Source of the DNA: Paraphysomonas bandaiensis
Taxonomy: Eukaryota; Protista; Chrysophyceae
NCBI GenBank assembly: GCA_965644295.1
Contig: CBFFRP010000397.1
Span: 1 to 64,000 of the forward strand
Length of the DNA: 64,000 nucleotides
Reading direction: 5' to 3'
Shown here: in pieces, positions 1 through 64,000 of the stretch
Layout of the letters: each line of letters starts with the position of its first letter
Position numbering within the stretch: position 1 is the first letter of the stretch
Notes under the pieces: generated by a model
Databases searched by the model: none
Told to the model about the DNA's origin: nothing
What the model saw: only the letters and a program-made list of their open reading frames with translations
Translations under genes and position numbers: made by a program

Positions 1-29
1 ATGTGTATGTGACTTTGAAATATATCTAG

Positions 30-423
30 CACTTAATACTAATATCCTACTATTTGACGCTACGGAGGCTGCTTGTGCGTCGCCCCACCCAAGCACCAAG
101 GTGCGACCACCTCCGCTCTCTGTCCTTAAGGTGAACTAACCCGAATGCTTAACTTCAGCAGGCAGCCCAAACCCCAGATGCCCTTGAGGTAGGCCCATCC
201 ACGGATTCCTGTTTACTCGTCAAAGCCCAAAGACGTCTACACAGGGAACAATTATTTTAGTGTCCCTTGTACCACATAAGCGTTCAGCTATGAGTGGGCA
301 GAACAATATCTGCTGACTATATAATATGCGGCTCACGTTAGTTTCCCGGAGAAATATCTCCGGTACTTATCCCCCAAAACACCACGAAAGGGCGTCATGC
401 TGCGAATCCGACTTTGTTGAGGG
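30..423 (-). mobile_element. Short non-autonomous retroelement copy (5' HDV-like ribozyme module + LINE-derived 3' tail)
   Basis: Reverse complement matches 28500-28810 and 60385-60749. Starts CCCTCAAC at 423; the tail motif GACGCACAAGCAGC...AAATAGTAGG is at 46-100. Left boundary approximate. Confidence 0.8.
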
Positions 424-430
424 CGTCATG

Positions 431-545
431 ATACTAGCTCTCGTAATACAATTAACCACAACTGCATACTACTCGTAACGGTTATAATTTCTAATTTAAA
501 TACCTCATAACTACAGCTTTCAATTGCTCTCATAATATAGCAGAG
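431..545 (-). repeat. Copia-type LTR fragment
   Basis: CTACAGCTTTCAATTGCTCTCA is the reverse complement of the LTR 5' portion seen at 19679, 37674 and 14241. Confidence 0.6.
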
Positions 546-699
546 GTATAACTCTTTGTTGGGCTATATTTCAGACCAGAAAGCAGAAAGAGTGGAATGG
601 GGTGCTAGTTAAAAAGGTGTAACTTTTAGTTGGGCTATATTTCGTGTATTCATGAGTCTACTGGTGAACATATGATAAACAGATGTTGTTGAGAACAGA

Positions 700-850
700 T
701 GTTTCACCAGATGTTACATGAATATGATGTAGTGAAGTATTTAGGCTAATAATCATAATTTGTTACTTGAAAGTGCATCGTATTCAACAAAGCAAGATTA
801 AGGTTGTCGTGTAGAGCAAAGTTAACTCCAGTGAAATGTCCAATTTTAAC
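700..850. repeat. Unclassified dispersed repeat (second copy at ~59277-59505)
   Basis: Shared CACC(A/T)GATGTTACATGAATATG...GAAAGTGCA.CGT.TTCAACAAAGCAAG.TTAAGGTT...CAGTGAAA(T)GTCCAATT. Confidence 0.65.
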
Positions 851-1053
851 ACAATCAACATGTCTAAATTTGACATCACATTTAATAACTACCATAAACT
901 ACCTTACATGTTATATTACATACAAGTTCAAGGAAAAAATGATTTTACCAAAATTATTCCACGAATTTGTTTACTGCTGCCCTACTGGACGAAGATCAAC
1001 AGAAAACTTTATGCAAGCATTGTGGGCAGGAAAAGTTTACTATATATAGATGA

Positions 1054-1945
1054 TTATGAGTTTTTTTCTGTGGGAACGGGGGGCACAGGAGCTAAATCAG
1101 TAGCGTTGGATGGCATTCTCCAATGAGGGGGTAGAGGAAGTCCAGTTGAGCTCTGAGGTAATAGTCCTGGCTCTGCTACACTACGCGCCTCTGTGAGTTT
1201 GAGTGGCTTCTGAAATATGACTAAACATGTTGGTTTCGTAAGCGTTTGACCAATTGCTTCGGCTGGGTATGGAACAGATTTGACATCCACAAAGTCTCTG
1301 TTCACAGCCCACATGATAGCACTCATTCTAATCTCTGGAATGCTTATCATAATTCTGCAACATCCTTGAAGAACCATTTGCTTCTCTACTCTTAATAACA
1401 ATCTATGACCGATTAGTACTCCTAGAGTATATTATTCAAATACAACATATGTAGCATACGCACACCATGATATCTCGGATCTACAGCAATATATCGTATA
1501 GCCCCTACATGCCCCTCTTCTTGTCCTACGCAGAAGAGTCACAACAATAGGAAAATATATTCTCCAATGTACCATTCTTCTTAGATATACCATCCGTTGT
1601 AAAGCAACAAACACCCAGTACTGTGCCATCATCTTCAACCCCTCGTCCACATGGTGCTTCCACAAGTGTCCAATAATATGTGGCGTCGCCTAACATCAAG
1701 GCCACAGTGTCCTCTGTAATGGTAGGGCCTTCCCGAAAAGCTTCATGTCCAAACACCTCCTTCGCATACGCACTATTAATTAATCTGGCAATGACCTCTA
1801 TATCTGCAGCAGTCGCATTACGAAATGCAAGGGCTTGGGCCGAGACGGTGATCTCATCAGAAAACACTTCTTGTACTTCGATAACCCCTTTACTCTCTCG
1901 TCGACTTTGTTCCACTAGATTATCTGCAATAGTTTGAGAATCCAT
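1054..1945 (-). CDS. GNAT-family N-acetyltransferase domain protein (intron-containing)
   Basis: FRNATAADIEVIARLINSAY start typical of GNAT; later VLGVCC and GAIRYIAVDPRYHG (motif A-like) across short GT-AG introns. Exon structure approximate. Confidence 0.65.
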
Positions 1946-2597
1946 GCCGCTGCCACACACCCATAAGATACTTATATAAATAGACATGAATAGCACAACA
2001 CCTCTGAATCATATCCGTTATTTGGGAAACTAATTTGGGATCCTTCTTCGTGACCGCATGCATCGTACTTCCCTGTAACTAATGACTTCACTAGTATGCT
2101 GTATAGGATAGAACGACTTGAAATAAGAGGGTTAATTAAAACTACGACATTTGAAAGGGGCGAATGAAGTAAAAGAAAGTGTTGAGTTGTGGCAGTTGCA
2201 GAACTGATTGTTACGAATTATTAGAGTACGTATTTTGTATATACGGTTGCTGGTACATTTGTGTCACACGACGACAAGTACAGTCCGTATTCCAGCACCA
2301 TTACAGCATATACATATAGACAATACAGCCTGTATTCTATACAGTATACAAAGCAGTATAATCCGAGTACACAAATCAGATCTCTCCATTGCTCACACAG
2401 CACATTTTTTTGCAGTTTTGGTGGAGGGGGGGGTTAGCAAAAATGCTTACCAAAAAAATGCTTACCCTTGTAACAGAAAATGACCTTTGGCCTGAAAACC
2501 TCAAAAAAACGACAAAACAGTAACATATAGAAACACACGTTACAACATTAACCTCTTAAAGTGTTGATACAAAGTATTCATTATAGATGATTGAGAC

Positions 2598-3605
2598 ATG
2601 AATATCTTCCCAACAAGTAGTCGACATGACAGGCTTATGTATTTATTCGATGAAGCTGACCGGAGAGGGGAGTTATTTCATTGCTATTGTAAAGAAAATC
2701 CGAAAGAATGACGCGATTACAAGAAGCAGCAGATAATTGAGCTCATGATAGAAAATGGAGAGGCATCGACAGTAGATGAAGCAGAGGAAATCATGAAGGA
2801 AAGTCTAGAAATAGATCTGACTTAAATTTTTGCCGGGAAGCTGCGGAAAAGTACATTTCTCAGCTATCTCCGGAGGAATATAAGGGTCTCTTCAGAATGT
2901 CTCCATCTCCAGGATGAGTGTCTCGGTGGAATTGATGGGTTACTTGTTTATATCAAACTTCCAGCTGGAGTTCGAAATGCCCGTCCTTATCGCTGTTACA
3001 AGTCGTTCTACGCTTTGAATATGCAAGGAGTAGCTGATTACAACGGCGAGTTCTTGTACGTAAATGTAGGTCATAAGGGTGCAACTGCGGATGGATGTGC
3101 CATAAGGAAATCGCGATTCTGGCAGCGCTGCAAAGACGATGAATTCAAAGTCTCTGAAGAGAACTTCTTTGTTGGAGATGCGGCATACAGCCTGATGCCT
3201 TGTTTACTGTGTCCATTTGAAGGGGCACATGGACTCAATACCCGAGAAGATTTATTCAATCTTTATTTATCCAAAGGACGACAGGTCATCGAAAGAGCTT
3301 TCGGAATGATGACCAGTATGTAATAATGCGTAGCAATATACGTTATAGTGTTGCTTATAGCAGTACTGACTAGGTGGCGCATTCTTGTAGCACCTCTAGA
3401 GCGTCTTACCATCAGAGCTATGGTGAAAATTATTAAAGTCCGTTGCTAGCTACATAATCTATGTCTGAGGGATAGATTATCGACAGGTATAGTTGTAAAT
3501 CATGCGGAATTACAGGCGCATTCATTCCGCCCAGACTGTCCAAAGAATGGTGTCGTACCAAAAGTTAGATTGCATGTCGCTATCGCTCCCACTAAAGGAG
3601 TCTAA
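2598..3605 (+). pseudogene. PIF/Harbinger DDE transposase (DDE_Tnp_4-like), degenerate
   Basis: CLGGIDG, YKSFYALNMQGVAD, GATADG, GDAAY, FNLYLSKGRQVIERAFG, then RWRIL after a short intron; stops and frameshifts upstream and downstream. Confidence 0.88.
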
Positions 3606-3791
3606 TAAAGAATTGATCTTTATAATAGTAAAATAATGTTGTGATTATTAGAGTGTAAGTAATGAACACGATAGAGTGAAAATTATGAACAACAATATAG
3701 AACATAACTATCATGCACAACGGAATAGTTAGATCATGTATCTTCGACAGATACTCTCTCTAATTCAGTTCATGATATATTTCATTGAACA

Positions 3792-4427
3792 TTATAACTC
3801 ACAGATACAATCACTGAATCCTAATAAGTCTCTTCTGCCGCTTTTCCGCAGACGGAAAGGCTTTTCGGCGTCCGTGTTCACGTAGATGTTGTTCGGCGAC
3901 AACAACTTCTCAGGGAAAGTAGCCCCACCTTTCGTGACATGCGCCCTTGTCATATTAAAATCCCAGCTGTGCTCATCCTTGTACTGATCGAACACTACTG
4001 TTGGATTCTGTAGTATCGGCATCAAATTCTTGAAGCATGCGGTCATGTTAGTGAGACCTGTGTAAGGAAACCATTACCCAATACAGCATGAATGCGCATT
4101 ACTTATCATACCTTTCACGATCTCTACATCCGTCTCGACATCTCTGTCGCCTTTGTAGCCCATTAATACTTGGGCAAAAGTAGAATTTGTGTTCGGATAC
4201 TGCACGCTTAAACAGTACGCAAGTCTGTAGTGATATAGCACTGTTATGAACACATTATTGAAAGGATTTATTAATTCACCTGAGTATGTTGCACTCAACT
4301 CGGTACTGTCTTTCCAGATTCGACATTAACTGCACTCGCTTACTTCACAGGCCTCGTCTCTCATAGCCTGTGCCGAATCCAGCAGAGTCTCAGTATCTGT
4401 CTTGGATTGCTTTCTCTTGGCTGGCAT
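3792..4427 (-). CDS. Unknown intron-containing protein (MPAKRKQSK...), convergent with the Harbinger transposase; possible accessory gene
   Basis: ATG at 4427, basic N-terminus, ORFs 4074-4298 and 3792-4046 separated by GT-AG intron-like spacers. No recognisable domain. Confidence 0.4.
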
Positions 4428-5451
4428 AGTACAGATATAGAGTGGAGTATGTATATTTGTAGTGAACTATGGAGTAGATATATATCGACCAGGTAGCATG
4501 TCTGCAGCGCCATTTCCGACATAGCACCTGGCCCTAGATTCGGCCTGGTCTAGAAAATGTTGGGCCAGGCCAAAAATTTCTTAGACTTGGATGAAAAAAC
4601 TGCACCAGGTCTGAATTTTATTTTGGGAGGTGTGTGAGCTTTTTTTTGTATGGAAGGGATGACCTGGCCTGAATAAAGCCCGCTATTTAGACCAGGCCGA
4701 AAATATTTTTCATCAAGTCCGCAAAATTCTGGGCCTGGCCCAACATTATCTAGACCAGGTCGAATCTAGGGCCAGGTGCTATGTCGGAAATGGCGCTGCA
4801 GACATGCTACCTGGTCGATATATATCTACTCCATAGTTCACCACAAATATACATACTCCACTCTATATCTGTACTATGCCAGCCAAGAGAAAGCAATCCA
4901 AGACAGATACTGAGACTCTGCTGGATTCGGCACAGGCTATGAGAGACGAGGCCTGTGAAGTAAGCGAGTGCAGTTAATGTCGAATCTGGAAAGACAGTAC
5001 CGAGTTGAGTGCAACATGCTCAGGTGAATTAATAAATCCTTTCAATAATGTGTTCATAACAGTGCTATATCACTACAGACTTGCGTACTGTTTAAGCGTG
5101 CAGTATCCGAACACAAATTCTACTTTTGCCCAAGTATTAATGGGCTACAAAGGCGACAGAGATGTCGAGACGGATGTAGAGATCGTGAAAGGTATGATAA
5201 GTAATGCGCATTCATGCTGTATTGGGTAATGGTTTCCTTACACAGGTCTCACTAACATGACCGCATGCTTCAAGAATTTGATGCCGATACTACAGGATCC
5301 AACAGTAGTGTTCGATCAGTACAAGGATGAGCACAGCTGGGATTTTAATATGACAAGGGCGCATGTCACGAAAGGTGGGTTTACTTTCCCTGAGAAGTTG
5401 TTGTCGCCGAACAACATCTACGTGAACACGGACGCCGAGAAGCCTTTCCGT
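3852..5451. repeat. ~1.6-kb palindrome: ~750-bp inverted arms around a ~100-bp spacer
   Basis: 3852-~4599 is the reverse complement of ~4705-5451; near-identical ORFs on opposite strands (4074-4298 vs 5005-5229; 3792-4046 vs 5257-5466). Confidence 0.95.
4876..5451 (+). pseudogene. 3'-truncated inverted duplicate of the 3792-4427 gene
   Basis: Same sequence with a few substitutions; cut off at 5451 by the CACTA-like element. Confidence 0.6.
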
Positions 5452-5452
5452 G

Positions 5453-8150
5453 CACTAGTGAAATAAAAGTAGTTCATTCGACAGTGAATTGTCAGTTAAT
5501 CTGAAAAGTGTGGTTCATATGACCGTTCATCCGATGCAAGCTCTTAGTGCTCAACACTCAAATACTCCGGACACTCCTCTACAAAGCCACTAAAGCCTCC
5601 TGGACATACGCCAAGTTCCTTGAAATAGACACACTACTTGCACGCGCCGCAAGGGCAGTCCTGCGCCTACCCCCAGGATACCCCACAGCACTCATCTACC
5701 TTCCAACGAAGTACAAAGGACTTGGGTTACGCAAGTTCTCCACCTGTGCTCAGACCCAAAAGTGGCACGCTCTGCAAAGAGCCATCACCCTTGGAGGCGA
5801 GCCCAAACAAGCTGCGTTATCCATTCTACAACGCCACGACCTAAACCACCCCGACATTGACCTATACATCACTAGCCTGGTCCAATGGGGACAACAGCTC
5901 GGAATCCGTTTGCAGCCTCCATCACCGTCCACGCCCCAATTCCGAGACACCATTGACAGGGTACAATCCCAACTCCAATTGTACGACGATCACCCCCACG
6001 ACTATCAAGCCATCTTCACTGATGGCTCCTTCACTCGCACCAATCTCACCCCCACCCACCTACTCGGAACCTCGCACACCCAGAATGCCACGCACAACGG
6101 GGGAGCAGCAATTGCACAACTAGAGTTACAGACCAACCAAAATCCTCCACCTCACAACCCCAGAGCACACCACACCTGGACTAACATCATACACATACGA
6201 GACCCTTGCGATGTCAGCTGCACTAATGTTCTCCAAAGTCATACCACCCACTGTGCCTATGTGTACTGACTGTCAGGCAGTTCAAACACGAACCACAGAA
6301 GCCCTGTCACGCAGGAGGAGAGCACTAGGCACGAAGCCCCTGGGCGTCTTCTACGAATGCCTTGCCACAGAACATCACAAACAACGTCCAATCAAATGGG
6401 TTCGTTCCCACCCCGAACGCCGAGTGCCAGACCAAAGTAAGTGGACCTACAACGACCATGGCATCTACATAGCTGACGCGGCCGCCAGCGGGGATTGGAC
6501 AACGATCAACAAAATACTCGGCGCCACCAACTACAGAGTGGTCACAACTGAAATCACACACCTCCTAGAGGAATTCCTCACCACTGGCCAATGGCACTGG
6601 AGGAGATATGACAAATATCTTCTCACAGACAGTGGCCCCATGCTAGGGGACGTCACCGAACTCCAACACCACTGGGACCTCCACCAGTACACACTCTCAC
6701 GAGAGATGGCACGTACGCCACACGTACAAGCCGAGACCCACAGTATTGGACACGTAGCGGTACGAGGCTTCCACACAAACTTCACCCTCTCCGCACCAAC
6801 AATAACTCCCCAAAATGCTACGTCTCGTTCCAAGACCGCATACGCGAAACTGCATATGTATGGGACAAATCATACGCAATCGGCAGAAATCGAGCCAAGG
6901 GCAAAACCGGAGACGACCTCACAACCGCCGCCAAATGCACAGACTATGACTACACAACGGACACCATGGCACACATGCTCCTCCAATGCACACAACCGGA
7001 GATTGCCCTCATACGCGAACACGCCTTCCAAACACAGCAATCACAACTTGACAAACTCCACAGAGGCAACGACACCCTCGTCCATGGTTCCACACCGCTC
7101 TGAACAAATTGGCAAAGGCTGCATGGGATCCTACCACACTCAAAGTTGAAAGATACTGGACCGGCCAACTCACCGCATCGCAACTAGCAAACGCCTTCGG
7201 CTGCAACATTTCCACGCCATTACTCAAATATCAGTTCCACAAACTAGAACAATCTGTCACCAAGATTCTACTCCCTCTCTACAACGGAGGGATAAACATG
7301 CTCAAAAACAGAGGCTGCAGACATCACAACATCAAGGCAACACCACTGACGCAACCCTCGACTCCTACAAGCTCACAACCACACCGCACACACACTGCCA
7401 CCAACCCGACAACCCTTCAGCTACTTCAAGCAACATCCACCCCTAGAGCCAAGCCCCCCACGCGACCTCGCTCACAACAACGCAGGCCTGCAAACCCGGT
7501 CCGAATACAAACGACTCTCACCTCCAAACGAAACCCAGACACGACTGGAGCTCCCGGACCCTCTGTCACCGACTCACACTCACGAATCAAAACCCCACCC
7601 TCCACATCCCGGCTCACAAGTGGCTCAGGACCGACAGAGACATTACCCAAAGGAAGACCACCGGACTAAGCCCAACACAAGGGATGGTTGCACTAAGGTG
7701 CTTGCAGCAATGCACAAGCAGTCCCGAGACAACTCAGTATTTAGCAACTTTGCTACCTCTAGTCTAAAGTCGTAGATAGCTAAACAAAGTAGTTCTCTCA
7801 TGTAATAATCAGATCTTTATATTATAATATAATATAATATGACCGTTCATCCGACAGTGCACGAAAAGCGCCAATAATGAATGGTTCACATGACAGTTCA
7901 TCCAACAGTGAATTCGAGAGCTATGAAAATATTTTTTAAGGCGTCTGTTCATGTGGCAGTGCATATGGCAGTTCAGATATTTGCTCAGTGCATATGGCAG
8001 TTCAGATATTTTCTCAGGGCATATGACGGTTCACTGTCGGATGAACGAACAATTAACTGTCATATGAACTGCCATATGGACTGTCTTATGAACGGACAAT
8101 TAACTGCCATGTGGACTTTCATATGAGCTGCCTCCGTTTCACTACTAGTG
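5453..8150. mobile_element. Non-autonomous CACTA/EnSpm-like element (~390 bp once the nested LINE is removed)
   Basis: Left end CACTAGTGAAA...GTAGTTCAT; right end ATGAGCTGC...TTTCACTACTAGTG; many internal CATATGRCAGTTCA-type repeats in both orientations; TG on both flanks. Confidence 0.65.
5535..7838 (+). mobile_element. 5'-truncated non-LTR retrotransposon (LINE) with RT C-terminus, RNase H and zinc-knuckle remnant
   Basis: 16-bp TSD ATGACCGTTCATCCGA (5519-5534, 7839-7854) and a (TATAA)n tail. GLGL thumb motif; RNase H motifs IFTDGS, TDCQAV, WVRSHPER, ADAAA; HMLLQC knuckle; ORF ends PKGRPPD at 7669; frameshifted. Confidence 0.9.
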
Positions 8151-9010
8151 TGTAGTGAAACTAACTCAGTCGTATAATTTGCGCAGGTGGCATGAAACTC
8201 CTGCGACCCGTGACGATGGGGCAGGTGGTGAGGAGTGATCGATGCCGGCTGGGGGTGGGACACCCAACAAACAGTCTACGGCAGATGACTCATCATCAGG
8301 GAGTGAGCAGACTCCATGTGCCTTACCCGAGAGAAGCGTGAGCACTTCGTCTAGAGAGGCAAGTGTGTGTGTCCCTATAGTTGTCAAACTGCTAACCTGG
8401 CTGCTATAAGCAAGAGGGTACGCACTGATCATCAGACAGCAGACGTATTTACGAAATCGTTGTGTGGTGTAACTTTCGAGAAACACAGGAAGAGTTGTCT
8501 AGGAGAGGATCGAAATCATCTGTTGTGGTTTTTAGAGAAAATTCGTTCATACGACGTAAGTGATCAGTTGACTCTGCACTGAGACTAGCTGAAATGTCGG
8601 AGTCATACGTCCACCTGTTTGTCCTGTTTGGTTTCGGTGGTTGCGTATCCGTCAATTATATCTTGTGATGTGAAGAGTCTATCTACAGCTTTGAATTGAG
8701 AGGGTTGAGTTCTGCTATATGAGAGCAATTGAAAGCTGTAGTTATAAGATATTTAAATTACAGTAGTATACTGTTGTAGTCTTGTTAATCGTACTGTGAG
8801 AATGAATGACGATAAGTATAAAGTGGTAAAACGAAATATTATAGTGACGATACAAGTTTTAGTGACGAAGTAAGATCGTCGTGGGAGAAATGAGTGGTAG
8901 TAGAGAGACAACATAAAATTGATGAATGATAAGAGATGATTAAAATTTATAATTCTCAGCATTGAGTGTAAGTTACCTTCTGTTGTTAAGTTAATACTTC
9001 TCATATAATA
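8151..9010 (+). mobile_element. Copia LTR-retrotransposon 3' remnant (RNase H end, PPT, LTR)
   Basis: QTADVFTKSL Copia RNase H motif (8367-8582); purine tract TGAGAGGG at ~8697 followed by an LTR-like sequence; homologous to 15160-15390 and 19380-19984. Confidence 0.8.
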
Positions 9011-9871
9011 ATGTCAAACTTTGATATTCATGATATATTTCATTGACCATTTTTACTCACAGATACTACCTTATATTAAGCTGAATCCTAATCATATTAA
9101 CTTAAGATCAATATATCACTTGCGCATGGGGATTCCACATACTGCGCTCTGGCCTCCTTGCAGTTTATGGGTCGACTCGACGCGCTGTCCTCCATGGAGA
9201 AAGACACAATGCTACGCTGGTGCTTGCGAAGGTGGGTCCTATATTGGTCACGTTTTTCCGGTAACATTGACTTTCTAGGCAAGACTCTGGATTTTCTGGG
9301 CGGACCAACAAGACCAATGACACCTGCTACTCTCCTTCTGGATTGGTGCTTCTATTCACATCCTTGGATTTCCGCTGACGGATGTGTTATCAACCCGTGG
9401 GTTTGTAGCCGGGAAATGTCAGAGTGTAACCACTGGTGGGTTTGGAAAAACTCCTGCGGCACCTCCAGATATTCTCCATTCGTTTTATTCACTTGTATGC
9501 CTTTCCTTGGCCGAGGAACCCGGTACCCACATGATAGACACTTCCATAGGATTACGTCAAGATAGGAGCCCTCCGTTGTATCAACCCTAATTTATCTGTA
9601 CAATTTACGTGCATATTGTAATTGGATTTAATACAGTATTGATTTTTTGTGTGGGGTGGTTGCTCGTATCGATTGTTGGAAAAGTGATATCTATTTTGCG
9701 AACTATATTTCGAGCCAATATGGGGTGTAGTGTACTAAATTCATGTTGTCTCAACTACAAATCATTTCCATAAAATATTAGATAATATCACGATCTTATA
9801 AGGTCAATATATTTCAGTTTCACTACTATGCTTGCTATCATGACATTAGTTCTTACAATATAATGCAGTTA

Positions 9872-11460
9872 GGGAAATATTATTCAACCTACTAGTCAAA
9901 TTGGTTGAATTACCTCTAGTCACGCTATTTTTGGTGGAATAACCTAGTCAAAAAGTAATAAATGACTCAACCTAGTCAACTTTGGTATTCAACCTAGCCG
10001 TTCTTATATCCATTGATCACACCACACGATATATTAGTGGCTTACAGAGCATCAAAACACTCAAACATAACAACAAGCTCATATATATACATATCTACTT
10101 AACACAGGTGTACGTGTATGTCTATCTAGCCTATCTATAGCATGTAAGTATATAGCGATGGGTATCTGTGAGTGTTATATATACTGAGAGGAGGGTCCAT
10201 GAAGCTGTAGGTATAACTCACTCTATGATCCGCAGGACAACTTGAGATCTTCATAGTATGCTGTGAGTGATGGCGCTCATCTTCCTTCACTTCTCTGCTG
10301 AATGACTTCAATGAGTGCATTGGCTTTCAGGGATGCATAAATCCCCATGTTTCTAGTCCAACAAAGAAAATAAGAGGTTTTCAGGGAACAAGCTTGCGAA
10401 AACAGCATCATTGAAGTGGACTGTAGGCAGAGTGTAGAGCTGCAGCAGAACATCAGAATCATGAGGAGCGTGTCTCTCATCAGTCTTACAGTATCATGAG
10501 GAGTGTGTCTCTCATCAGTCTTTCTATTCTTCAGATCACGTACTTTCAGCCTGCCTTACGGATATGTCGTATTGTGGATTCAGGCCCTCTGAACTGCAAT
10601 CGCATGACTAGGTTTTATATTGTACTGATGCTTTTTAGTAGAGTACTGATCACTCTATTATATGTAGGTACCACAGCATATATATGTTGTAAGGGAGGTC
10701 TCTTATAACATCAAGAGCAAAACCTATATTATTATCGTTCTTGTCTACAACTGTCCGCGGCTGTGGGATACTAGTAGCTATTGATCCTACCTCTAGCCGT
10801 GCATCATTTGTGAGATCCTACTCTGCATATATATATCACAATATATTTTACGATCTTGTGACTGTTAATCATTGTAGGACACAATATATTTTACAATCTT
10901 GTGAGTGCTAATCATTGTATGACAGGCACCACAGTATAATATTATGTATGTCGTACGGGAGATCCCTTAATGATCAAGCGCAAACCCAATATTGCTTGTG
11001 AGGTACGTAAAATACATTTATAGCTCTCTACATATCTTAATTATGTGCTCAGGGGACATGATGTGAAGCACATGTTGATTTCCATTTAGACTCTCACAAT
11101 GCAGCGAGGTCCCTCATCAACGGTGAACCCACCGATGTCATGACCCTTGGGAAGCTATGGAACTGCACCGGACATGGTCACGAGAAACTGTCCAATTCTC
11201 ATTGGAATGCAACGTTATAATGTTATGTATTGCATGTATACAATATATACATTTATTAATTAATGGCTAGAGTATGCTCCCATGTTTGAATGCAAACTTT
11301 TATTTTTGACTAGGTGAATACCATAAACACCTAGTCATTGTAAACTAAAAATATGAATTATTAAATGACTAGGGTTTTCAACCGCTTGACTAGGTTTTTA
11401 CACCAATTTTGGTGTGACTAGGAAACTACACCAATTTGACTAGGTCCAATAATAGATCCC
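9872..11460. mobile_element. Non-autonomous Mutator (MULE)-like element inserted in a reverse-oriented LTR
   Basis: 10-bp TSD AATGCAGTTA (9862-9871, 11461-11470); imperfect TIRs GGGAAATATTATT...CTAGTCAAATTGG / CCAATTTGACTAG...AATAATAGATCCC with repeated CCTAGTCA units; LTR-like sequence continues on both sides (9720-9870, 11470-11545). Confidence 0.8.
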
Positions 11461-11991
11461 AATGCAGTTAACCACTTCTGTATTCTTCCATTAACAGTCA
11501 TAAGTCAAATATGTTTGAACTACAGCTGTCAATTGCTCTCAACGGATTATTAGAATTCAATGCATTCACATTCCATGTGGTTGAGGAATACACTACTTGT
11601 CATGGTATACACTGATCATAAAACAGGTACACCCGTTATCATGGATGAATAAAGCAGAAGTAGGCGCCGATACAGTGCACATTAAATAAAGTATTCTTCT
11701 ATACATAAACTATCCTGAATAGAATACTTTGACAGGCAATCAAATTCCAATCTAAAATATGGAAAACAAGTCGAGGGTCAACCGACACACTGAGAATGAT
11801 TCACCCATAGTCAGATTGCGCCTTGTCGTTTGCCCGAGGGTGCTGTGCAGTACTGCATGTTACACTACTTTCCACTTTCAGTTGAGGTACATACCATTGT
11901 TAATGACTCCCCGCCCACTGGCGCCCCTAAGGTCGGATATGCTGTATGACATAATATAACTCGAGTTTTGACAAATCATATGCAATAGATA

Positions 11992-12450
11992 TCACTGTAT
12001 ACCATGCGTATATAACAGGACACACCTACTTGTCCCTTGATCGTCGCTTCCAATTTCAATATCATCATCCTCAGGCAAAACTTCGAAAGCAGATTCTTCT
12101 CTTCTCTTGGATTTCTTTTTCTTTTTAGAGGATGAAGCCTTCCGACTTAAATTCGCCGCCAAACGCGCCATTTTCTTTGTTTCCCTAATTTCTTCTTCTG
12201 CGTGTATGTGTTCCATGCACGAGTTGCCAACGTACCCACAACATATAAATATTCTTGCAAAGTAAAGCAACACTACATCTGGTAAACATACCCCAAATAA
12301 ATTTTTCAATGATAATCCCAACTTTTGAGGACTAAATACTTTATTTCCTTCACCGTCATCCTCACGAGATTCAAACCACAAGTACAATATTAATAGAAAA
12401 AGTAGGCCACCAACGACACTAATGACTGTCGCGCTGGTGTGCTGCGACAT
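11992..12450 (-). CDS. Small hypothetical membrane protein
   Basis: N-terminal hydrophobic helix (VISVVGGLLFLLILYLWF), Lys-rich then acidic C-terminal part; 3' exon uncertain. Confidence 0.45.
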   Translation of the reverse strand: MSQHTSATVISVVGGLLFLLILYLWFESREDDGEGNKVFSPQKLGLSLKNLFGVCLPDVVLLYFARIFICCGYVGNSCMEHIHAEEEIRETKKMARLAANLSRKASSSKKKKKSKRREESAFEVLPEDDDIEIGSDDQGTSRCVLLYTHGIQ

Positions 12451-12997
12451 TCTTAGATGATAAAAATATATATCGTCTTTGACATGCACCTCTATAGTGT
12501 ATATTCTCTGCTCATTATGTCCTGCGGTTGAAACTACTGTATCTACATTGGTGCTGTATGGTACATATTATATATGCTGTGTGTTTTATACATATATATG
12601 TACTGTCTACCAATGGAAGTGTTATCTATTGTGGAGAGTAAAAAATAAATGAAGCTGTATTACAATAAGAATACAATAATGTAGATGACAATACGGAAGT
12701 GGACATTTAAAAAAAAGAAAAAAAAACGATCTATGTAAAAAGCAGGATTTTCGAGAAAAAAACAAACGAAAATATCCGATCTGGCAATGTGTCCCTTCCC
12801 TGAAACAGTCCACGAAGGAATACTGTGTACAGTGGTAGTATACCCATCATGCTGTACAGTACCAATGCATTATAAGTGATTGATTGCATAACCACTGTCG
12901 GAAGTGCCATAGATATTGACTTGAGCTAGAACAAACACGCAGGCAGACGCTCTGTCGTTACAGTAACGCTAATCAACATATAGCTGTCGATCAAGTA

Positions 12998-14019
12998 ATG
13001 GAAAAGAAGACTCATAAAGCTCAAGAAGCTGAGAAGGCCTCGAAGTTGGCTCAACTGGATATAAGTCAGGGTACGATTATTATAGTTCCCTGCGTTATGA
13101 TAACGTAGCATCATTGTCTAGTCGAGGCCTCACGGTCTGTGTATGATACAATTATGGAAGAGTTTCCGAGTGAGTTTGGCAAGTCGATATCGAAGAAAGA
13201 GAGAGAAGAAAAAAAGCTATATATATCGACTCTGATATATGGCGAAATTGATTTTGACTCTTTCGGTATCAGCATTGATATTCATATATTGTGTATTTTA
13301 ATCAGTGTCAATCTGGCAGGTATATGTATTCAGAAGATCAAGCAGATATATGGCAAGCCAAATGTTGGGGCATCTGGCGCACAGGGTGTGTTACAAGGAC
13401 GTGGTGGACTTTTTTACGACTTAGGTTCTGGCATCGGCCGCGCGGTGATTGCTGCTGCTGTACTTCATAATTTTGATGTGTGTACGGGAATAGAGATATT
13501 AGATGGACTGCACCAAGCTTCTACTCTGGTACTCGAGTCATACAATTCAAAGGTACGTAATCGGTACTTCATAATGGGAGGGTATTCACTTCTCATCGCA
13601 GGGGAAAGCTGTACTTGGGCGACCTATTGACACAGGTATGTGGTTAAGTTGTCGTGAAACTCCTGTGATATATATTATATGTAGTGGTAGATATGAAGCA
13701 CGGGGATATTCTGGATATGGCCTTTAAAGACTGGCGGGACGGGGACCTGGTTTTCGCGAATTCCACCTGTTTTGATGACAATCTAATGAACAAGATAGCA
13801 GCTCTTGCCGTGGGAATGCGCAAGGGTACCTTTTTTGTGACATTCACTAAGTGTCTTCCTATATCCGATTTCGAGGTGCTTGAGTATGAGTTGCACGATA
13901 TGAGCTGGGGTGGTGCCACAGTATACATCCATCAGAAGACGACAGACCCTAGGGAGATAAATCCAGACTCAGATGACGATGATGACGACGAGAGTGAAGC
14001 CCTTCCTTCTTCGAAGTGA
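12998..14019 (+). CDS. DOT1-like class I SAM-dependent methyltransferase
   Basis: YGEI, FYDLGSGIGRAV (motif I), GIEI, GDI, FANSTCF motifs across ORFs 13139-13630 and 13684-14019, joined by short introns. Confidence 0.8.
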
Positions 14020-15696
14020 GAGTCGATAACTAGCTTATGATCATTCTTTAGTTCTGCTAGGTAGAGCAATGTCATGCTGCTGTATATTGTACCGTCTGCT
14101 TTCCGGTAGTAAAAGAGTCGATATTTACTGGCAAACTATGCCAGGAACCTGATAGAGTCGTCTTTTTGTTGGACAATCTAACTGTGAAAATAATCAAGAT
14201 AGAACACTAATAAACACGGATTTTTTCTTGTAGAGTCTCTTGTTGAGTTTTGCTGTTTGGGCAATTAAAAGCTGTAATTCTAAGGTGTTGGAATTATGAC
14301 CGTTAGTCGAAGAATACAGTAGTGATGAGCTGTATTATGAGAAGTGATATCATGACGATGTAAGATCGTACTAGAAATGAGTGGTAGTAGAGATAACGTG
14401 ATATATTTTTTATTATATTTATTATAATCTTCTCTTATCTTAACTTGATTAACGAGTAAATAAACGTCCAGTTAACGTAGTAAATCATCCAATTGTGTCA
14501 TATCTTGGCATGGTAGCGGATGGTAGTTGGAAGCAACTGCTGAAGTGTGACCATTGGAGTGTAACTGGACAGAGAAGCAGCAGTCCATACGACTTGTAGG
14601 GCTGCTGCTTCGTACAGTAGAAACATACAGTATATAGAATATTTTAAGTATTATTTATGAAAATCGGGGGTTTTCATACGAATATAAGACAGAAAAAGTA
14701 GACTGGAAAATGTGACTGACGTTGAAGTGTGTATCGTGGTTGATGACTGTATGAACCCTCTGAAGAGACCCCATGTAATTATCAGGATATCTCATGTGCA
14801 TGGAGTGTGAGCACGATGATTCAGTAATGTGTCTGATTGTGTTGATAGGGGTGTAGTGCTATTGATGGGAGTGCAAGTGACCAGGAGTCGTGTCCATTAT
14901 GACTATATATGATGATAAGAGTAGTTCCTCATGAGATAGATGGATTGCTATCGATTATGCTCGACAGGATGAAGAGTTCAACCATTTAATCGAACCATAC
15001 CGTCATGAAGCCTTCCTGTTTAGAGCTGCGAGAGTCGTAGTTCGGAAGGGTCCGCTTGTGGCTTATAGAGCCTTAGTAACTGCTGGCAGAGAGCAGTTGG
15101 AGGAGAACTCCATTGCATGTTGGGAATGTTGTATCTTTAACCAATATGTATATACGCTGGTGGCACGAAAAACCTGCGACCCGTGACGATGGGGCAGGTG
15201 GTGAGGAGCGATCGATGCCGGCTGGGGGTGGGACACTCAAACAGTTTATGGCAGATGACACATTGGGGATAGAGATCCCAAGTGCCTACCCGAGAGAAGC
15301 GTTAGCGCTATGTCTAGTAGAGAGTCAAGCGTGTGTGTCCCTAGCAGGAGTAACGCTGCTAACCCGACTGCCTCAGGCAAAAAGGGTACGCACCCGAAGA
15401 GTTGTGACTAATGTGTCCACTCTGGGTGAGATCAACTTCCTATGTGGGGAAGATGCCGTTCACCAGTGGAGACCAGTGAGAAGAGTGTATGAGGCACATG
15501 TGTATGTACTGCATCGACGGCGTCTGGGGAGACCAGTAAGAGTTGTGTTGGTACTGTTCGTATTATATCTAGTGAGATTTGTGTGAATTCTGTCTGTGAG
15601 ACACTGTACCTGCTGAGTCTAGTAGGGAAACTTGTGTGGTAAGTGTACGGGTGTTGACTAGTGTGTCCACCCTGGGTGAGGTAAACCTTCTATTCT

Positions 15697-17487
15697 ATTA
15701 TCCTCTACTATTTAGCGCTACAGAAGCTGCTTGTGCGTCGCCGCAAGCACCAAGGTGCGACCACTTCCGTTCTTAATGTTGTTTGTGCGTTTCGCCCTGC
15801 TCGTGTGTCTTTGGACGCGTTGTCCGGGGGTCTCCCCTTGGGATGAGATTCCACCAGGCTCTGAGGTACGAGGTTCTGTATTAAGGTCCTGAGTGTACCG
15901 AGCACTAGATGTGTGTGCTGAGAGGTGGATGGTGTGGTGTAATGTGGCGTTGTCGCCATGCACCGTCTGGGCGTCAGGCATATGTGGAGTTGCCGGAGAC
16001 GGCGTCGCCGCTGTCTAGGGCCTGATGGTTTCATGCGGTCCGGTGCTATTTTCCTGTGTGTATGAGTGGTGGGGTTCGTGTGTGCAGTGGGCGGTGTTCC
16101 AGTCTCGGTTTTCGTCTGTGGATTCCTAGTAATCGTAGCACCCTTGGACGTTTCCATTTCTGTCTATGTTTTGGACGCCTTTGCGTTAGTAGCCTCGGGG
16201 GTCCTTTCTGTGGGGTGACGTATCGTCTACTTCGATCTTGGATCATGAGCTTTGCTGCAGCGAAGTAATCTGATGACCGCTGATTCGATGCTGCGCAGTC
16301 CTTGGGGTGTCAGTGACTCATGGATGTGATCTCCAAAACCGTCTCGAGTTGTGCAGTTGTGATGGTACCCGTCCAGAATCTCTCCACCTGCGGAACGGAG
16401 GGATTCCAGGCCCTGCTGGAGAGCCGCTGTAGTGCAGTGGTGGTTCATTGGGGTAGTACCGGATTTCTCAGTTCTTCGTGAAGCGCGTTTTTGTGACTGT
16501 GAAATGCAGACTCCCTTATCTGCGTTATGGCGTCATTTGTACAGTCTAGACACATGTGCTTGAGTGAGTCTAGTCAAAATCCGCAGTCAGAACATGCGGC
16601 TTTAGCCAGGTCGAGTCCGTGTTTGGTTTTAGCCCGGTTTCTTCCTATGCTGAAAGATTTGTCCCATGTCAATGCTGCATTGAGTACTCGCTGGCGCAGG
16701 TGGGAACTATCTTTATCCTTTGATGGACCACCATCTGCTTGTGCCAGTTTGCGCGGAAGTAGTGCCCCACTGTCTGTCCAATATCCAGGTGCCCGGTCGG
16801 GATTGTGACCGTAGCGTTGGTCTCTGAGGGCAGTGTATGCCTCCAGCGTCCGTTGACTGCGGAGGGATTGGAAGTCCGTGAGCAGGGCGCTCGCGCGATG
16901 CGGCCGTCGTTTCCCGGTTAGGCGCCAGTGCCATAAACCCTCGGTGAGTATTCGCTCAATTGTTTGGTCCACTTCTATGTTACAGACAGTGTAATTTTGT
17001 CGTCCCAGTAGTATATCTACCTCAAGCCAGTCCTCTCCTGCTACTGCGTCGGCAATGTAACTTTCTTTGTCTTCATATGTCCATTCAGATTCATCCGAGG
17101 TACGTCGTTCGGGGTGTGATCGTACCCATGCTACGTTCCTTTTGTACAATCGTTATTTGCTGCAATGCTTTCGAGCAGTACACCTTTGGCACGATGTCCC
17201 AGTGCCCGACGTCTGGTAGAAAGTGCTTCGTGTGTGCGTGTGCATACGGCCTTACAGTCCGTGTTTATCGGTATGTGTGCAGGGAGCCGCGCAGATAGCA
17301 GCCCCCATGAGTTCGTATGCATACGGGCCAAGTCCAGGGACGTCGCTGAAGGGTGTCTCTAATCGCAGTATTTTTGTGGTACCGGTCTTCCATTCATCCT
17401 CCGGGGGGAACCAGACGGCCGCCGCTCCTCCATGATGTATCCATCTTATGCGTGGGTGTACATGCGTGAAGCCGAGAAGGTTCATAT
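15697..17487 (-). mobile_element. LINE remnant of the RNase H-bearing family
   Basis: GGAAAV, YELMGAA, NTDCKAV, WVRSHPERR, YIADAVA, CSDCGF knuckle and PKGRPPD; homologous to 5535-7838; 3' UTR hairpin at 15728-15749. Confidence 0.88.
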
Positions 17488-17529
17488 CCTTCTAACAATA
17501 CCCCTATGACTCTACCAACAAGATAGGTT

Positions 17530-18082
17530 CTAGCAGAGTCCTGCATCTCAACATTTCAATGCAGATTTAAGCTTAGTAATAGTAAGAAGGAAGTTTAGAT
17601 TATTATGTTGGAAATTGCTCATTCTTAACTAGAGATCTCAGAGTTAATTTGTCGTTAGACTAGATAGATTAATTAATATCGTTTACACGAAGTTGTAGTA
17701 AACAACACAATCTCATTTTGTTCCACGCATAATCTTCTACATCTGTAAACCTCTCGTTACTTGACATATCTTGAAAGATCAAATAATTTCAGTTTCTCAA
17801 TTTCATCACAACATTTGCAATTACCTACGAAGAATAATGTAAGAAGACAATATTACATCATCGCGCCCAATCGCTATCGCAGTATCCTGATAATGTTATG
17901 ATGTGGGATCCAGAATATATCAATCCTTGCTTTTAGCAGTGTCTTTGAGGTACCTCAGGACATGATGATGATGTAACGCAGCATTATTACAGGTAGTAAT
18001 TGAGTACCTTGCCTTCGGGAATGTTCAAACCAGCAGGAGGGCGCATGTAGATGTCTTCTTTCTCAATGTCAGCATTTATGTA
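17530..18082 (-). mobile_element. Second Copia fragment, reverse orientation
   Basis: Minus strand reads YINADIEKEDIYMRPPAGLNIPEGKV (Copia RT); LTR-like AT-rich sequence near 17530-17700. Confidence 0.65.
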
Positions 18083-19678
18083 GTAGTTAAAACTGACCAG
18101 TCAGTTGGATCGGTCAGTTGAAGAGTTCAACCACCTGATTGTGGCTCGTATCATCATGATATTATAAACAAAGGGTTCCTCTTCAAGGCTACGAGAGCCG
18201 TGGTGCGAAAGGGCCTGATTGTGGCGTTTAGAGCGCTGGTCACTGCCGAGAGAGAGTAGCTTTTGAAGAGAAGGGATATTGCCTATATAAGCATAATATT
18301 ATAAGGGATATTGCCGAGTTGACTCTGGCCAATATATTAACCGCAGGGGCTGTACATAAAACCTCGTTCTTTTGTAACGACAGGAGAGGTGGATTCTCAT
18401 CGATGACTTCTTTGAGTGACACGCCCAACAAGTCTACGGCAGATGAAAGTTCAGGGAAGTGTATGTCCCTTGGTATTTTGCCAAATAGAGCGTAGTGCAG
18501 ATGCTGTACCAAGTGGGGCCAGCGGAAATAATTGTGTCTGTAAAATGTACCTTTTGTGTTTAGTGAGACTAGAGCGGTACTGTATATTTTGCTGAGTCAG
18601 GGGGGACCAGTGGTAAGCGTACGCAAACCCGAGGGGTGTTGAATAATGTGTCCACCCTCTGGGTGAGGTAAATCTTCTCCATCATGATGATGAGGAGATT
18701 GCTAACTTGTGTAATGAGAGTGATTATGCGCTTATGACTATAACTCATCTACTAATTATAGAGAGCCTGAGACATAGGAACAGTCTTTGTATTGTGTCCT
18801 GAAGCTTCGAAGTGGATGGAGGCAAGAAGGTTGGAACAAAATGTTTATTCAAGTGGGAAGCAATCAATCGATGTCGTAGAAACTCCGTCTGGTGTTCAAC
18901 CTTTAAAGTTCAGATATGTTGTGTTTAAGCAAAAATACAATAAGGATGGTTCAATAAAGAAATATAAAGCTGCACTAGGATATGGTCAACGGTCAGGTAT
19001 CCATCCACTTGACGGGTCCAATAATGTATTCTGCTATGCTAAAATCGAAGGAGATGTGTACATGGCGGTCCACTCACCTGGCAATTTATTCATAATAAAT
19101 TACAGGTTACTGTGTCTACGTCTTCAATGCAGAGTGAGTATCAGGCTATGTACGCTGGAATGTAGGAACTGGTGTGGCTTCGAGGGTGTTGGCCGAATTA
19201 GGACTTTGACTGTACGAACCCACTCCGTTCTTCCTAGATAGCCAGAGTGCCCGTGATTTAGCATTAAATAATCCCGCGTTCCACTAAAGATCAAAACACA
19301 TTGAGATCAAATACTACTGGGTGCGAAAACATGTAAATCCAGAAGGACCATTTAACACTGCAATTTTGTATCACGTTGGAACTGACGACCAGACAGCAGA
19401 CATATATTATTTACGAAATCTCTGTGTGGTGTGGTTTATTATAGAAGCACAGAAAGAGATGTCTAGGAAAAGATCAGAAATCATCTGTGGAGGGCATCAG
19501 CGAGAATTCATGCAAGCGTAGTAGAAGTTCATAAACATGTTGTCTATATGGTCAGGCTAGCTAAAATGTCGGAGTCATATGTCCACCTGTTTGTCCTAAC
19601 TGGTTTCGGTGGTTTCGTATCCGTCAGGTATGCCTTGTGAAGTTAAGAATCTGTCTACAGCTTTGAATTGAGAGGGAG

Positions 19679-19984
19679 TGTTGAGTTTTGCTGTTTGTGA
19701 GCAATTAAATGCTGTAGTTTCTAACCGTTACTCAAAGAATACCGTATTATGAGTACCAATGATATGATAGCTATTGTAGTTCTGAAAATAAAATATAATG
19801 ACTATTATACAAGATAGTGACGATGTAAGATCGTAATAAAAATGGTTGGTATAGTAGAGATAAATCGAATTGGTGAATGACAATGAATGATGAATGATAT
19901 CTCTTATAATTTATAATTCTCTGCTTAAGTGTTTATCTAAGCTCTCTTACTAAGTTCAACTACTAATTATGTCGTTGTCTAACA
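19679..19984 (+). repeat. Copia 3' LTR (306 bp)
   Basis: TGTTG...AACA ends directly after the PPT; closely similar to the solo LTR at 37674-38008. Confidence 0.85.
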
Positions 19985-20540
19985 TGGTGGAAAATTTTAA
20001 GACCTATTGCTAACAGTAAGACTTTCAATATAGAGACTCTGGTATCTCATGAGAACTATGCCATGATAGCAATCATAGTAGTGAAGCTGAAATATATTGA
20101 CCGTATAAGATCGTGATGATTGGTAGTTGAGACAATATGAATTTGGCGATTGACAAGTGATACTGATCATAAGTTTGTTATATGTTACTATATGTTTCTA
20201 ACTTATAATCTAAGCATAGAGTGAAAGTATTGTTCGGTTTTATCATTTTCTCTTATGTACCTGTAGCGTCATCATTAACTAATGAGTTCCAGCACACTCT
20301 ATCCCTGTGAATTGAAGCTAAAAAGTGTAGGAAGAGACACACTAACATCTCTACAATACAAAATAAGCCCTTCAATTCCAGATATCGACAGCTAACGACT
20401 TGCTCTGGTTAATTACAAAGAATAGGTTTTAGCACACTAACTTGCTGTATGAAGCGCGTATTCGACGAATATCATCATATTAAAATTCTTTTACCCAATA
20501 TTAACCATAAGCTGTGCAGATTATGAGATTTTTGTCCTTT

Positions 20541-21372
20541 CTATCTCGCGCCAAGATTCTGTCGCCCTCCATCGATCGCAATGCACTCGCCAGTGATGAA
20601 AGCTGCATTCTTGGAAGCGAGAAAGGATATGAGCTCTCCGACTTCCTCAGGTTGAGCCACACGGTTGAGCGCTTGTGCAAGGGGGTGAGTAACGCTTATA
20701 GACCTCTCCAAAAACGCAACATAAGCTTCCTCTAATATTGAGACATACGTATTAGTGATAAACATCTACAGTGAGCAGACCTTTACCATTCATACCACCC
20801 CGTCTCTGAAGAGGGGTCTCTACCACACCCGGATTTACAACATTAACTCGAATATTAAATGGGGCAAGGTCTAAACTGGCACATCTTGAAAGGTGGTCAA
20901 CGGCTGCTTTCGAGGCACAATACGTTGCGCAACCCTTGAAGGCTTGCTTTCCGTTGACCGATGATATGTTAATGATAGATGGAGACTCTGAGCTTTGCTC
21001 TTTTAAAAATGGAATGGCATGCTGCATTATTTCAAACACGGCTTGTACATTGGCTCCAAAATTATATTTGAAGTTCTCAAGCGAGGCAGTGTCTATACCT
21101 CCGCCCTGAAGCACGCCTGCGCTGTTCACCACTGTGGTAAGTCCTCCCATCTCCTCGTGCGCAGAATAAACCACACGATAACATTCGTTCTCACCCGTCA
21201 AATCGGCAGTGGCGTATCCCGCAATAACATTCTCTTGCTTCAGAGCAAGCAGAGCCTCTTCGTTCCTCCCAACACCAAACACTTTCGCTCCGTGCCTCGA
21301 CATCACCACTGCTGTGCTTCGACCTATGCCACTAGAAGCACCGGTTATCAATACTTTGCACCCGCTGAGCAT
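20541..21372 (-). CDS. Short-chain dehydrogenase/reductase (classical SDR), one intron near 20740-20787
   Basis: [30 protein letters not shown], then [11 protein letters not shown] in the second exon. Confidence 0.93.
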
Positions 21373-21697
21373 ATTTGAGTTTCAAGAGGTAGGAGAGGGC
21401 AATATCTTTTGAGCGATGTGATGGTGAGCTGAACTGCAGCATGCATACTTGTACTGCTGCTATATCTACAGTACAGCAGTAGATAAACATACACTGTAGA
21501 TACAGTACCGGTATACCGAAGTCCACCCAAATGAAAGCATACCAAAAAACCGGGTTTTTATCGACCTGATATCCATAGATACACTGCTGTATGCTGCTCT
21601 GCTCATGTTGGACGACTGTGTGGCATACCTCAACATCAGGCAGTACAATCATTACGCTGGAAAGAGACTCCTGTCAGTAGCGACTCCCCGTCGTGTG

Positions 21698-24600
21698 ATG
21701 TACTTGCTCACTTTTCTACTACTGTCCCTGGTCGTGTCCGGTGTCATTCCCGTTTCCAGCGTACAGTGTCCCTCGAACAGTGTGATAGATAGCCTGGATA
21801 TATTGTTCCCTAAGGAGGGGACATGGGTGGAGCCCACGCTATTCATCAAGATAGCCGCTGAGGTTTATAATGTCACTGATGTCAGGGAACGGAACAAGAA
21901 GTACACGCTCTGTGTGGGGCTGCTAGGGGACGAGACCTGCAGGCTGAGTGTGTTTGATGAGTTTCGACTGGAATTCAAAGCACCGGGAGAGGCGGTGATA
22001 TCAGTTTCCTTTTGTACAGAGAGTATGGTATGTTTCTGTCATGTTCGAAGAAAGGTGCATTGCTGTCTGAATGAAAGCACCGTCGCGGATCATAATATGC
22101 AAAAGCGGAAAGAGAGTATCCAACGAGTGAAGTTATGGGAGAGCAAATTGAAGCCTATATATTCTAGTGAAGCTGGTAGAATGTCGCCGTGGTCGTGCAG
22201 GTATTTTTTGGTTTGTATATTTGTGTATATGTTAGAAATATCGTAGTGGGAGGAAGGATATTAGGACTGTAATCGGAATCAAGTCTGCAGCTCTTCACCT
22301 ACCTCAACGAGAGATGTTGAGATCGACATGGATGACCTCATTTGGTTCCCGCTGGGAAACGCACGGTGTTTGTGCAATGTTCATAATAGGTTGGTGTAAT
22401 GCTCTACGTGGGCAATAAAGTGTAATATGTTGCAGGTAACAGCGATGTCGATGATATTTTCTCTTCTTTATTCCTGGAGCACGACTTGTATATGGACACT
22501 TTATTGGGCTCAGAGATTCCAGTTGCAGATTCCTACCACACCCTAGTGGACAAGTCATTAAAGTTTATGACATGGGTGGTGAATCTGTTTCCGGATATGG
22601 AGTATGTTGTAATGAGTGATGACGATGTATACATCGTTATGGACAGACTAATGGTTAGCCTCAAACAGGCTCCCACAGAAAGGCTCTATACAGGAGAGGT
22701 AAACATTGAGTACTCATGTCTTTTAAAATTCTGTATCATGTACTACATACAGGTGTATTCTGATGCGTTGAAACACGAAATGAAGCCACAGCGGCACCCA
22801 TCGCATCCCAATTACCTGCCTCACTCTGCATATCCTTTGTCTGTGCTCCCGAGTTTCGCAACAGGAAATCTATATATTATGTCAGGAGATTTGATACGTT
22901 ATATTGTACGCAATAGAGATGCTCTCAGACCCACAGGAGATCTTGAAGATGTCACAATGGCCGTGTGGATGATGGGTCTACAGGTTTGACCATGCACCAT
23001 CCTATACGACATAGATCATTACTTGGTGGCATAGTCACTTTTTAGTAATGCATAAAACATGTATCAGTGACTTTTTAGTATAGAAGAGGACTAAAATTTG
23101 TATATATGTAGGTTTTTCCTAAACACAACGATCAGATACAGCCTTATACATCGGCAGTTGAAACCATCCGTGCTGCACTTGAAGAGACTAAAGAGAATTG
23201 TGGAGACAACATACCTCTCATGGGTGTATATATGGTAAAGTCCAAGGAACAGTTTCAGCACCTTCACTCTGCTTTCACGGCGTCGTATGAAACTGGTTCA
23301 CCCTACTTTTCGTCTGCAAGGTGCCAAAATTCTGATGCCCTTATGGTTGCAGTTTATCTCTCAAGTCTAGACGATACTTCTGCTAATAGACATGCCCTAT
23401 CATGGGCGAATAGCGCTGACGAATGCACCGTGGTAGAATTTGTATCCGAAGCTGTGGATGGAGACGCTGACTTTTTTAATGCTATTAGCAACAGCGCGTG
23501 TGCATTGCGCATCCTCCCATCTATAGACTTCCACACCGAGGAATGGAGACACTATTTCAGCGGAATTGATGTATTTGTTATTCCGCTCTGCTTTCCATTG
23601 GAGCAGCGCTGCCTCGATCTCACCTGGGGAGCTACATCTTTAGTAACATCCTTTGCAGGTCCGTTGACGGCTCTTGATGTCTCCAACCCCGGGCTAATGG
23701 AAAGCGTTGATGGGAAGTCATCAATTGCTGGGTTGCTGTCAGCTGTCATGACGACATCGTTGACAGCTACAAATACAAATGCTACACATGTGTTAGATGC
23801 AATCCTTGTGAGTGTGCCTGTCGTACAGTATGTATGCAGTAACATATATGGTACTTTAGGTAGCAGAGCGTGACGAATTCGTCAGGTATCTTGTTGATTC
23901 TGAGGTCAGTATGGCTTGTGTCGTTTCGGTAGACTCAGTTGGTGCTGTAAAAGAATTACTGAGAGTGTCTAATACACACCCTTTTTGCGCACCTGACACA
24001 TCGGACTTCGGAGTACATACATTTAGATACCTTTACCATCAATTCAGCTGCCGACGAACACCACAAAGTCTCAGGGTTGGTCCAAATATTAAGGTGGGAT
24101 CTCTCATCACTGTGAAGTTGAGTCACAAGCAGATGTGGGTATCATCTGGTGCTGCGTACGCCGTCGGTGTGCTAGAGCATCTGTTTTCCCGTTGCTTTCC
24201 TTCTACAGTCGTCGACGTGTTTTTGTTTTCTCATGATCAGAAGGGTGGTGAAATACGTGTGACCGCACCATATGCTAATGTTGCAGGAACAGCATCCGCA
24301 CCAGATATATTGGTATTCAGCACGCTTGATTGTCAGAGCTTTGTACCGGGTAGTACTGTACATCAGTGGCCACGAGAATGTTCAGAATGGATAGTAAGTA
24401 TACAAAAATACTTTTCTAATAGACCGAAAGTTATAGTAGTCAATGGTGAGCCTGTGCAATACGGAGGTGGACTTGAACCTCTTAGAAGTTGCGGCAGCAT
24501 GGTACTCATACTGAACTGCTTCACTGATTCTAGTCATTTTCCGTTGCAGCGTGGTTTCAATATTCCCTTTCTACGATTCTCCTATCTTTCTAACGCAGCG

Positions 24601-25284
24601 ACATCTTTCGGAGAGATGCAATCGCCGAGGTTTTCACCAGAAAGTCTACTAAATTCTAGAAGTCGAGAATGGGCGATACAACAGCTGTCGTCGAAATCTC
24701 GCTCTGTGGCCTACATGTACTATCGGTGTGATCGTCCTGAACGGGAAAAGATATTTCGCATCCTTAGTGCAGACAACTCTCTTGATGGTGTAGATGCCCT
24801 AGGCGCCTGTCACGGTACTGGAGAAAGAGATACACCACATGATAATCCCAATAAGCACATCAATGATAGATTCTCCTCGGACTATCTTGCGTCAGCTGTA
24901 AACTCTTACAGACATTATAAGTTCGTAGTTGCCTTTGAGAACACTATATTGGACGGTTATATAACAGAGAAGCTTACGAACGCTTACCTTGCAGGTGCTG
25001 TTCCAATATACTACGGCGCCCGCAATGTGAATTTATACTTTTCTGAAGACTCCATGATAAATTGTAACACGTTTTCTTCGCTTCAGCTTTGCGCTGATTA
25101 TATCTCGGAAGTGAATAGCAACGATGCATTGTATTTGTCGTTGTTGATGTCATCTCCATTTATTAATAGTACACAGTGGTGCAGGTTCTTTCAGTGGCAT
25201 CCCGACACTCATACGAGATGTTCACATAAATTCATAAGCAATTCTGTTTTAGATCTCAGGAATGCACTGAAAACTAAAGCTTGA
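21698..25284 (+). CDS. Secretory-pathway glycosyltransferase with a GT31 (galactosyltransferase) domain and a C-terminal GT10 (alpha-1,3-fucosyltransferase) domain
   Basis: Signal peptide/anchor; GT31 motifs RSTW, DSYHTLVDKS, DDDVY, GNLYIMS, EDV; GT10 motif YKFVVAFEN...DGYITEKL..AYLAGAVPIYYG. In-frame introns 22984-23111 and 23828-23885 link the ORFs. Confidence 0.8.
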
Positions 25285-25759
25285 TATATTAAATGCTTCG
25301 ATAACTATTGATTTTTGTTTGAGCTGTTGAGTTTGCTTATTTGTAAGCAATAAAATGCTTCTTTTACGTTTTTAATAGTATAACGTCACTTGAAAAATGT
25401 TGAGTTTAGTTTATCGTATCAACTTTTGACGTAATGGATGGTGAAATAACACTTGAGTAACTGAACTTGAACTCAGACAGTAATTAATTGTTAAAATTAT
25501 GATCGTCATCTCTCATCATTCATTGATATTCTCTGCAATTATATTCTCTCAACTACCAACAATCACTATTAGGATTCATTGATTCACGTATATCCCTTAA
25601 CGCGTGAATACAACACAATATACAATGAAATATCACATAGACTGAATAATTACCAAACTATATATGATACGCAACTGTACAAGATACGCACACGTGTGTG
25701 GTGCTAACGCTCTGCTCAAACGTGTCTTGCTATTGTACTATTAGGCCTTACCTTTCAAT

Positions 25760-26005
25760 CTTTATCTCTAATAATACCAAGTGTATCTACTAAATACCAA
25801 GACTAGCTTTAAATCTTATTTATCACTATTATCAGATTTTAGATAGATACGATATTATACAGTCTACAGTCAATATATTTCAGTTTCACTACATAATTCA
25901 TATTATCATTAGTTCATTTTATACTGTTAACCAGTACTGTATTTTCTTCAAGTAATGGTCATAATTCAAAATACGTTAGAACTACAGCTTTTGATTGCTC
26001 ACAAG
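25760..26005 (-). repeat. Copia LTR copy, reverse orientation
   Basis: ACAGTCAATATATTTCAGTTTCACTAC...GAACTACAGCTTTTGATTGCTCACAA is the reverse complement of the LTR at 37674. Confidence 0.7.
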
Positions 26006-26282
26006 TAGTGAATGTCTAATTATTCGCAATAGGCGTTTAAGAGTCAGAACTAATTTAGCATTGCAGTTTAACTAACCAGTGGTAATAGTGAATGTCTTGT
26101 TTTGAGTCAGAACTAATATAAGTAACGAAAGCTGCTTGTTCGCGACCCAAGTAACAAGGTGTAACCACTTTTAGCAAAGCAAAACCAGTGCGCAAGCAGA
26201 ATGTTGATATAAAGTCAAGGAAATACCAAAACCTAATGGTTCTTTTATGATGGTCGGAATACGGTATAACTATGCACAATAA

Positions 26283-27263
26283 GTATATATTGAATGTCTT
26301 ATTATTTAGCAATAGGCGTTGAAAACCTGCACTAATTAGTGACTAGAAGAATACTAGACATACTATTTAGACCTCTACCCGTCACTAATCAATAATTACA
26401 CAACCTCTTTTATCCTACTATTTAACGCTACAGAAGCTGCTTTTGTGCGTCGCCGCGAGCACCAAGGTGCAACCACTTCTGTTCTTTTAGTGTGTGTGTT
26501 ATAAGGCTCGCCATGCTCGTGTGTCCTGTGACTCACCGGCGCGTGTGATCTGGAGGTCTCCCCTTGGGATGAGACTCCACTGGGTTAGGAGGGGGCTCAG
26601 GGTTTTGTATTATTAAGTTCCAGAGTGTAGCGAGTTCTAGGTGGGTGGGCTGTGAGTTGGATAGAGCAGTGGGATGAGGCGTTGAATGTGTGGGCACTGA
26701 TGCTGTGCTCTTTTTGGACCTCTGGAGTAGATGGAGTTTCCGGAGACGGCGTCTTTGGGGGGGTCTGGACGGTGATAAAGTTATTTGGATTAGGTCGGTG
26801 GAATATGTGTGTGAGGCGGAAGGTGGCGCAGTCACGGGTCTTCTGTGGACCCCTATAGTAATTGTAGCACTCTCGGACGTTTACATGGCTGACTCCTCTT
26901 TTCTGACGCGGTCGCGGGGGTAACCTAGGAATTCCTTTGTGCAGAGTGATGTAACGGCGGCCGCGATCCTGTAACATTAGTAGCTTCGCTGCAGCATAAA
27001 GCGGTTAAAGTAGATCAATAACCGCTTTTTCTAGGTGTCGAAGACTTTTCTAGTTGTGTGTACACGTGGTCTCCAAAGACCGTTTCAAGTTGGGCTGTTG
27101 TGATGGTTCTCTCTACCTGCGGGATGGAGAGATTCCAGGCCCTACTGGAGAGTCTCTGTAGCGCATTTGTGACCCAGTGGGGTTGGGTCTGCTCTATTTG
27201 TATTTGTTGGAGAGCATTTTTGTGCCTTTGAAAGGCAGTCTCCCTTATCTGGGTGATGCACAA
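26283..27263 (-). mobile_element. 3' fragment of an RNase H-family LINE with complete 3' UTR
   Basis: Homologous to 15700-16525; PKGRPPD motif; the tail 26283-26480 aligns with 60264-60455. Confidence 0.85.
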
Positions 27264-27578
27264 AATAAGTAACTATGAACATTTAACAATATGTTGTAAA
27301 GATTATTATTTATAATATTTTTTATTACTTTCTTATACGTACTATTTCTCAGTTTTACAGCAATGATGTGATTATTGTTGTGTGTTGATGTGGTTACTAC
27401 TGTATTAACTGTGTATTATAATGGTAGTAGTCAAGAAGAGGTGCAACGGAAAGAAGAATTCGTGACGACTAATCCGGCGACGACCCAGAGAAAGAGGTAC
27501 CACTACGAAAGCGCAAGGGCAGGGTATGTAACACTGTTCATAAAGATGGTGGCGGGGTCGTCGAATTCCAGCAGAAAA

Positions 27579-28001
27579 TCCGGATGCTTGACTTCAGTAG
27601 GTTGCCCAATACCCCGCGGATGCCCTTGAGGTGGGCCCATCCACGGATGTCTGTTTATTCGTCAGGACCCAAAAAGACGTCTACTACTCAAGTTATATTT
27701 TAGTGTTCCTTGTACCATACAAGCATTCGGCTATGTATGGGCAGAACGATATAATTATATTTATGCTCCATAATAATGGGCTGACTATATATATTATGCA
27801 GCTTACATTAGTTTCCCGGAGAAATATCTCGCGGGACAAATTAACATTTTAGAAATACTCGTAGAATATAATATATATAATTTTATAGCTTTCTTTCAAG
27901 AGTCCCAAATTTGAAAATTTTCCCCACGGTTGTCTTATTATATAAGGTTGCTTTTAGAGAGAACAGCACGAAAAGGTGCGAGTTCGACTTTTTGTTGAGG
28001 G
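27579..28001 (-). mobile_element. Short ribozyme-headed element copy, interrupted by ~130 bp of unrelated DNA
   Basis: 27961-28001 is the 5' half of the module and 27579-27830 the remainder; 27831-27960 is unrelated. Confidence 0.75.
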
Positions 28002-28499
28002 TTTGAATCCCCCTTCTTGTAAAATGGAGCTTTGGTATAGATTCTTTCGTATTAATTATAATATTATTATACAAAATGTATAATATAATATATATATTAT
28101 AGTTATATACTTCTTCTACGCTCTTAAAAAAGTAGGGTCTAGCAAAATAAATTTTTGACCAGATTACCCCCATCATATGACCTGCAGGTTTGGTCTTTGC
28201 CATATATATAATATTATTATATATAGTAGACTTTACACTGTATGTCATACAGACAGTCTTTATACACTGTATTGCTGTTGTACGCAATCGAAAGCTGCAG
28301 TTCTAAGGTACTTCGGAGTATGTTGTAGTTAATACCAAAACTCTTCAGGTAATATTTTAAGGCAAAATAATTGATTGTTTTTAATACGGCCTATTTGTAC
28401 TGGGTTGCACCTCTAAACCGCTCAATCAACCATCAACCCAGCAACGATGTCGCTAATATATCTAATAGCTCTTTTTCGGAGATATTACATCGTAAGGAA

Positions 28500-28587
28500 C
28501 CCTCAACAAAGTCGGACTCGCACCTTTTCGTGGTGTTCTGGGGGATAAGTACCGGAGAGATTCTCTCTGGGAAACTAACGTGAGCCG
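28500..28587 (+). ncRNA. Candidate HDV-like (Pr77/ingi-type) self-cleaving ribozyme
   Basis: Hand fold: P1 CCCUCAAC / GUU(CU)GGGGG; P2 CGGACUCGC / GUGAGCCG; P3 ACC/GGU; L3 UUUUCGU; P4 CCGGAGA/UCUCUGG; J4/2 GAAA-C-UAA with putative catalytic C at 28575. Confidence 0.65.
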
Positions 28588-29705
28588 CAAACATAGTCAG
28601 CAGATATTGTTCTGCCCACTCATAGCCAAATGCTTGTGTGATACAAGGGACTCTATAAAGTGTCACTTGTGTAGACGTCTTTGGGCCCTGACGAATAAAC
28701 AGGCATCCGGGAATGGGCCCACCTCAAGGGCATCCGGGACAAGGCCCACCAGAAGGATAACCGGGGTATTGGGCTGCCTGCTGAAGTTAAGCATCCGGGA
28801 TGTTCACCTTAAGAACTCAAAACACCTGAAGTCAGCAGATGTCAGGTATATCAACATTCTGCTTGCTCCCTGCGTTTGCTTTGAGTGATTGATGCTGAGT
28901 ATGAGTTCACATTATTCGGTATCTGTGTGGCCAATGACCGAGGTAATGCGTCAAACTTTCCTCATGGATGCATGGCAATGGCAATGATGTGATTAGACCT
29001 GTCATGTCTTCTCACACGTCTACTGCCTAGTCTTGGTTTCTCCTGACCCAGGTCATTGAGATTATATCAAGGCTCTGGCACTGTTCTCCAAGCAGTGTCA
29101 GGTACATTTGTGGTGCTTTTATGTTATTCTTGCTTAGTAGGTTTTCATCCGAGCGGGGAAGGTGCACGGTTTCCTACTAGTGTAAGTCACTCGGGAGAAG
29201 AGTGCAAGGTGGATGCATGTGCTGGACGAGTGCACACAATGGAGGGAAGACATTGGAGTCAGCTTGAATTTGTAACAGATTTTGGTAGATGTCTGTTTCA
29301 TGCGTCAGTGTGCAAAATTGCACCAGTGAGACCGCTTCGTGACCGTGGGAGGACCCGGCGCTATAGAGCTACTTTATTCTCCCTTCCAGACTACCTGCTG
29401 CTGTGAACACCACCTTGAAGAGGGCCCTAAAGATCTGCCGCATATACAGGAGACATATGCCGAAGACACCGACCGCAAGTTGTTTGTGTTAGGACAAGTA
29501 GATTGGGCAGGAGCGTATGATCCGGCTTAAACACGCAACTCGTCGTATGCCCATGTAGCTAACTAAATCGTGTTGTATAGTTGAACACTTGTCGGTGCAT
29601 GCAATAGTAACTAGATGAGAGTCATGTTATGCCTAGTGTCGCGCGAGTTGTTAGGTTGGTCGCGGCAACGCACAAGCTTGCGCTTCTTAATAATCAGATT
29701 TTCAA
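28500..29705 (+). mobile_element. 1.2-kb ribozyme-headed non-autonomous retroelement with TSD
   Basis: 14-bp TSD TACATCGTAAGGAA at 28486-28499 and 29706-29719; starts CCCTCAAC; ends GCGGCAACGCACAAGC...TAATAATCAGATTTTCAA. Confidence 0.88.
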
Positions 29706-30912
29706 TACATCGTAAGGAAGAAGCATGTCCTTCTCTCGAAAGCTTCTTGGTGCATTTGATTACTTCGAACCGATAAAATTTTGGATGCAGTTTCCAGTCC
29801 GAACTATCATGCATGTTATTATCCAAAATAAACAATTTTGTAGGATCATGGCTTATAAACAAAGAACTGATCAGAGTGTATACTCAACAGTCAAACATTT
29901 ACTATTGTGTTGTCTCTCTACTTGCAATCTATTTTATCAGATTTTAGATATAGTCATGATCGTATTTCAGTTTTACTATAATAGAATTCATAATATCATA
30001 TATATATTATTAGTTCATGAAATAAATGTAATACTGTTACCCACTACTGTGTATATTCTTTAAGCAACAGCCAGAACTCAAACCTTAGATATATTAGCGA
30101 TATCGTTGCTAGGTTGATGGTTGATTGAGCGGTATTCTCTGGTCTTAAAATATTACCAGAAGAGTTGGTATTAACTACAACATACTTCGAAGTGCGTACT
30201 TGCTTGTAAGCTTTTTGCTAGTAGTTATCCTGGATTCTGTGTAGCAATGAAATGTAGAATCTACAAAAATACAACAGCAGGAATAGGCATTAAATATTAT
30301 GCACATATAACGCTGTTAAAGCTAAATAATATAACTTGTAAGAAAAATATTTTAGTTTGTGATCGATGTGTTGCTACAAATAACCTACAACACAACCTTC
30401 TTACTATCTCTCCGAATATGTATAATTCAGCAATACATAGTGCCTTCAAAAGCCCAAATTAATAATAGTTGGTATGTGGAGCGATACACCGTCTCAGCTG
30501 TACAACCCCAAAAATGGCGGAGTTGGAGGATCCCCACGGATGTGTGTAAACAAATGACAGCACAACACCACAAAATGATAAAGTTGGCCCTTTAACTTTT
30601 TCTTACTCAAACTGCAAATGTATCTAACCACCATACTATTAATAGCTTTTGCTGGACTTGTCTTTTCAAAGTCTATAACATTTGGCGGTGTTGGCCACCT
30701 ATCTATAACATGGTATTCCAATACCTGTTGTGATACCTATCAGGTAAGTATAGACTAAACGTACCACTACAAAACTCCTTTAGCTGCAACGCATTCCATA
30801 CTACTTCACTAAGTATATACACATGTATGTTCATTACAAGAATATTCAGTGAATTCTAAAACCGGGGCAAATCCAACACTAATACGCGGAAAAGTCAAAA
30901 ACTTACATACGA

Positions 30913-33032
30913 TTAGTCCCACATCAGAATATGAGAAATTCCAGGCTTCGCTCTCAATTCGTTTAACTTTGCCCTTAATCCCAGAACATGATGGCCTTCA
31001 GGAATATTTTTTAATTGTATACATCCCGAAACAACATGCAAATCAGTCCATAAATGCCTGTCCTCGGACGGTATGTAATTAGAGAGTCTGTCATCAGGTA
31101 CGTTTAAGTCCACCGTGAACTCAGTAGCCAGCATAAGATTCTTGAAATGATATCCACATACCATTATGCTCTTGTAGTTGTTTATTTGAAACTTGATAAA
31201 CAATTCTCCTGCGCTACGAAGCTGTGCAGTGTATCCCGGTCTGAGCTCAAGGTGCGTTTCGTCAGGAAACACTTTATACTTGTACTTTTCAAAAAAATCG
31301 GCATGATCATATGTCCATTTATGGGTTCCAACTATTAATTCCGACAATGACATATTGGCAGCATAGTGAGGGTGGTAGTCCGTGAAGCACTTGGGTTTAT
31401 TTTCACAAAAGTAAGGGGTGTCTTTATCAATGCCGCAATGCAGGGGAGGTGGTACCTAGGACACTTCTGTAAGTTAGTTCATATGTGGTATCGCAAACTC
31501 ACTTTGGTACTCGTGAAAAGTTTGCTGTGTTCCAATGTGTACTCTGCACATTGTCACAATAGATTACACAACTACGTGTACTATTATATATTTCCTACTT
31601 TTAAGTAATGCGTTTCGATTGGTCTCCCCTTCTATTAGGTCGTCCTGCACAGTATACAAGGCATCCAGGAACACAAGAGTATATAGCCACGAAATCAGTT
31701 CGCCCCTAAAGAGATGTCCTGCTCTGGTAGGGTGCCAACTCGCACCTTTTCCATGTGGATTTCCATATCTGCGTAAGTATTATACGAATTGATACATCCG
31801 GATTTCTTACTCATTGTTCTCCTTTGATGAAAACCGCAGCATACTGCAGTTTCTAAAGAAGAATTGCAGATTACATTTTTGGGGAGTAGATCCAAACTCA
31901 TCACAAGCTTTGTCATGTTCGACATCCCATCCAGAGATGCCGCTCACAGCAAGGGGAGCCCCACTCTTCTGATAGGAGTATGCGGATTCTGCAAACCTCC
32001 TGGCAGTGGGTCCAATTTTCTCAAAGGACCGGAAAAACTGTGCTCTCTGTTCCCGCACATCATCCCGAGAAGGTTTCCACGGGTTCATTCCAGCCGATTT
32101 CTCTGTCCATTCCTGAAAGTATGGTTTACGTCAACCAAGAGAAATACATTGGGCTGTAACACTCCACCTCGGAAGAGTAAGGTGGCGTGTATTTTGACGG
32201 TGGACACCCACCACCTATGGAGCCAGTTCCTGATGGAGAGTAATACACTGATCCGGGATTACGGGACCATAATGCAAATCGTGCCGCCATTTCAAAGTAC
32301 CCTTCGTTGTGACCACAGTTGAAAGACTGTTCCCTGTAGAAGCTACGTCACCGCAGAGAGGTACCAAAACCTATCACAACCTACCATCCAACAAAATCTG
32401 GATCATATCCACCCATAGCCTCATAGCAATAGTCAGAGGGAAAACATTGGTTATTCCCTTGGGCGATGTTCCGGACCTTCAACTCGATGCCAGCCGCCTG
32501 CAAAGCGGGGGCCATACGGCGCCGCAGGACCTCCGGGTAGCTCTGTTGGTACAGGTTGTCGTGGCCAGCAGTTACTGAAGAGCCACCAAATACCATAACG
32601 TACTGGGAATTATCAGTCACAATCTTTTTCGCGAATTGCCACTTGATAATATCATAACTCTTCCTGTAAAACTTGAAAATTAGAACACTGAAATAAATAC
32701 TTTATCACATACTCATCAATATTTTGGGCAAGATAAAAAAGCTGCCGCCCCCACTTCGAGAACAACTGCAGACATGACTTCAGAGCACTATCACATAATA
32801 TACACGTGGTTAACCTCATATCTATTGTATATCAAGCTCAATGACTCCTGGGAGAGCCTTACAGCGTTGTTCAGGTCAGCTTCAAACTAAGAACAGTTCA
32901 GTGGAAGATATCATGCGGACTTGACTTCAAGTTTACCTCAGATAGGGAGCGGTGGGAATTGCTGCGTCTACCTGACACGCTTGGGAATATTGCAACTAGA
33001 ACCATGACTATCAATCGGAGTAGCTGTGTCAT
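30913..33032 (-). CDS. Secreted multi-exon protein with an SGNH/GDSL hydrolase-like domain
   Basis: Signal peptide MTQLLRLIVMVLVAIFPSVSG; block I-like VFGGSSVTAGH; RNIAQG; later WHP motif; several short introns. Confidence 0.6.
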
Positions 33033-33533
33033 CTCACTATCTAATCTCTGACGACACTCGTGCTGTAATGTTAGAGAACACGTGCTCCGTAAATGATCAA
33101 TCTACTGACATATTCGACTTAAATTATATCCGACTGATTTGATTTGTTTCCTGTTGCCAATTGTCCACTTGCTCATAACTGTTGATGTATATGCATGTGT
33201 GTGTGCTGTGTTGTGGTATGTGTACTACTTCCTACTGATACCACCACAGACTGTTGTCCATTTCACACCTCCACTATACCGTATACATACACTACGTATA
33301 TATTGCATGTTGGTCAATATTGTAGGATTGTAGGTGTATTTCGTGTATTTCACAAAAATGTGGCTTTTTACACAAGGGGTGCAAAAGTCACTTTTCATCA
33401 GTAAAAAAGCGATGACTTTTGCAGTGAGAAAAACGATGGATTTGCACAACTGGCAGCATTGCTCTCCTCATGTTTGCTTCCAGATCTAGCTAGGAATTCC
33501 TAGGAAGTAGATTCCGCAACTCAGGAAAATAGG

Positions 33534-34494
33534 ATGGATAATAAGCTCCTTGCGCCAGTACAAGATTAAAGAAAAAATGATAAGATTTCTTCGAAATCTG
33601 AACCTATGCTAGGGTAGTAATGGGGAATTTGCAGATTGTCATCAAAGGTGCCTGCAGAAATATTAAATATCACTAATTGACATACCTTTTTGCAACTAAT
33701 GTTTTGTAGAGTGACACGTCCAGCTCCATTAAGGCGCACCTTTGCTGAATCTTATGAAGTCGGAATCAAGAAGGAGTTTCCGGTAAAACGCAGTGGGTTA
33801 TTCAACAAAGGTTTGCAAAGCGTAATAGCATGCTACTCCCACGTGTAATGTCCTTTCTTTTTTAGAAGTTACTAACTACTGTGTTACTCCCTCGGGCAAC
33901 ATTATTTATCTTACTGATGGACTTGTGACCGAAATAAGTGAGAAGTACGAAGAGAACGACGGGGAGCCTCTGCGTGTAATGTTTCGTAAAGACGAATTTG
34001 ATGATGATTGTAACTTCATCTTCCTTTTCCTTTGCCTACCGTGTATTATTCTTGGATTGTTATCTGGAGAAAATCGATCTCAAACACAGGCAAATTATTC
34101 ATGTGGATGTTGCTTTGGTTATACATGGTGTAATTGCTGTCTTGAAAATAAAATTACCGATCCTATTCTAATGGCGGACGGTCTTTGGTTTGGAAGGAGA
34201 GATGTACAACATCCAACTGAGTCTTGTTGTTCTTCAATTGGGTGCACCAAAGTATTGGATCGTGAAAGTGCTAATATGATTATGGAAATGATACCATCGA
34301 AAACTACGTGCCGTGACGCTATTACTCATGAAATGATAGTAAACCCTTTCAATCGAGCACATTTTGTTGCTCCTGAAGTCATATGCACAGCGTTGAGATC
34401 TTCTGCAGCAAATTCTGTGGCCGATTCCGTGCCGCTTGCTAACCCGAATAACGTTGTCGTGGAGAGCTTTGAAATGGTGTCACGAGATGCGTAA
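33534..34494 (+). CDS. Hypothetical Cys-rich membrane-associated protein
   Basis: Spliceable short exons lead into ORF 33925-34494 with a hydrophobic segment and CGCC/WCNCC clusters; no family recognised. Confidence 0.5.
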
Positions 34495-34681
34495 GAAATA
34501 AGAGTAGGGTTGAACATTTCTCCAGAAAGTGTATCATTAAATATCAAATGAAAATGTCGTCAAGTGCAGCATAATACGTAATAACATTAATTGAGGTTCT
34601 AACATACATGGACATGTATGACCATATGTGCCTTCCTTTCTTCTATTTATTCACTACATTCTACTTTAAAAGTTCGTAGTC

Positions 34682-36395
34682 CTACAACTCCAATATATCA
34701 TTGATACGGTCGTGAATCTTGAAAGATCCTCCACTTTCATCAAATAGACGTATGTTATCATCTTGATCTTTCAAATCATACTTATAATTCACCATTAAGC
34801 CTGCGGCCGATATTAGACACGGAAAGTATTGACGTTTTACTTGTACCAGCACTGGTGCTTATTCCTGTGTGCGAGGTGTTGGCGAGCCAATTGAGTTGGT
34901 ACAGAGAGGCGCCATTTCTCAGGTGAAATCTTGCAACAGCATCTGTATGTCATTATCTTAACAATAACAAGCCGCTATCATTCTACGACTAACCATAAGG
35001 AAGCTGTCCCTTGCTGCGGGAGCCAACCTTTTCATGTACTAGGTAGTGAGCGCATAGCCAGGTCACCTGGGGAAAGTGAGGAAAATAGCAATGAACAAAA
35101 ACAAGTTTTTATAAATTACCGGTGCTTTCAGTTCAGCACAAAGTACTTCATCGTTATGCCATCCTTCTGAGTCCAGGAGTTCATATAGATCTGCCAGTAA
35201 TTTTCTTGTTTCAATGACATATTCTGCTTCTTCTGATTGGCCATTTCGTCCAAGGGTAGCTCGAAGGGACTCGAACAGGAGTCGAGGTATAGGGTAGACC
35301 AACTTCCCCTATACTCAGTGTTATTTCGTTATTTCACCCATCTGGAAATACCTCCATAGATCTCTTCCGTAACCAATTCATAAACCCTGGAATAGGAGAG
35401 AGGGTGCAGTGTGTGGTTACCGAGGGGTGCAGTCTTTGAATTTCATGGGCAGCACGTTTCAGAAGATTCGCCGCCAAGTCAAGACCTCCTACAGCAAAGT
35501 ATATGTAGCACATGAGATAATAAACTACAATTGGTGCACCACAACGAAACAAGCAAACTCACCCAATGAGGAATGTGGGGAATTGACAGAGTAGTACATA
35601 GCGCAATGCGGATTCTCGAGCTCCTGACTTCCGTATATATCCCTGACTACAGGTCAACGAAAATAAACTAAACGTATGATGTAAAACTCTACCGCATTGA
35701 TATCACGATATCAGACGAGAGAGCAATATGAACGAAGGTTAGAGGATCATGGGGTAGACTAAAAGAAAAAGTAGTATATTTAGAACTGTCATATATATAT
35801 ATACAAGACACGCCATCAACCTCGGGTGAAAGAGAGCAAAACACCTCCGACCATTGGACAAACGATTTTTCATTTCAGATAGCGCCCGAATGCGATGTAC
35901 GGCCTCAGCATTGGCGATGTTCTGAAGTACCAATCCGCTAGACGATTCAAACGTTATGCGCTGAAGAATCAGGGCATTGTTGCAAAACACTGCAGACAGC
36001 CAAGCCTGAAGAAACTCGTTCAAACTCTTCAATCCTACATGTGACAAAAACTCTATATCTTCAGATGCCCGTGCATGGGACAATATCTTTTGTACATCAG
36101 ACCGAAGGGTCATAGCGAATCGGATCCCACTATTTGAAACAAGAAGTGCAGATGTAAGTAGTTTGGACCTTTCAGGTGAAAGTTCATTAGAAGAGGAGAG
36201 AATATCACTCATACAAACGCGCTTTTTCGAACTAAAATCAGTAAGGCGAAGGTAGTTATCGACCCACATCGAGAGCTCTGCATTGGTTGGCTTGCTTTTT
36301 CTATGCAAAGACCAGTCACAGTATCCACAAAACCATCTTCTAATACCCTCACTCTTACGAGTGTAGGACAACAAACCTACACATTGTCGTTGCAT
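34682..36395 (-). CDS. MLYCD: Malonyl-CoA decarboxylase
   Basis: EAVH..., RRCFALFHP, YSVN, GLDLAANLLKR, TLSPIPGF, ARFHLRNGA, SAGLMVNY across introns. Confidence 0.9.
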
Positions 36396-36683
36396 TATTA
36401 CAACTAACAAGTCTTCTATGGCCGAGTGAATACATATAGCATCCTTGCATTTCGATAAATCATACCAGCTTGGGCGGAGTTTTCAGCAGGTTAATTCTAT
36501 TTTGCTAAAAAAACGGGAGTTTTAGCATTCTTTTGAATACGTAAAAGTTACAGTAAGTTGGTTCGGATATCGCAATGCAGTGGAGTATTCAGTGTATATG
36601 ACCGACACTCTGTATACAAGACGATAGAGATGATTGTGGAATGCATAATTAACGCATGCGATACGTTGACTGATAATCACTTG

Positions 36684-37622
36684 ATGATAACTACATTTCT
36701 ATTGCTTGTAGTGCTACATTGTGTACGTAGCTCTTCTATAATGTCTGAAACAGTTACTAGAAATGAACAATGGACAACTCTGAATGTTGCTCTGGTGCAG
36801 TATCCTTTAATTGGGGGACTCTCTGTATCTGAGCTATCAGAAAAAGTAAGAGCGTATGTAACATCTGCCTCTGTTAAAGGATCTAATTTAGTAATGCTTC
36901 CGGAATTGTTTTCATTGGATATGCTTAATTATAGTCAGCCTGAAATTACTCAATTTGATCAAATAATTGATGACATTTACCCTAAATTTATAGATGAAAT
37001 GATGCATTTGGCAGCAGAATATAATATCTATATATTACTTGGTAGTGTTCCTGCGAAAGTAAACGGTAACATTCGGAATAGGGCCTATCTGTTTGGACCC
37101 AATCGGGAGTCTGTATACCAGGAGAAAATATTCCTTACGCCTGATGAGAAACTTTGGGGGTGGGAAGGTTCTGATACTCTTGCTATTATCAATGCCCCCT
37201 GGGGTACTACTGCCATAGTGATATGCTACGACAGTGAGTTTCCTATGATCTCTCAGATGCTTGCAGAGCAGAATGTGGACCTGGTGTTGATACCGTCCAT
37301 GACTGGCGAATCTGGTTTCACACGGGTCAGATGGGCTGCCCAGGGTCGGGCTATTGAGCATATGGCATATGTACTAGTAACGGGAACAGTAGGATGCCCT
37401 GCAGAAGGGTGGGAAATGAAGGCTCAAGCCGCCGCACTTGGTCCGTCGCTTCCTGGTGTATGTCCGCTAATTGGCGAGGGTAATATGGATGCGGAAGACG
37501 TCTTGTTTGCTTCTCTAGACTTCACTCAACTTGCGAATGAAAAATCATTAGGTCAGTATTATCCCGCTGAAGATCAGCGCAATCGAGAATTTCCAATTAT
37601 GAAAACGTATTCTAATCTGTAA
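36684..37622 (+). CDS. Carbon-nitrogen hydrolase (nitrilase superfamily), intronless
   Basis: Glu-Lys-Cys triad motifs LPELF, QEKIFL, ICYDSEFP; RAIEH. Start codon uncertain (36684 or 36741). Confidence 0.9.
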   Translation: MITTFLLLVVLHCVRSSSIMSETVTRNEQWTTLNVALVQYPLIGGLSVSELSEKVRAYVTSASVKGSNLVMLPELFSLDMLNYSQPEITQFDQIIDDIYPKFIDEMMHLAAEYNIYILLGSVPAKVNGNIRNRAYLFGPNRESVYQEKIFLTPDEKLWGWEGSDTLAIINAPWGTTAIVICYDSEFPMISQMLAEQNVDLVLIPSMTGESGFTRVRWAAQGRAIEHMAYVLVTGTVGCPAEGWEMKAQAAALGPSLPGVCPLIGEGNMDAEDVLFASLDFTQLANEKSLGQYYPAEDQRNREFPIMKTYSNL

Positions 37623-37673
37623 CCGAACCACCGATTCCGATTCCAGCCTCTAACAGGAAGTCGTTTTCACCTT

Positions 37674-38008
37674 TGTTAAGTTTTGCTGTTCGTGAGCAAT
37701 TAAAAGCTATAGTTTCTAAGATATTTGAAGTATAACCGTTACTCAAAGAATACAGTAGTAGCGAACCGTATTATTATGAGAACCAAGGATGTGATAGCTA
37801 TTGTAGTACTGAAACTGAAATATATTGACTGTACAAGATAGTGACGATGTAAGATCGTACTAGAAATGGTTGGTGTAGTAGAGATAAAACGAGTTGGTGA
37901 ATGACAATGAATGATGAATGATATCTCTTATAATTTATAATTTTCTGCTTAAAGTGTTTATCTAAGCTTTCTTACTAGTTCAACTACTAATTATGTTATT
38001 ATCTAACA
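37674..38008 (+). repeat. Solo Copia LTR
   Basis: TGTTA...TAACA ends; 5-bp TSD ACCTT/ATCTT (one mismatch); similar to 19679-19984. Confidence 0.88.
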
Positions 38009-38678
38009 ATCTTGCTTTAAATATGAAAGGGTTTTTGTATCAAGCATTTAACATATTACTGCCATCTACCATTGATATCATCTATTCTTCTTACTTTTAT
38101 ATCTCAAACATTTCGACTACTCAAGTAGATTGAATACTCGCTTGTGCCGAAATGGTGTCTTATGTATATTACAATACATGAAACCCGGGTATATTGTAGC
38201 ATTTCCGTTGTGAATGTCATTGTTGAATCTTGAGATCAAAATACAACACCCTCTCAGTGTATAGAGCAGCGAAATGCACCGACTGCAACTATGACCACGA
38301 CAGCATCGTACATATATATATGGTCCTCAAGTGCCGCCACCACGACTGACCACCTACAGTATACAACATCAGATAATATTATGGTACTTAACCACTCCTG
38401 TAATGTTCTTGAATTTGTTTCGAAGCCTTTGCTATGAAGGTAGATCCCTTGCATGGACATCATTATGACCTTTCACATCAAACAAAAGATGGTGTATAGC
38501 ATGGGTTCTTTGATGATCTGTTTTTGAAAATTGGCTCATCATTGTGGTTTTTCAATGACTGTAATATAACTATGACTGTCAATATTATAGTTTAGATGGA
38601 GGAAAGTTTCTGTTCAAGCCAACGTTGAAATTGGATGTCTATATTAGCCTGGTGCTAATATAAGCGTTCTGTTAAGCC

Positions 38679-39281
38679 CAGGGCTGCGTAACAAGTAATT
38701 GTAATTGCAATTAAATTTCATGGAATATATAAGTAATAATTGCAATTAATTAACAATATTTTACTAATTCATTAGGCTTAGATCAGGATGGGTGGACCTA
38801 AGGAGGCGCAGCTCAAACGTTTTCTGTTGAACAGAACGGATGAAGAAGAGAAATAAGAAGATGATGGTGTCGACTCACTGACGAGAAGACACCAAACCCA
38901 CCAAGAACAAAAGCAATGTGAAAGTCTTATTACCGCTACTTGACCAAAAACCAACTAAGTACCGCTGCTTGAAGTATATTTAGTCCACTACTAATTGTGT
39001 AGAAAGGCTTTTTAGTAGAACAAAAATCAACATTGGTGATCTGCGCAAATCTATAGCATCTCATCGATTGGAGGCCCTTATGTTCTTGCGCTTTAATAGA
39101 CTTCTGTGGAATGCAACTACAGATGAAGATGCTATTCATGCTTGTAATGAGTAACTAATTTAATAAGACAATAATTGGCTATTAAATTGCAATTATAATT
39201 GCGCGAGATATAACTAATAATTGCAATTTAATTGCTGAAAAACATTTGCAATTAAATTGCAATAATTGTTACACAGCCTTG
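38679..39281 (+). mobile_element. Internally deleted hAT transposon
   Basis: TIRs CAGGGCTGCGTAACAA / TTGTTACACAGCCTTG; 8-bp TSD GTTAAGCC/GTTGAGCC; subterminal AATTGC repeats; dimerisation-domain remnant TTNCVERLFS...LEALMFLRFN. Confidence 0.88.
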
Positions 39282-39518
39282 GTTGAGCCCGATTCAGGTA
39301 GAGAAAAAGGCAAAATGGGGATAGTCAAATTTTCAAACGTCATGCTCCATACTATTCTGTAGTGTTACTCTAATATTTGGTTCGAATGGTATATATTAGC
39401 TTAAAAAAAACAATATAGAAGCTGAATTTTATTACAATTTGAGCTACGTATGATGAATGCATGCTACTAACAACTCCCACTGCGATGACACAGGTTAGGA
39501 GACAGTCGCAGGGTCGCA

Positions 39519-40265
39519 TTATACAAATCGACTCTCCATAACTCCAAAATAAGACAAAGTTCCAAATATTCCGGCCCAAATTAGACCATGCTTAAAAGAT
39601 TTCCTCCCTAAACCCATAGACATCATAGCCGTAGTGGCGCCAAGGAAGCCAGAACAGGCACTGTTCCAGTGGTCTGACTTTTGACGAACCCGGTATAAAT
39701 ATTCATTGCTTGAAAAAAGTACGGCACCTAAAAGCGCGGACGAGCGAGCAAACTGCCACCCTCGCTGTAGCACATATTTTTGAGCTACATGAGGCAAAGA
39801 ATGTAGTTTTCTATTCTTCGATTCCAAAAATGCCAACGGAAATCCAATAATAAGGCCTGAAGTCCCGAAAGTTGTAAAATGGTGAATAAACAAAAAAGAG
39901 CACAAGGATGATAATCCTTCTTTCGCGTACATCTCATCAAAAAAATCACGAAATGTTGCATTCCCAGTTTTTAATTTTTCGAACCATTCCTTCGCATCCA
40001 TACCCCTTATCGAACTGCCTCCAGTTGGCCCCGATGCATTCATTACTTTACCCTCACCTGACCAAGATTCATTGTTCATTTCATCGTCACTCGACCAAGA
40101 TTCATTGTTCATTTTATCGTCACTCGACCAAGATTCGTCTTTCTGGTAGAGATCTCGACTGCCTGAAGCTTCGTCCAATCGATCAATATCATATGGATCT
40201 TGAAACGGTTCCTCGTAATCCACTTTGGTAGGGTTATCTTCAGCATGAAATTTACTCTTTCCCAT
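39519..40265 (-). CDS. Tim17/Tim22/Tim23-family membrane protein with acidic N-terminal extension
   Basis: C-terminal FARSSALLGAVLF...RVRQKSDHWNSACSGFLGA pattern typical of the Tim17 family. May contain a short in-frame intron. Confidence 0.7.
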   Translation of the reverse strand: MGKSKFHAEDNPTKVDYEEPFQDPYDIDRLDEASGSRDLYQKDESWSSDDKMNNESWSSDDEMNNESWSGEGKVMNASGPTGGSSIRGMDAKEWFEKLKTGNATFRDFFDEMYAKEGLSSLCSFLFIHHFTTFGTSGLIIGFPLAFLESKNRKLHSLPHVAQKYVLQRGWQFARSSALLGAVLFSSNEYLYRVRQKSDHWNSACSGFLGATTAMMSMGLGRKSFKHGLIWAGIFGTLSYFGVMESRFV

Positions 40266-40357
40266 TAGCTGATCACACTCAAAGTGATGTATATAATTTT
40301 CTTCAAGTTAGATTATGACTAGAAATGCTTTTAATGCACAACAGAATCTTCTGTGTA

Positions 40358-40415
40358 CGTATATGTATATATATGTATATGTGTATGTGTGTATATGTGT
40401 ATGTGTGTATATGTG
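40358..40415. repeat. Imperfect (TATGTG/TATA) microsatellite
   Basis: gtatatgtatatatatgtatatgtgtatgtgtgtatatgtgtatgtgtgtatatgtgt. Confidence 0.85.
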
Positions 40416-40627
40416 TTGTAGGACAGCACAAACGAAATTGATAATCTAAAATCGGAAATCCGGAAATGTGAAAAGAAAACAATACATTTTATACAATATT
40501 ATAATAAAATATCCAAAAATTAAATATAACTGGAAAAGTAAGTTAAGTTCCTACCTTACATACAGCTACTATAATTTAAGCACAAATTAAACAGCAGCGT
40601 TGCAGCTAGTGTGTTGCTGTAGCGAAA

Positions 40628-42452
40628 ATGAAATGGAGGCTCACTGGGACAGTGCTTGTTGCACTCACAGCTTTGTTATACAACCTATGGAACAAATACT
40701 GGATATATATTCCTGGTATACTCCTCTCACTGAAGAGTCCGGTTGCAAAGAATCAAAGAGTCAGCTGGGATAGTTTTAAACCAGATAATACATCAGACAG
40801 GGCTGCAGATAATGACCCTAATATTATACTTATACTTGTCGATGACTTAGGGTTTAACGATATCTCGTTTTATGGTGGAGGTGTTTTCGGTGGCAATATC
40901 TCAACGCCTCACATTGACTCAATTGCTCATAATGGTGTGTCATTTCTTAATGCCTATACTGGCCACGCAACTTGTGCACCCTCACGGGCAGCACTGATGA
41001 CTGGTCGCTACGCAACTCGTGTAGGTTTTGAATTCACTCCTACCCATCCAGGGTACGTAAAAATATTAGGGACATCTCCTAAGGCGCTGAGGAAAGGAAT
41101 ATATCATAAACACCTAGCTGAGGGACTAAGCACAGACAATATGACTCTTCCCCTTTCTGAGGTAACAATGGCTCAGGCATTGGCGGATGTAGGTTACAGA
41201 ACCTTGATGCTCGGTAAATGGTGAGTTTACACTGTTTCTGCTTAGGATATCATATAGTTATCTGATATTTTGTACGCGTTTATACTTGGGTTGCATGTGT
41301 GATTGCTCATGACTACAAGTATTTTGATGAGTATACCTTAGTATGATGTATTTGTATGAACACGTTCTGATCAGGCACTTGGGGGATACTGATGAAACTA
41401 AACCTATTCGTCGAGGCTTTCATGAGACACTTGGTTTTAACCTTCTTTCCCGCTCTTTGCCCCCTGGGCACACCGATGCTGTTGATTTTAGACTGGACGA
41501 CATGTTGGACAAGTTCTGTTGGGCTAATGTTCAATATGCTGTGTCTAAAGACGGTGTTGGCCGGATGGAACCAGAAGGGTATCTTACGGATTACTTTGCA
41601 GAAGAGGCATCCCGAGCAATAGAAGCCAATCGATACCGAAAGTTTTTTATGTATATGTCATTCTTAGCGCCGCATACACCTTTGCAAGCCCACAAGAAGT
41701 ACTATGACCAACTTGCGCATATTGAGGACGAATTGACTAGAGTTTACGGAGCTATAATCCTTGCCCTTGATAATGCAGTTGGGCGAATTCTTCGATCACT
41801 AAAAGACACGGGTCTTGAAGACAACACAATGGTTATTTTTACGAACGATAATGGCGCACCAAACTGGATTATGCGCATGGATGTGAACCGCCCATATAGA
41901 GGTTGGAAAGGAACTTTATTTGAAGGAGGAATTCGAACCCCGCTCTTTATGCAATGGCCCCGTGTAATACCTGCAGGGACTGTTCGATCGCACCCTGTCA
42001 GTCACATTGACCTGTTTCCCACTATTCTTTCTTCTACTGCTGATGGACGGGCTGCGTTATCTTCCCGGGAAGGGGAATTAGACGGTGTGAATTTATTACC
42101 GTATGTTACGACTTTAGAGACCCCTAGTACCCCCCCTCCTCATGAGACTTTATACTGGAGATCAGGGCACTACAGTGCTCTCCGTCGTGGGGAATGGAAG
42201 GTACAAGTAGCTGGAAATCCCAATAAAAAGTGGCTATTTAATCTTAAGGAAGATCCGGCTGAGCACAACAATCTTGCCGATGTGGCGGGCTACGAAAACA
42301 TTCTTTATGATATGGTTGATCACCTCAATAAAGTTGCTGCAACTCAAAGGGAGCCAATATGGCCATCTATTACGGAGACAGCAATACACATAGACAAACT
42401 CTTCGAACACAATGAAACTCTGGAAGATGAGTATGTATATTGGCCAAACTAG
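40628..42452 (+). CDS. Formylglycine-dependent sulfatase (arylsulfatase-like), one intron ~41221-41374
   Basis: PNIILILVDDLG, CAPSRAALMTGR (CxPxR), GKW|HLG across the intron, APHTP, NDNG, KGTLFEGGIR. Confidence 0.95.
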
Positions 42453-42725
42453 TCGTTTATACCACTGCTAAATGCCGATATGAGTTTTGAACATCACAGG
42501 ACATATGCTGCTTTAAATAATAGGCTCCAAATATTTTAACACTCTAGCCTGATGAAGTATATATGTGAATGACCCAATCATTTTGAACTAGAAACTACAC
42601 TTGAGAAAATGTGTCGGATCTATAAGTAGTATGCAGCATTCTATATATTAAGTATGTACTAGTTCACGTAGAAATATTCTACACTTTAGCGGTTCTAGCT
42701 GATTACCACACTCCATCTAATGTCT

Positions 42726-42998
42726 CCCTCAACAAAGTCGGACTCGTACCTTTTCATGGTGCTCTGGGGGATAAGTATCAGAGATATTTCTCCGGGAAAC
42801 TAACGTGAGCCGCAAACATAGTCAGCATATATTGTTCTGCCCACTCATAGCCAAACGCTTGTGTGGTACATGGGACACTATAATAAGTATCACTTGTGCA
42901 GACGTCTTCGGGCCTTGACGAATGAACAGGTATCCGGGAATGGGCCCACCTCAAGGGCATCCGGGACAGGGTACACCTCAAGGGTAACAGGGGTATTC
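42726..42998 (+). mobile_element. Ribozyme-headed element copy, 3'-truncated
   Basis: Aligns to 28500-28770 from the first CCC. Confidence 0.85.
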
Positions 42999-43238
42999 AG
43001 TTTCATTCTACAGTAGTAGCTATCATGTTGTTAGTTCTCATAATGCTGTTAACCAATACTGTATTCTTCGACTAACGGTCATAATTCCAATACCTTAGAA
43101 TTACAGCTTTTAATTGCTCAAACAGCAAACCTCAACACTTCCTCTAAATTTAAAACTGTACACTGAATCTTGAAACCACGAGACATAACTCACGGATAGA
43201 ATTACAGCTTTTAATTGCTCCAACAGCAAAGCTCAACA
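42998..43238 (-). repeat. Copia LTR/PPT fragments, partly duplicated
   Basis: Two copies of AATTACAGCTTTTAATTGCTC..ACAGCAAA.CTCAACA; PPT complement CTTCCTCT after the first. Confidence 0.7.
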
Positions 43239-44814
43239 GTACTAGGCATAAATAGGGCTAGGTAACAATATATTGCAGTTCCCTATATTGTTCCCTAGCC
43301 CTGGTAAATAAATCGATTCTAGATGAAAGTGTTTGAATGAAATTAAGACTTCATTCTCAACTACACACAGTTTTAAGTTCTAATGTGTACTACTGCACCG
43401 TGCACAAACATGTGGTTTCATTGTTGTTAATAATAGTATAATAGTGAGTAATATTATGCAACCAGTTTATAAACTACACGATAACACAATATATCTCTGC
43501 CTAGCTGACAGGAACAAGATTATTTCAGACAAAGGAAGCCTACAGAATGTGCCAACTATTCCAGTAGAGTTGCGTAACTTGTGTAAGACCGTAAGGGGTA
43601 TAATTGTCAACTTGAGCGTATCCTATCAAGGCTGGTACATACTATCTACGCTCTTGGGCGAGAGATGATGCCATTGTATTCACTGTTGACCAAGAAGCGC
43701 TCGCAGATTTTATACACAGACATTACTCAGAGCTGCGGTTTAGTACTACTGAGTCTAGTGAAGGACTATAGACATGTGTAGTGCACTCCCTGTGTCTAAT
43801 AATCTCGCACAGTAATCGTTCAATCAGTGAAATCAGTCAACGATGCAACATTCATAATGATTTTATGTGTAAAGCCAAACCACATGACAACTTCTGCAGT
43901 ATTCAGTGTTGTACTCCTAGCTAAGCAACCCTTTCGCATTATAGTATTGGGATAAACGGGGTTCCAGTTTGATAGTAATGGGAAAGGGGAAAATGTGAAA
44001 AAGGGGATTTCCCATTCTTTTTGCAAGAAACCACCTACGAACGTTAGATTTTTTCATATCTTGAAGAGTCCTCCACCAAATTTGTGTTGAACTTTCGACA
44101 GAGAATTTGTTTATTTTGACTGGTGATTCCTGCCCCATATAAATATTTCGATAGTGGGGTTGTGGATGAGGTACAACAACAGTCACTGATGTTGTTATAT
44201 ATATCAACATACATATCAATATCCAGTTTGGTATCTATATATTAAATATAATATATCAGAATGATATCGTGAGATCCATTCTATTACTTTTACTAGAATC
44301 GCGCTTCATAGCTGTTAGAGTATTATATCATTTTAGAGAATCGATTTTGTTAAACTATGTCAAGATCCCCGCAATTAGAGGTTTATATTAATAGTACTTA
44401 ATAGTAGACTCATGTAACAAATATTTTAATAGAGAACTGTAGGACTGTTTTGGGAGAAAAGTGGGATTGATGGAAACAATCCCATTGCACTGAGCCATGT
44501 TTTGTACGACATTGCGAAGTCATTTAGTTCCGCTGGAAATGTCGATATTGCTGAAATATTCATGCCATCTGTGACTGAGGAAGAAGAGAGAATGTTTAAT
44601 GAGATTGGTTTTGAGGTATTTGATATATTATGAAGTATATGAATTACTCTCATATTATAATAATTAGGTTATTGAAGAGACGCAAGAGAATGTTATCAAT
44701 GGACGATCTTTATTTTGTCGAATTCTATTGTGGTTATGGGATACGGAGCGCACGCAGAAGAACACACAACTTCCCTGTGTTGTTCTTGTAACAAGAAATA
44801 ATGACTACGCCTCA

Positions 44815-47390
44815 ATGCTGAATAAGTTTCGTAATCGAAGGTTTGTACAAGTTATGCGTATATATACTCGCATTTCACTGTACTATCTGTAGTGTGTACG
44901 TGGTATGTATCTCAAACTTCATAGAAGACAATCAACCTATTAATCATGAGTTGCGTCGGGCGTGTACTACGTCAATTGAATTTAATGACGTTATTGAGCG
45001 GTCACAAGAAGTGTCTATTTCTGAAATCAAACACTGTAGTGATTCTGATTCACCGTCACCCCTGAACCCTCCAGAATCCAGCACAGGAGAACCTCCACAT
45101 GAAAATTCATCATCTTTACGTAACGACGAGGAAAACGCGACTAACGGAAAGTCTCCAGAAGAATCGCCTCAGTCGGTGATTCACACCCGATCTGGTGAGG
45201 ATTTATTTCCGGATCACACACGTGGATTACCACTGTCTTACCAACGATCTCTCTGGCACGTAGATAACTCAGCTGGTTACGTACCTTCTGCTGCTGTTGA
45301 AGATATGCAAGACATGCGGTTAGGCGGAGACCCAAGATTGGATGCGATCCACCGCAGTTCCAGCAGCGAAGGGTCCACGAGTCGTTATAGCAGTTCTGGA
45401 CTACCCACTGCCCACGTGTCCCCGTCACATTTTAATAGTTCTTCGTTCAATTCTTCACCGTTTGTTCCACCAAAAGTGAATGAAGTATCCCCTCTTGCTG
45501 ACCAAGGGGGTTTCTGGAACTCTACTCCTCCACCCTCTAATCAACAGTCATCTGGTAGCGAGGTTATTTCTCGGGAGCAACGCGCATTGCATGGTGAACT
45601 TGTGAATGCAGTGTATGCTTACAATGTCAAGACTGCTGTCTCCACTTTGCGAAAAATATACACCAAACAAACGAGGCATTACCGCATCCCCACTATTCTT
45701 GCCGTAGTGTTTCCAGACACAGGTGCTATGGTTGCTGATGGACGAACGGATCTGTTAAATGTTGCCGTGGGGTTTTCATTAGACTGCATACAGTGGTGTT
45801 TCGGTATGCAGAAAGGGGAAAATATTGAGTCTTTCAAATACAAAATGAATGCTAATATTGCTCGCTGGATACTTCGGGAAACAGTACGTAAGGGTGTACC
45901 GTCACCGCCTACACAGGTCATTATGAACACAACAGTCTCTGTCGTCAACCATATACTGGACACAGTTGTGGAATTAGACTTCGCCTGGGAGCTCTTGACC
46001 GCAATGAAAGTGCCGAATGCGGTGCAGCGCCTGGTTCCATATATTCTTACTTGGCGGGCTTCGTCTGACTCATCGGTGGAGGCTCGTGTTAACGAATTCC
46101 TCTACGATCATCAGGAATTTTCTATCATGATACCGCCATCGCAATCTCGACTCGATCGCAATATGTTCACCCCTCAGGGAGGATATAGGTGGGATGACTC
46201 GGCCGATAGGAAGTTGGTTCTTGGTGGGGGAACCCATATAATGCAGGTGAGTCATATTCGTGCTGCGTCCGTTGTATCATGAGTACAGATGCATTGCAAG
46301 TGATATAACCTCATTCACAGGCTCATCCAGGGCAAACCAAGAAACATGTGGACACTGAGGACCAATCTTTGGAGAACAGGTTACTAAAGTTATTGGCTCG
46401 ATCCCAAAAAGGCGAGCTAGGTGCACGTATTCCAGCACTCTACCGCGATGAATATGGCGAGTCTTTGCGTCTGCGTGGTCGCAAATTGAAGGATATTCTT
46501 CTGGGTAATTGTCACTATATTTAAACCTGTTATAAAGCTAACTGAAATCAATATATTAGATACTGGGAAGGTTGAAATGATTGGGGCTGAGGGTCCTGGA
46601 GACAAAGTGTTCAGAATTGTGTCTAAGCACGGTAGCAACCGTCCGCCCATGCATCGACCGTCCCACACCGGAGAAACTGGTATGAGTTCGGCTACAGGGT
46701 CGTATGGAGGACATCACCGCTCCCAGAGTGAAGATGTATGTCATGTTGCATTTTGCATTCAATATATTGTTTTATGAATGTATTGTATTCTCAGTTCTTG
46801 CAGCTATCTATCGGGAATCAACAGCAGCAATTTCCAGCAGCGGATCTGCGCAGTAGAAGCGAAGAGGTAAGAAGACCGTGCTCAGTAATCGCGTTGTTGC
46901 ATTTGTATATTACTGTGCCTTACTTGCACTGTTATTATTCTATAACTCACGTGTTTTGTCAGTATTACAACCACCAGTACCACCAGAATGTATTTCCTCA
47001 ACATTGTAGTGGTACCCGAAAGGTTCGGCCTTCAGGCCCACCTTTAACGTCAATTCTCTCCTACACATCAGCTGATTCATTGCACCCTCCACAGCAGCAT
47101 CAGACATCACATCAGTTGCAGCATAGTGCCGCGTCGTCTTACGGCTACACGGACCGATCATCGTCAGTGGAGAGTACGAGCGTACCACCTTATCTACATC
47201 ACCAGGATGACGACGACAATTCCTTTCTCTTCTCTCTGCACGATTCGGTAAGTACAATGTGTCTATGTTGGCGCCGCCTTGTGTATATTCGAAAATAACG
47301 TTTTATCAGCAGCAAAATTACGACTATACGGCTCCAATGATCTCTGAGCTCAACAGAGATTCGACTGTCCTTCATTCTGAGGAGTCGTAA
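44815..47390 (+). CDS. Hypothetical multi-exon protein with Ser/Pro/Gln-rich disordered regions
   Basis: 479-aa ORF plus downstream spliceable exons; central helical region not recognised; ends approximate. Confidence 0.6.
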
Positions 47391-49823
47391 GCTAAATCTA
47401 CAAATTTCTACCGATGAAGCTTAATTGGAAGATTACATTTCATTAAGTTGCCTGGAATTTCATACACCTGACACTGCTAATTATTTTGTCATTGTCTTTA
47501 TAGATATTTGTTTGGGCTTCTTCATCAAAGCTCGTGATAAACTATGTTTCATCACGCATCCTCAAGAATACGTTATGTTATAGGAATTATTACGTTAATT
47601 CTACCTACAAGATTATTTCAGACAGTGCTGTTGTGTCACTTATGACTGGCTTTTGTGGCCGGTGTTACTTTCAATGATCATGGATATGGGTATTATTAAA
47701 GACGAGTACAATTGTCATAGTGTACTTTTCGTATTTAAGATGGTAACAAGTCATTGCAGCTTGTATGATCAATTCAAGTTTGATGAATAAGCTCTGTCAT
47801 GGCGAAATATGGTTTAAGATATATAATGTGAAGTAATCACTAGATCAGAGCAATATCGTGTTGCTTTTTACACCTGCTACAGGAAAATAAAGTCGAAACA
47901 CTATTAGATAAGTGTTTTTATATCCATATTACATGAAACTTGTGAAGAACCTACTTTTATTTTCATTACTACTCTCGCAACGTCAAATTCATAGAATTTT
48001 ACTACTGGAATGCAGCATTGTTTTTGTGTTAATCAGGGAGCACCTATTTCCTCTAACAACAAGCAAACTAGAAATAGCTACACATTCTAGATACACTAGG
48101 TTTTCAATAAAACAAGGATAAGCTTCAATTTAGATCGCGGAACGATATAGCCTTATCCCCATTTTGTCTCAAAAAAAGCTTTTTTTGACCTGATTTTGTC
48201 TCAACAGGGCGCTCATATCAGCACCGGGAAAATATAGATATTCAACTTCAATATTCGATTCAACAGAAGCTCACTTCTACCCTAAGTCATATGTACGTGA
48301 TTTCATTATATTACACAATTATAGAGAAACCACAGTCATGAGTTAAATCATTAGACACTTCAAGTTATATTCCATCCTTCGACTTCTGTATAAGATCATA
48401 ACGGTGTCAGTGCAAGCGATCTATCTTCATAGCCAGGACTTCGAAACAACTTCAAGAATATTACAGGAGAGTTTAAGTACCATATCTGATGCTATATAGG
48501 TGGTTTGGAGCAATGACACCCAGTTCTTTCAGGGTTTGGGCCATATCGAGCTTCTCAGGAAATAGTGTGCCTCATATCATACTTACATCATTCGATCAGG
48601 CGCACTTGCAGAGGTAAAGCCTGCTGTATATAAATGTGATGATGATGCTAATGAAGGGGATAAGAAGCCTCTCTTTCACCTACAACTGTTCACATTCATC
48701 ATCACACTTACAGTATACATATCATTGATTTGAAACTATATGAGTTTTCATTTGTGTTCTTAATGTTTATCAGGGAACATCTATTTCTTAATACAGCAAG
48801 CATGCTACAAATAGCTATACAATCTAAAATTACAATTTAACCTCGGGATAATTGATCATTGAGTAAGTGTAGTGCTCAGTTTCGGATATAAAAACGGCTG
48901 GTAGTTCAGATTGGAAGCAACTTCCGAAGATCGATCAGATAGGAGTGATGAACTGGACAGAGAAAATTTAAGGTATCGTTCATGCGTAAAAGTAAGCATC
49001 ACACTACATGTGATATGATTTTGTCTTGTGAAAACTAATTCACACTTGTAACTGGATGCTTTAATAATTATCAATGCGATGATGCCGTTATGTAGAATAC
49101 TTTATCCTACGCCAACAATACAAAGAATGCCTATAATCGAATACTTTACTTTTCATGACTGAAGGTGATTCTCTTTCAGCATATATTCGACTAGCTATAT
49201 ATTAGAAATCTGTTTCGTAGTTAGGGAAGGTCTTAATGAGATAGCCGCAAAGAGAAGCTTTGCCACAGTTGCATCAACAGGAAGCTCTATTACGTTAATG
49301 TGTTTTTCTTCTCCAGTGTGCTTGATAGTTTCGTCATCGTCATTAGTCACCAGTGCTTCTTCTCTTATATCCTCGTCTCTGTTCAGTATACTCGTGAGTA
49401 CCTTACGCTTCTAAAGCTACTGCTTTTCCTCTTTGTGACGAAATTTCTTTCAGCATGCCTTGAACCACAAGACTCAGTCTAGCTCGTTCCATTATGTAGC
49501 ACTGTTACTGTTAGTTGGTGTACACTGTATGTCCAGAGTCCAGATGCTCGAGTGTTTGTTCTTGTTATGATGATCGTACGTCAACAGTTCTTGTAATATG
49601 ATGGATTTTTATTGTTAAAAAGTGCATTTTTATACTTAAAATAAGGGTTTTTAGAGTTAAAGTCTGTGTAAGTTATTATTATTTTTCATACTTGCTTTTG
49701 CAGTAAGTCTCCATTTTGTGTATGGTTAAAGTCAGTCAGTCAGTCAACAGTCAGGCTATGTCGGGTGTAATATCGAGATAGTTATCGGCACTTTTGCGAT
49801 TACTAAAGCTGCTGTATAGTGTC

Positions 49824-51045
49824 ATGAAAGAGTATAGCATACTGAAATGTATGCTGTTAGTGTCGTTTGTATCATATGTATCTGGTACGTTTGCTTGGAA
49901 TGGGCAGTTGCCTGGAACATACTCCAACCAGTGCCGAGATGCATCTCATATATCCGATGGGTTAGTTGTGTTTACTCCAGATAAATCTCGTGAAATAAGC
50001 TCTAATATCGGACGGGAGATTATCGTTTCATCTGTTAGCTCTCATGGACTGCCATTTGCTGTTAATTTAATGGCTTCTATGGCCAGAATCGATTTCACAG
50101 AAGATTTCCACCAGAAGGTTAACTTTGAACTATTATTTATTTCGCATGACGAGGAGACATTGAGACTCTGTGACCGCCTTTACGTTCCTTGTTGGCTACC
50201 AGACAGCCACCTTTTCTCCAGTAATAGTTCTTTTGTGTCAACGAATCGTTTTCAGTATCGCACTATGATCATGTCTCAAGTGATCGCGGTGCTTCTTCAA
50301 AATGGTTTCAATGTATTGAAAACTGAAGTGACATCGGTATGGTTAAAGTCTCCGTATGAATTGTTGCTCTCGACCTCTTCCGCAGAACGGAATATTCAGG
50401 TATGGATACGGCTAATCAATAGGCATTTTAATTTTGCAAGATATTTACTACAAATGGTGCACTTGAAATCAAATCCCTTTATAATTGATTGAAATACTTT
50501 TATGCGTAATAGATGCCCGGGACCAGTTTTCATGATGCAGCGTTTTATCATGTTACAAGTCACATCAACACAACTGCATTTTTTCTAGGTAGTCACCGTA
50601 TCTGCCACTCTATGAATAGAAAGTGGATTATGTGTTTTAGGGAACGACTGTCAGTGAACCAGCACTTAATAAGGTTAGTGCCGAAATAGCCTAAAATGAT
50701 TTTTGTCATATTTTCTGTTGTGTCTGAAGATACATTGGGAACAGTGGGTATGCTGCTGGTGGTTGCGCATGGAAGAGTATGAGTAAGCAAGAGCAGCAAC
50801 AGGCGTATATATTTTACGGCTCATGTGGAAAGAAAGGCTTTGGAGGATTGCTGGAATTTTATGATCAGTATGACATGTTTCGAATCCGAGCTCTTCGACC
50901 TGAGGGACGAAACAAAGGGGGACCACGAGAAAATAGCCCAACAATGACACAAGTACTTTTGTTAGCCACCGATGATCTTACTGAAGTAGCCTCGAGGGTA
51001 TCTACACTGTCTGATTTCTTAACTGCGGCTTCCGTGTCTATGTGA
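49824..51045 (+). CDS. Nucleotide-diphospho-sugar transferase (GT77)-like protein, divergent
   Basis: Signal anchor; FAVNLMAS, LLQNGFNVLKTEVTSVWLKSPY resemble the GT77 pattern LLxxGyxVlxxDxDxxwlxnP; several introns. Confidence 0.5.
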
Positions 51046-51454
51046 CAGGTATCAACATGCATGCACAAGAAAGGACTGCGGAATGCGTAAATGGAATATT
51101 CATGCATCATAGCATGTTTGCTTCTCAATGCTGTGCTGTAGTGAGTTATGGGTAGTCACTATTCTGGTGTTATAGTTATCGGACATCAAATGATCTGTTA
51201 GTCGTATATTGCATCTTTTGCTACTATAGATGCTGTGAGTGGGTGCAAATAGGTTTGGCCACTAAAGTGTGCATGTGCGTTGCTAGAGTGCAGAGAGGAT
51301 TTGTTGTGATCACGGTGTACTTAAATTACTGATACAAAGGGATAACGTTAACTAAGCATATTCTGGGCTATCACAACGAAGCAAATTCCTCTTATTTCAA
51401 TGCCCGAGACTAAATATTCGATTAGTAGTGTTGCAAGAGTAGTGCCTATCTAAC

Positions 51455-51630
51455 TTTTAGCAATAGGCGTGTCAGAGTCAGAACTAATGTAGCATTGCAA
51501 TTTAACTAAGTAGTGCTGAGCTCTGATATCCTACTACTATTTCACGCTTCGAAAGCTGCTTGTGCGACACAGCAAGCACGAAGATGCAACCGCTTTCGCT
51601 CTATCACTCAAAGCAATCGTAGTGAGCAAA
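51455..51630 (-). repeat. Isolated LINE/short-element 3' tail fragment
   Basis: GCAATAGGCGTG...CCTACTA..TTTCACGC...GCTGCTTGTGCG matches 59505-59680 and 59920-60080. Confidence 0.7.
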
Positions 51631-52222
51631 CCATGTAATGGTGATATTAAAATAGGTGCCCAACACCATTGCCTCCATCATATTTCGGTGGAGCCTGGCA
51701 CTAGACTATTTGCACAAACTAAATTTAATATCCACTTTTAGTATAAGTGTCCATCACTATTGGCTATAACAATATCACTAAACCCTATTCACACTATCAT
51801 TCTAACATTAGAATGGTTAGTGACTATAAATATTAAATATGTTGTAAAACTTGAAAAAATCGAACGAAGAACGAATTTGAGAGTAACTACGAGTAAAGTC
51901 AAAGCATGTATATATTAGTATATTCTACGGGAAGTTTATTTGACATATTCAAAGATAAGGTCGCAATTATAGTACCTCTTAAATCCAAGTAAGTAATTTT
52001 GACTGCGTAGAAAAATATAGCACACATATATAAAATAAATATAATAGCTTATCAAATATAGTTTAACATTTAAAACATACACTATGCATGAGATTCTACA
52101 GATTATGTAGATAAGACAGCACAGTGCTTGCTCTGTTAGAATTCACATCGCAATAGAAAACACACAAACTGTACAGTACGAACAGGCAGTGGAGCGTATC
52201 TGCAATATTAAACAGACCCTGA

Positions 52223-53695
52223 CTACTCTGTTTGAATATTATTTCCATTATCAGGTGAAACATTTCCAGTTTCTAGGTCTGCTCGACATATCGGACAAGT
52301 GGAATGTGATCGCATCCACTCACAGATGCATACCTCATGAAACCGGTGACCACATGGTAGCTTCACCGGCAGGTAAATTATTGACCTTCCTAACGACCCA
52401 TTGGAAAGACTATGAACATGACGAATCTGGGGTTCAGATAAGGCTTCAGTATCAGTAAAAGGAACGACGGCGCTACGAGACCGGAAAAATCCCCGGGGGG
52501 CAGAACTCTCTGATCTCCCCGCAGGTGGATTTACTGGTGATACGTCTGGGTCATCGCTTATTGAAGAGTCGGAGTGTTGTAAGTGTTGGTGCTTTTTAAG
52601 CGACTCCAAGCATATTGCACACTCTTCTTGGTCCCCAGCGTGTACTGCGTGGCCGAATTTCCACCGTCTCATTACCCCTTCGTTAGCCCTCTTGAAAGCA
52701 GTATGTTGTCGTAGTAGGTCTACGCTAGCTATCGGGGGTCGGGAGGTGCGTCGAGAATCCGAAGGTGCCGTATATCTACGACGGACAATGCTTCCCGTCA
52801 ATGTGCGGGTTATATAAACAAAAGAATCCGAGTCATCATCATGGAGATCATTAGTTGCATGAGATTGCTCCATTTCATCCTCATCTAAATTTTCTGCAAA
52901 GCAGAGTGTATATATCACAATAACTAATAGCATCATTGCAAGCGTGAGAGATAAGCTCATGTAGTGCTCCACGAATATGTCTTTTGGAAAGATAATACTT
53001 CTAACCTCTGATCCACAATACTCTATGCTCAAACACATTCTCGTTCTATCATCATCAACATCCTGGTTTTGTTGGGAGCAAGACACTGATTTCATGAGCG
53101 TAAAGTTTTGGCTGGAAGTGATCATAATTGCAAAAGTGGCAACACCAAACCCGGCACTAATTTTAAGCATATTAGCGCGCTCCCTATTAGAAGTAAAAGC
53201 CTCATCCGAGACAAACGAGGACGCCGGAGTCGCCTCGAAAAGAACAGTGAGGCACAGTATAATAATAGAGAACGATAGTATCCACATATCATACAGAAAA
53301 TAATTATGATGATTAGAGCTATAAAAGTCGCCCAAGTACACAATTCCGGAATTCTGCCAAATATCTGAAATACAGTCGACTTTTCGCTTGTCAGAATAGC
53401 AGATATTGCTATCACTGCCGGTGTACGAATCTCGACGATAACACAACGGCGGGCTGGCTTCATATGCCTCGTTGCTTCCAACTACACCATAGATGGCATT
53501 CCGTGCTTTACACTGCTCACTCTCTGAAAAGCAATATTCCCGTACCGATTCCCAGTTATTCGTCTGATCACTCCTCACCTTCAAGTAAATATAGAGCACA
53601 CATATTATAGTCAAGATTCCACATTTGATGCCAATACGCTTTCTATGAATAGAAAACGCCGCGCTAGACAGAGCTTCCACACACGTGGTGGCCAT
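52223..53695 (-). CDS. Multi-pass membrane protein with a C-terminal RING-H2 finger (putative E3 ligase)
   Basis: About four hydrophobic segments; CAIC...LPCGHRFHEVCICEWMRSHSTCPICR; intronless ORF. Confidence 0.85.
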   Translation of the reverse strand: MATTCVEALSSAAFSIHRKRIGIKCGILTIICVLYIYLKVRSDQTNNWESVREYCFSESEQCKARNAIYGVVGSNEAYEASPPLCYRRDSYTGSDSNICYSDKRKVDCISDIWQNSGIVYLGDFYSSNHHNYFLYDMWILSFSIIILCLTVLFEATPASSFVSDEAFTSNRERANMLKISAGFGVATFAIMITSSQNFTLMKSVSCSQQNQDVDDDRTRMCLSIEYCGSEVRSIIFPKDIFVEHYMSLSLTLAMMLLVIVIYTLCFAENLDEDEMEQSHATNDLHDDDSDSFVYITRTLTGSIVRRRYTAPSDSRRTSRPPIASVDLLRQHTAFKRANEGVMRRWKFGHAVHAGDQEECAICLESLKKHQHLQHSDSSISDDPDVSPVNPPAGRSESSAPRGFFRSRSAVVPFTDTEALSEPQIRHVHSLSNGSLGRSIIYLPVKLPCGHRFHEVCICEWMRSHSTCPICRADLETGNVSPDNGNNIQTE

Positions 53696-54351
53696 TGTCG
53701 TTAGATAATGTGCATATCGTGAACCCGTACGTCTTATCCAATAATTAACAACTATAAATATGAATATAAGAACCAATCAATAAATAAAACTATAGAACAG
53801 ATGTGAATGGCTCAGCTGAATGTGTCTTAGCGTGGATGATTACATCTGATACTTAAATAATAAGAATGGTTCGGTGATTCTTCTACCTTCCACTCTATAG
53901 AGACGAGAATATGTATATGTATACATTCTGTTACGTATATACCTGTACAACCAGTGTATAGGTATACGGCGGTATATTATGGTATATACTGAGTAGCAGT
54001 ATACTCCACACCACATATACTGCTCTGTATAGGTATATATACCAGGTATATGCAGATTAAGATATCATAACCACAGTGGATCAACTCGGAGCATGATCAA
54101 CACATATACATATGGATATCCACGTTATATATACCAGTTATAGTAACCATCTTTTGACTTCACTCTAAGTTGAAGTTACTTTCACTTCGTTTAGTCTTCT
54201 TTTTAACTGCAATAAAATGCGTATAAACAAAAAAATAATATTCCAATAAGCGAATCAATTGAGAAGAATCACACCATATGAATCTCATCACTTATATCTC
54301 CTTTATAATCTTATAGGGCACTACAGTACATCACATCGTCTTAATTGAGGG

Positions 54352-57300
54352 ATGTCATTACCATTATTTTTGTCTTCAGAAATAGCCGCATGTGTAGTGG
54401 CAATAGCCTGTCGCAACACGAAACATACTGAACGTAACTGTGCGTTTGCAAGACGTCCCCCAGACTATCGTGAGGATCATATATTACGACCGGAGATTGC
54501 CATATGTGGTATTAAAGAAGATGAAGTCAGTAATGTGACTGCACGTTTAATTGAACGAGGGTTTTTGATTGGGTCGTGTGTAGCTGACAGTGATACCCAT
54601 CTGTGCTATCTGAGTATTGGACTATCAGCGACATTAATCACAAAACTTGCAGTTCAATATGCACTGCCAATTGTTCCACATGACCTTTACACCACATCAC
54701 AGCGGACCTTTCTTGCTTGTCAGTCTATGGATTTGATCAAGCGGGCTAGTTTCGAGTATACAGAATGCTTTTTGTTGCACAGACGGTGTGATCTTGCGGA
54801 TGTATCTGCCAGTAACTCGGAAACCAAGATTAGCTCTTACTTTGGCCCCTCCATTGCTGCGTACTTTGCCTGGCTAAATTTCATTTCCATAGCATTGCAG
54901 GCTCCGTGCTGCGTGGGTTTCATTCTATTTGTTTACCAACTAGTAAACATCTCCGCGGACTCCTACTTCGTACCCGCTGCATGTATTCTCATGAGCGTGT
55001 GGAGTATAGTATTTATCAAGTACTGGCGACAGCATATGGTCACATCTGTGTTCGCATGGGGTTCCGTCAGCTCATACGTTGCAGCAACGATAAAGTGGGA
55101 AAAGCCAACCTCGGAGTTCAAAGTCGTGAAGCATGCATTGACTGGATGGCTATTGGTGGCAGTTACGTGTACGATCTTGATTGCACTTGGAGTTTATACT
55201 GTGACGCTATGTATTTTTCTCCAGGTGGGGTGCCATTGACTCATTATTGTAAATCTGCTACTAATATATGTTTCACATACAGGAGTTTGTCATGCAAGAG
55301 ATTGGGCCCATTCTATATATTAGCAGGGTTCCGCTGTTGCTCTACAGGTGTGTAGCCGCGGATTGTCATATGTAGCTTTCTTGCATAACTCTCTCGCAGC
55401 TTCTTGGTTCCTGCATTGGAGTCGCGACTATCACAGCTATGTGAATATATAACTGATACGGCGCCCATCCACACTTCAAGTCAGCGCTACAACCGACTGG
55501 TTTGGATTAGCTGCACTATTCAGCTGGCCAACCGATTCGCTGGACTTGTATATTTAATTCTATGGGCAAAGGACTTTGAGAGCGCAGGTGTGGTACTATC
55601 ATGCATGTTCGTTGCTGACGAGGTAAGGCGGTCACGAGTTTTCGTGTTTATTATCTGACGATGCGTTGTACTTCCAGCTACGAGTCCACTTGGCTACTGG
55701 AGATGATTCGCTATTTTTTGCTTCAGAAGATGTTCAGAGTGCATTCACCGATGTATATCATGCCTCTGTATCGTGCGTTGCGACCCCTGCTACATCTCGC
55801 CGTCCAACCAGCCGGAGACATAGTATGCCGGTCAGAATTCAGAGGTCTGGATCTCATAGCCCTCTGAACAATGCTATTGGGGGAGTGAAAAGTTTTTTTA
55901 AGTCTTTAGTCAAGAGAAAGAAACCTACTGATAAAAAAATACGACGAATGGGAGGGACACCTAAAAGGGAATCTTTTAAGCGCAGTGTGTCCAGTCGAGG
56001 TCAGCGTGCTGCTTTGCGAAGAAAGTCTGGTTGGAAGAGGCGAATAGGAGACGATGGAGACGACAGTGATGACGATGACTCAGTGTTCTGGAACACGGAA
56101 AGGGTAAATAGCAATGATAGTGAGAGTGTATCATCCGTATCCACTTCATCAATTGTGCATACGACCTCCCGTAGATTGTCTGTTACTAGCCGCCACGCTG
56201 AGGATATCTGCACCCACGAAACATCATGTGCTGGTGCATACAGTTATGAAGCTTTCCTTTACCAAGAAGGGAAGGCGCCGGTGAGTGTAGTAGTTTTTAG
56301 CATTTTTTCGTTAATAGTTATATTACAGGTGCATAATGTTTGTGGTAGTCACATATCGAAGATTTTAGTTTACACAACAGTAGTGTGCTTCTCTGGTATA
56401 TACCCACTTGCCCCACTACTAGCGATGTATCAATGCAACAAGTTTATAGAAGGAGATCTATACCGATTGGCGAGGTGTCGCCGCCCTGTACCGGATGAGA
56501 GCAGATGGGTTGGTGATTTGATGGAACCTTGGATAAGTGTAATGGAGGTTAGTGTAGTTCCTAGCAATGATACGTCCAATATTTACGTGCAACGCAATGT
56601 TTATTTAGGTTATCAACGTTATTGGCATATTTCTGAATTGTTTTATTGCTTTTCTGGCGTCGAAACATGGTAGTTTGTATGTTCCACTGAGTATGTCGTC
56701 AACGTGTGGTGACGTCATGGCTTTGGTTTTGTGTGCGATTTTCATGGAGCATTTACTTTTGGGAGCGCGAGCTGTTATCTGCGCGTTCCTACCTGACATG
56801 CCCTTATGGATTAAACTCAAGCTTGATCAGAGGAAACACGGCATGGTACATATTAATTTGTATTGTACAATTGTGATAACTTAGCATCGGTAGTGTATTG
56901 AACAGGGAAGAAATCGTCTAAGGCTGTACGCGGATCATGTAACCACACCGGCGGATGAAGCTTCGACTGCAGAGTTGTCGAATGTAGCAAGTGATGGATG
57001 CGAGGAGGTGGTCAAGTCAAAGATATCTGCACTCTATTGCACTTGCGGCTGGGCAATGCCGCCTCTTTTTTTCTTTGGAATGTCACTGATGCCATGTGTA
57101 TTCGTGCAATTTTCAATGCCTCTTTTCTTCTCCACATTTCCTATCTCTATGGTCCTATGTGCGTATGCGTACCACATGAAGCGTCGGTGGGAATGGGACG
57201 CCGCTATGGGTATTATAACCGACCCTATCCTTGTTAACCGTGTGGTGGACCACCTCCCCGGTTGGGCCCATGACTCTGGAAAAAACCAGTGCCAGTGGAT

Positions 57301-58986
57301 CAACAAGCTTATGCGACAGGCATGGAAGAAAATTGGAGATATTGTGGAACCGCAGCTCATGACCAAAGCGAATGATTTTTTCAGCCGAAAGAAACCAAAT
57401 TTTCTTTCCAGCATGACGATGAAGAATGCCTCTATTGGCTCACTTCCCCCAAATATCGTTTCTATGGAAGTTTTAGACCCAATACCTGGGAGTACCAATG
57501 TACGCCGTGTTGTTTAATTTATACGTACGTTTATACTTGTAATGTAGGTGCAGATCAGCATGGAACTCAACTGGGTATCTGACGGTGTCATCACTTTCGA
57601 CATCGGTCTTCTAGGCCAAACATTTAGTATCGATGTTTTCAACCTCCGCCTATCGGGAACAGTAAGGGTCGAAGTCATTTCATCAGATGACCTTGACAAC
57701 CCAATGCCATACAAAATAGCGAAGGCTTGTTTCATGAAGAGTCCTCAGGTTGATATTTCTGTTAATTTCGGAGACAGTAATGCAACAAGAGAATATTCGA
57801 AAGAATTGGGCTTTGGTCCGGCAATTGCCCAGGTACGTTATGAGTATAGCCGCCTACGAAATTGATTGCTGTGCAGTTCATCAAACAAACTCTTGCTACT
57901 CGGATGCTCTTCCCAAGATGGGTGCAGGTTCCGCTCATAAAAGGAGTGTCTGAAGAGGATATGCCAACGGAAACTCCGCACGGTGTGCTGACAATACAGA
58001 TCCTCAGCTGTAGTAGTTTGGAAATAGGTGATATTACTTCCTCCGACCCATTTGTGGAGATCAAATATCTGGATGAAGTGGTTCGAACTGAAGTCGTGTA
58101 TAAGGACCTGAACCCAGTCTGGCACAATGAATACTTTGATTTTACTGTATACGACCCAGGTTTCCACCACATTGAGCTAACTGTATTTGACTATGATAAA
58201 GGGTCTACCCCGGACTTTTTGGGGCAGGCGAATCTGGATCTGGGCTACATGAAACACGGAGTGACGAAGGAGTTTGACATTAGGTTAACTGGGGTGAAAT
58301 CTGGAGCTATTCAAGTAGCGGTTACATACTTTCGACTTCAACGTCTACATATTGACTATCGCGTAGTGGAAGATATCCTCGTTAATCTCCCCCATAGCTA
58401 TCTTAATGACGACATAATTGCGAATGATTTTTCCATTCCAGTGATAGCTAGCAAAACAAATTCTACCATATTGAAACAATCATACGAAGTCAACAATCTC
58501 CAGATTCATTCTGAAGAAAACAATAGTTCGGATGTAACATGTAGTGTGCGGGGGCTCAGCAATCGCAAGGTGTACGGCATTATTATTATATCGCATATAT
58601 CTTGTCAAGATTTGAAATCACCTGGCGGGACAAGTTCGGTACGCCCTTTTGTATCGTTTTGTATTGGTCGAATGAAGAGAGTGACAAACGTAGCACGAGG
58701 AACGCTGAACCCTGTGTATGAAGAAAGTTTGACTTTTGTGCTAATTGAAAATATGGATGAGCCTCGTGATGATAAGCTTGTTGTCAGAGTGAAGTCAAGA
58801 AACTCTTTCGGGCGCAACTACAAGCTTGGTTCTGTTGTCATTCCGCTATCTGATATTACCGAGTATAAAAAGCAAGAGCAGATGGTCACTAGAGCACTGG
58901 AGGTGGACAGGATTGCCGAAGGGTATATAAACTTGTATATTAAGTATGTTGCGGCTTCAAGTTACGTTGATAAGAACCAAGTTTAA
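54352..58986 (+). CDS. Divergent anoctamin/TMEM16 domain fused to an SMP domain and two C2 domains
   Basis: ISSYFGPSIAAYFAWLNF, FSGIYPLAPLLA...RRPVP, EHLLL...LPDMPLW (anoctamin); LPGWAHD...QWINKLMRQAW (SMP start); SDPFVEI...LNPVWHNE...VFDYD...DFLG (C2A); RPFV...LNPVYEE (C2B). Phase-0 introns 56846-56905 and 57500-57547. Confidence 0.78.
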
Positions 58987-59504
58987 ATGTACTTTGAAAC
59001 TGTGAAGCATTAACGTCGATGTTTTATATTTGTTATCATGCGACTTGGTCCACTTAAAAGCTTTTCGTGTACGCTTGAAAACGCACGAAAGTATTTTGAA
59101 AATGTGTACCACATTGTCTTTCTATAAATATGCGTGAACATATTTGTACTGAATAGCGCACCGATATATATAGAGCTAGTCTCACATTTTGTTCCTTACG
59201 ATTTTCACAATCAGTTGTTCATGTTAGGAAACACATATCACTAATAACTATTAACTTCTAAATCGAAGTCTCTTTTATCACCTGATGTTACATGAATATG
59301 TTGTGAAGTGTTTAGATTAATAATAAATAAAAAGTATATATATATACAAAATACAATAGTGAAAGGTTTGGAAATCTTCGAAACATTTAGCATCCGTTAT
59401 CTCGAGAGTTACCAACTTGAAAGTGCAACGTGTTCAACAAAGCAAGGTTAAGGTTTAAGGTTTAAGTATAGTGCAAGGTCAACTTCAGTGAAAGTCCAAT
59501 TCTA

Positions 59505-59886
59505 GTCGTGTACGAGTCAGGACTAGTTTGGCATCGTCATTTAACTAACTAGTGCTTAACTTTGATATCTGAAATCCTACTATTTTACGCTATGAAAGAT
59601 GAAAGCTGCTTATGCGTCACTGCAAGCATCAAGGTGCAACCACTTTCGCTCAATCGCTCAAAGCAAACGCAGTGAGCAACAGGCAGAATGTTGATACACC
59701 TGACATCTGCTGACTTCAGGATTTTTGAGTCCTTAATGTGAACAGCCCGGATACTTGACTTTAGCAGGTGGGCAGAAAATTATCTACTGACTATATATGC
59801 GGCTCACGTTAGTTTCCCGGAGAAATATCTGCGGTACTTATCTCCCAGAAAACCACGAAAAGGTGTGAGTCCGACTTTGTCGAGGG
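59505..59886 (-). mobile_element. Internally deleted ribozyme-headed element with LINE tail
   Basis: Starts CCCTCGAC at 59886; tail hairpin ~59606-59628; flanked by direct repeat GTCCAATTCTA (59494-59504, 59888-59898). Confidence 0.78.
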
Positions 59887-59904
59887 TGTCCAATTCTAAA
59901 ATAT

Positions 59905-60262
59905 AGTAGTGAATGTCTTATTATTAGCCATAGGCGTGTAAGAATCGGGATTTATTTGGCATTGTCATTTAACTAACTACTGCTTAACTCTGATATCTGA
60001 TATCCTACTATTTCACACTATGAAAGATGAAAGCTGCTTATGCGTCACCGCAAGCATCAAGGTGCAACCACTTTCGCTCTTAAGTATGCGTGAGATGCTG
60101 CCCTTTGGGTTCTTAGTGATCCGCGAAGCTTAAGAGAGGACCAGAGGCCAGAGTTATGTAGATGGAAGGATTATGTTCCATGGGTGAGTTAGATGGTGTG
60201 ATGTAGAGGTGTAGAATCTGTAGATTTGGGGGCGCCGCTGGCCACAGAGTGTAAGTTGTTGC
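59905..60262 (-). mobile_element. LINE 3'-end fragment
   Basis: Complete tail (GTCTTATTATTAGCCATAGGCG...GGTGCAACCAC on the plus strand) preceded by degenerate coding-like sequence including a PKG motif. Confidence 0.6.
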
Positions 60263-60263
60263 C

Positions 60264-60749
60264 ATATATTGAAAGTCTTGTTATAAGCAATAGGCGTTAA
60301 AAACCTGCACCAACGTAGTAGCTAGATGAATGCTAGACAAACTAGTTAGACCTCTACCTGTAACTAATCAGTACACACTTTTTCAATCCTGCTATTTAAC
60401 GCTACGGAAGCTGCTTGTGCGTCGCCGCAAGAACCAAGGTGCGACAACTTCCGCTCTGAGTTCTTAAGGTGAACATCCCGGATGCTTGACTTCAGCAGGC
60501 AGCCCAATACTCCGGTTACCCTTGAGGTGGGCCCATCCCCAGATGTCTGTTTATTCGTCAGGGCCCAAAGACGTCTACACAAGTGACACTTATTGGTGTA
60601 CCTTGTCCCACACAAGCATTCGGCTATGAGTGGGCAGAAGAATAGCTGCTGCTTATGTTTGCGGCTCACGTTAGTTTCCCAGAGAGGATCTCTCCGGTAC
60701 TTATCCCCCAGAACACCACAAAAAGGTGCGAGTCCGACTTTGTTGAGGG
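60264..60749 (-). mobile_element. Apparently complete ~490-bp RIME/NARTc-like element: ribozyme module joined to LINE 3' UTR
   Basis: 60460-60749 matches 28500-28818; 60264-60455 matches the 3' UTR of LINE 26283-26480. No clear TSD. Confidence 0.85.
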
Positions 60750-61664
60750 CACAGAGAGACCATACAAACGCAAACTTTACTATATCCATATATAAGGTAT
60801 ATGCTACGTATATCCCTCTATTCATACACAATTGTATTATGTCGTATTATGTTGTGGATATGACACACAGAGGGTAAAAATAGAAGTTACTATATCTTAA
60901 TTCATCATAGTTATATTACGCTTTATCAGCACTCTGCGTAATAAATTAAATTTCAAAGTTGCATATCTGTCTATATCAAACATAACTGAGTCAGATGTAA
61001 GTATTTGTTCAGAGTTTTGAATATTTGTGAAGTGAAGTAGTATAAGTAACATCCAGTGACAACTAATAGGAATGGTATGCATTAGTCATACCAGTCTAGT
61101 CTTTCACTACGTCAGTATTGTTTCTATCTTGTTCATCTACTACTCGTTGCAGTTCTATTATACAGCTGGATGTATGATGTACAGTGAGTAAGTGGCAGTA
61201 TAATAACAACCAGAAGCAAGTGTCAATACTAAGATATCATGCTGCCGAATATATCTTCATATCCCTCCCTTTATCTATCTCACTATCTACCTGCCAACAT
61301 GATCCTCATATCTACAGCAATACCTCCTGATCCATATATCTACAGTGTATCTAGGCATGACCTGTTGACTAAAATTGTATACTTTTTATGTCCTATATAT
61401 CGCTTTTTTTGTTTATATTACCTTTTTCTGTTCCAGTTGTCCTCAGAAATGGGGATATCTATAGATATGGGATGAAAAAAAGCGTCCTACGAGTCGTACT
61501 GTAGGAGTATATGGACTCTGTATGTACTGTAGGACTGTGTGCTGCTGCATATACATACAACAGACAGCAACAGGCAGGCAGTATATACAAGCTGCCTCAT
61601 ACACATCACAACAGAGCGATCAATCCATAGAAACTCGTTCTTTATTGATACTTTAACAGTCAAG

Positions 61665-62359
61665 ATGTCCATTACAGTCGCACAGGAAGGGAATAGAAGG
61701 AGAGGTAAAATGACAACTGATGAAGTCGAGCAGTGTCTTGTCGGTAAGTAGAGAGAGATGTACATACATATATATATCACTAATCTGATGCGGTGTGTGA
61801 TTGTAGACATCAAGTCTTGGTTTGAAAGGAAGAGTGATGTGGAGTTTGGTACACCTGCAAGAGGGGCTGACTTTCAACGACTACAGAAAGCTCTAGACGG
61901 AGCTGACATACCTGAGGTTCGACTCGACTCAATACATGCATAAAACTACTCAATCTGTTGCTACAGGGTCTGACTATGCTGTTGTCGTGTATTAATGGCT
62001 CGATGTGGTTCATGGACAAAGAGGCGATGTCTGTTGAGGTATCAGAACTGTGGGTTTAATCTAATCGTGCTGACTCTTCGCAGAAAATAATTGAAACAGT
62101 GAATTTCTTAAATTCGAATAGTTCGTGGGAAGCACACTATATACCCTTTTGTGGTGATGAAGATTCGTTGCTCCTCATCGATTCCATTTCAGGTAAAGTT
62201 TATGAATGGGACAGTGCTGATGGACTCGGCGACTGTGTTGCAGTATCATTCAGTGGATACTTGGAAAATTATCGGAACTCTCTTCTGGAGGGACATATGG
62301 ATTTTGTGAGTGGTATGGGTGTAGTCGAATGCATGACCGGCAAGAGTTCGAGAAAGTAA
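61665..62359 (+). CDS. SMI1/KNR4-like domain protein (about 4 exons)
   Basis: GADFQRLQKALDGADIPE...YIPFCGDEDSLLLID...GKVYEWD...VAVSFSGYLENY resembles the SMI1/KNR4 (SUKH) fold; GT-AG introns. Confidence 0.55.
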
Positions 62360-63261
62360 TATTTTCAAGTCTTCGAACTGTTCAGTTCCGAGGTAGTCTC
62401 CAGTTTGCTGAGTTATCACGTGGCGCCACGAAGAGCTTGGACCCACAAATAGGGCGTATGGTCCTTAAACGTTCTCTGAATAATCAGTGTTTATGATTGC
62501 CTAAGAAAGTGGTCATGCATAATAATTATCATATCCAATTATTTTGTAGTAGTGTTGGTGTATTTTGATTATGACATACGCTCATTTAAGAAATGTACAA
62601 CTGCGTTTTAATATTGGAAGAAGGAAAAAGTATATACTTCACATAAAATTATAGCACAATGAAATTCAACTGAGTTGATTCACCCTGTAGATAAGAAAAA
62701 AAATTGTGCAATACGTGCTTATTATAATAAGTTGACTAATAATTACTACCAGTGTACTTTAGCGGTGTACCTACTAATTCGTTTGCTATGAGAGTGATTA
62801 CTGTTGTGAGTGTACTCTAGTTCGAAGTAGAGTAGAGATACCTATTCCGATATCTGCATAAATGCTTTCAGGGAGCACCGGTGTCAATCGTAAATGATAT
62901 CACATTCTACCTTTCAAACGTAGATTTCTTTTGCTTTGACTATAACCGTGTAGAAGAGAAAAATGCCCCTAGATAAACAGCGGTGTAATAGTTATTGTCA
63001 GTGGTCAGACATTGATGTATCAATAGCTATTTCTCTTCAGTCTTTCGTGCTGCATATTCTTAAATACATCACCCTTCTACAACGTACTAAATAATTATTA
63101 CATCACACCAAAACGAAGAACTAGACTACAGAATCTACAACGTTCGCATATTATGCAAACTCTCATCAACTGGGCTGGCTAGTATACATCCAAAATACAA
63201 TCTTTGTGTCTGAACAAATATGAGATACATTCATACGAAACTCACATTGCAGATGTGATAG

Positions 63262-64000
63262 CTAGTCTTCTACAACAACTAAAAATGGGCTGAAAGCAAC
63301 CGCCTCTGCATGGTCATGGAGATAAAAAGCAGGAATGCGAGTCTCACGAGTAGAATTCGTATGCCATGTTAACCTTATGTATGAATTTTTTTGCTGAACA
63401 TGGTGACTTGTGGCTGACGCTTCAACCCGAATAGCATAAACAGAACTGGCCCACATTTTCACTGGGAGAGTGTGGGTCAAGGTGCCATCAACGCTACTGT
63501 ATACCAGATTATTGTCGATATAGACTGACACATTGAAATGTCGTGCATGAGCTTGTATCCCAAAATCAGCCGAGAGAGGTGACAGTAAATAACCATCCCA
63601 TAGTATACTAACACCACTTGAAAAGTCCACGGACGACAAACCAATGCTATTTAGTGGGGTCGACAAATTTGAGTAGTCAGTGGAGGTAATATCAACAGCA
63701 AACCCATTGGTGAAACTGTGAAACACCTCACGCTCTATTCGAGTTAAAAACGGAATCGATTCTTGATTAGCTCTTTTATTATCTGTCAATCGATAACCTC
63801 CAGAATCCGCGAAATACAGTCCATTTAAACCACGGCCACCTGGATAAATATCTGACGATGCCACCAACATGACCCGCAATTCGTATTCCCCTGGAACTTG
63901 AGTAATATAGGAACATTTGAAGAGTCCATTCAACATATCCTTACACAACGGAACAATCACCTTCTCCACATCATTTCTACGATTGCTACCGACCAATCTA
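63262..64000 (-). CDS. C-terminus of a filamin-repeat/PA14-domain protein (continues beyond window)
   Basis: CSYITQVPGEYELRV (filamin/Ig-like), GLNGLYF, SILWDGYLLSP, IRLTW, IPAFYL (PA14-like), SPFLVVV. Confidence 0.65.
   Translation of the reverse strand, partial: RLVGSNRRNDVEKVIVPLCKDMLNGLFKCSYITQVPGEYELRVMLVASSDIYPGGRGLNGLYFADSGGYRLTDNKRANQESIPFLTRIEREVFHSFTNGFAVDITSTDYSNLSTPLNSIGLSSVDFSSGVSILWDGYLLSPLSADFGIQAHARHFNVSVYIDNNLVYSSVDGTLTHTLPVKMWASSVYAIRVEASATSHHVQQKNSYIRLTWHTNSTRETRIPAFYLHDHAEAVAFSPFLVVVED

Follow-up and report, generated by a model that had tools for sequence, protein, structure and literature searches.

Self-cleaving RNAs of the HDV type at the 5′ ends of retrotransposons are already known from trypanosomes and insects, and the retroposon head described here would appear to add a further, somewhat unusual case to them. 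In the trypanosomatids, the ribozymes L1TcRz, L1Tco(78)Rz, NARTco(78)Rz and TvSIDER1(94)Rz cleave in vitro and have the same layout as the candidate presented below (PMC3185411; PMC4035085), the P1.1 of L1TcRz being a single pair (PMC3185411), and the CGTG of the Pr77 signature constitutes its downstream promoter element (PMC4748587). Adequate folds are also formed by the TbSIDER1-beta and TcoSIDER1-beta signatures, which are inactive in vitro (PMC4035085), and for this reason the fold alone is no proof of activity. Among other non-LTR retrotransposons, HDV-like ribozymes are borne by R2, R4, Dong and baggins (PMC3774820).

Within the window (the whole stretch of 64,000 nucleotides that was analysed), a head module of 88 nt, which begins CCCTCAAC... 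and occupies positions 28500..28587 of the forward strand, forms the exact 5′ terminus of a retroposon. According to the original prediction, six elements of the window begin with such a module of about 88 nt, and it was indeed found at all six places: five of the starts (28500+, 42726+, 423−, 59886− and 60749−) have at most two mismatches over the first 25 bases, for a chance expectation of 0, and the sixth (28001−) is a degenerate module copy interrupted by two insertions. The abrupt onset of homology at CCCTC(A/G)AC is likewise seen in the window, and also at 30 further genomic loci. The other copies of the window are preserved to different degrees: one of the ~500-bp class (60264..60749, −) has a module 2 bases off the reference and obtains an equal descriptor score; another (59650..59886, −) is internally deleted, with a mismatch in P1 and a G-U pair of P2 changed to A-U; a partial and older copy (42726..42997, +) retains the first ~272 bp, with several substitutions within the module; an old copy of the ~500-bp class (57..423, −) has an 8-nt insertion ahead of P3; and in the degenerate copy (27574..28001, −) the two insertions break the module. 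At the level of the 62.5-Mb genome, the 23-mer module start gives 1,328 matches with at most two mismatches, and a control pattern 0; a first look with the first 111 bases yields 1,973 candidates genome-wide, and 293 genomic copies have the 32-nt core, P3 through J1/4, without any change.

The module heads two size classes of non-coding retroposon, of ~500 and ~1,207 bp. The element at 28500 measures 1,206-1,207 bp (28500-29705/6), and its non-coding body (28588..29705, +) ends in TAATAATCAGATTTTCAA(T), without poly-A; ORFs of 120 aa or more are absent from the element strand. It lies between the two copies of a 14-bp target-site duplication, TACATCGTAAGGAA, the upstream one at 28486..28499 (+) and the downstream one at 29706..29719 (+). 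Such duplications, 10-16 bp long and present in both size classes, directly adjoin base 1 at 26 of the 30 loci; they are of the kind that target-primed reverse transcription yields. Bases 1-325 of the ~1,207-bp class are common to the ~500-bp class, and thus conservation extends beyond the module over bases 89-325. At the other end, the final ~185 bp of the ~500-bp class show ~74% identity with the 3′ end of a 7.3-kb LINE encoding SET, APE and RT, and the terminal motif is the only part that the ~1,207-bp class shares with this LINE. Short, non-coding, bounded by duplications and provided with a LINE-shared 3′ tail, the head-bearing elements are SINE-like non-autonomous non-LTR retroposons.

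Here the arrangement differs from that of the trypanosomatids, where the carriers of Pr77 are LINEs of the ingi/L1Tc clade (APE-RT-RNase H) and their derivatives, among them L1Tc, NARTc, ingi, RIME and SIDER, and L1Tc itself bears the signature. The tail-sharing LINE, in contrast, is without the head module, since both of its two copies, which have different flanks, start TATCCTG..., and a search for RNase H in it gave no match. The head module is also absent from a second SET-APE-RT LINE and from metagenome contigs whose reverse transcriptases are related at 43-49% identity, and other LINE regions contain no module-like match, the descriptor scan having given low-complexity false positives alone.

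The claim that the module can be folded by hand in HDV order was borne out, every pair in the fold being standard, and a loose HDV descriptor with its start fixed at base 1 recovers the helix order P1-P2-P3-(L3)-P3′-P1′-P4-P2′, that is, a nested double pseudoknot. All of its parts lie on the forward strand. The 5′ strand of P1, CCCUCAAC (28500..28507), pairs with 28535-28544, and the predicted cleavage site is situated 5′ of 28500, C1 being paired with the G directly before J1/4, which is the HDV-like cut position (a rule quoted in PMC3774820). The 5′ strand of P2, CGGACUCGC (28513..28521), in which A17 is bulged, forms 8 bp with the 3′ strand GUGAGCCG (28580..28587). P3 (ACC/GGU) closes the 7-nt L3 UUUUCGU (28522..28534, with CGTG at +30..+33), so that ACC-UUUUCGU-GGU contains both the 3-bp P3 and the pyrimidine-rich L3 of 7-8 nt with CGU that are sought in such folds. 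J1/4, AUAAGUA (28545..28551), contributes A28545, which pairs with U28527 of L3 as a single-pair P1.1; it is followed by the P4 hairpin, of 8 bp and with the loop AUU (28552..28570), and by J4/2, GAAACUAAC (28571..28579), where C28575, the candidate catalytic C, stands at the homologous place.

P1 is non-canonical, as had been recognized from the start, and a strict descriptor, which demands a continuous helix of 6-8 bp right after P3, yields no fold. Its 3′ strand, GUUCUGGGGG (28535..28544), has 10 nt as against the canonical 6-7, and can be paired either over 8 bp, with C28538 and U28539 bulged, or over 6 bp displaced by 4 nt, with 28535-28538 unpaired. Among the genomic subfamilies there is none with a P1 3′ strand of canonical length. 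The shorter P1 3′ strands that occur are sporadic G-run deletions.

As regards variation between copies, both of the P4 sequences reported at the outset, CCGGAGA-gauuc-UCUCUGG and CCGGAGA-UAUU-UCUCCGG, are real and keep the pairing; P4 has been propagated in two forms, for which the genome holds 168 and 107 exact copies respectively, and the hairpin of each is perfect. The change of P2 from CUCGC to CUCAC at 59886, from G-U to A-U, was also observed. Covariation across the genomic copies, to which the original prediction had looked for support, turned out to be almost nil, the variation between copies being random decay, and in P1 no compensatory change was found among them, the variants of P1 position 5 being rare and uncompensated.

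The descriptor score at 28500 is 25.5, with tolerances that were chosen after the candidate had been seen; 0 of 300 shuffles attain this value (the best gives 21.5, and 284 have no HDV fold whatsoever), and 10 of the 127,810 start positions of the window do so, two of them being intact copies of the module; among natural positions the rate is about 6 in 100,000. The other high scorers, in the window scan as well as in the LINE scan, correspond mostly to clustered or repetitive sequence. The ensemble centroid already includes P1, P3 and P4 and leaves both strands of P2 free; the nested minimum-free-energy fold, a model from which pseudoknots are excluded, includes a competing helix and is no better than those of the shuffles (z = −0.23).

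The layout of the L1Tc/ingi Pr77 that the original prediction gave agrees with the sequences printed in PMC3185411, in PMC4748587 and in the supplement of PMC4035085. Like Pr77, which takes up the first ~77-95 bases of its retroposons, the module occupies bases 1 to about 80 (here 1-88) of non-LTR retroposons, non-coding ones included; it starts with CCCU, and C1-G closes P1; J1/4 ends in AGUA, P1.1 consists of one pair, and J4/2 follows GAA-N-CUAA-N; in P2 and P4 the sequences are not the same, but the pairing is kept. The P3/L3 of Pr77 is ACC-UCAACGU-GGU (the flanks of L3 being ACC/GGU or GCC/GGC), and the candidate also has ACC/GGU with a 7-nt L3 that ends in CGU; in J4/2, Pr77 has GAAGCUAAG where the candidate has GAAACUAAC. 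Unlike in Pr77, where P1 is of 7 continuous bp, here it comprises 8 bp interrupted by two bulged nucleotides, or else 6 bp in a displaced register. The host is marine, unlike the trypanosomatid hosts of Pr77, and its genome is without the kinetoplastid spliced-leader signal, in keeping with the idea of an apparently unrelated protist. Of the 30 positions of the unpaired core, 23 match Pr77 and 7 differ, a score that is not significant in a scan of the whole window. The resemblance to Pr77 is genuine, but it does not amount to proof of descent from Pr77, because phage and mitochondrial HDV-like folds share this core and the likeness is thus mostly that of a generic HDV-like core. A scan with the core blocks and flexible gaps was likewise discarded as evidence of such descent, unrelated window positions and shuffles having equalled the 23/30.

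The relatives of this core were found by pattern scans in which the 3′ half of L3 with GGU, and GAAACUAA in J4/2, were demanded. Four unrelated sequences of environmental origin (L073-L076), the helices of which differ, again contain the core segments ACC-UUUUCGU-GGU, AUAAGUA and GAAACUAA. The three complete ones (L073, L075 and L076) fold canonically, with a P1 of 6-7 bp starting at G, a P1 3′ strand of 6-7 nt and a P2 of 7-9 bp; the sequences of their P1 and P2 are unrelated yet complementary, and neither helix formed part of the search pattern. P3/L3 is identical in L073, L074 and the candidate, its 3′ half with GGU being imposed by the pattern, and its 5′ half, which the pattern left free, is again present in L073-L076. 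P1.1, between the third nucleotide of L3 and the first of J1/4, co-varies between lineages: the candidate, L073 and L074 have U-A, L075 and L076 have C-G, and L1Tco and TvSIDER1 have A-U (the pairs were tallied by script, since MAFFT misaligned the unrelated helices). The HDV-like folds with this same core include phage and mitochondrial sequences: L075 and L076 are on viral contigs, L076 within a phage tRNA array. A scan of bacterial and archaeal genomes with the core pattern gave no match. The Rfam models of HDV type do not match the candidate, whether the gathering score or an E-value limit of 10 is applied, a result of little weight because the canonical L073 and the 5′-cut L074 escape them as well. 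A single conserved core (ACC-UUYUCGU-GGU, RUAAGUA, GAAACUAA) connects HDV-like folds of retroposons, phages and mitochondria, to which current Rfam models are blind.

Taken as a whole, these comparisons suggest, with a probability of roughly 0.6, that the head is an HDV-like self-cleaving module of a SINE-like retroposon family mobilised by a LINE, and that it would cut at base 1. Of the analogous self-cleaving 5′ module that had been predicted, the HDV-order double pseudoknot placed exactly at base 1 of the retroposon stands in silico, with a P1 that departs from the canonical form. Transcription of the copies would begin at host promoters lying upstream or, in the manner of Pr77, at a promoter within the head; the head would then cut the transcript directly 5′ of C28500, using C28575 in J4/2, and cleavage would give the RNA a uniform 5′ end, with the ribozyme remaining inside the RNA and being inherited by each new copy, while the 3′ tail would recruit the LINE's reverse transcriptase. 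In HDV-like ribozymes such self-cleavage depends on Mg2+ and leaves 5′-OH and 2′,3′-cyclic phosphate ends. Marine poly-A RNA libraries contain the element, as assembled contigs that are uninformative on 5′ ends or cleavage, and a few of the contigs reach across the 5′ junction out of different flanking sequence, which fits co-transcription. The unusual P1 may lower or abolish the activity in some or all of the copies; in other HDV-like ribozymes, P1 defects abolish or weaken cleavage (PMC3774820).

A uniform 5′ end would be predicted equally by a focused promoter, and so the head could act chiefly, or even exclusively, as DNA: it would be an internal promoter setting the transcription start at base 1, the second documented role of Pr77, whose promoter activity is that of RNA polymerase II, with the HDV-like fold inherited from a ribozyme that is now inactive. 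This explanation, which is rather unlikely, is consistent with the presence of both Pr77 determinants, CCCT at +1..+4 and CGTG at +30..+33 (+25..+28 in Pr77; PMC4748587), with the non-canonical P1 of every master variant, and with the inactivity in vitro of the well-folded TbSIDER1 and TcoSIDER1 signatures. However, CGTG lies within the L3/P3 core of every HDV-like homologue found, the phage and mitochondrial ones included, and therefore the RNA fold alone explains it; moreover, the complementarity of P2 and P4 and the P1.1 pair would have no role in a DNA promoter, and the factors of Pr77 have been studied in trypanosomatids only, whereas the spliced-leader signal of the kinetoplastids is lacking here. 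If, on the other hand, the head were no more than a stretch conserved at the 5′ end of the retroposon, such as a signal for packaging or for the binding of a protein, it would resemble HDV-like ribozymes by coincidence, in agreement with the conservation of bases 89-325 between the size classes, with the lack of a match in Rfam, and with the ease with which unrelated positions and shuffles reach the unpaired-core match to Pr77. Against this, the fold anchored at base 1 is attained by so few natural positions and by none of the shuffles, and the recurrence of the same core in textbook HDV folds elsewhere, together with three Watson-Crick versions of the P1.1 pair, is improbable by chance, which makes such a coincidence very hard to credit.

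An improbable alternative, in the light of the genomic copies, is that the ribozyme would now serve the host by cutting the mRNAs that carry a copy in an untranslated region. The ~1,300 or more copies dispersed in a gene-dense genome, the RNA contigs that cross the 5′ junction, and the precedent proposed for SIDER2 in Leishmania (PMC4035085) would speak for it, but identity is complete or 99% in many copies, whose duplications are intact, which indicates recent transposition rather than old domesticated insertions.

Returning to the reading of the head as a self-cleaving module of the retroposon itself, its activity would mean that a compact marine eukaryote genome carries several hundred intact self-cleaving RNA copies, and more than 1,000 in total, that the 5′-terminal HDV-like ribozymes of retroposons are found in one more lineage, and in a SINE with a ribozyme-less LINE partner, and that nature offers here a test of how much irregularity in P1 can be tolerated; insertions in transcribed regions could possibly cut host mRNAs, in the manner of the SIDERs of Leishmania. 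The usual promoter of SINEs is that of polymerase III. A bolder version, rather doubtful as it stands, would be that the dual promoter/ribozyme head of Pr77 type did not arise in the trypanosomatids but is old, or has spread horizontally, and can be captured by unrelated LINE/SINE systems; in the present case it would have become the sole head of a SINE, replacing the polymerase III promoter, and would be active in spite of its bulged and lengthened P1, seeding more than 1,000 self-cleaving sites over the whole transcriptome of the protist.

Among the known systems outside the trypanosomatids, hammerhead retrozymes and the non-LTR elements of Schistosoma with twister variants are also non-coding mobile elements, the RNA of which is processed by a small self-cleaving ribozyme of their own, and differ from the candidate in using other ribozyme classes, and the retrozymes also in passing through a circular RNA intermediate (PMC7229834; PMC8501958). 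Phages, too, bear HDV-like ribozymes of minimal size (theta ribozymes; PMC10879173); of the sequences found here, L075 and L076, on viral contigs, share ACC-UUCUCGU-GGU, GUAAGUA and GAAACUAA with the candidate, but they are found in a prokaryotic-virus context without a retroposon, start with G, and have a canonical P1 of 6-7 bp. The R2-type elements have, like the candidate, a 5′-terminal ribozyme with the same helix order, which in their case frees the element RNA from a co-transcript; however, R2 is site-specific and autonomous, and its P1 is often taken from the upstream 28S, with the cut upstream of the element, whereas here the family is dispersed and SINE-like and P1 lies wholly inside the element. 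A printed R2 junction sequence contains CC-UUCUCGU (PMC3774820), as do the phage contigs L075 and L076.

The element that begins at 28500 runs on the forward strand to 29705/6, with TACATCGTAAGGAA on either flank and no poly-A. At 26 of 30 module-bearing genomic loci a direct repeat of 10-18 bp ends exactly at the base preceding CCCTCAAC, and in these 26 the downstream copy of the repeat lies at ~1,205-1,241 bp or at ~466-513 bp, so that the elements fall into two size classes, of ~1,207 bp and ~500 bp. The classes have bases 1-325 in common (93% identity), their 3′ ends, TAATAATCAGATTTTCAAT and TAATAATAAGACTTTCAAT followed by a few A/T, are closely related, and neither contains a long ORF. 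Both classes consist of SINE-like, non-LTR retroposons that arose through target-primed reverse transcription; at its 5′ end the template RNA truly began with base 1.

The 88-nt module at the head of this element, 28500-28587 (+), reads in the window as the original prediction wrote it, and the abrupt start of homology that had been claimed at CCCTC(A/G)AC is borne out by an alignment with 40-base flanks, which are unrelated until the preceding base and homologous thereafter. Five of the six claimed copies (28500+, 42726+, 423-, 59886- and 60749-) were recovered with a 25-base probe at up to 2 mismatches, which found nothing in 100 shuffles; the sixth, 28001-, is present in degenerate form, broken up by two insertions. 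Throughout the 62.5-Mb assembly, the first 23 bases of the module occur 1,328 times with up to 2 mismatches (reversed control, 0), 1,973 first-look candidates were obtained with the first 111 bases, no fewer than 28 copies having 100% identity across 109-111 bases, and 293 copies have the 32 bases from P3 to J1/4 exactly. By candidate counts, the 5′ module (1,973) is about 10 times commoner than the tail proper to the 1,207-bp class (179). At one locus (L002, G000:C485:40681-43791) a full 1.2-kb element has inserted after base 40 of an older copy, within its ribozyme head, with the duplication TTCGTGGTGATCTGG; at another (L003-L005, G000:C421:68592-74870) three 1.2-kb elements follow one another head to tail at a spacing of 1.4-1.8 kb, each within the same short ACTATA/TAGAC-rich tandem repeat, an arrangement that suggests amplification of a segment more than three separate insertions. 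In the window, isolated fragments at 26285-26485 (-), 15716-15773 (-) and 51543-51602 (-) resemble the SINE/LINE 3′ tail region and are probably 5′-truncated insertions.

The 500-bp class shares its tail with a 7,275-bp LINE (G000:C352:172969-180243; L047:5970 to L048:3243): its final ~185 bp have ~74% identity to the 3′ end of this LINE, which has a second copy on the window's contig, outside the window, and whose single ORF of 2,348 aa carries SET, AP-endonuclease and reverse-transcriptase domains. The 5′ segment of this LINE has ~40 genomic copies, and the module is absent from its 5′ end: both copies examined, which have different flanks, start TATCCTGTTTTC. Nor was the module found within the 20 kb examined of a second SET-APE-RT LINE family with a similar terminal motif (L043/L044, contig C426); the head is therefore, as far as seen, confined to non-coding elements. 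In both LINE families a single ORF, of 2,348 or 2,479 aa, encodes the AP endonuclease and the reverse transcriptase with the SET (PR/SET-like) domain immediately before them, and the nearest database relatives of the two families are metagenome fragments. A further locus (L049/L050, G000:C143:18000-37999) holds a 2,795-aa ORF flanked by AU-rich palindromic repeats that are identical and lie 9,486 bp from each other, and the element with this ORF has a 3′ end 80% identical to the LINE tail across 369 bp; this is either a LINE-like element between long direct repeats or a different element type.

If base 1 is 28500, the fold drawn by hand in HDV order consists of P1 (bases 1-8 with 36-45, C39 and U40 bulged), J1/2 (9-13), P2 (14-22 with 81-88, A17 bulged, one G-U), P3 (23-25 with 33-35), L3 (26-32, UUUUCGU), J1/4 (46-52, AUAAGUA), P4 (53-71) and J4/2 (72-80, GAAACUAAC, where C76 is 28575). 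Every pair is standard, and exactly the same fold is returned, with a score of 25.5, by a deliberately loose descriptor whose tolerances were chosen after the candidate had been seen: a start at base 1, P1 of 6-8 bp (a single bulge allowed, of up to 2 nt), P3 of 3 bp, L3 of 6-9 nt, P4 of at least 4 bp, P2 of at least 5 bp (a single bulge allowed), and a C in J4/2. Among 300 composition-preserving shuffles, 284 had no HDV fold at all, the best reached 21.5 and none 25.5. In the window, 10 of 127,810 start positions on both strands score 25.5 or more, two of them being 28500+ and 60749-, and the remaining high scorers are mostly clustered at a few places; 53896-54057, 39183 and 4387, which equal the candidate's score and are not repeated elsewhere as element heads, are taken for descriptor false positives, and the LINE regions gave only repetitive, low-complexity ones. 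The ViennaRNA centroid of bases 1-91 already forms P1, P3 and P4, with the two P2 strands free. The nested parts of the fold amount to -18.9 to -22.6 kcal/mol vs -25.1 for a competing nested minimum.

Independent homologues contribute a further line of comparison. A scan of metagenome contigs, its pattern limited to parts of L3/P3, J1/4 and J4/2, yielded two matches, L073 and L074, and a scan of viral contigs gave two phage sequences, L075 and L076, with ACC-UUCUCGU-GGU, GUAAGUA and GAAACUAA; the patterns demanded no pairing of P1 or P2. L073 has a textbook fold of 74 nt (281-354, -), with a 7-bp P1 (GGAAUCC/GGAUUCU, G1-U37 at its base), a 9-bp P2, and L3, J1/4 and J4/2 the same as the candidate's. 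On its AT-rich contig it follows a 94-aa ORF at a distance of 24 nt, and upstream on its strand are a COX1 exon fragment and an ORF for a GIY-YIG/NUMOD homing endonuclease, a context that looks like a mitochondrial cox1 intron; we know of no HDV-like ribozyme described from such an intron. L074 is cut off at its 5′ end and has the same core too; the 3′ strand of its P1 is 7 nt long, and its P4 is CCCC/GGGG. The phage folds start with G and have P1 of 7 bp (L075) and 6 bp (L076) and P2 of 7 bp; that of L076 (9142-9226, +) sits among 11 tRNA genes that form an array, a setting like that of theta ribozymes, and that of L075 (4942-5017, -), on a 118-kb contig, comes after a terminator-like hairpin and has no tRNA in its vicinity. 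The P1.1 pair (L3 base 3 with J1/4 base 1) is U/A in the candidate, L073 and L074, C/G in L075 and L076, and A/U in the trypanosomatid L1Tco and TvSIDER1, and this covariation across lineages is the strongest comparative evidence for the candidate's fold. An Rfam search gave no match for the candidate, L073 or L074, and since L073 and L074 are missed too, its silence on the candidate says little. An R2 junction sequence printed in PMC3774820 has the same CC-UUCUCGU stretch as the phage contigs.

Within the genome, P4 is the sole site of subfamily-level structural variation: the predicted pairing-keeping variants are indeed two forms that have each propagated, to 168 and 107 exact copies; they are unlike at three positions, and both make perfect hairpins. 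The G-U to A-U change claimed for P2 also exists and is one-sided. P1 is irregular, its 3′ strand being 10 nt long, vs 6-7 nt directly after P3 in all homologues. It can pair in a register of eight pairs with the CU bulge, in one of six (C1-A6 with U40-G45) four bases away from P3, or in one of 7 bp with a one-base bulge and P3 shifted, and with bulges disallowed the descriptor finds no fold. No genomic subfamily with a P1 3′ strand of canonical length was found; 26 copies with a shorter strand are scattered single-copy deletions, mostly in the G run, and P1 position 5 is changed in only 13 copies, in none with compensation. About a quarter of R2 ribozymes carry mismatches at the top of P1, and P1 defects may also abolish cleavage (PMC3774820); TbSIDER1-beta and TcoSIDER1-beta have an adequate fold, yet are inactive in vitro (PMC4035085). 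Some or all copies of the candidate may therefore be inactive. Sampled words of 28200-29900 are present in marine poly-A and cDNA metatranscriptome runs and in runs of three organisms; contigs from three RNA runs cover the element without its unique flanks, and three RNA contigs extend upstream of 28500 into different flanks, as either read-through transcripts or DNA carry-over. Assembled contigs carry no end information and thus neither support nor refute cleavage.

The layout described for L1Tc/ingi agrees with the printed sequences: L1Tc starts CCCTGGCTCAGCCGG (PMC4748587) and continues, as read from printed primers, TGGTGCCAGGG-TCTAGTA-CTCTTTGCTAGAG-AGGAAGCTAAG-CGCCTGCTG (PMC3185411), and L1Tco and TvSIDER1 are in the supplement of PMC4035085. 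The trypanosomatid L1Tc, L1Tco and TvSIDER1 ribozymes cleave efficiently in vitro (PMC3185411; PMC4035085). L1Tco and the candidate are alike in the CCCU/CUCU start, with C1 paired to the G just before J1/4, and in the order J1/4, P4 hairpin, J4/2, P2 3′ strand. Segment by segment, L1Tco and the candidate compare in P3-L3-P3 as ACC-UCAACGU-GGU vs ACC-UUUUCGU-GGU, in the P1 3′ strand as GCCAGGG vs GUU(CU)GGGGG, in J1/4 as UCCAGUA vs AUAAGUA and in J4/2 as GAAGCUAAG vs GAAACUAAC; P2 and P4 are unrelated in sequence but paired in both. The unpaired core matches that of Pr77, the 5′ module of L1Tc/ingi, at 23 of 30 positions with flexible gaps, which alone is not significant (mean maximum in shuffled 128-kb sequences, 22.2; two unrelated window positions likewise score 23), and the per-position rate of 2e-6 is meaningful only because the place, a retroposon 5′ end, was fixed beforehand. 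The window's proteins are ordinary eukaryotic ones (anoctamin, C2, RING, sulfatase, GT10 fucosyltransferase), and the kinetoplastid spliced-leader core, taken from a primer printed in PMC4748587, occurs genome-wide at chance level (35 vs 31 in the control, none exact). The comparison across lineages also shows that what had been taken for a Pr77 signature is, for the most part, a generic core common to this branch of the HDV-like ribozymes.

The head could instead be a promoter only, its ribozyme fold not functional. The 77 bases of L1Tc double as an internal RNA polymerase II promoter, for which CCCT at the very start and CGTG at +25..+28 are essential (PMC4748587), and the candidate carries CCCT at +1..+4 and CGTG at +30..+33. 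However, CGTG belongs to the L3/P3 core of the phage and mitochondrial homologues too, so that the promoter explanation is not needed, and a promoter-only role leaves P2, P4 and P1.1 without explanation; a dual role, promoter and ribozyme, is possible.

In summary, an HDV-like, putatively self-cleaving 5′ module is upheld in its fold, its position and its kinship with the HDV-like ribozymes of retroposons, and specific descent from Pr77 is weakly supported. By fold and position the candidate would join the 5′-terminal HDV-like ribozymes of non-LTR retroposons, among which it is unusual in its lengthened, bulged P1, in its presence on SINE-like elements only, the LINE partner having no head, and in the very large number of copies that a marine protist carries.

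Follow-up and report, generated by a model that had tools for sequence, protein, structure and literature searches.

A gene fusing TMEM16 and E-Syt-type SMP-C2 domains in the chrysophyte Paraphysomonas bandaiensis

TMEM16K (anoctamin-10) is an ER scramblase at ER-endosome contacts. The canonical TMEM16 site binds two Ca2+ ions and is formed by TM6 (N, E), TM7 (two acidic residues) and TM8 (N, E, D). Yeast Ist2, in which three of the five Ca2+ ligands are substituted, is reported to scramble constitutively (PMC13286939). With Osh6/7 it provides a case in which a scramblase and a lipid-transfer protein cooperate, and Ist2 is reported to be able to support PS transfer by Osh6 in vitro (PMC13286939). 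A 2026 review of Ist2 and Osh6/7 treats a mechanistic link between scrambling and the non-vesicular transfer of lipids at contact sites as an open question (PMC13286939).

Here we describe a locus that encodes both kinds of domain in one chain. It lies in a window of 64,000 nucleotides (positions 1 to 64,000 of contig CBFFRP010000397.1, Paraphysomonas bandaiensis assembly GCA_965644295.1), where positions 54352-58986 of the forward strand form a single nine-exon gene with a product of approximately 1,406 aa. The domains occur in the order cytosolic N-domain, ten-helix TMEM16/anoctamin domain, linker of approximately 50 aa, hairpin, SMP, C2A and C2B. We found no description of an anoctamin-SMP-C2 fusion in the literature; public protein collections store the architecture as uncharacterised proteins, with one JGI name listing both domains. 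We conclude that the TMEM16-SMP-C2 fusion is real, old and expressed. The best overall explanation, which we consider probable, is a fused, divergent TMEM16-SMP-C2 contact-site protein that scrambles without Ca2+ and has its Ca2+ control in C2A.

The exons were searched singly, and the peptide P0083 (P0084 for the paralog) was used as the full-length protein. Exons were compared with P0083 one by one, carrying over the two bases of the codon split between exons 2 and 3. P0083 (1,403 aa) and P0001 (one 950-aa ORF on a 4,727-nt contig) are both from MMETSP1103 Paraphysomonas, a closely related strain or culture that is not demonstrably the same source as the assembly. The features of the gene, with the evidence for each in brackets, are as follows.

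54352..58986, + strand: whole gene, from ATG 54352 to TAA 58984-58986 (open frame, GT..AG borders, paralog matching exon for exon)
54352-55224, 55283-55347, 55400-55622, 55678-56280, 56329-56547, 56609-56845, 56894-57499, 57548-57832 and 57877-58986, + strand: exons 1-9
54829..56845, + strand: TMEM16/anoctamin transmembrane domain, TM1-TM10, divided by introns and the exon 4 insert (Pfam PF04547, phmmer, Foldseek)
55605..55622, + strand: TM6 Ca2+-site position, running into the first exon 4 codons; RVHLA stands in place of xN..E, with V for N and A for E (aligned to canonical fused homologs, which have GNVQE, NNLME and similar)
55678..56280, + strand: exon 4 insert of approximately 200 aa, basic and Ser-rich with an acidic patch, predicted to be disordered, in the cytosolic TM6-TM7 loop (pLDDT, composition)
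56344..56457, + strand: TM7 and TM8 Ca2+-site positions (HMMER alignment to TMEM16K 5oc9, family alignment)
56846..56893, + strand: junction intron, 48 nt, GTACAT..GGTAG, phase 0 (transcript peptides P0083 and P0001)
56894..57046, + strand: linker from TM10 to the hairpin, coding, with no in-frame ATG (dN/dS against the paralog)
57047..57178, + strand: hydrophobic hairpin of two short hydrophobic helices (sequence; modelled as helices by AF2 in the paralog; conservation there and in fused homologs)
57284..57948, + strand: predicted SMP (TULIP) lipid-binding domain, exons 7-9 (phmmer, family profile, paralog fold model)
57979..58338, + strand: C2A, with all five Ca2+-binding Asp kept (Pfam C2, alignment to E-Syt2 C2A)
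58027-58053 and 58186-58218, + strand: C2A loop 1, GDITSSDPF, and loop 3, FDYDKGSTPDF
58570..58950, + strand: C2B, with none of the Ca2+-binding Asp (SVRPF; VKSRNSFGRNYK) and with basic loops (Pfam C2; aligns to the Ca2+-free C2B of E-Syt2)

The TMEM16 domain and its calcium site

The N-terminal half was assigned using profile, sequence and structure searches. The Pfam Anoctamin profile PF04547 matches exon 1 at 5.8e-18 (65.4 bits, with a cut-off of 28) over profile positions 1-137, exon 5 over positions 333-384, and exon 6 over positions 392-459, where the last residues are LPDMPLWIKLKLDQRKHGM; P0001 scores 139 bits against the same profile. The phmmer matches are to TMEM16K (1.6e-10) and nhTMEM16 (2.3e-9), and a look-up in the ESM Atlas gave generic anoctamin clusters only (<0.9). 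In the AF2 model of P0083:1-745 (pTM 0.67) the chain is predicted to form the ferredoxin-like cytosolic N-domain and ten membrane helices of the TMEM16 fold. The top 50 Foldseek matches to this model are all TMEM16 structures, the best being TMEM16K 6r65 (E 1.3e-14, TM 0.66-0.68).

Of the seven canonical Ca2+-site positions on TM6-TM8, six carry a substitution. Besides the changes on TM6 given above, TM7 reads GSHISK in place of (D/E)(D/E)YLE, so that D497 and E500 both become S, and TM8 reads YQCNKFIEGD in place of LNNxxExxxD, with N525 to Q, E529 to F, and D533 kept (5oc9 numbering). The final Asp of TM8 is thus the only site residue in register, and there is a Glu two residues after the substituted E529 position. 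Most fused homologs have an intact site. The exon 4 insert contains 34 K+R, 47 S+T and 23 D+E in 201 aa, has only 35% identity to the paralog, and has a pLDDT below 50 in the AF2 model at residues 397-574. It makes the TM6-TM7 loop 204 aa long; the range is 53-128 aa in eleven other fused homologs, and the loop of P0065 (232 aa) is the sole longer one. The sequence-only reading had singled out the YQCNKFIE segment and the large basic and Ser-rich insert, both of which are as it described them. Its caution that in so divergent an anoctamin Ca2+ sensing may have moved to C2A, or activity may be lost, agrees with the six substituted positions and with the five Ca2+-binding Asp of C2A.

Because the site is more degraded than that of Ist2 (six of seven positions), scrambling may indeed have been lost altogether. 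The fusion would then be real, with the TMEM16 domain as an inactive, dimeric ER anchor for an E-Syt-like tether or carrier, and scrambling would be carried out by another fused copy or by other anoctamins. The genome does contain a third fused gene, on contig C442, with a canonical and intact TMEM16 Ca2+ site, together with about nine other anoctamin loci; moreover, the disordered insert of approximately 200 aa adjoins TM6, the gating helix. However, the TMEM16 exons have dN/dS values of 0.10-0.16 between the divergent paralogs, a stronger constraint than a mere anchor needs, and Ist2 scrambles constitutively despite its own substituted site (PMC13286939). We consider an inactive TMEM16 domain unlikely, and favour one that scrambles without Ca2+.

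The hairpin, SMP and C2 domains

The SMP domain is poorly matched by Pfam, whose SMP profile gives 1.5e-4 and 21.8 bits on exon 7, below the curated cut-off of 35. A phmmer comparison of P0083:745-1403 with E-Syt2 (4p42) gave 9e-17, aligned from the start of SMP through C2A, and the family profile matches 4p42 at 2.4e-75. In the AF2 model of the same module from the paralog, which is 64% identical, SMP has a pLDDT of 72-88, and the best Foldseek match is again 4p42 (E 8.9e-30, TM 0.70). It is these three comparisons (alignment to E-Syt2, family profile, model of the paralog) on which the assignment as an SMP domain is based.

On exon 9, Pfam C2 matches two stretches (5.3e-38). As the sequence-only reading had noted, the first is Asp-rich and the second is not; the alignment to E-Syt2 places all five Ca2+-binding Asp in C2A and none in C2B. 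The basic loops of C2B are compatible with binding to PI(4,5)P2 or the plasma membrane, although this is suggestive only. All of the features listed by that reading (anoctamin motifs, hairpin, SMP-like domain and two C2 domains) are present, and by sequence and fold the two halves match TMEM16K and E-Syt2 best.

Transcripts, paralogs and the wider family

A single polypeptide containing TMEM16, hairpin, SMP, C2A and C2B had been proposed from the sequence, joined across a phase 0 intron of 60 nt (56846-56905). The phase and the in-frame continuation were borne out. The length was not: the transcript peptide reads ...DQRKHGM-CIEQ-GRNRL, and the intron is therefore 48 nt (56846-56893), 12 nt shorter than proposed, using the AG at 56892-56893 as acceptor, with exon 7 starting at 56894. 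Both P0083 and P0001 span the junction with these 48 nt removed and the frame kept. Retention of the intron introduces an in-frame TAG at 56882 and a second at 56891. Beyond it, the first possible ATG is at 57056, downstream of the linker. Comparison of the linker with the paralog gives a dN/dS of 0.14 and codon-position identities of 0.76/0.68/0.38, with no gaps and no stops, which indicates that it is coding and under purifying selection.

Over exons 1-7 there are 5 substitutions in 926 aa relative to P0083, and the gene is expressed, as judged from this public transcript, which comes from a strain or culture closely related to that of the assembly. The MMETSP1103 transcript has, in the SMP region at the exon 7/8 border, a non-canonical skip of approximately 56 nt together with partial intron retention, which is why one ORF caller divides it into pieces of 950 and 460 aa.

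The paralog, on contig C354, has the same nine exons in an exon-for-exon match. Its junction intron is 49 nt long, placing the flanking exons in different frames, so they can be joined only by splicing. Both paralogs thus keep splice-compatible frames despite the unequal lengths of their junction introns. The dN/dS between them is low in every exon compared, and synonymous sites are saturated. Automated annotation splits the paralog into two proteins, which our result corrects.

More distant relatives were found at the level of domains. Pfam Anoctamin and SMP occur in one chain in 13 distant cluster representatives, most of them with C2 in addition; an anoctamin segment lies ahead of SMP in approximately 30 of 81 matches, and exon 7 used as query retrieves fused proteins directly. 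Two distant homologs were checked, P0056 and P0034, and each is encoded by one ORF without interruption. Collinearity in the family alignment extends through TM10, the linker, the hairpin and the GIxSD motif, and the gene shares the layout of the fused family. A word-index protein search with P0083 found only its own cluster and one unrelated C2 protein, because the relatives are too distant to share words. We note that most fused homologs are metagenome or Logan proteins, and that truncated contigs and split gene calls make the "unfused" status of SMP proteins in the collections unreliable. Named members come from chrysophytes (Paraphysomonas, Epipyxis) and the xanthophyte Tribonema, the only taxa that are established. 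These comparisons indicate that the gene is a divergent copy within a widespread and old TMEM16-SMP-C2 fusion family, with a layout common to many protists.

The divergence of the TMEM16 core, and the frame-disturbing lesion in the SMP region of the related strain's transcript, might suggest a duplicate gene that is degenerating towards a pseudogene; however, in the genomic sequence the frame is unbroken over 4.2 kb and nine exons, all in frame, with GT..AG at every intron border, each exon compared has a low dN/dS at saturated synonymous sites, and the gene is expressed, making decay very improbable. Least credible of all are two adjacent genes, an anoctamin ending at TAG 56882 and an SMP-C2-C2 gene starting at ATG 57056, with the fused transcript an artefact of assembly or read-through: ORF callers applied to the paralog's intron-retaining transcript do predict an independent SMP-C2-C2 protein of 613-682 aa (P0085 and P0002), and the first Met does open the hairpin as in ordinary E-Syts, but we reject this model as already largely refuted by the spliced transcript (exactly 48 nt gone at GT..AG), by the 150 nt upstream of ATG 57056, which evolve as coding sequence, by the frames of the two paralogs, and by the single-ORF distant homologs.

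Proposed function and related systems

The gene product is most likely an ER-anchored contact-site protein, in which scrambling that is either Ca2+-independent (Ist2-like) or lost is combined with SMP lipid transfer. Anchoring in the ER would be by the TMEM16 domain and the hairpin; we infer this location from the closest relatives of solved structure, namely the ER scramblase TMEM16K and scramblases of fungi. The C-terminus of TMEM16 would be cytosolic, and SMP and the C2 domains would therefore face the cytosol. At the contact site, the opposing membrane would be bound by C2B, joined by C2A on a rise in Ca2+, and SMP would carry glycerolipids to or from the ER's cytosolic leaflet. The attached TMEM16 domain could then re-equilibrate the two ER leaflets, or loosen the lipid packing beside the SMP entrance. 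With the Ca2+ ligands replaced, scrambling would proceed without Ca2+, whose control would have moved to C2A.

Lipid transfer and scrambling may thus be coupled in one chain. For the family as a whole, we propose only tentatively that scramblase and SMP carrier act as one machine in a single chain, the former feeding or relieving the latter at a contact site, and that the two divergent Paraphysomonas copies are Ca2+-independent, always-open scramblases like Ist2, with Ca2+ control left to C2A. The existence of a conserved natural fusion between TMEM16 and an SMP-C2 module of E-Syt type provides genomic evidence for cooperation of the two activities, and such a fusion would offer a one-polypeptide system for testing their coupling. 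Since the same genome has a copy with an intact Ca2+ site and copies with a degenerate one, liposome assays could compare them for scrambling, transfer and Ca2+ control. If the proposal is true, the family is a "Rosetta stone" fusion, implying that shuttle- or tube-type lipid-transfer proteins are coupled to scramblases, and not bridge-like ones only.

For the C-terminal module, E-Syt2 (4p42) is the best match in sequence, profile and fold. It has the same order of hairpin, SMP, C2A and C2B, with Ca2+-binding Asp in C2A and none in C2B. In E-Syts and tricalbins the hairpin is N-terminal, whereas here it has an entire ten-helix TMEM16 domain before it and lies within the chain. Animal and yeast members have three to five C2 domains and our protein only two, as does the E-Syt of Trypanosoma brucei (PMC8093936). 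For the N-terminal half, TMEM16K, nhTMEM16 and afTMEM16 are the best relatives in sequence and fold. They bind two Ca2+ via acidic residues of TM6-TM8 and have no lipid-transfer domain, whereas here only one of these positions is in register.

Ist2 with Osh6/Osh7 resembles our protein in its ER TMEM16 domain, substituted Ca2+ site, cytosolic extension to a second membrane, and associated lipid-transfer module (PMC13286939). In the Ist2 system, however, lipid transfer falls to a separate ORP chain held on a long disordered tail, and contact with the plasma membrane is made by a polybasic peptide. In our protein, the module for transfer is an SMP that forms part of the chain itself, and membrane binding would be by the C2 domains. 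A similar logic, with a scramblase at the end of a lipid-transfer protein, is found in ATG9/TMEM41B/VMP1-ATG2 and XK/XKR-VPS13A. Those systems are separate chains from unrelated families that carry out bulk bridge transfer, whereas here the two parts are covalently fused and the SMP is of the shuttle or tube type.

The window gene and its domains

Between 54352 and 58986 on the forward strand, open frames are joined by GT..AG introns of 44–61 nt into a single reading frame, as listed here together with the intron at the anoctamin–SMP junction.

Exons and junction intron of the window gene
54352-55224 (+), exon 1
55283-55347 (+), exon 2
55400-55622 (+), exon 3
55678-56280 (+), exon 4
56329-56547 (+), exon 5
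56609-56845 (+), exon 6
56846-56893 (+), junction intron, 48 nt, GT..AG, both stops inside, from transcript peptide P0083
56894-57499 (+), exon 7
57548-57832 (+), exon 8
57877-58986 (+), exon 9

The intron at 56281-56328 is 48 nt long, in frame and stop-free, and a mechanical ORF (55666-56673) runs through it; it is removed in the transcript, and retention would add 16 residues immediately before TM7. The upstream neighbour (52223-53776, reverse strand) reads, by ORF translation only, as a multi-pass membrane protein with a C-terminal RING-type zinc finger motif (CAICLE...CGHRFH..C...W....CPICR).

Each exon was searched singly against Pfam. Anoctamin (PF04547) is found on exon 1 (5.8e-18, 65 bits against a cut-off of 28, profile positions 1-137), exon 5 (profile 333-384) and exon 6 (profile 392-459), and the last two matches imply that the domain reaches its end at ...LPDMPLWIKLKLDQRKHGM. 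The SMP match on exon 7 is weak (1.5e-4, under the cut-off), and exon 9 carries two C2 domains (5.3e-38).

In sequence searches, the nearest solved relatives of the N-terminal half are TMEM16K (1.6e-10), nhTMEM16 (2.3e-9) and afTMEM16. An AlphaFold model of this half, calculated from a 13-sequence family alignment, has a pTM of 0.67; the top 50 matches in a fold search are all TMEM16 proteins, TMEM16K being the best (E 1.3e-14, TM 0.66–0.68). Residues 397–574, corresponding to exon 4, are predicted to be disordered. For the C-terminal half, the best match at the sequence, profile and fold levels is the SMP-C2A-C2B structure of E-Syt2 (4p42), at 9e-17 for the single sequence and 2.4e-75 for the family profile, which aligned from the first SMP residues into C2A. 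Because the transcript peptide of the window gene is disturbed within the SMP domain, P0084, the peptide standing for a paralog on contig C354 of the same genome, was chosen for folding. This model matches 4p42 with a fold E of 8.9e-30 and TM 0.70, and has pLDDT values of 72–88 in SMP, about 85 in C2A and about 80 in C2B.

One chain across the junction

The sequence-only reading had described the anoctamin and SMP-C2-C2 parts as one polypeptide joined over a 60-nt intron (56846-56905). The alternative is two genes, namely an anoctamin stopping at TAG 56882 and a separate SMP-C2-C2 gene starting at ATG 57056. With the junction intron unspliced, the frame does end at this TAG, and the next in-frame ATG, 57056, lies where the hydrophobic hairpin opens, the expected start of an ordinary extended synaptotagmin. 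The two-gene model is nevertheless rejected by four independent results (a spliced transcript, a coding linker, distant fused homologs and uninterrupted ORFs), which together support the single polypeptide.

Exon 7, used as a query against 1.84 billion cluster representatives, retrieved P0001, a 99% identical peptide whose cluster includes P0083, which is 1,403 aa long and comes from the Paraphysomonas transcriptome MMETSP1103 (taxid 36769). Compared exon by exon, P0083 differs from exons 1–7 by 5 substitutions in 926 residues, given an exon 7 start at 56894. Across the junction it reads ...DQRKHGM/CIEQ/GRNRL, and its RNA therefore lacks exactly 56846-56893. The acceptor proposed at 56905 lies 12 nt downstream of the one in use and is likewise in phase. 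P0001, an ordinary single 950-aa ORF on a 4,727-nt contig, also spans the anoctamin–SMP junction, so that both transcript peptides contradict the two-gene model.

The linker ahead of the first ATG is coding, which again argues against two genes: its 50 codons align to the C354 paralog without gaps or stops, with a dN/dS of 0.14 and codon-position identities of 0.76/0.68/0.38. In both measures it resembles the other exons (dN/dS 0.08–0.16 where synonymous sites are unsaturated), and the intron sequences are not alignable between the two genes. The junction intron of the paralog is 49 nt long; its flanking exons are in different frames, with a stop if unspliced, and so are joined only by splicing. 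Also against the two-gene model are the distant homologs with Anoctamin and SMP in a single chain, and P0056 and P0034, two fused proteins from uninterrupted ORFs.

The transcript source is a very close relative, not demonstrably the assembly's own strain. At the exon 7/8 border (57446-57552), a stretch of about 56 nt without GT..AG ends, comprising the end of exon 7 and the start of the intron, is missing from both MMETSP assemblies, and the remainder of intron 57500-57547 is kept, which shifts the frame. TransDecoder consequently divides the contig into ORFs of 950 and 460 aa; P0083 continues in frame past the border as though one base were missing. A polymorphism between strains, an aberrant isoform or an assembly artefact could account for the disturbance. 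Support for the canonical exon 7/8 junction comes from the C354 paralog transcript, which keeps the junction intron and for which gene calling gives a separate SMP-C2-C2 protein (613–682 aa).

Fused genes in this genome and elsewhere

Two further fused genes occur in the same genome.

C354, ~43270-47865 (-), paralog with the nine-exon layout of the window gene (reverse-complement 2636-7230 of the 10000-base locus L004)
C442, ~26800-31700 (-), third TMEM16-SMP-C2 gene (locus L006), canonical type, closest to the distant homolog P0038

All exons of the paralog matched in order at 60–73% amino acid identity, with 35% in the exon 4 insert. About nine further anoctamin loci are found on C451 (two loci), C17, C297, C425, C429, C363, C71, C34 and C577, none with an adjacent SMP in an SMP_LBD scan of the genome. 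For a protist genome of 62.6 Mb, the TMEM16 repertoire is large.

Pfam places Anoctamin and SMP in one chain in 13 distant representatives, most with C2 too (P0020, P0023, P0034, P0037, P0038, P0056, P0075, P0065, P0019, P0008, P0062, P0079 and P0024). With family-built HMMs, an anoctamin segment precedes SMP in about 30 of the 81 hits, many of which are 5'-truncated fragments. In the family alignment, TM10, linker, hairpin and a conserved GIxSD motif follow one another collinearly, which points to one old fusion. P0056 (1,352 aa; NCBI assembly GCA_024449895.1) and P0034 (1,462 aa; JGI metagenome contig L005, gene 960-5348) are intronless, encoded by single uninterrupted ORFs of 4,059 and 4,389 nt. 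Proteins of the P0034 type, at times mis-named 'YagU', are encoded on metagenome contigs as long as 210 kb. Fused proteins with a named source come from two chrysophytes, Paraphysomonas and Epipyxis, and a xanthophyte, Tribonema; the others come from environmental eukaryotes.

The TMEM16 and SMP-C2 modules are each textbook families. The fusion is present in public collections as 'hypothetical protein', with one JGI name giving both domains, and was not mentioned in the literature searched, including recent reviews of SMP proteins and of Ist2. TMEM16-SMP-C2 is an undescribed but widespread architecture, of which the window gene encodes a divergent version.

Calcium sites and a proposed mechanism

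Alignment to TMEM16K bears out the suggestion that the anoctamin part is divergent. Ser replaces both TM7 ligands, D497 and E500; in TM8, N525 is replaced by Gln and E529 by Phe, a Glu following two residues later, and D533 is retained. TM6 reads RVHLA where canonical fused homologs have an N..E pair (GNVQE, NNLME and similar). Six of the seven canonical Ca2+-site positions are thus substituted. The C354 paralog has the same Ser-Ser in TM7, and in TM8 keeps in register the Glu that is displaced in the window copy. Most fused homologs retain the full TM6–TM8 motif set, and the C442 gene has intact motifs (IVDNILE, ADYLELILQ-FGY and LLNNMMEAKVD). All five Asp aligned to the Ca2+ ligands of E-Syt2 C2A are present in C2A and none in C2B, which is basic, in agreement with the motif pattern originally read from the sequence. 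The C2B of E-Syt2 likewise lacks Ca2+-binding Asp and is basic.

Beyond the observed architecture, expression, conservation and motif state of the window gene, a mechanism can be proposed. TMEM16 proteins have their termini in the cytosol and the hairpins of E-Syts are not membrane-spanning, which would place the SMP and C2 domains on the cytosolic face of the TMEM16-bearing membrane, most likely the ER because TMEM16K and the E-Syts are relatives. A second membrane would be bound through the C2 domains, with the SMP domain transporting glycerolipids between the membranes. The role of the TMEM16 domain would be to balance the leaflets of the ER, or to perturb lipid order where lipids enter the SMP domain. 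Dimers are formed by TMEM16 proteins as well as by the SMP domain of E-Syt2, and a twofold assembly of the fusion protein would fit.

The main rival is that the TMEM16 domain has lost scrambling and remains as an anchor only. Yeast Ist2, in which three of five Ca2+ ligands are substituted, has been reported to scramble constitutively, to recruit Osh6/7 as transfer proteins and to be capable of sustaining PS transfer by them in vitro, the coupling of scrambling and transfer in cells being stated as unknown (PMC13286939). On the precedent of Ist2, we favour Ca2+-independent scrambling by the window protein, with Ca2+ control probably residing in C2A.

Follow-up and report, generated by a model that had tools for sequence, protein, structure and literature searches.

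A dispersed family of short non-coding retroposons with a LINE-derived tail and a conserved head, a candidate ribozyme and/or promoter, in a marine planktonic protist

Introduction

Short non-coding partners of LINEs are common, and to our knowledge partners whose 5′ end comes from a self-cleaving ribozyme instead of a Pol III promoter are known from few lineages only, namely the trypanosomatids and insect R2. In stringent-type SINE/LINE pairs, typified by UnaSINE1/UnaL2 of the eel, the two partners share a 3′ stem-loop and the SINEs have tRNA-derived Pol III heads. A hammerhead is present in the schistosome Sm-alpha SINE. Schistosome LINEs, for their part, have twister variants at their 5′ ends (PMC8501958).

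In the trypanosomatids, an endonuclease/RT/RNase H LINE is accompanied by short non-coding elements whose 5′ end is exact (NARTc/L1Tc, RIME/ingi and the SIDERs). Both L1Tc and NARTc begin with ~80 nt that act as a promoter and as an HDV-like ribozyme, the latter starting at C1 and having a minimal, 1-bp P1.1 (PMC3185411, PMC3383444, PMC4035085); downstream promoter elements lie at +25 to +28 in L1Tc, with the sequence CGTG, and at about +28 to +32 in Drosophila (PMC4748587). The R2 SIDEs of Drosophila, as described in PMC3414825, are non-autonomous, retain the 5′ self-cleaving ribozyme and the 3′ end for target-primed reverse transcription, originated by internal deletion, and include hybrids with different 3′ ends.

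Here we describe an element, copy A, from a 64-kb stretch of DNA (“the window”, 64,000 nucleotides), and the family to which it belongs. As in the trypanosomatids, a short non-coding unit with an exact 5′ end is paired with an endonuclease/RT/RNase H LINE, and a putative HDV-like topology can likewise be drawn from C1. The differences are that the head is ~290 bp long, as against the 77 nt of Pr77 in L1Tc, that the tails have no poly(A) end, and that the host, a marine planktonic eukaryote in which both strands carry genes, is not evidently a kinetoplastid. The family resembles the UnaSINE1/UnaL2 type in its LINE-shared tail, which contains a conserved stem-loop and ends, in place of poly(A), in a short motif, but differs from it in that no Pol III head is detectable. 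Whereas R2 SIDEs, going by the account in PMC3414825, are site-specific in rDNA and few, the copies of the present family are dispersed and apparently number in the thousands, and the ribozyme is only a candidate. With the schistosome retroposons it may share the idea of a small self-cleaving RNA that processes a non-LTR element or its short partner; the ribozyme classes differ, and searches with Rfam of the window and of 60200–60800 gave no match to twister or hammerhead.

Results

Copy A joins a family-specific head to a LINE-type tail

The sequence-only reading of this locus had proposed a ~490-bp head-plus-tail unit, and this is reproduced both by a BLAST comparison of 60201–60800 with the window and by the window self-comparison. 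Together with multiple alignment and a search for flanking duplications, these place copy A, a non-autonomous element, at 60250–60749 on the minus strand: a ~290-bp head runs from 60749 to 60458 and is followed directly by a ~190-bp tail from 60457 to 60264. The head (60458–60749) is common to five further copies in the window (B to F) and to four metagenome contigs (L001, L009, L010, and L011). The tail (60264–60457) matches the 3′ end of a LINE fragment, at 26285–26485, with 82% identity. Copy A is short and non-coding; the one longer open frame across it, a chance ORF of 155 codons, matches no Pfam family.

The BLAST matches have E-values from 1e-23 to 1e-111 and therefore are not chance. 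The head of copy A (60457–60749) matches 28500–28819 (86%, 320 bp), 44–424 (82%), 42726–42964 (86%), 27580–27746 (83%) together with 27960–28001, and 59768–59886 (85%). The tail (60264–60457) matches 26285–26485 over 202 bp, and its start (60389–60457) also matches 15705–15773 (91%, 69 bp), so that the alignment with the LINE 3′ UTR claimed beforehand holds at both places. The first ~70 nt of the tail are found again at 51534–51602, 59573–59651, and 60031–60080. At the head/tail joint of the type seen in copy A there is an 8-nt microhomology, TTAAGAAC.

The 5′ boundary of copy A is the start of CCCTCAAC at 60749. A weak, possible target-site duplication of 7 bp (60750–60756, partner 60243–60249) abuts CCCTCAAC on the 5′ side, while its other half lies 14 bases past the conserved tail end at 60264; if this duplication is accepted, the 3′ limit of the copy is possibly 60250 instead of 60264. 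In the comparison with assembled contigs, nearly all other copies differ from copy A at many positions, and copy A is thus old and diverged.

One head is combined with several bodies and tails

All six heads (A to F) share a single start base, with the sequence CCCTCAAC, or CCCTCGAC in copy F, and in the multiple alignment the sequences upstream of this base are unrelated. Copy B (28500–29705, plus strand) is a 1.2-kb non-coding element with short ORFs only, in which the same head is followed by another body and a related tail, and it is flanked by a perfect 14-bp duplication (28486–28499 and 29706–29719). Copy C (1–423, minus strand) was delimited by alignment and self-comparison; it consists of head and tail with the same head–tail junction as copy A, and its 3′ end lies beyond the window. 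Copy F (59505–59886, minus strand) has only the first 120 nt of the head, then a segment shared with copy B (28777–28892), and then a tail of another subfamily. The earlier claim that the copies at ~30–423 and 59505–59886 have a head with a related but different tail is thereby confirmed, with the first of these copies at 36–423.

Copy D (42726–43378, plus strand) has the head and then a body broken by another repeat, with a possible 8-bp duplication (42716–42723 and 43379–43386), and copy E (27577–28001, minus strand) is a degenerate head interrupted by an insertion. Two copies have lost their 5′ parts, both on the minus strand: copy G (59905–60090) is tail-only, with copy F inserted just past its 3′ end, and an F-type element found by self-comparison (51438–51629) has the end of the body and the tail. 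One head is thus combined with several bodies and tails (A, B, and C/F types), and this, together with the microhomology TTAAGAAC at the joint, suggests that new combinations arise via template switching or internal deletion.

Several features of the window were seen alongside. Copy C has an 8-nt insertion, GCATGACG, at 393–400 (element positions 24–31), within the candidate P3 region described below, and the inserted bases repeat those (…CATGACG) immediately upstream of this copy's own CCCTCAAC start. The repeat that interrupts copy D belongs to a different short family (77–93% identical, containing AGAATTACAGCTTTTAATTGCTC) that recurs across the window, at 14241–14355, 43023–43137, 43197–43238, 37674–37819, 25909–26001, and 11461–11538. 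Another dispersed repeat, at 8182–8743, recurs at 15155–15393 and 19381–19719 (76–80%), and one copy adjoins the place near 15692 where a LINE tail breaks off. The region 6001–8000 has a skewed composition (GC 0.51, GC skew −0.28, AT skew +0.29) and long plus-strand ORFs without a Pfam family.

The copies are dispersed as retroposons

Retroposition of the family is well supported by duplications, 5′-truncated copies, unrelated flanks, and a very high copy number. Copy B has its 14-bp duplication, copy F one of 11 bp (59494–59504 and 59888–59898), and the LINE copy at 26285–27255 one of 13–15 bp, to which copy A adds only its weak 7 bp; at the two ends of the element the duplications adjoin CCCTCAAC and …TTCAATAT, respectively. 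The truncated copies at 59905–60090 and 51438–51629 have the pattern expected from 5′ truncation in target-primed reverse transcription.

Contigs of four public runs were placed on the stretch at 80% likeness. In DNA run X1, 29,210 contigs were placed, and their summed depth is 33–40 over unique flanks and climbs to 1.9e5 to 3.9e5 in the head and at the junction; summed depth is not a copy number, so only “thousands of copies” is taken from it. At 60749, 101 contigs (DNA run X1) and 145 contigs (DNA run X5) break into flanks without a consensus, and at the tail end 59904/59905 another 56–66 do the same, so both ends are sharp and the flanks are independent.

Further copies were found indirectly, by searching a protein collection with chance ORFs of the head and fetching the contigs of the matches. 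L001, a Tara Oceans scaffold, has at 69–1278 a sequence 99% identical to element B, in another context and inside an inverted copy of the head, which points to probable recent activity and to a family nested in itself. L009, a marine metagenome contig, has the head with a new flank. Two more marine metagenome contigs have the A-type head–tail junction, L010 (positions 1–430 of copy A, 87%, with a different 5′ flank) and L011 (positions 45–363, 82%), so the A-type combination is a family and not a one-off chimera. Exact-pattern scans with two head motifs gave nothing in JGI metagenomes, IMG/VR, or GTDB genomes. That the host is a marine planktonic eukaryote is indicated by the Tara Oceans contigs and by runs under several coded species labels, which contain 24–82% of the words sampled from the locus.

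These data bear on the readings in which the unit is not a retroposon of the stated orientation. Segmental duplication, for which missing target-site duplications and shared flanks would speak, is excluded: within the window the copies have unrelated flanks, more than 100 contigs show the same, and a metagenome contig with the A-type junction has a different 5′ flank. For an LTR or DNA transposon of which the head would be a part we see no sign, and the ends of element B are neither inverted nor direct repeats of each other. The element could also be turned around, with …GTTGAGGG the common 3′ end of a plus-strand element; taken by itself, a sharp end common to all copies opposite a variable one would fit 5′ truncation. 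This is contradicted by the coding remnants of both LINE fragments, which are on the minus strand with the tail downstream, by the truncated copies, which keep the tail and lose the head, and by the duplications, which abut the CCCTCAAC and …TTCAATAT ends, and we regard this whole group of readings as the least credible of those considered here.

Two runs, which we guess to be RNA, have contigs across 60721–61293, that is, the upstream flank of copy A and 28 nt of its head, at 13–50% of the depth of the neighboring C2-domain gene. Such contigs across the 5′ boundary are either uncleaved read-through or DNA carry-over, and do not speak of cleavage.

The tail is derived from a co-resident RNase H LINE

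The window has two fragments of the LINE, both on the minus strand. The first (26285–27255) is a 5′-truncated copy with a 3′ coding remnant and the 3′ UTR, and its flanking duplication (26272–26284 and 27256–27270) has sides that differ by a 2-base indel. The second (15692–17491) comprises a divergent RNase H (~17491–17050), a C-terminal region, and a 3′ region, and its tail breaks off at ~15692; running upstream from 15692 to 17491, it enters an ORF with RNase H-like motifs. The 3′ region of the second fragment is 67% identical to 27258–26406, and the two are collinear over ~850 bp. On translation both fragments are similar in minus-strand frames, and the tail lies downstream of the coding remnants, from which it follows that CCCTCAAC is the 5′ end of the short element.

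Pfam searches with single sequences did not recognize the RNase H of the LINE ORF. An exhaustive HMMER search found 24 relatives of the RNase H/C-terminal ORF, and a profile of 16 of these, compared with PDB sequences, matches RNase HI chains only (best E = 0.0024) and covers the E, D, and H motifs. RVT_1 lies upstream of the matching region in three of the 24 relatives (P0014, P0019, and P0024), and contig L007 has an Exo_endo_phos ORF in front of its LINE-related region. By these predicted domains, the co-resident endonuclease/RT/RNase H LINE is real, and the homology of the tail to its 3′ end, as first put forward from the letters, is upheld.

Sought via the RNase H/C-terminal ORF, no full-length LINE of this family was found within the window or the fetched contigs. 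The close matches to the LINE ORF are contigs of less than 1 kb, while the long LINE contigs (L005–L008) come from other organisms, mostly richer in GC (0.55, 0.57, and 0.45 for L006–L008), are only distantly related, and have no DNA similarity to the head or the tail. We also considered copy E and the adjacent LINE fragment as one head-plus-LINE element and rejected this: nothing matches the intervening 320 bp, and a 13–15-bp duplication flanks the LINE fragment alone.

This evidence bears on where the head comes from. The short elements may be internally deleted LINEs, that is, SIDEs of the RIME/ingi or NARTc/L1Tc kind, with a head that was the 5′ untranslated end of the full-length LINE, and this reading differs from the explanation that we favor solely in the origin of the head. 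The known ribozyme-headed partners had such an origin, as reported in PMC3414825 and PMC4035085; the head joins LINE-type tails at several points (A/C, F, and B types), as repeated deletion or template switching predicts, and the A-type joint has the microhomology TTAAGAAC. Set against these are the LINE fragments of the window, neither of which reaches a 5′ end, the head of copy E, which beside 26285–27255 is a separate insertion next to a LINE fragment with its own duplication, and the related contigs L005–L008, which belong to those other, GC-richer organisms. We rate an internal deletion at only a little short of an even chance.

Whatever the source of the head, the tail homology makes mobilization in trans by this particular LINE most likely. 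That the unit is a non-autonomous partner of the LINE had been proposed from the outset; the two-part design, the LINE-derived tail, and the retroposon-like dispersal stand, and the trans-mobilization is what the homology of the tail would imply.

Three further observations concern the surroundings and relatives of the LINE. Just upstream of the truncated LINE fragment, at 17990–18100 on the minus strand, is a short copia-type RT-like frame (…EKEDIYMRPPAGL…), in what is a nest of retroelement pieces. L006, a 38-kb metagenome contig with a distant LINE relative, has a same-strand ORF array of ~11 kb (1501–12955, with RVT_1 and a weak Peptidase_C48), ahead of which (1270–1490) lies a long, near-perfect hairpin with sub-threshold matches to many generic miRNA-precursor models. 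The 3′ untranslated end of another distant relative, on L005 (2861–3100), contains …AATAATTAGATTTTC, which resembles the terminal motif of the tail (AATAATCAGATTTTCAATAC in element B).

The tail starts with a conserved stem-loop and ends in a common motif

At the start of the tail, within its first ~50 nt (60404–60454, minus strand), is a stem-loop that is conserved in all tails and in both LINE fragments. Across seven sequences, 95% of the cells are paired, as against 29–77% when the structure is slid along the alignment as a control; three pairs (5 cells) are changed on both sides, and none of 500 shuffles reaches the covariation score. The stem-loop falls within the deepest contig bin, 60398–60491, which includes the last bases of the head too. 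At their other end the tails have a common …AGAC(T/A)TTCAATAT motif, without poly(A). The stem-loop fits a 3′ recognition signal that the LINE and its partners would have in common.

The head begins with a conserved segment that may be a ribozyme, a promoter, or both

The first 90 nt of the head (60660–60749, minus strand) are its best-conserved part, being more conserved than the remaining head in 15 of 15 pairwise comparisons, and are an unproven candidate for an HDV-like ribozyme and/or an internal promoter. In element numbering, the HDV-like fold that can be drawn has P1 at 1–6/40–45, P2 at 15–22/81–87 with one bulge, P3 at 23–25/33–35, and P4 at 53–60/64–71, with J4/2 at 72–80 (GAAACUAAC) and a candidate catalytic C at 76. 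The candidate C76 is within the most invariant block of the head, GGGAAACTAA, which comprises J4/2 and P2′, and P1 begins at the very base set as the 5′ end by the duplications and the contig breaks. The drawn fold has an atypical linker of 3–4 nt between P3 and P1, and its P1.1 is 1 bp at best.

Written post hoc, a descriptor that combines this topology with a C-N-R-A rule matches 55 of 127,740 window positions, among them the exact starts of copies A and B; a looser version matches 702 window positions. In the drawn fold 95% of the cells pair, yet it does not stand out against shuffles: none of its pairs is changed on both sides in the eight distinct sequences, and pair-breaking substitutions are about as many as pair-keeping ones. 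For the first 95 nt, nested folding gives an unremarkable energy (z between −0.3 and −1.8). Rfam gave no ribozyme or small-RNA family in the window at the gathering score, in 60200–60800 (601 bases) at E ≤ 10, or in eight fetched contigs; the HDV-like models of Rfam are narrow, so this is weak evidence against a ribozyme.

We also compared the head with L1Tc directly, rebuilding L1Tc +1 to +77 from the primers printed in PMC4748587 and PMC3185411. The two have short collinear blocks in common (CCCT, CACC-N-CGTGGTG, AGTAC, and GAA(A/G)CTAA). In a global alignment, however, 302 of 2000 shuffles score as high, so that the similarity to Pr77 is not significant. The head has CGTG at +30 to +33 in most copies (TGTG in copy A) and not at +25 to +28.

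The proposal that the head is of the ribozyme/promoter kind thus survives in part. The lack of Pol III features, the HDV-like fold from nt 1, and the conserved 90 nt speak for it, while a match in Rfam, two-sided covariation, and a thermodynamic signal are all lacking. A self-cleaving ribozyme in the head is plausible on the modeled fold, and unproven; that nt 1 to ~90 would be an L1Tc-type HDV-like ribozyme cutting just before C1 we hold to be a serious possibility that falls somewhat below an even chance. About as likely is a Pol II-type promoter within the element that starts transcription at C1, with or without a ribozyme.

In its exclusive form, the promoter reading has no ribozyme at all: the sharp 5′ end comes from an internal Pol II-type promoter at C1, and the conserved 90 nt are protein-binding DNA. 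Internal promoters of this type are those of jockey and the I factor and the promoter function of Pr77. A segment conserved without compensatory changes, Rfam match, or energy signal is what such a promoter would leave, and the CGTG of most copies is near the positions of downstream promoter elements (PMC4748587). But four bases are weak evidence and in copy A they read TGTG, a nested double pseudoknot exactly at +1 is rare in the window, and the two functions coexist in L1Tc (PMC3383444); we regard a promoter without a ribozyme as possible and clearly short of even. We consider it rather unlikely that the head is a working dual module of the L1Tc/Pr77 type, with a promoter and an HDV-like ribozyme, beyond the trypanosomatids, and that the A, B, and C/F types use it as an exchangeable 5′ cassette.

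The remaining source of such a head is a Pol III gene (tRNA, 5S, 7SL, or snRNA), which would make the family a classical SINE. The missing A and B boxes, already remarked on from the letters alone, are borne out, as ARAGORN finds no tRNA in the window, usable A/B boxes are lacking, and no Rfam family appears. The general SINE design of a foreign head with a LINE tail would suit this origin, as would one A-box-like 11-mer with one mismatch at head position 123, but there is no B box in the sense orientation, no Rfam small-RNA family comes up even at E ≤ 10, and 290 bp is long for a Pol III head, all of which makes a Pol III origin very improbable.

Discussion

We think it probable that copy A is an old, diverged member of a very abundant family of non-coding non-LTR retroposons with a LINE-derived tail, copied by the LINE. 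A family-specific head of ~290 bp, always starting CCCTCAAC, is joined to a tail of ~190 bp homologous to the 3′ untranslated end of the LINE. The reverse transcriptase of the LINE would recognize the RNA of the tail, by its stem-loop and terminal motif, and the element would then be copied in trans by target-primed reverse transcription. The head would serve to give the RNA a precise 5′ end; in the version with a ribozyme, cleavage just before C1 would free the element from read-through transcripts. Broadly speaking the element is a SINE, a non-LTR retroposon that is non-autonomous and has a tail derived from a LINE and constrained in structure.

What is secure will help annotation, in that the ends, the orientation, the modules, and the LINE partner of the family are defined, and the family would account for a sizeable share of the repeats in this genome. 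If the ribozyme is real, an abundant and recently active ribozyme-headed family in a marine planktonic protist would broaden the known range of such elements, and it would offer many natural variants for testing the L1Tc-type ribozyme.
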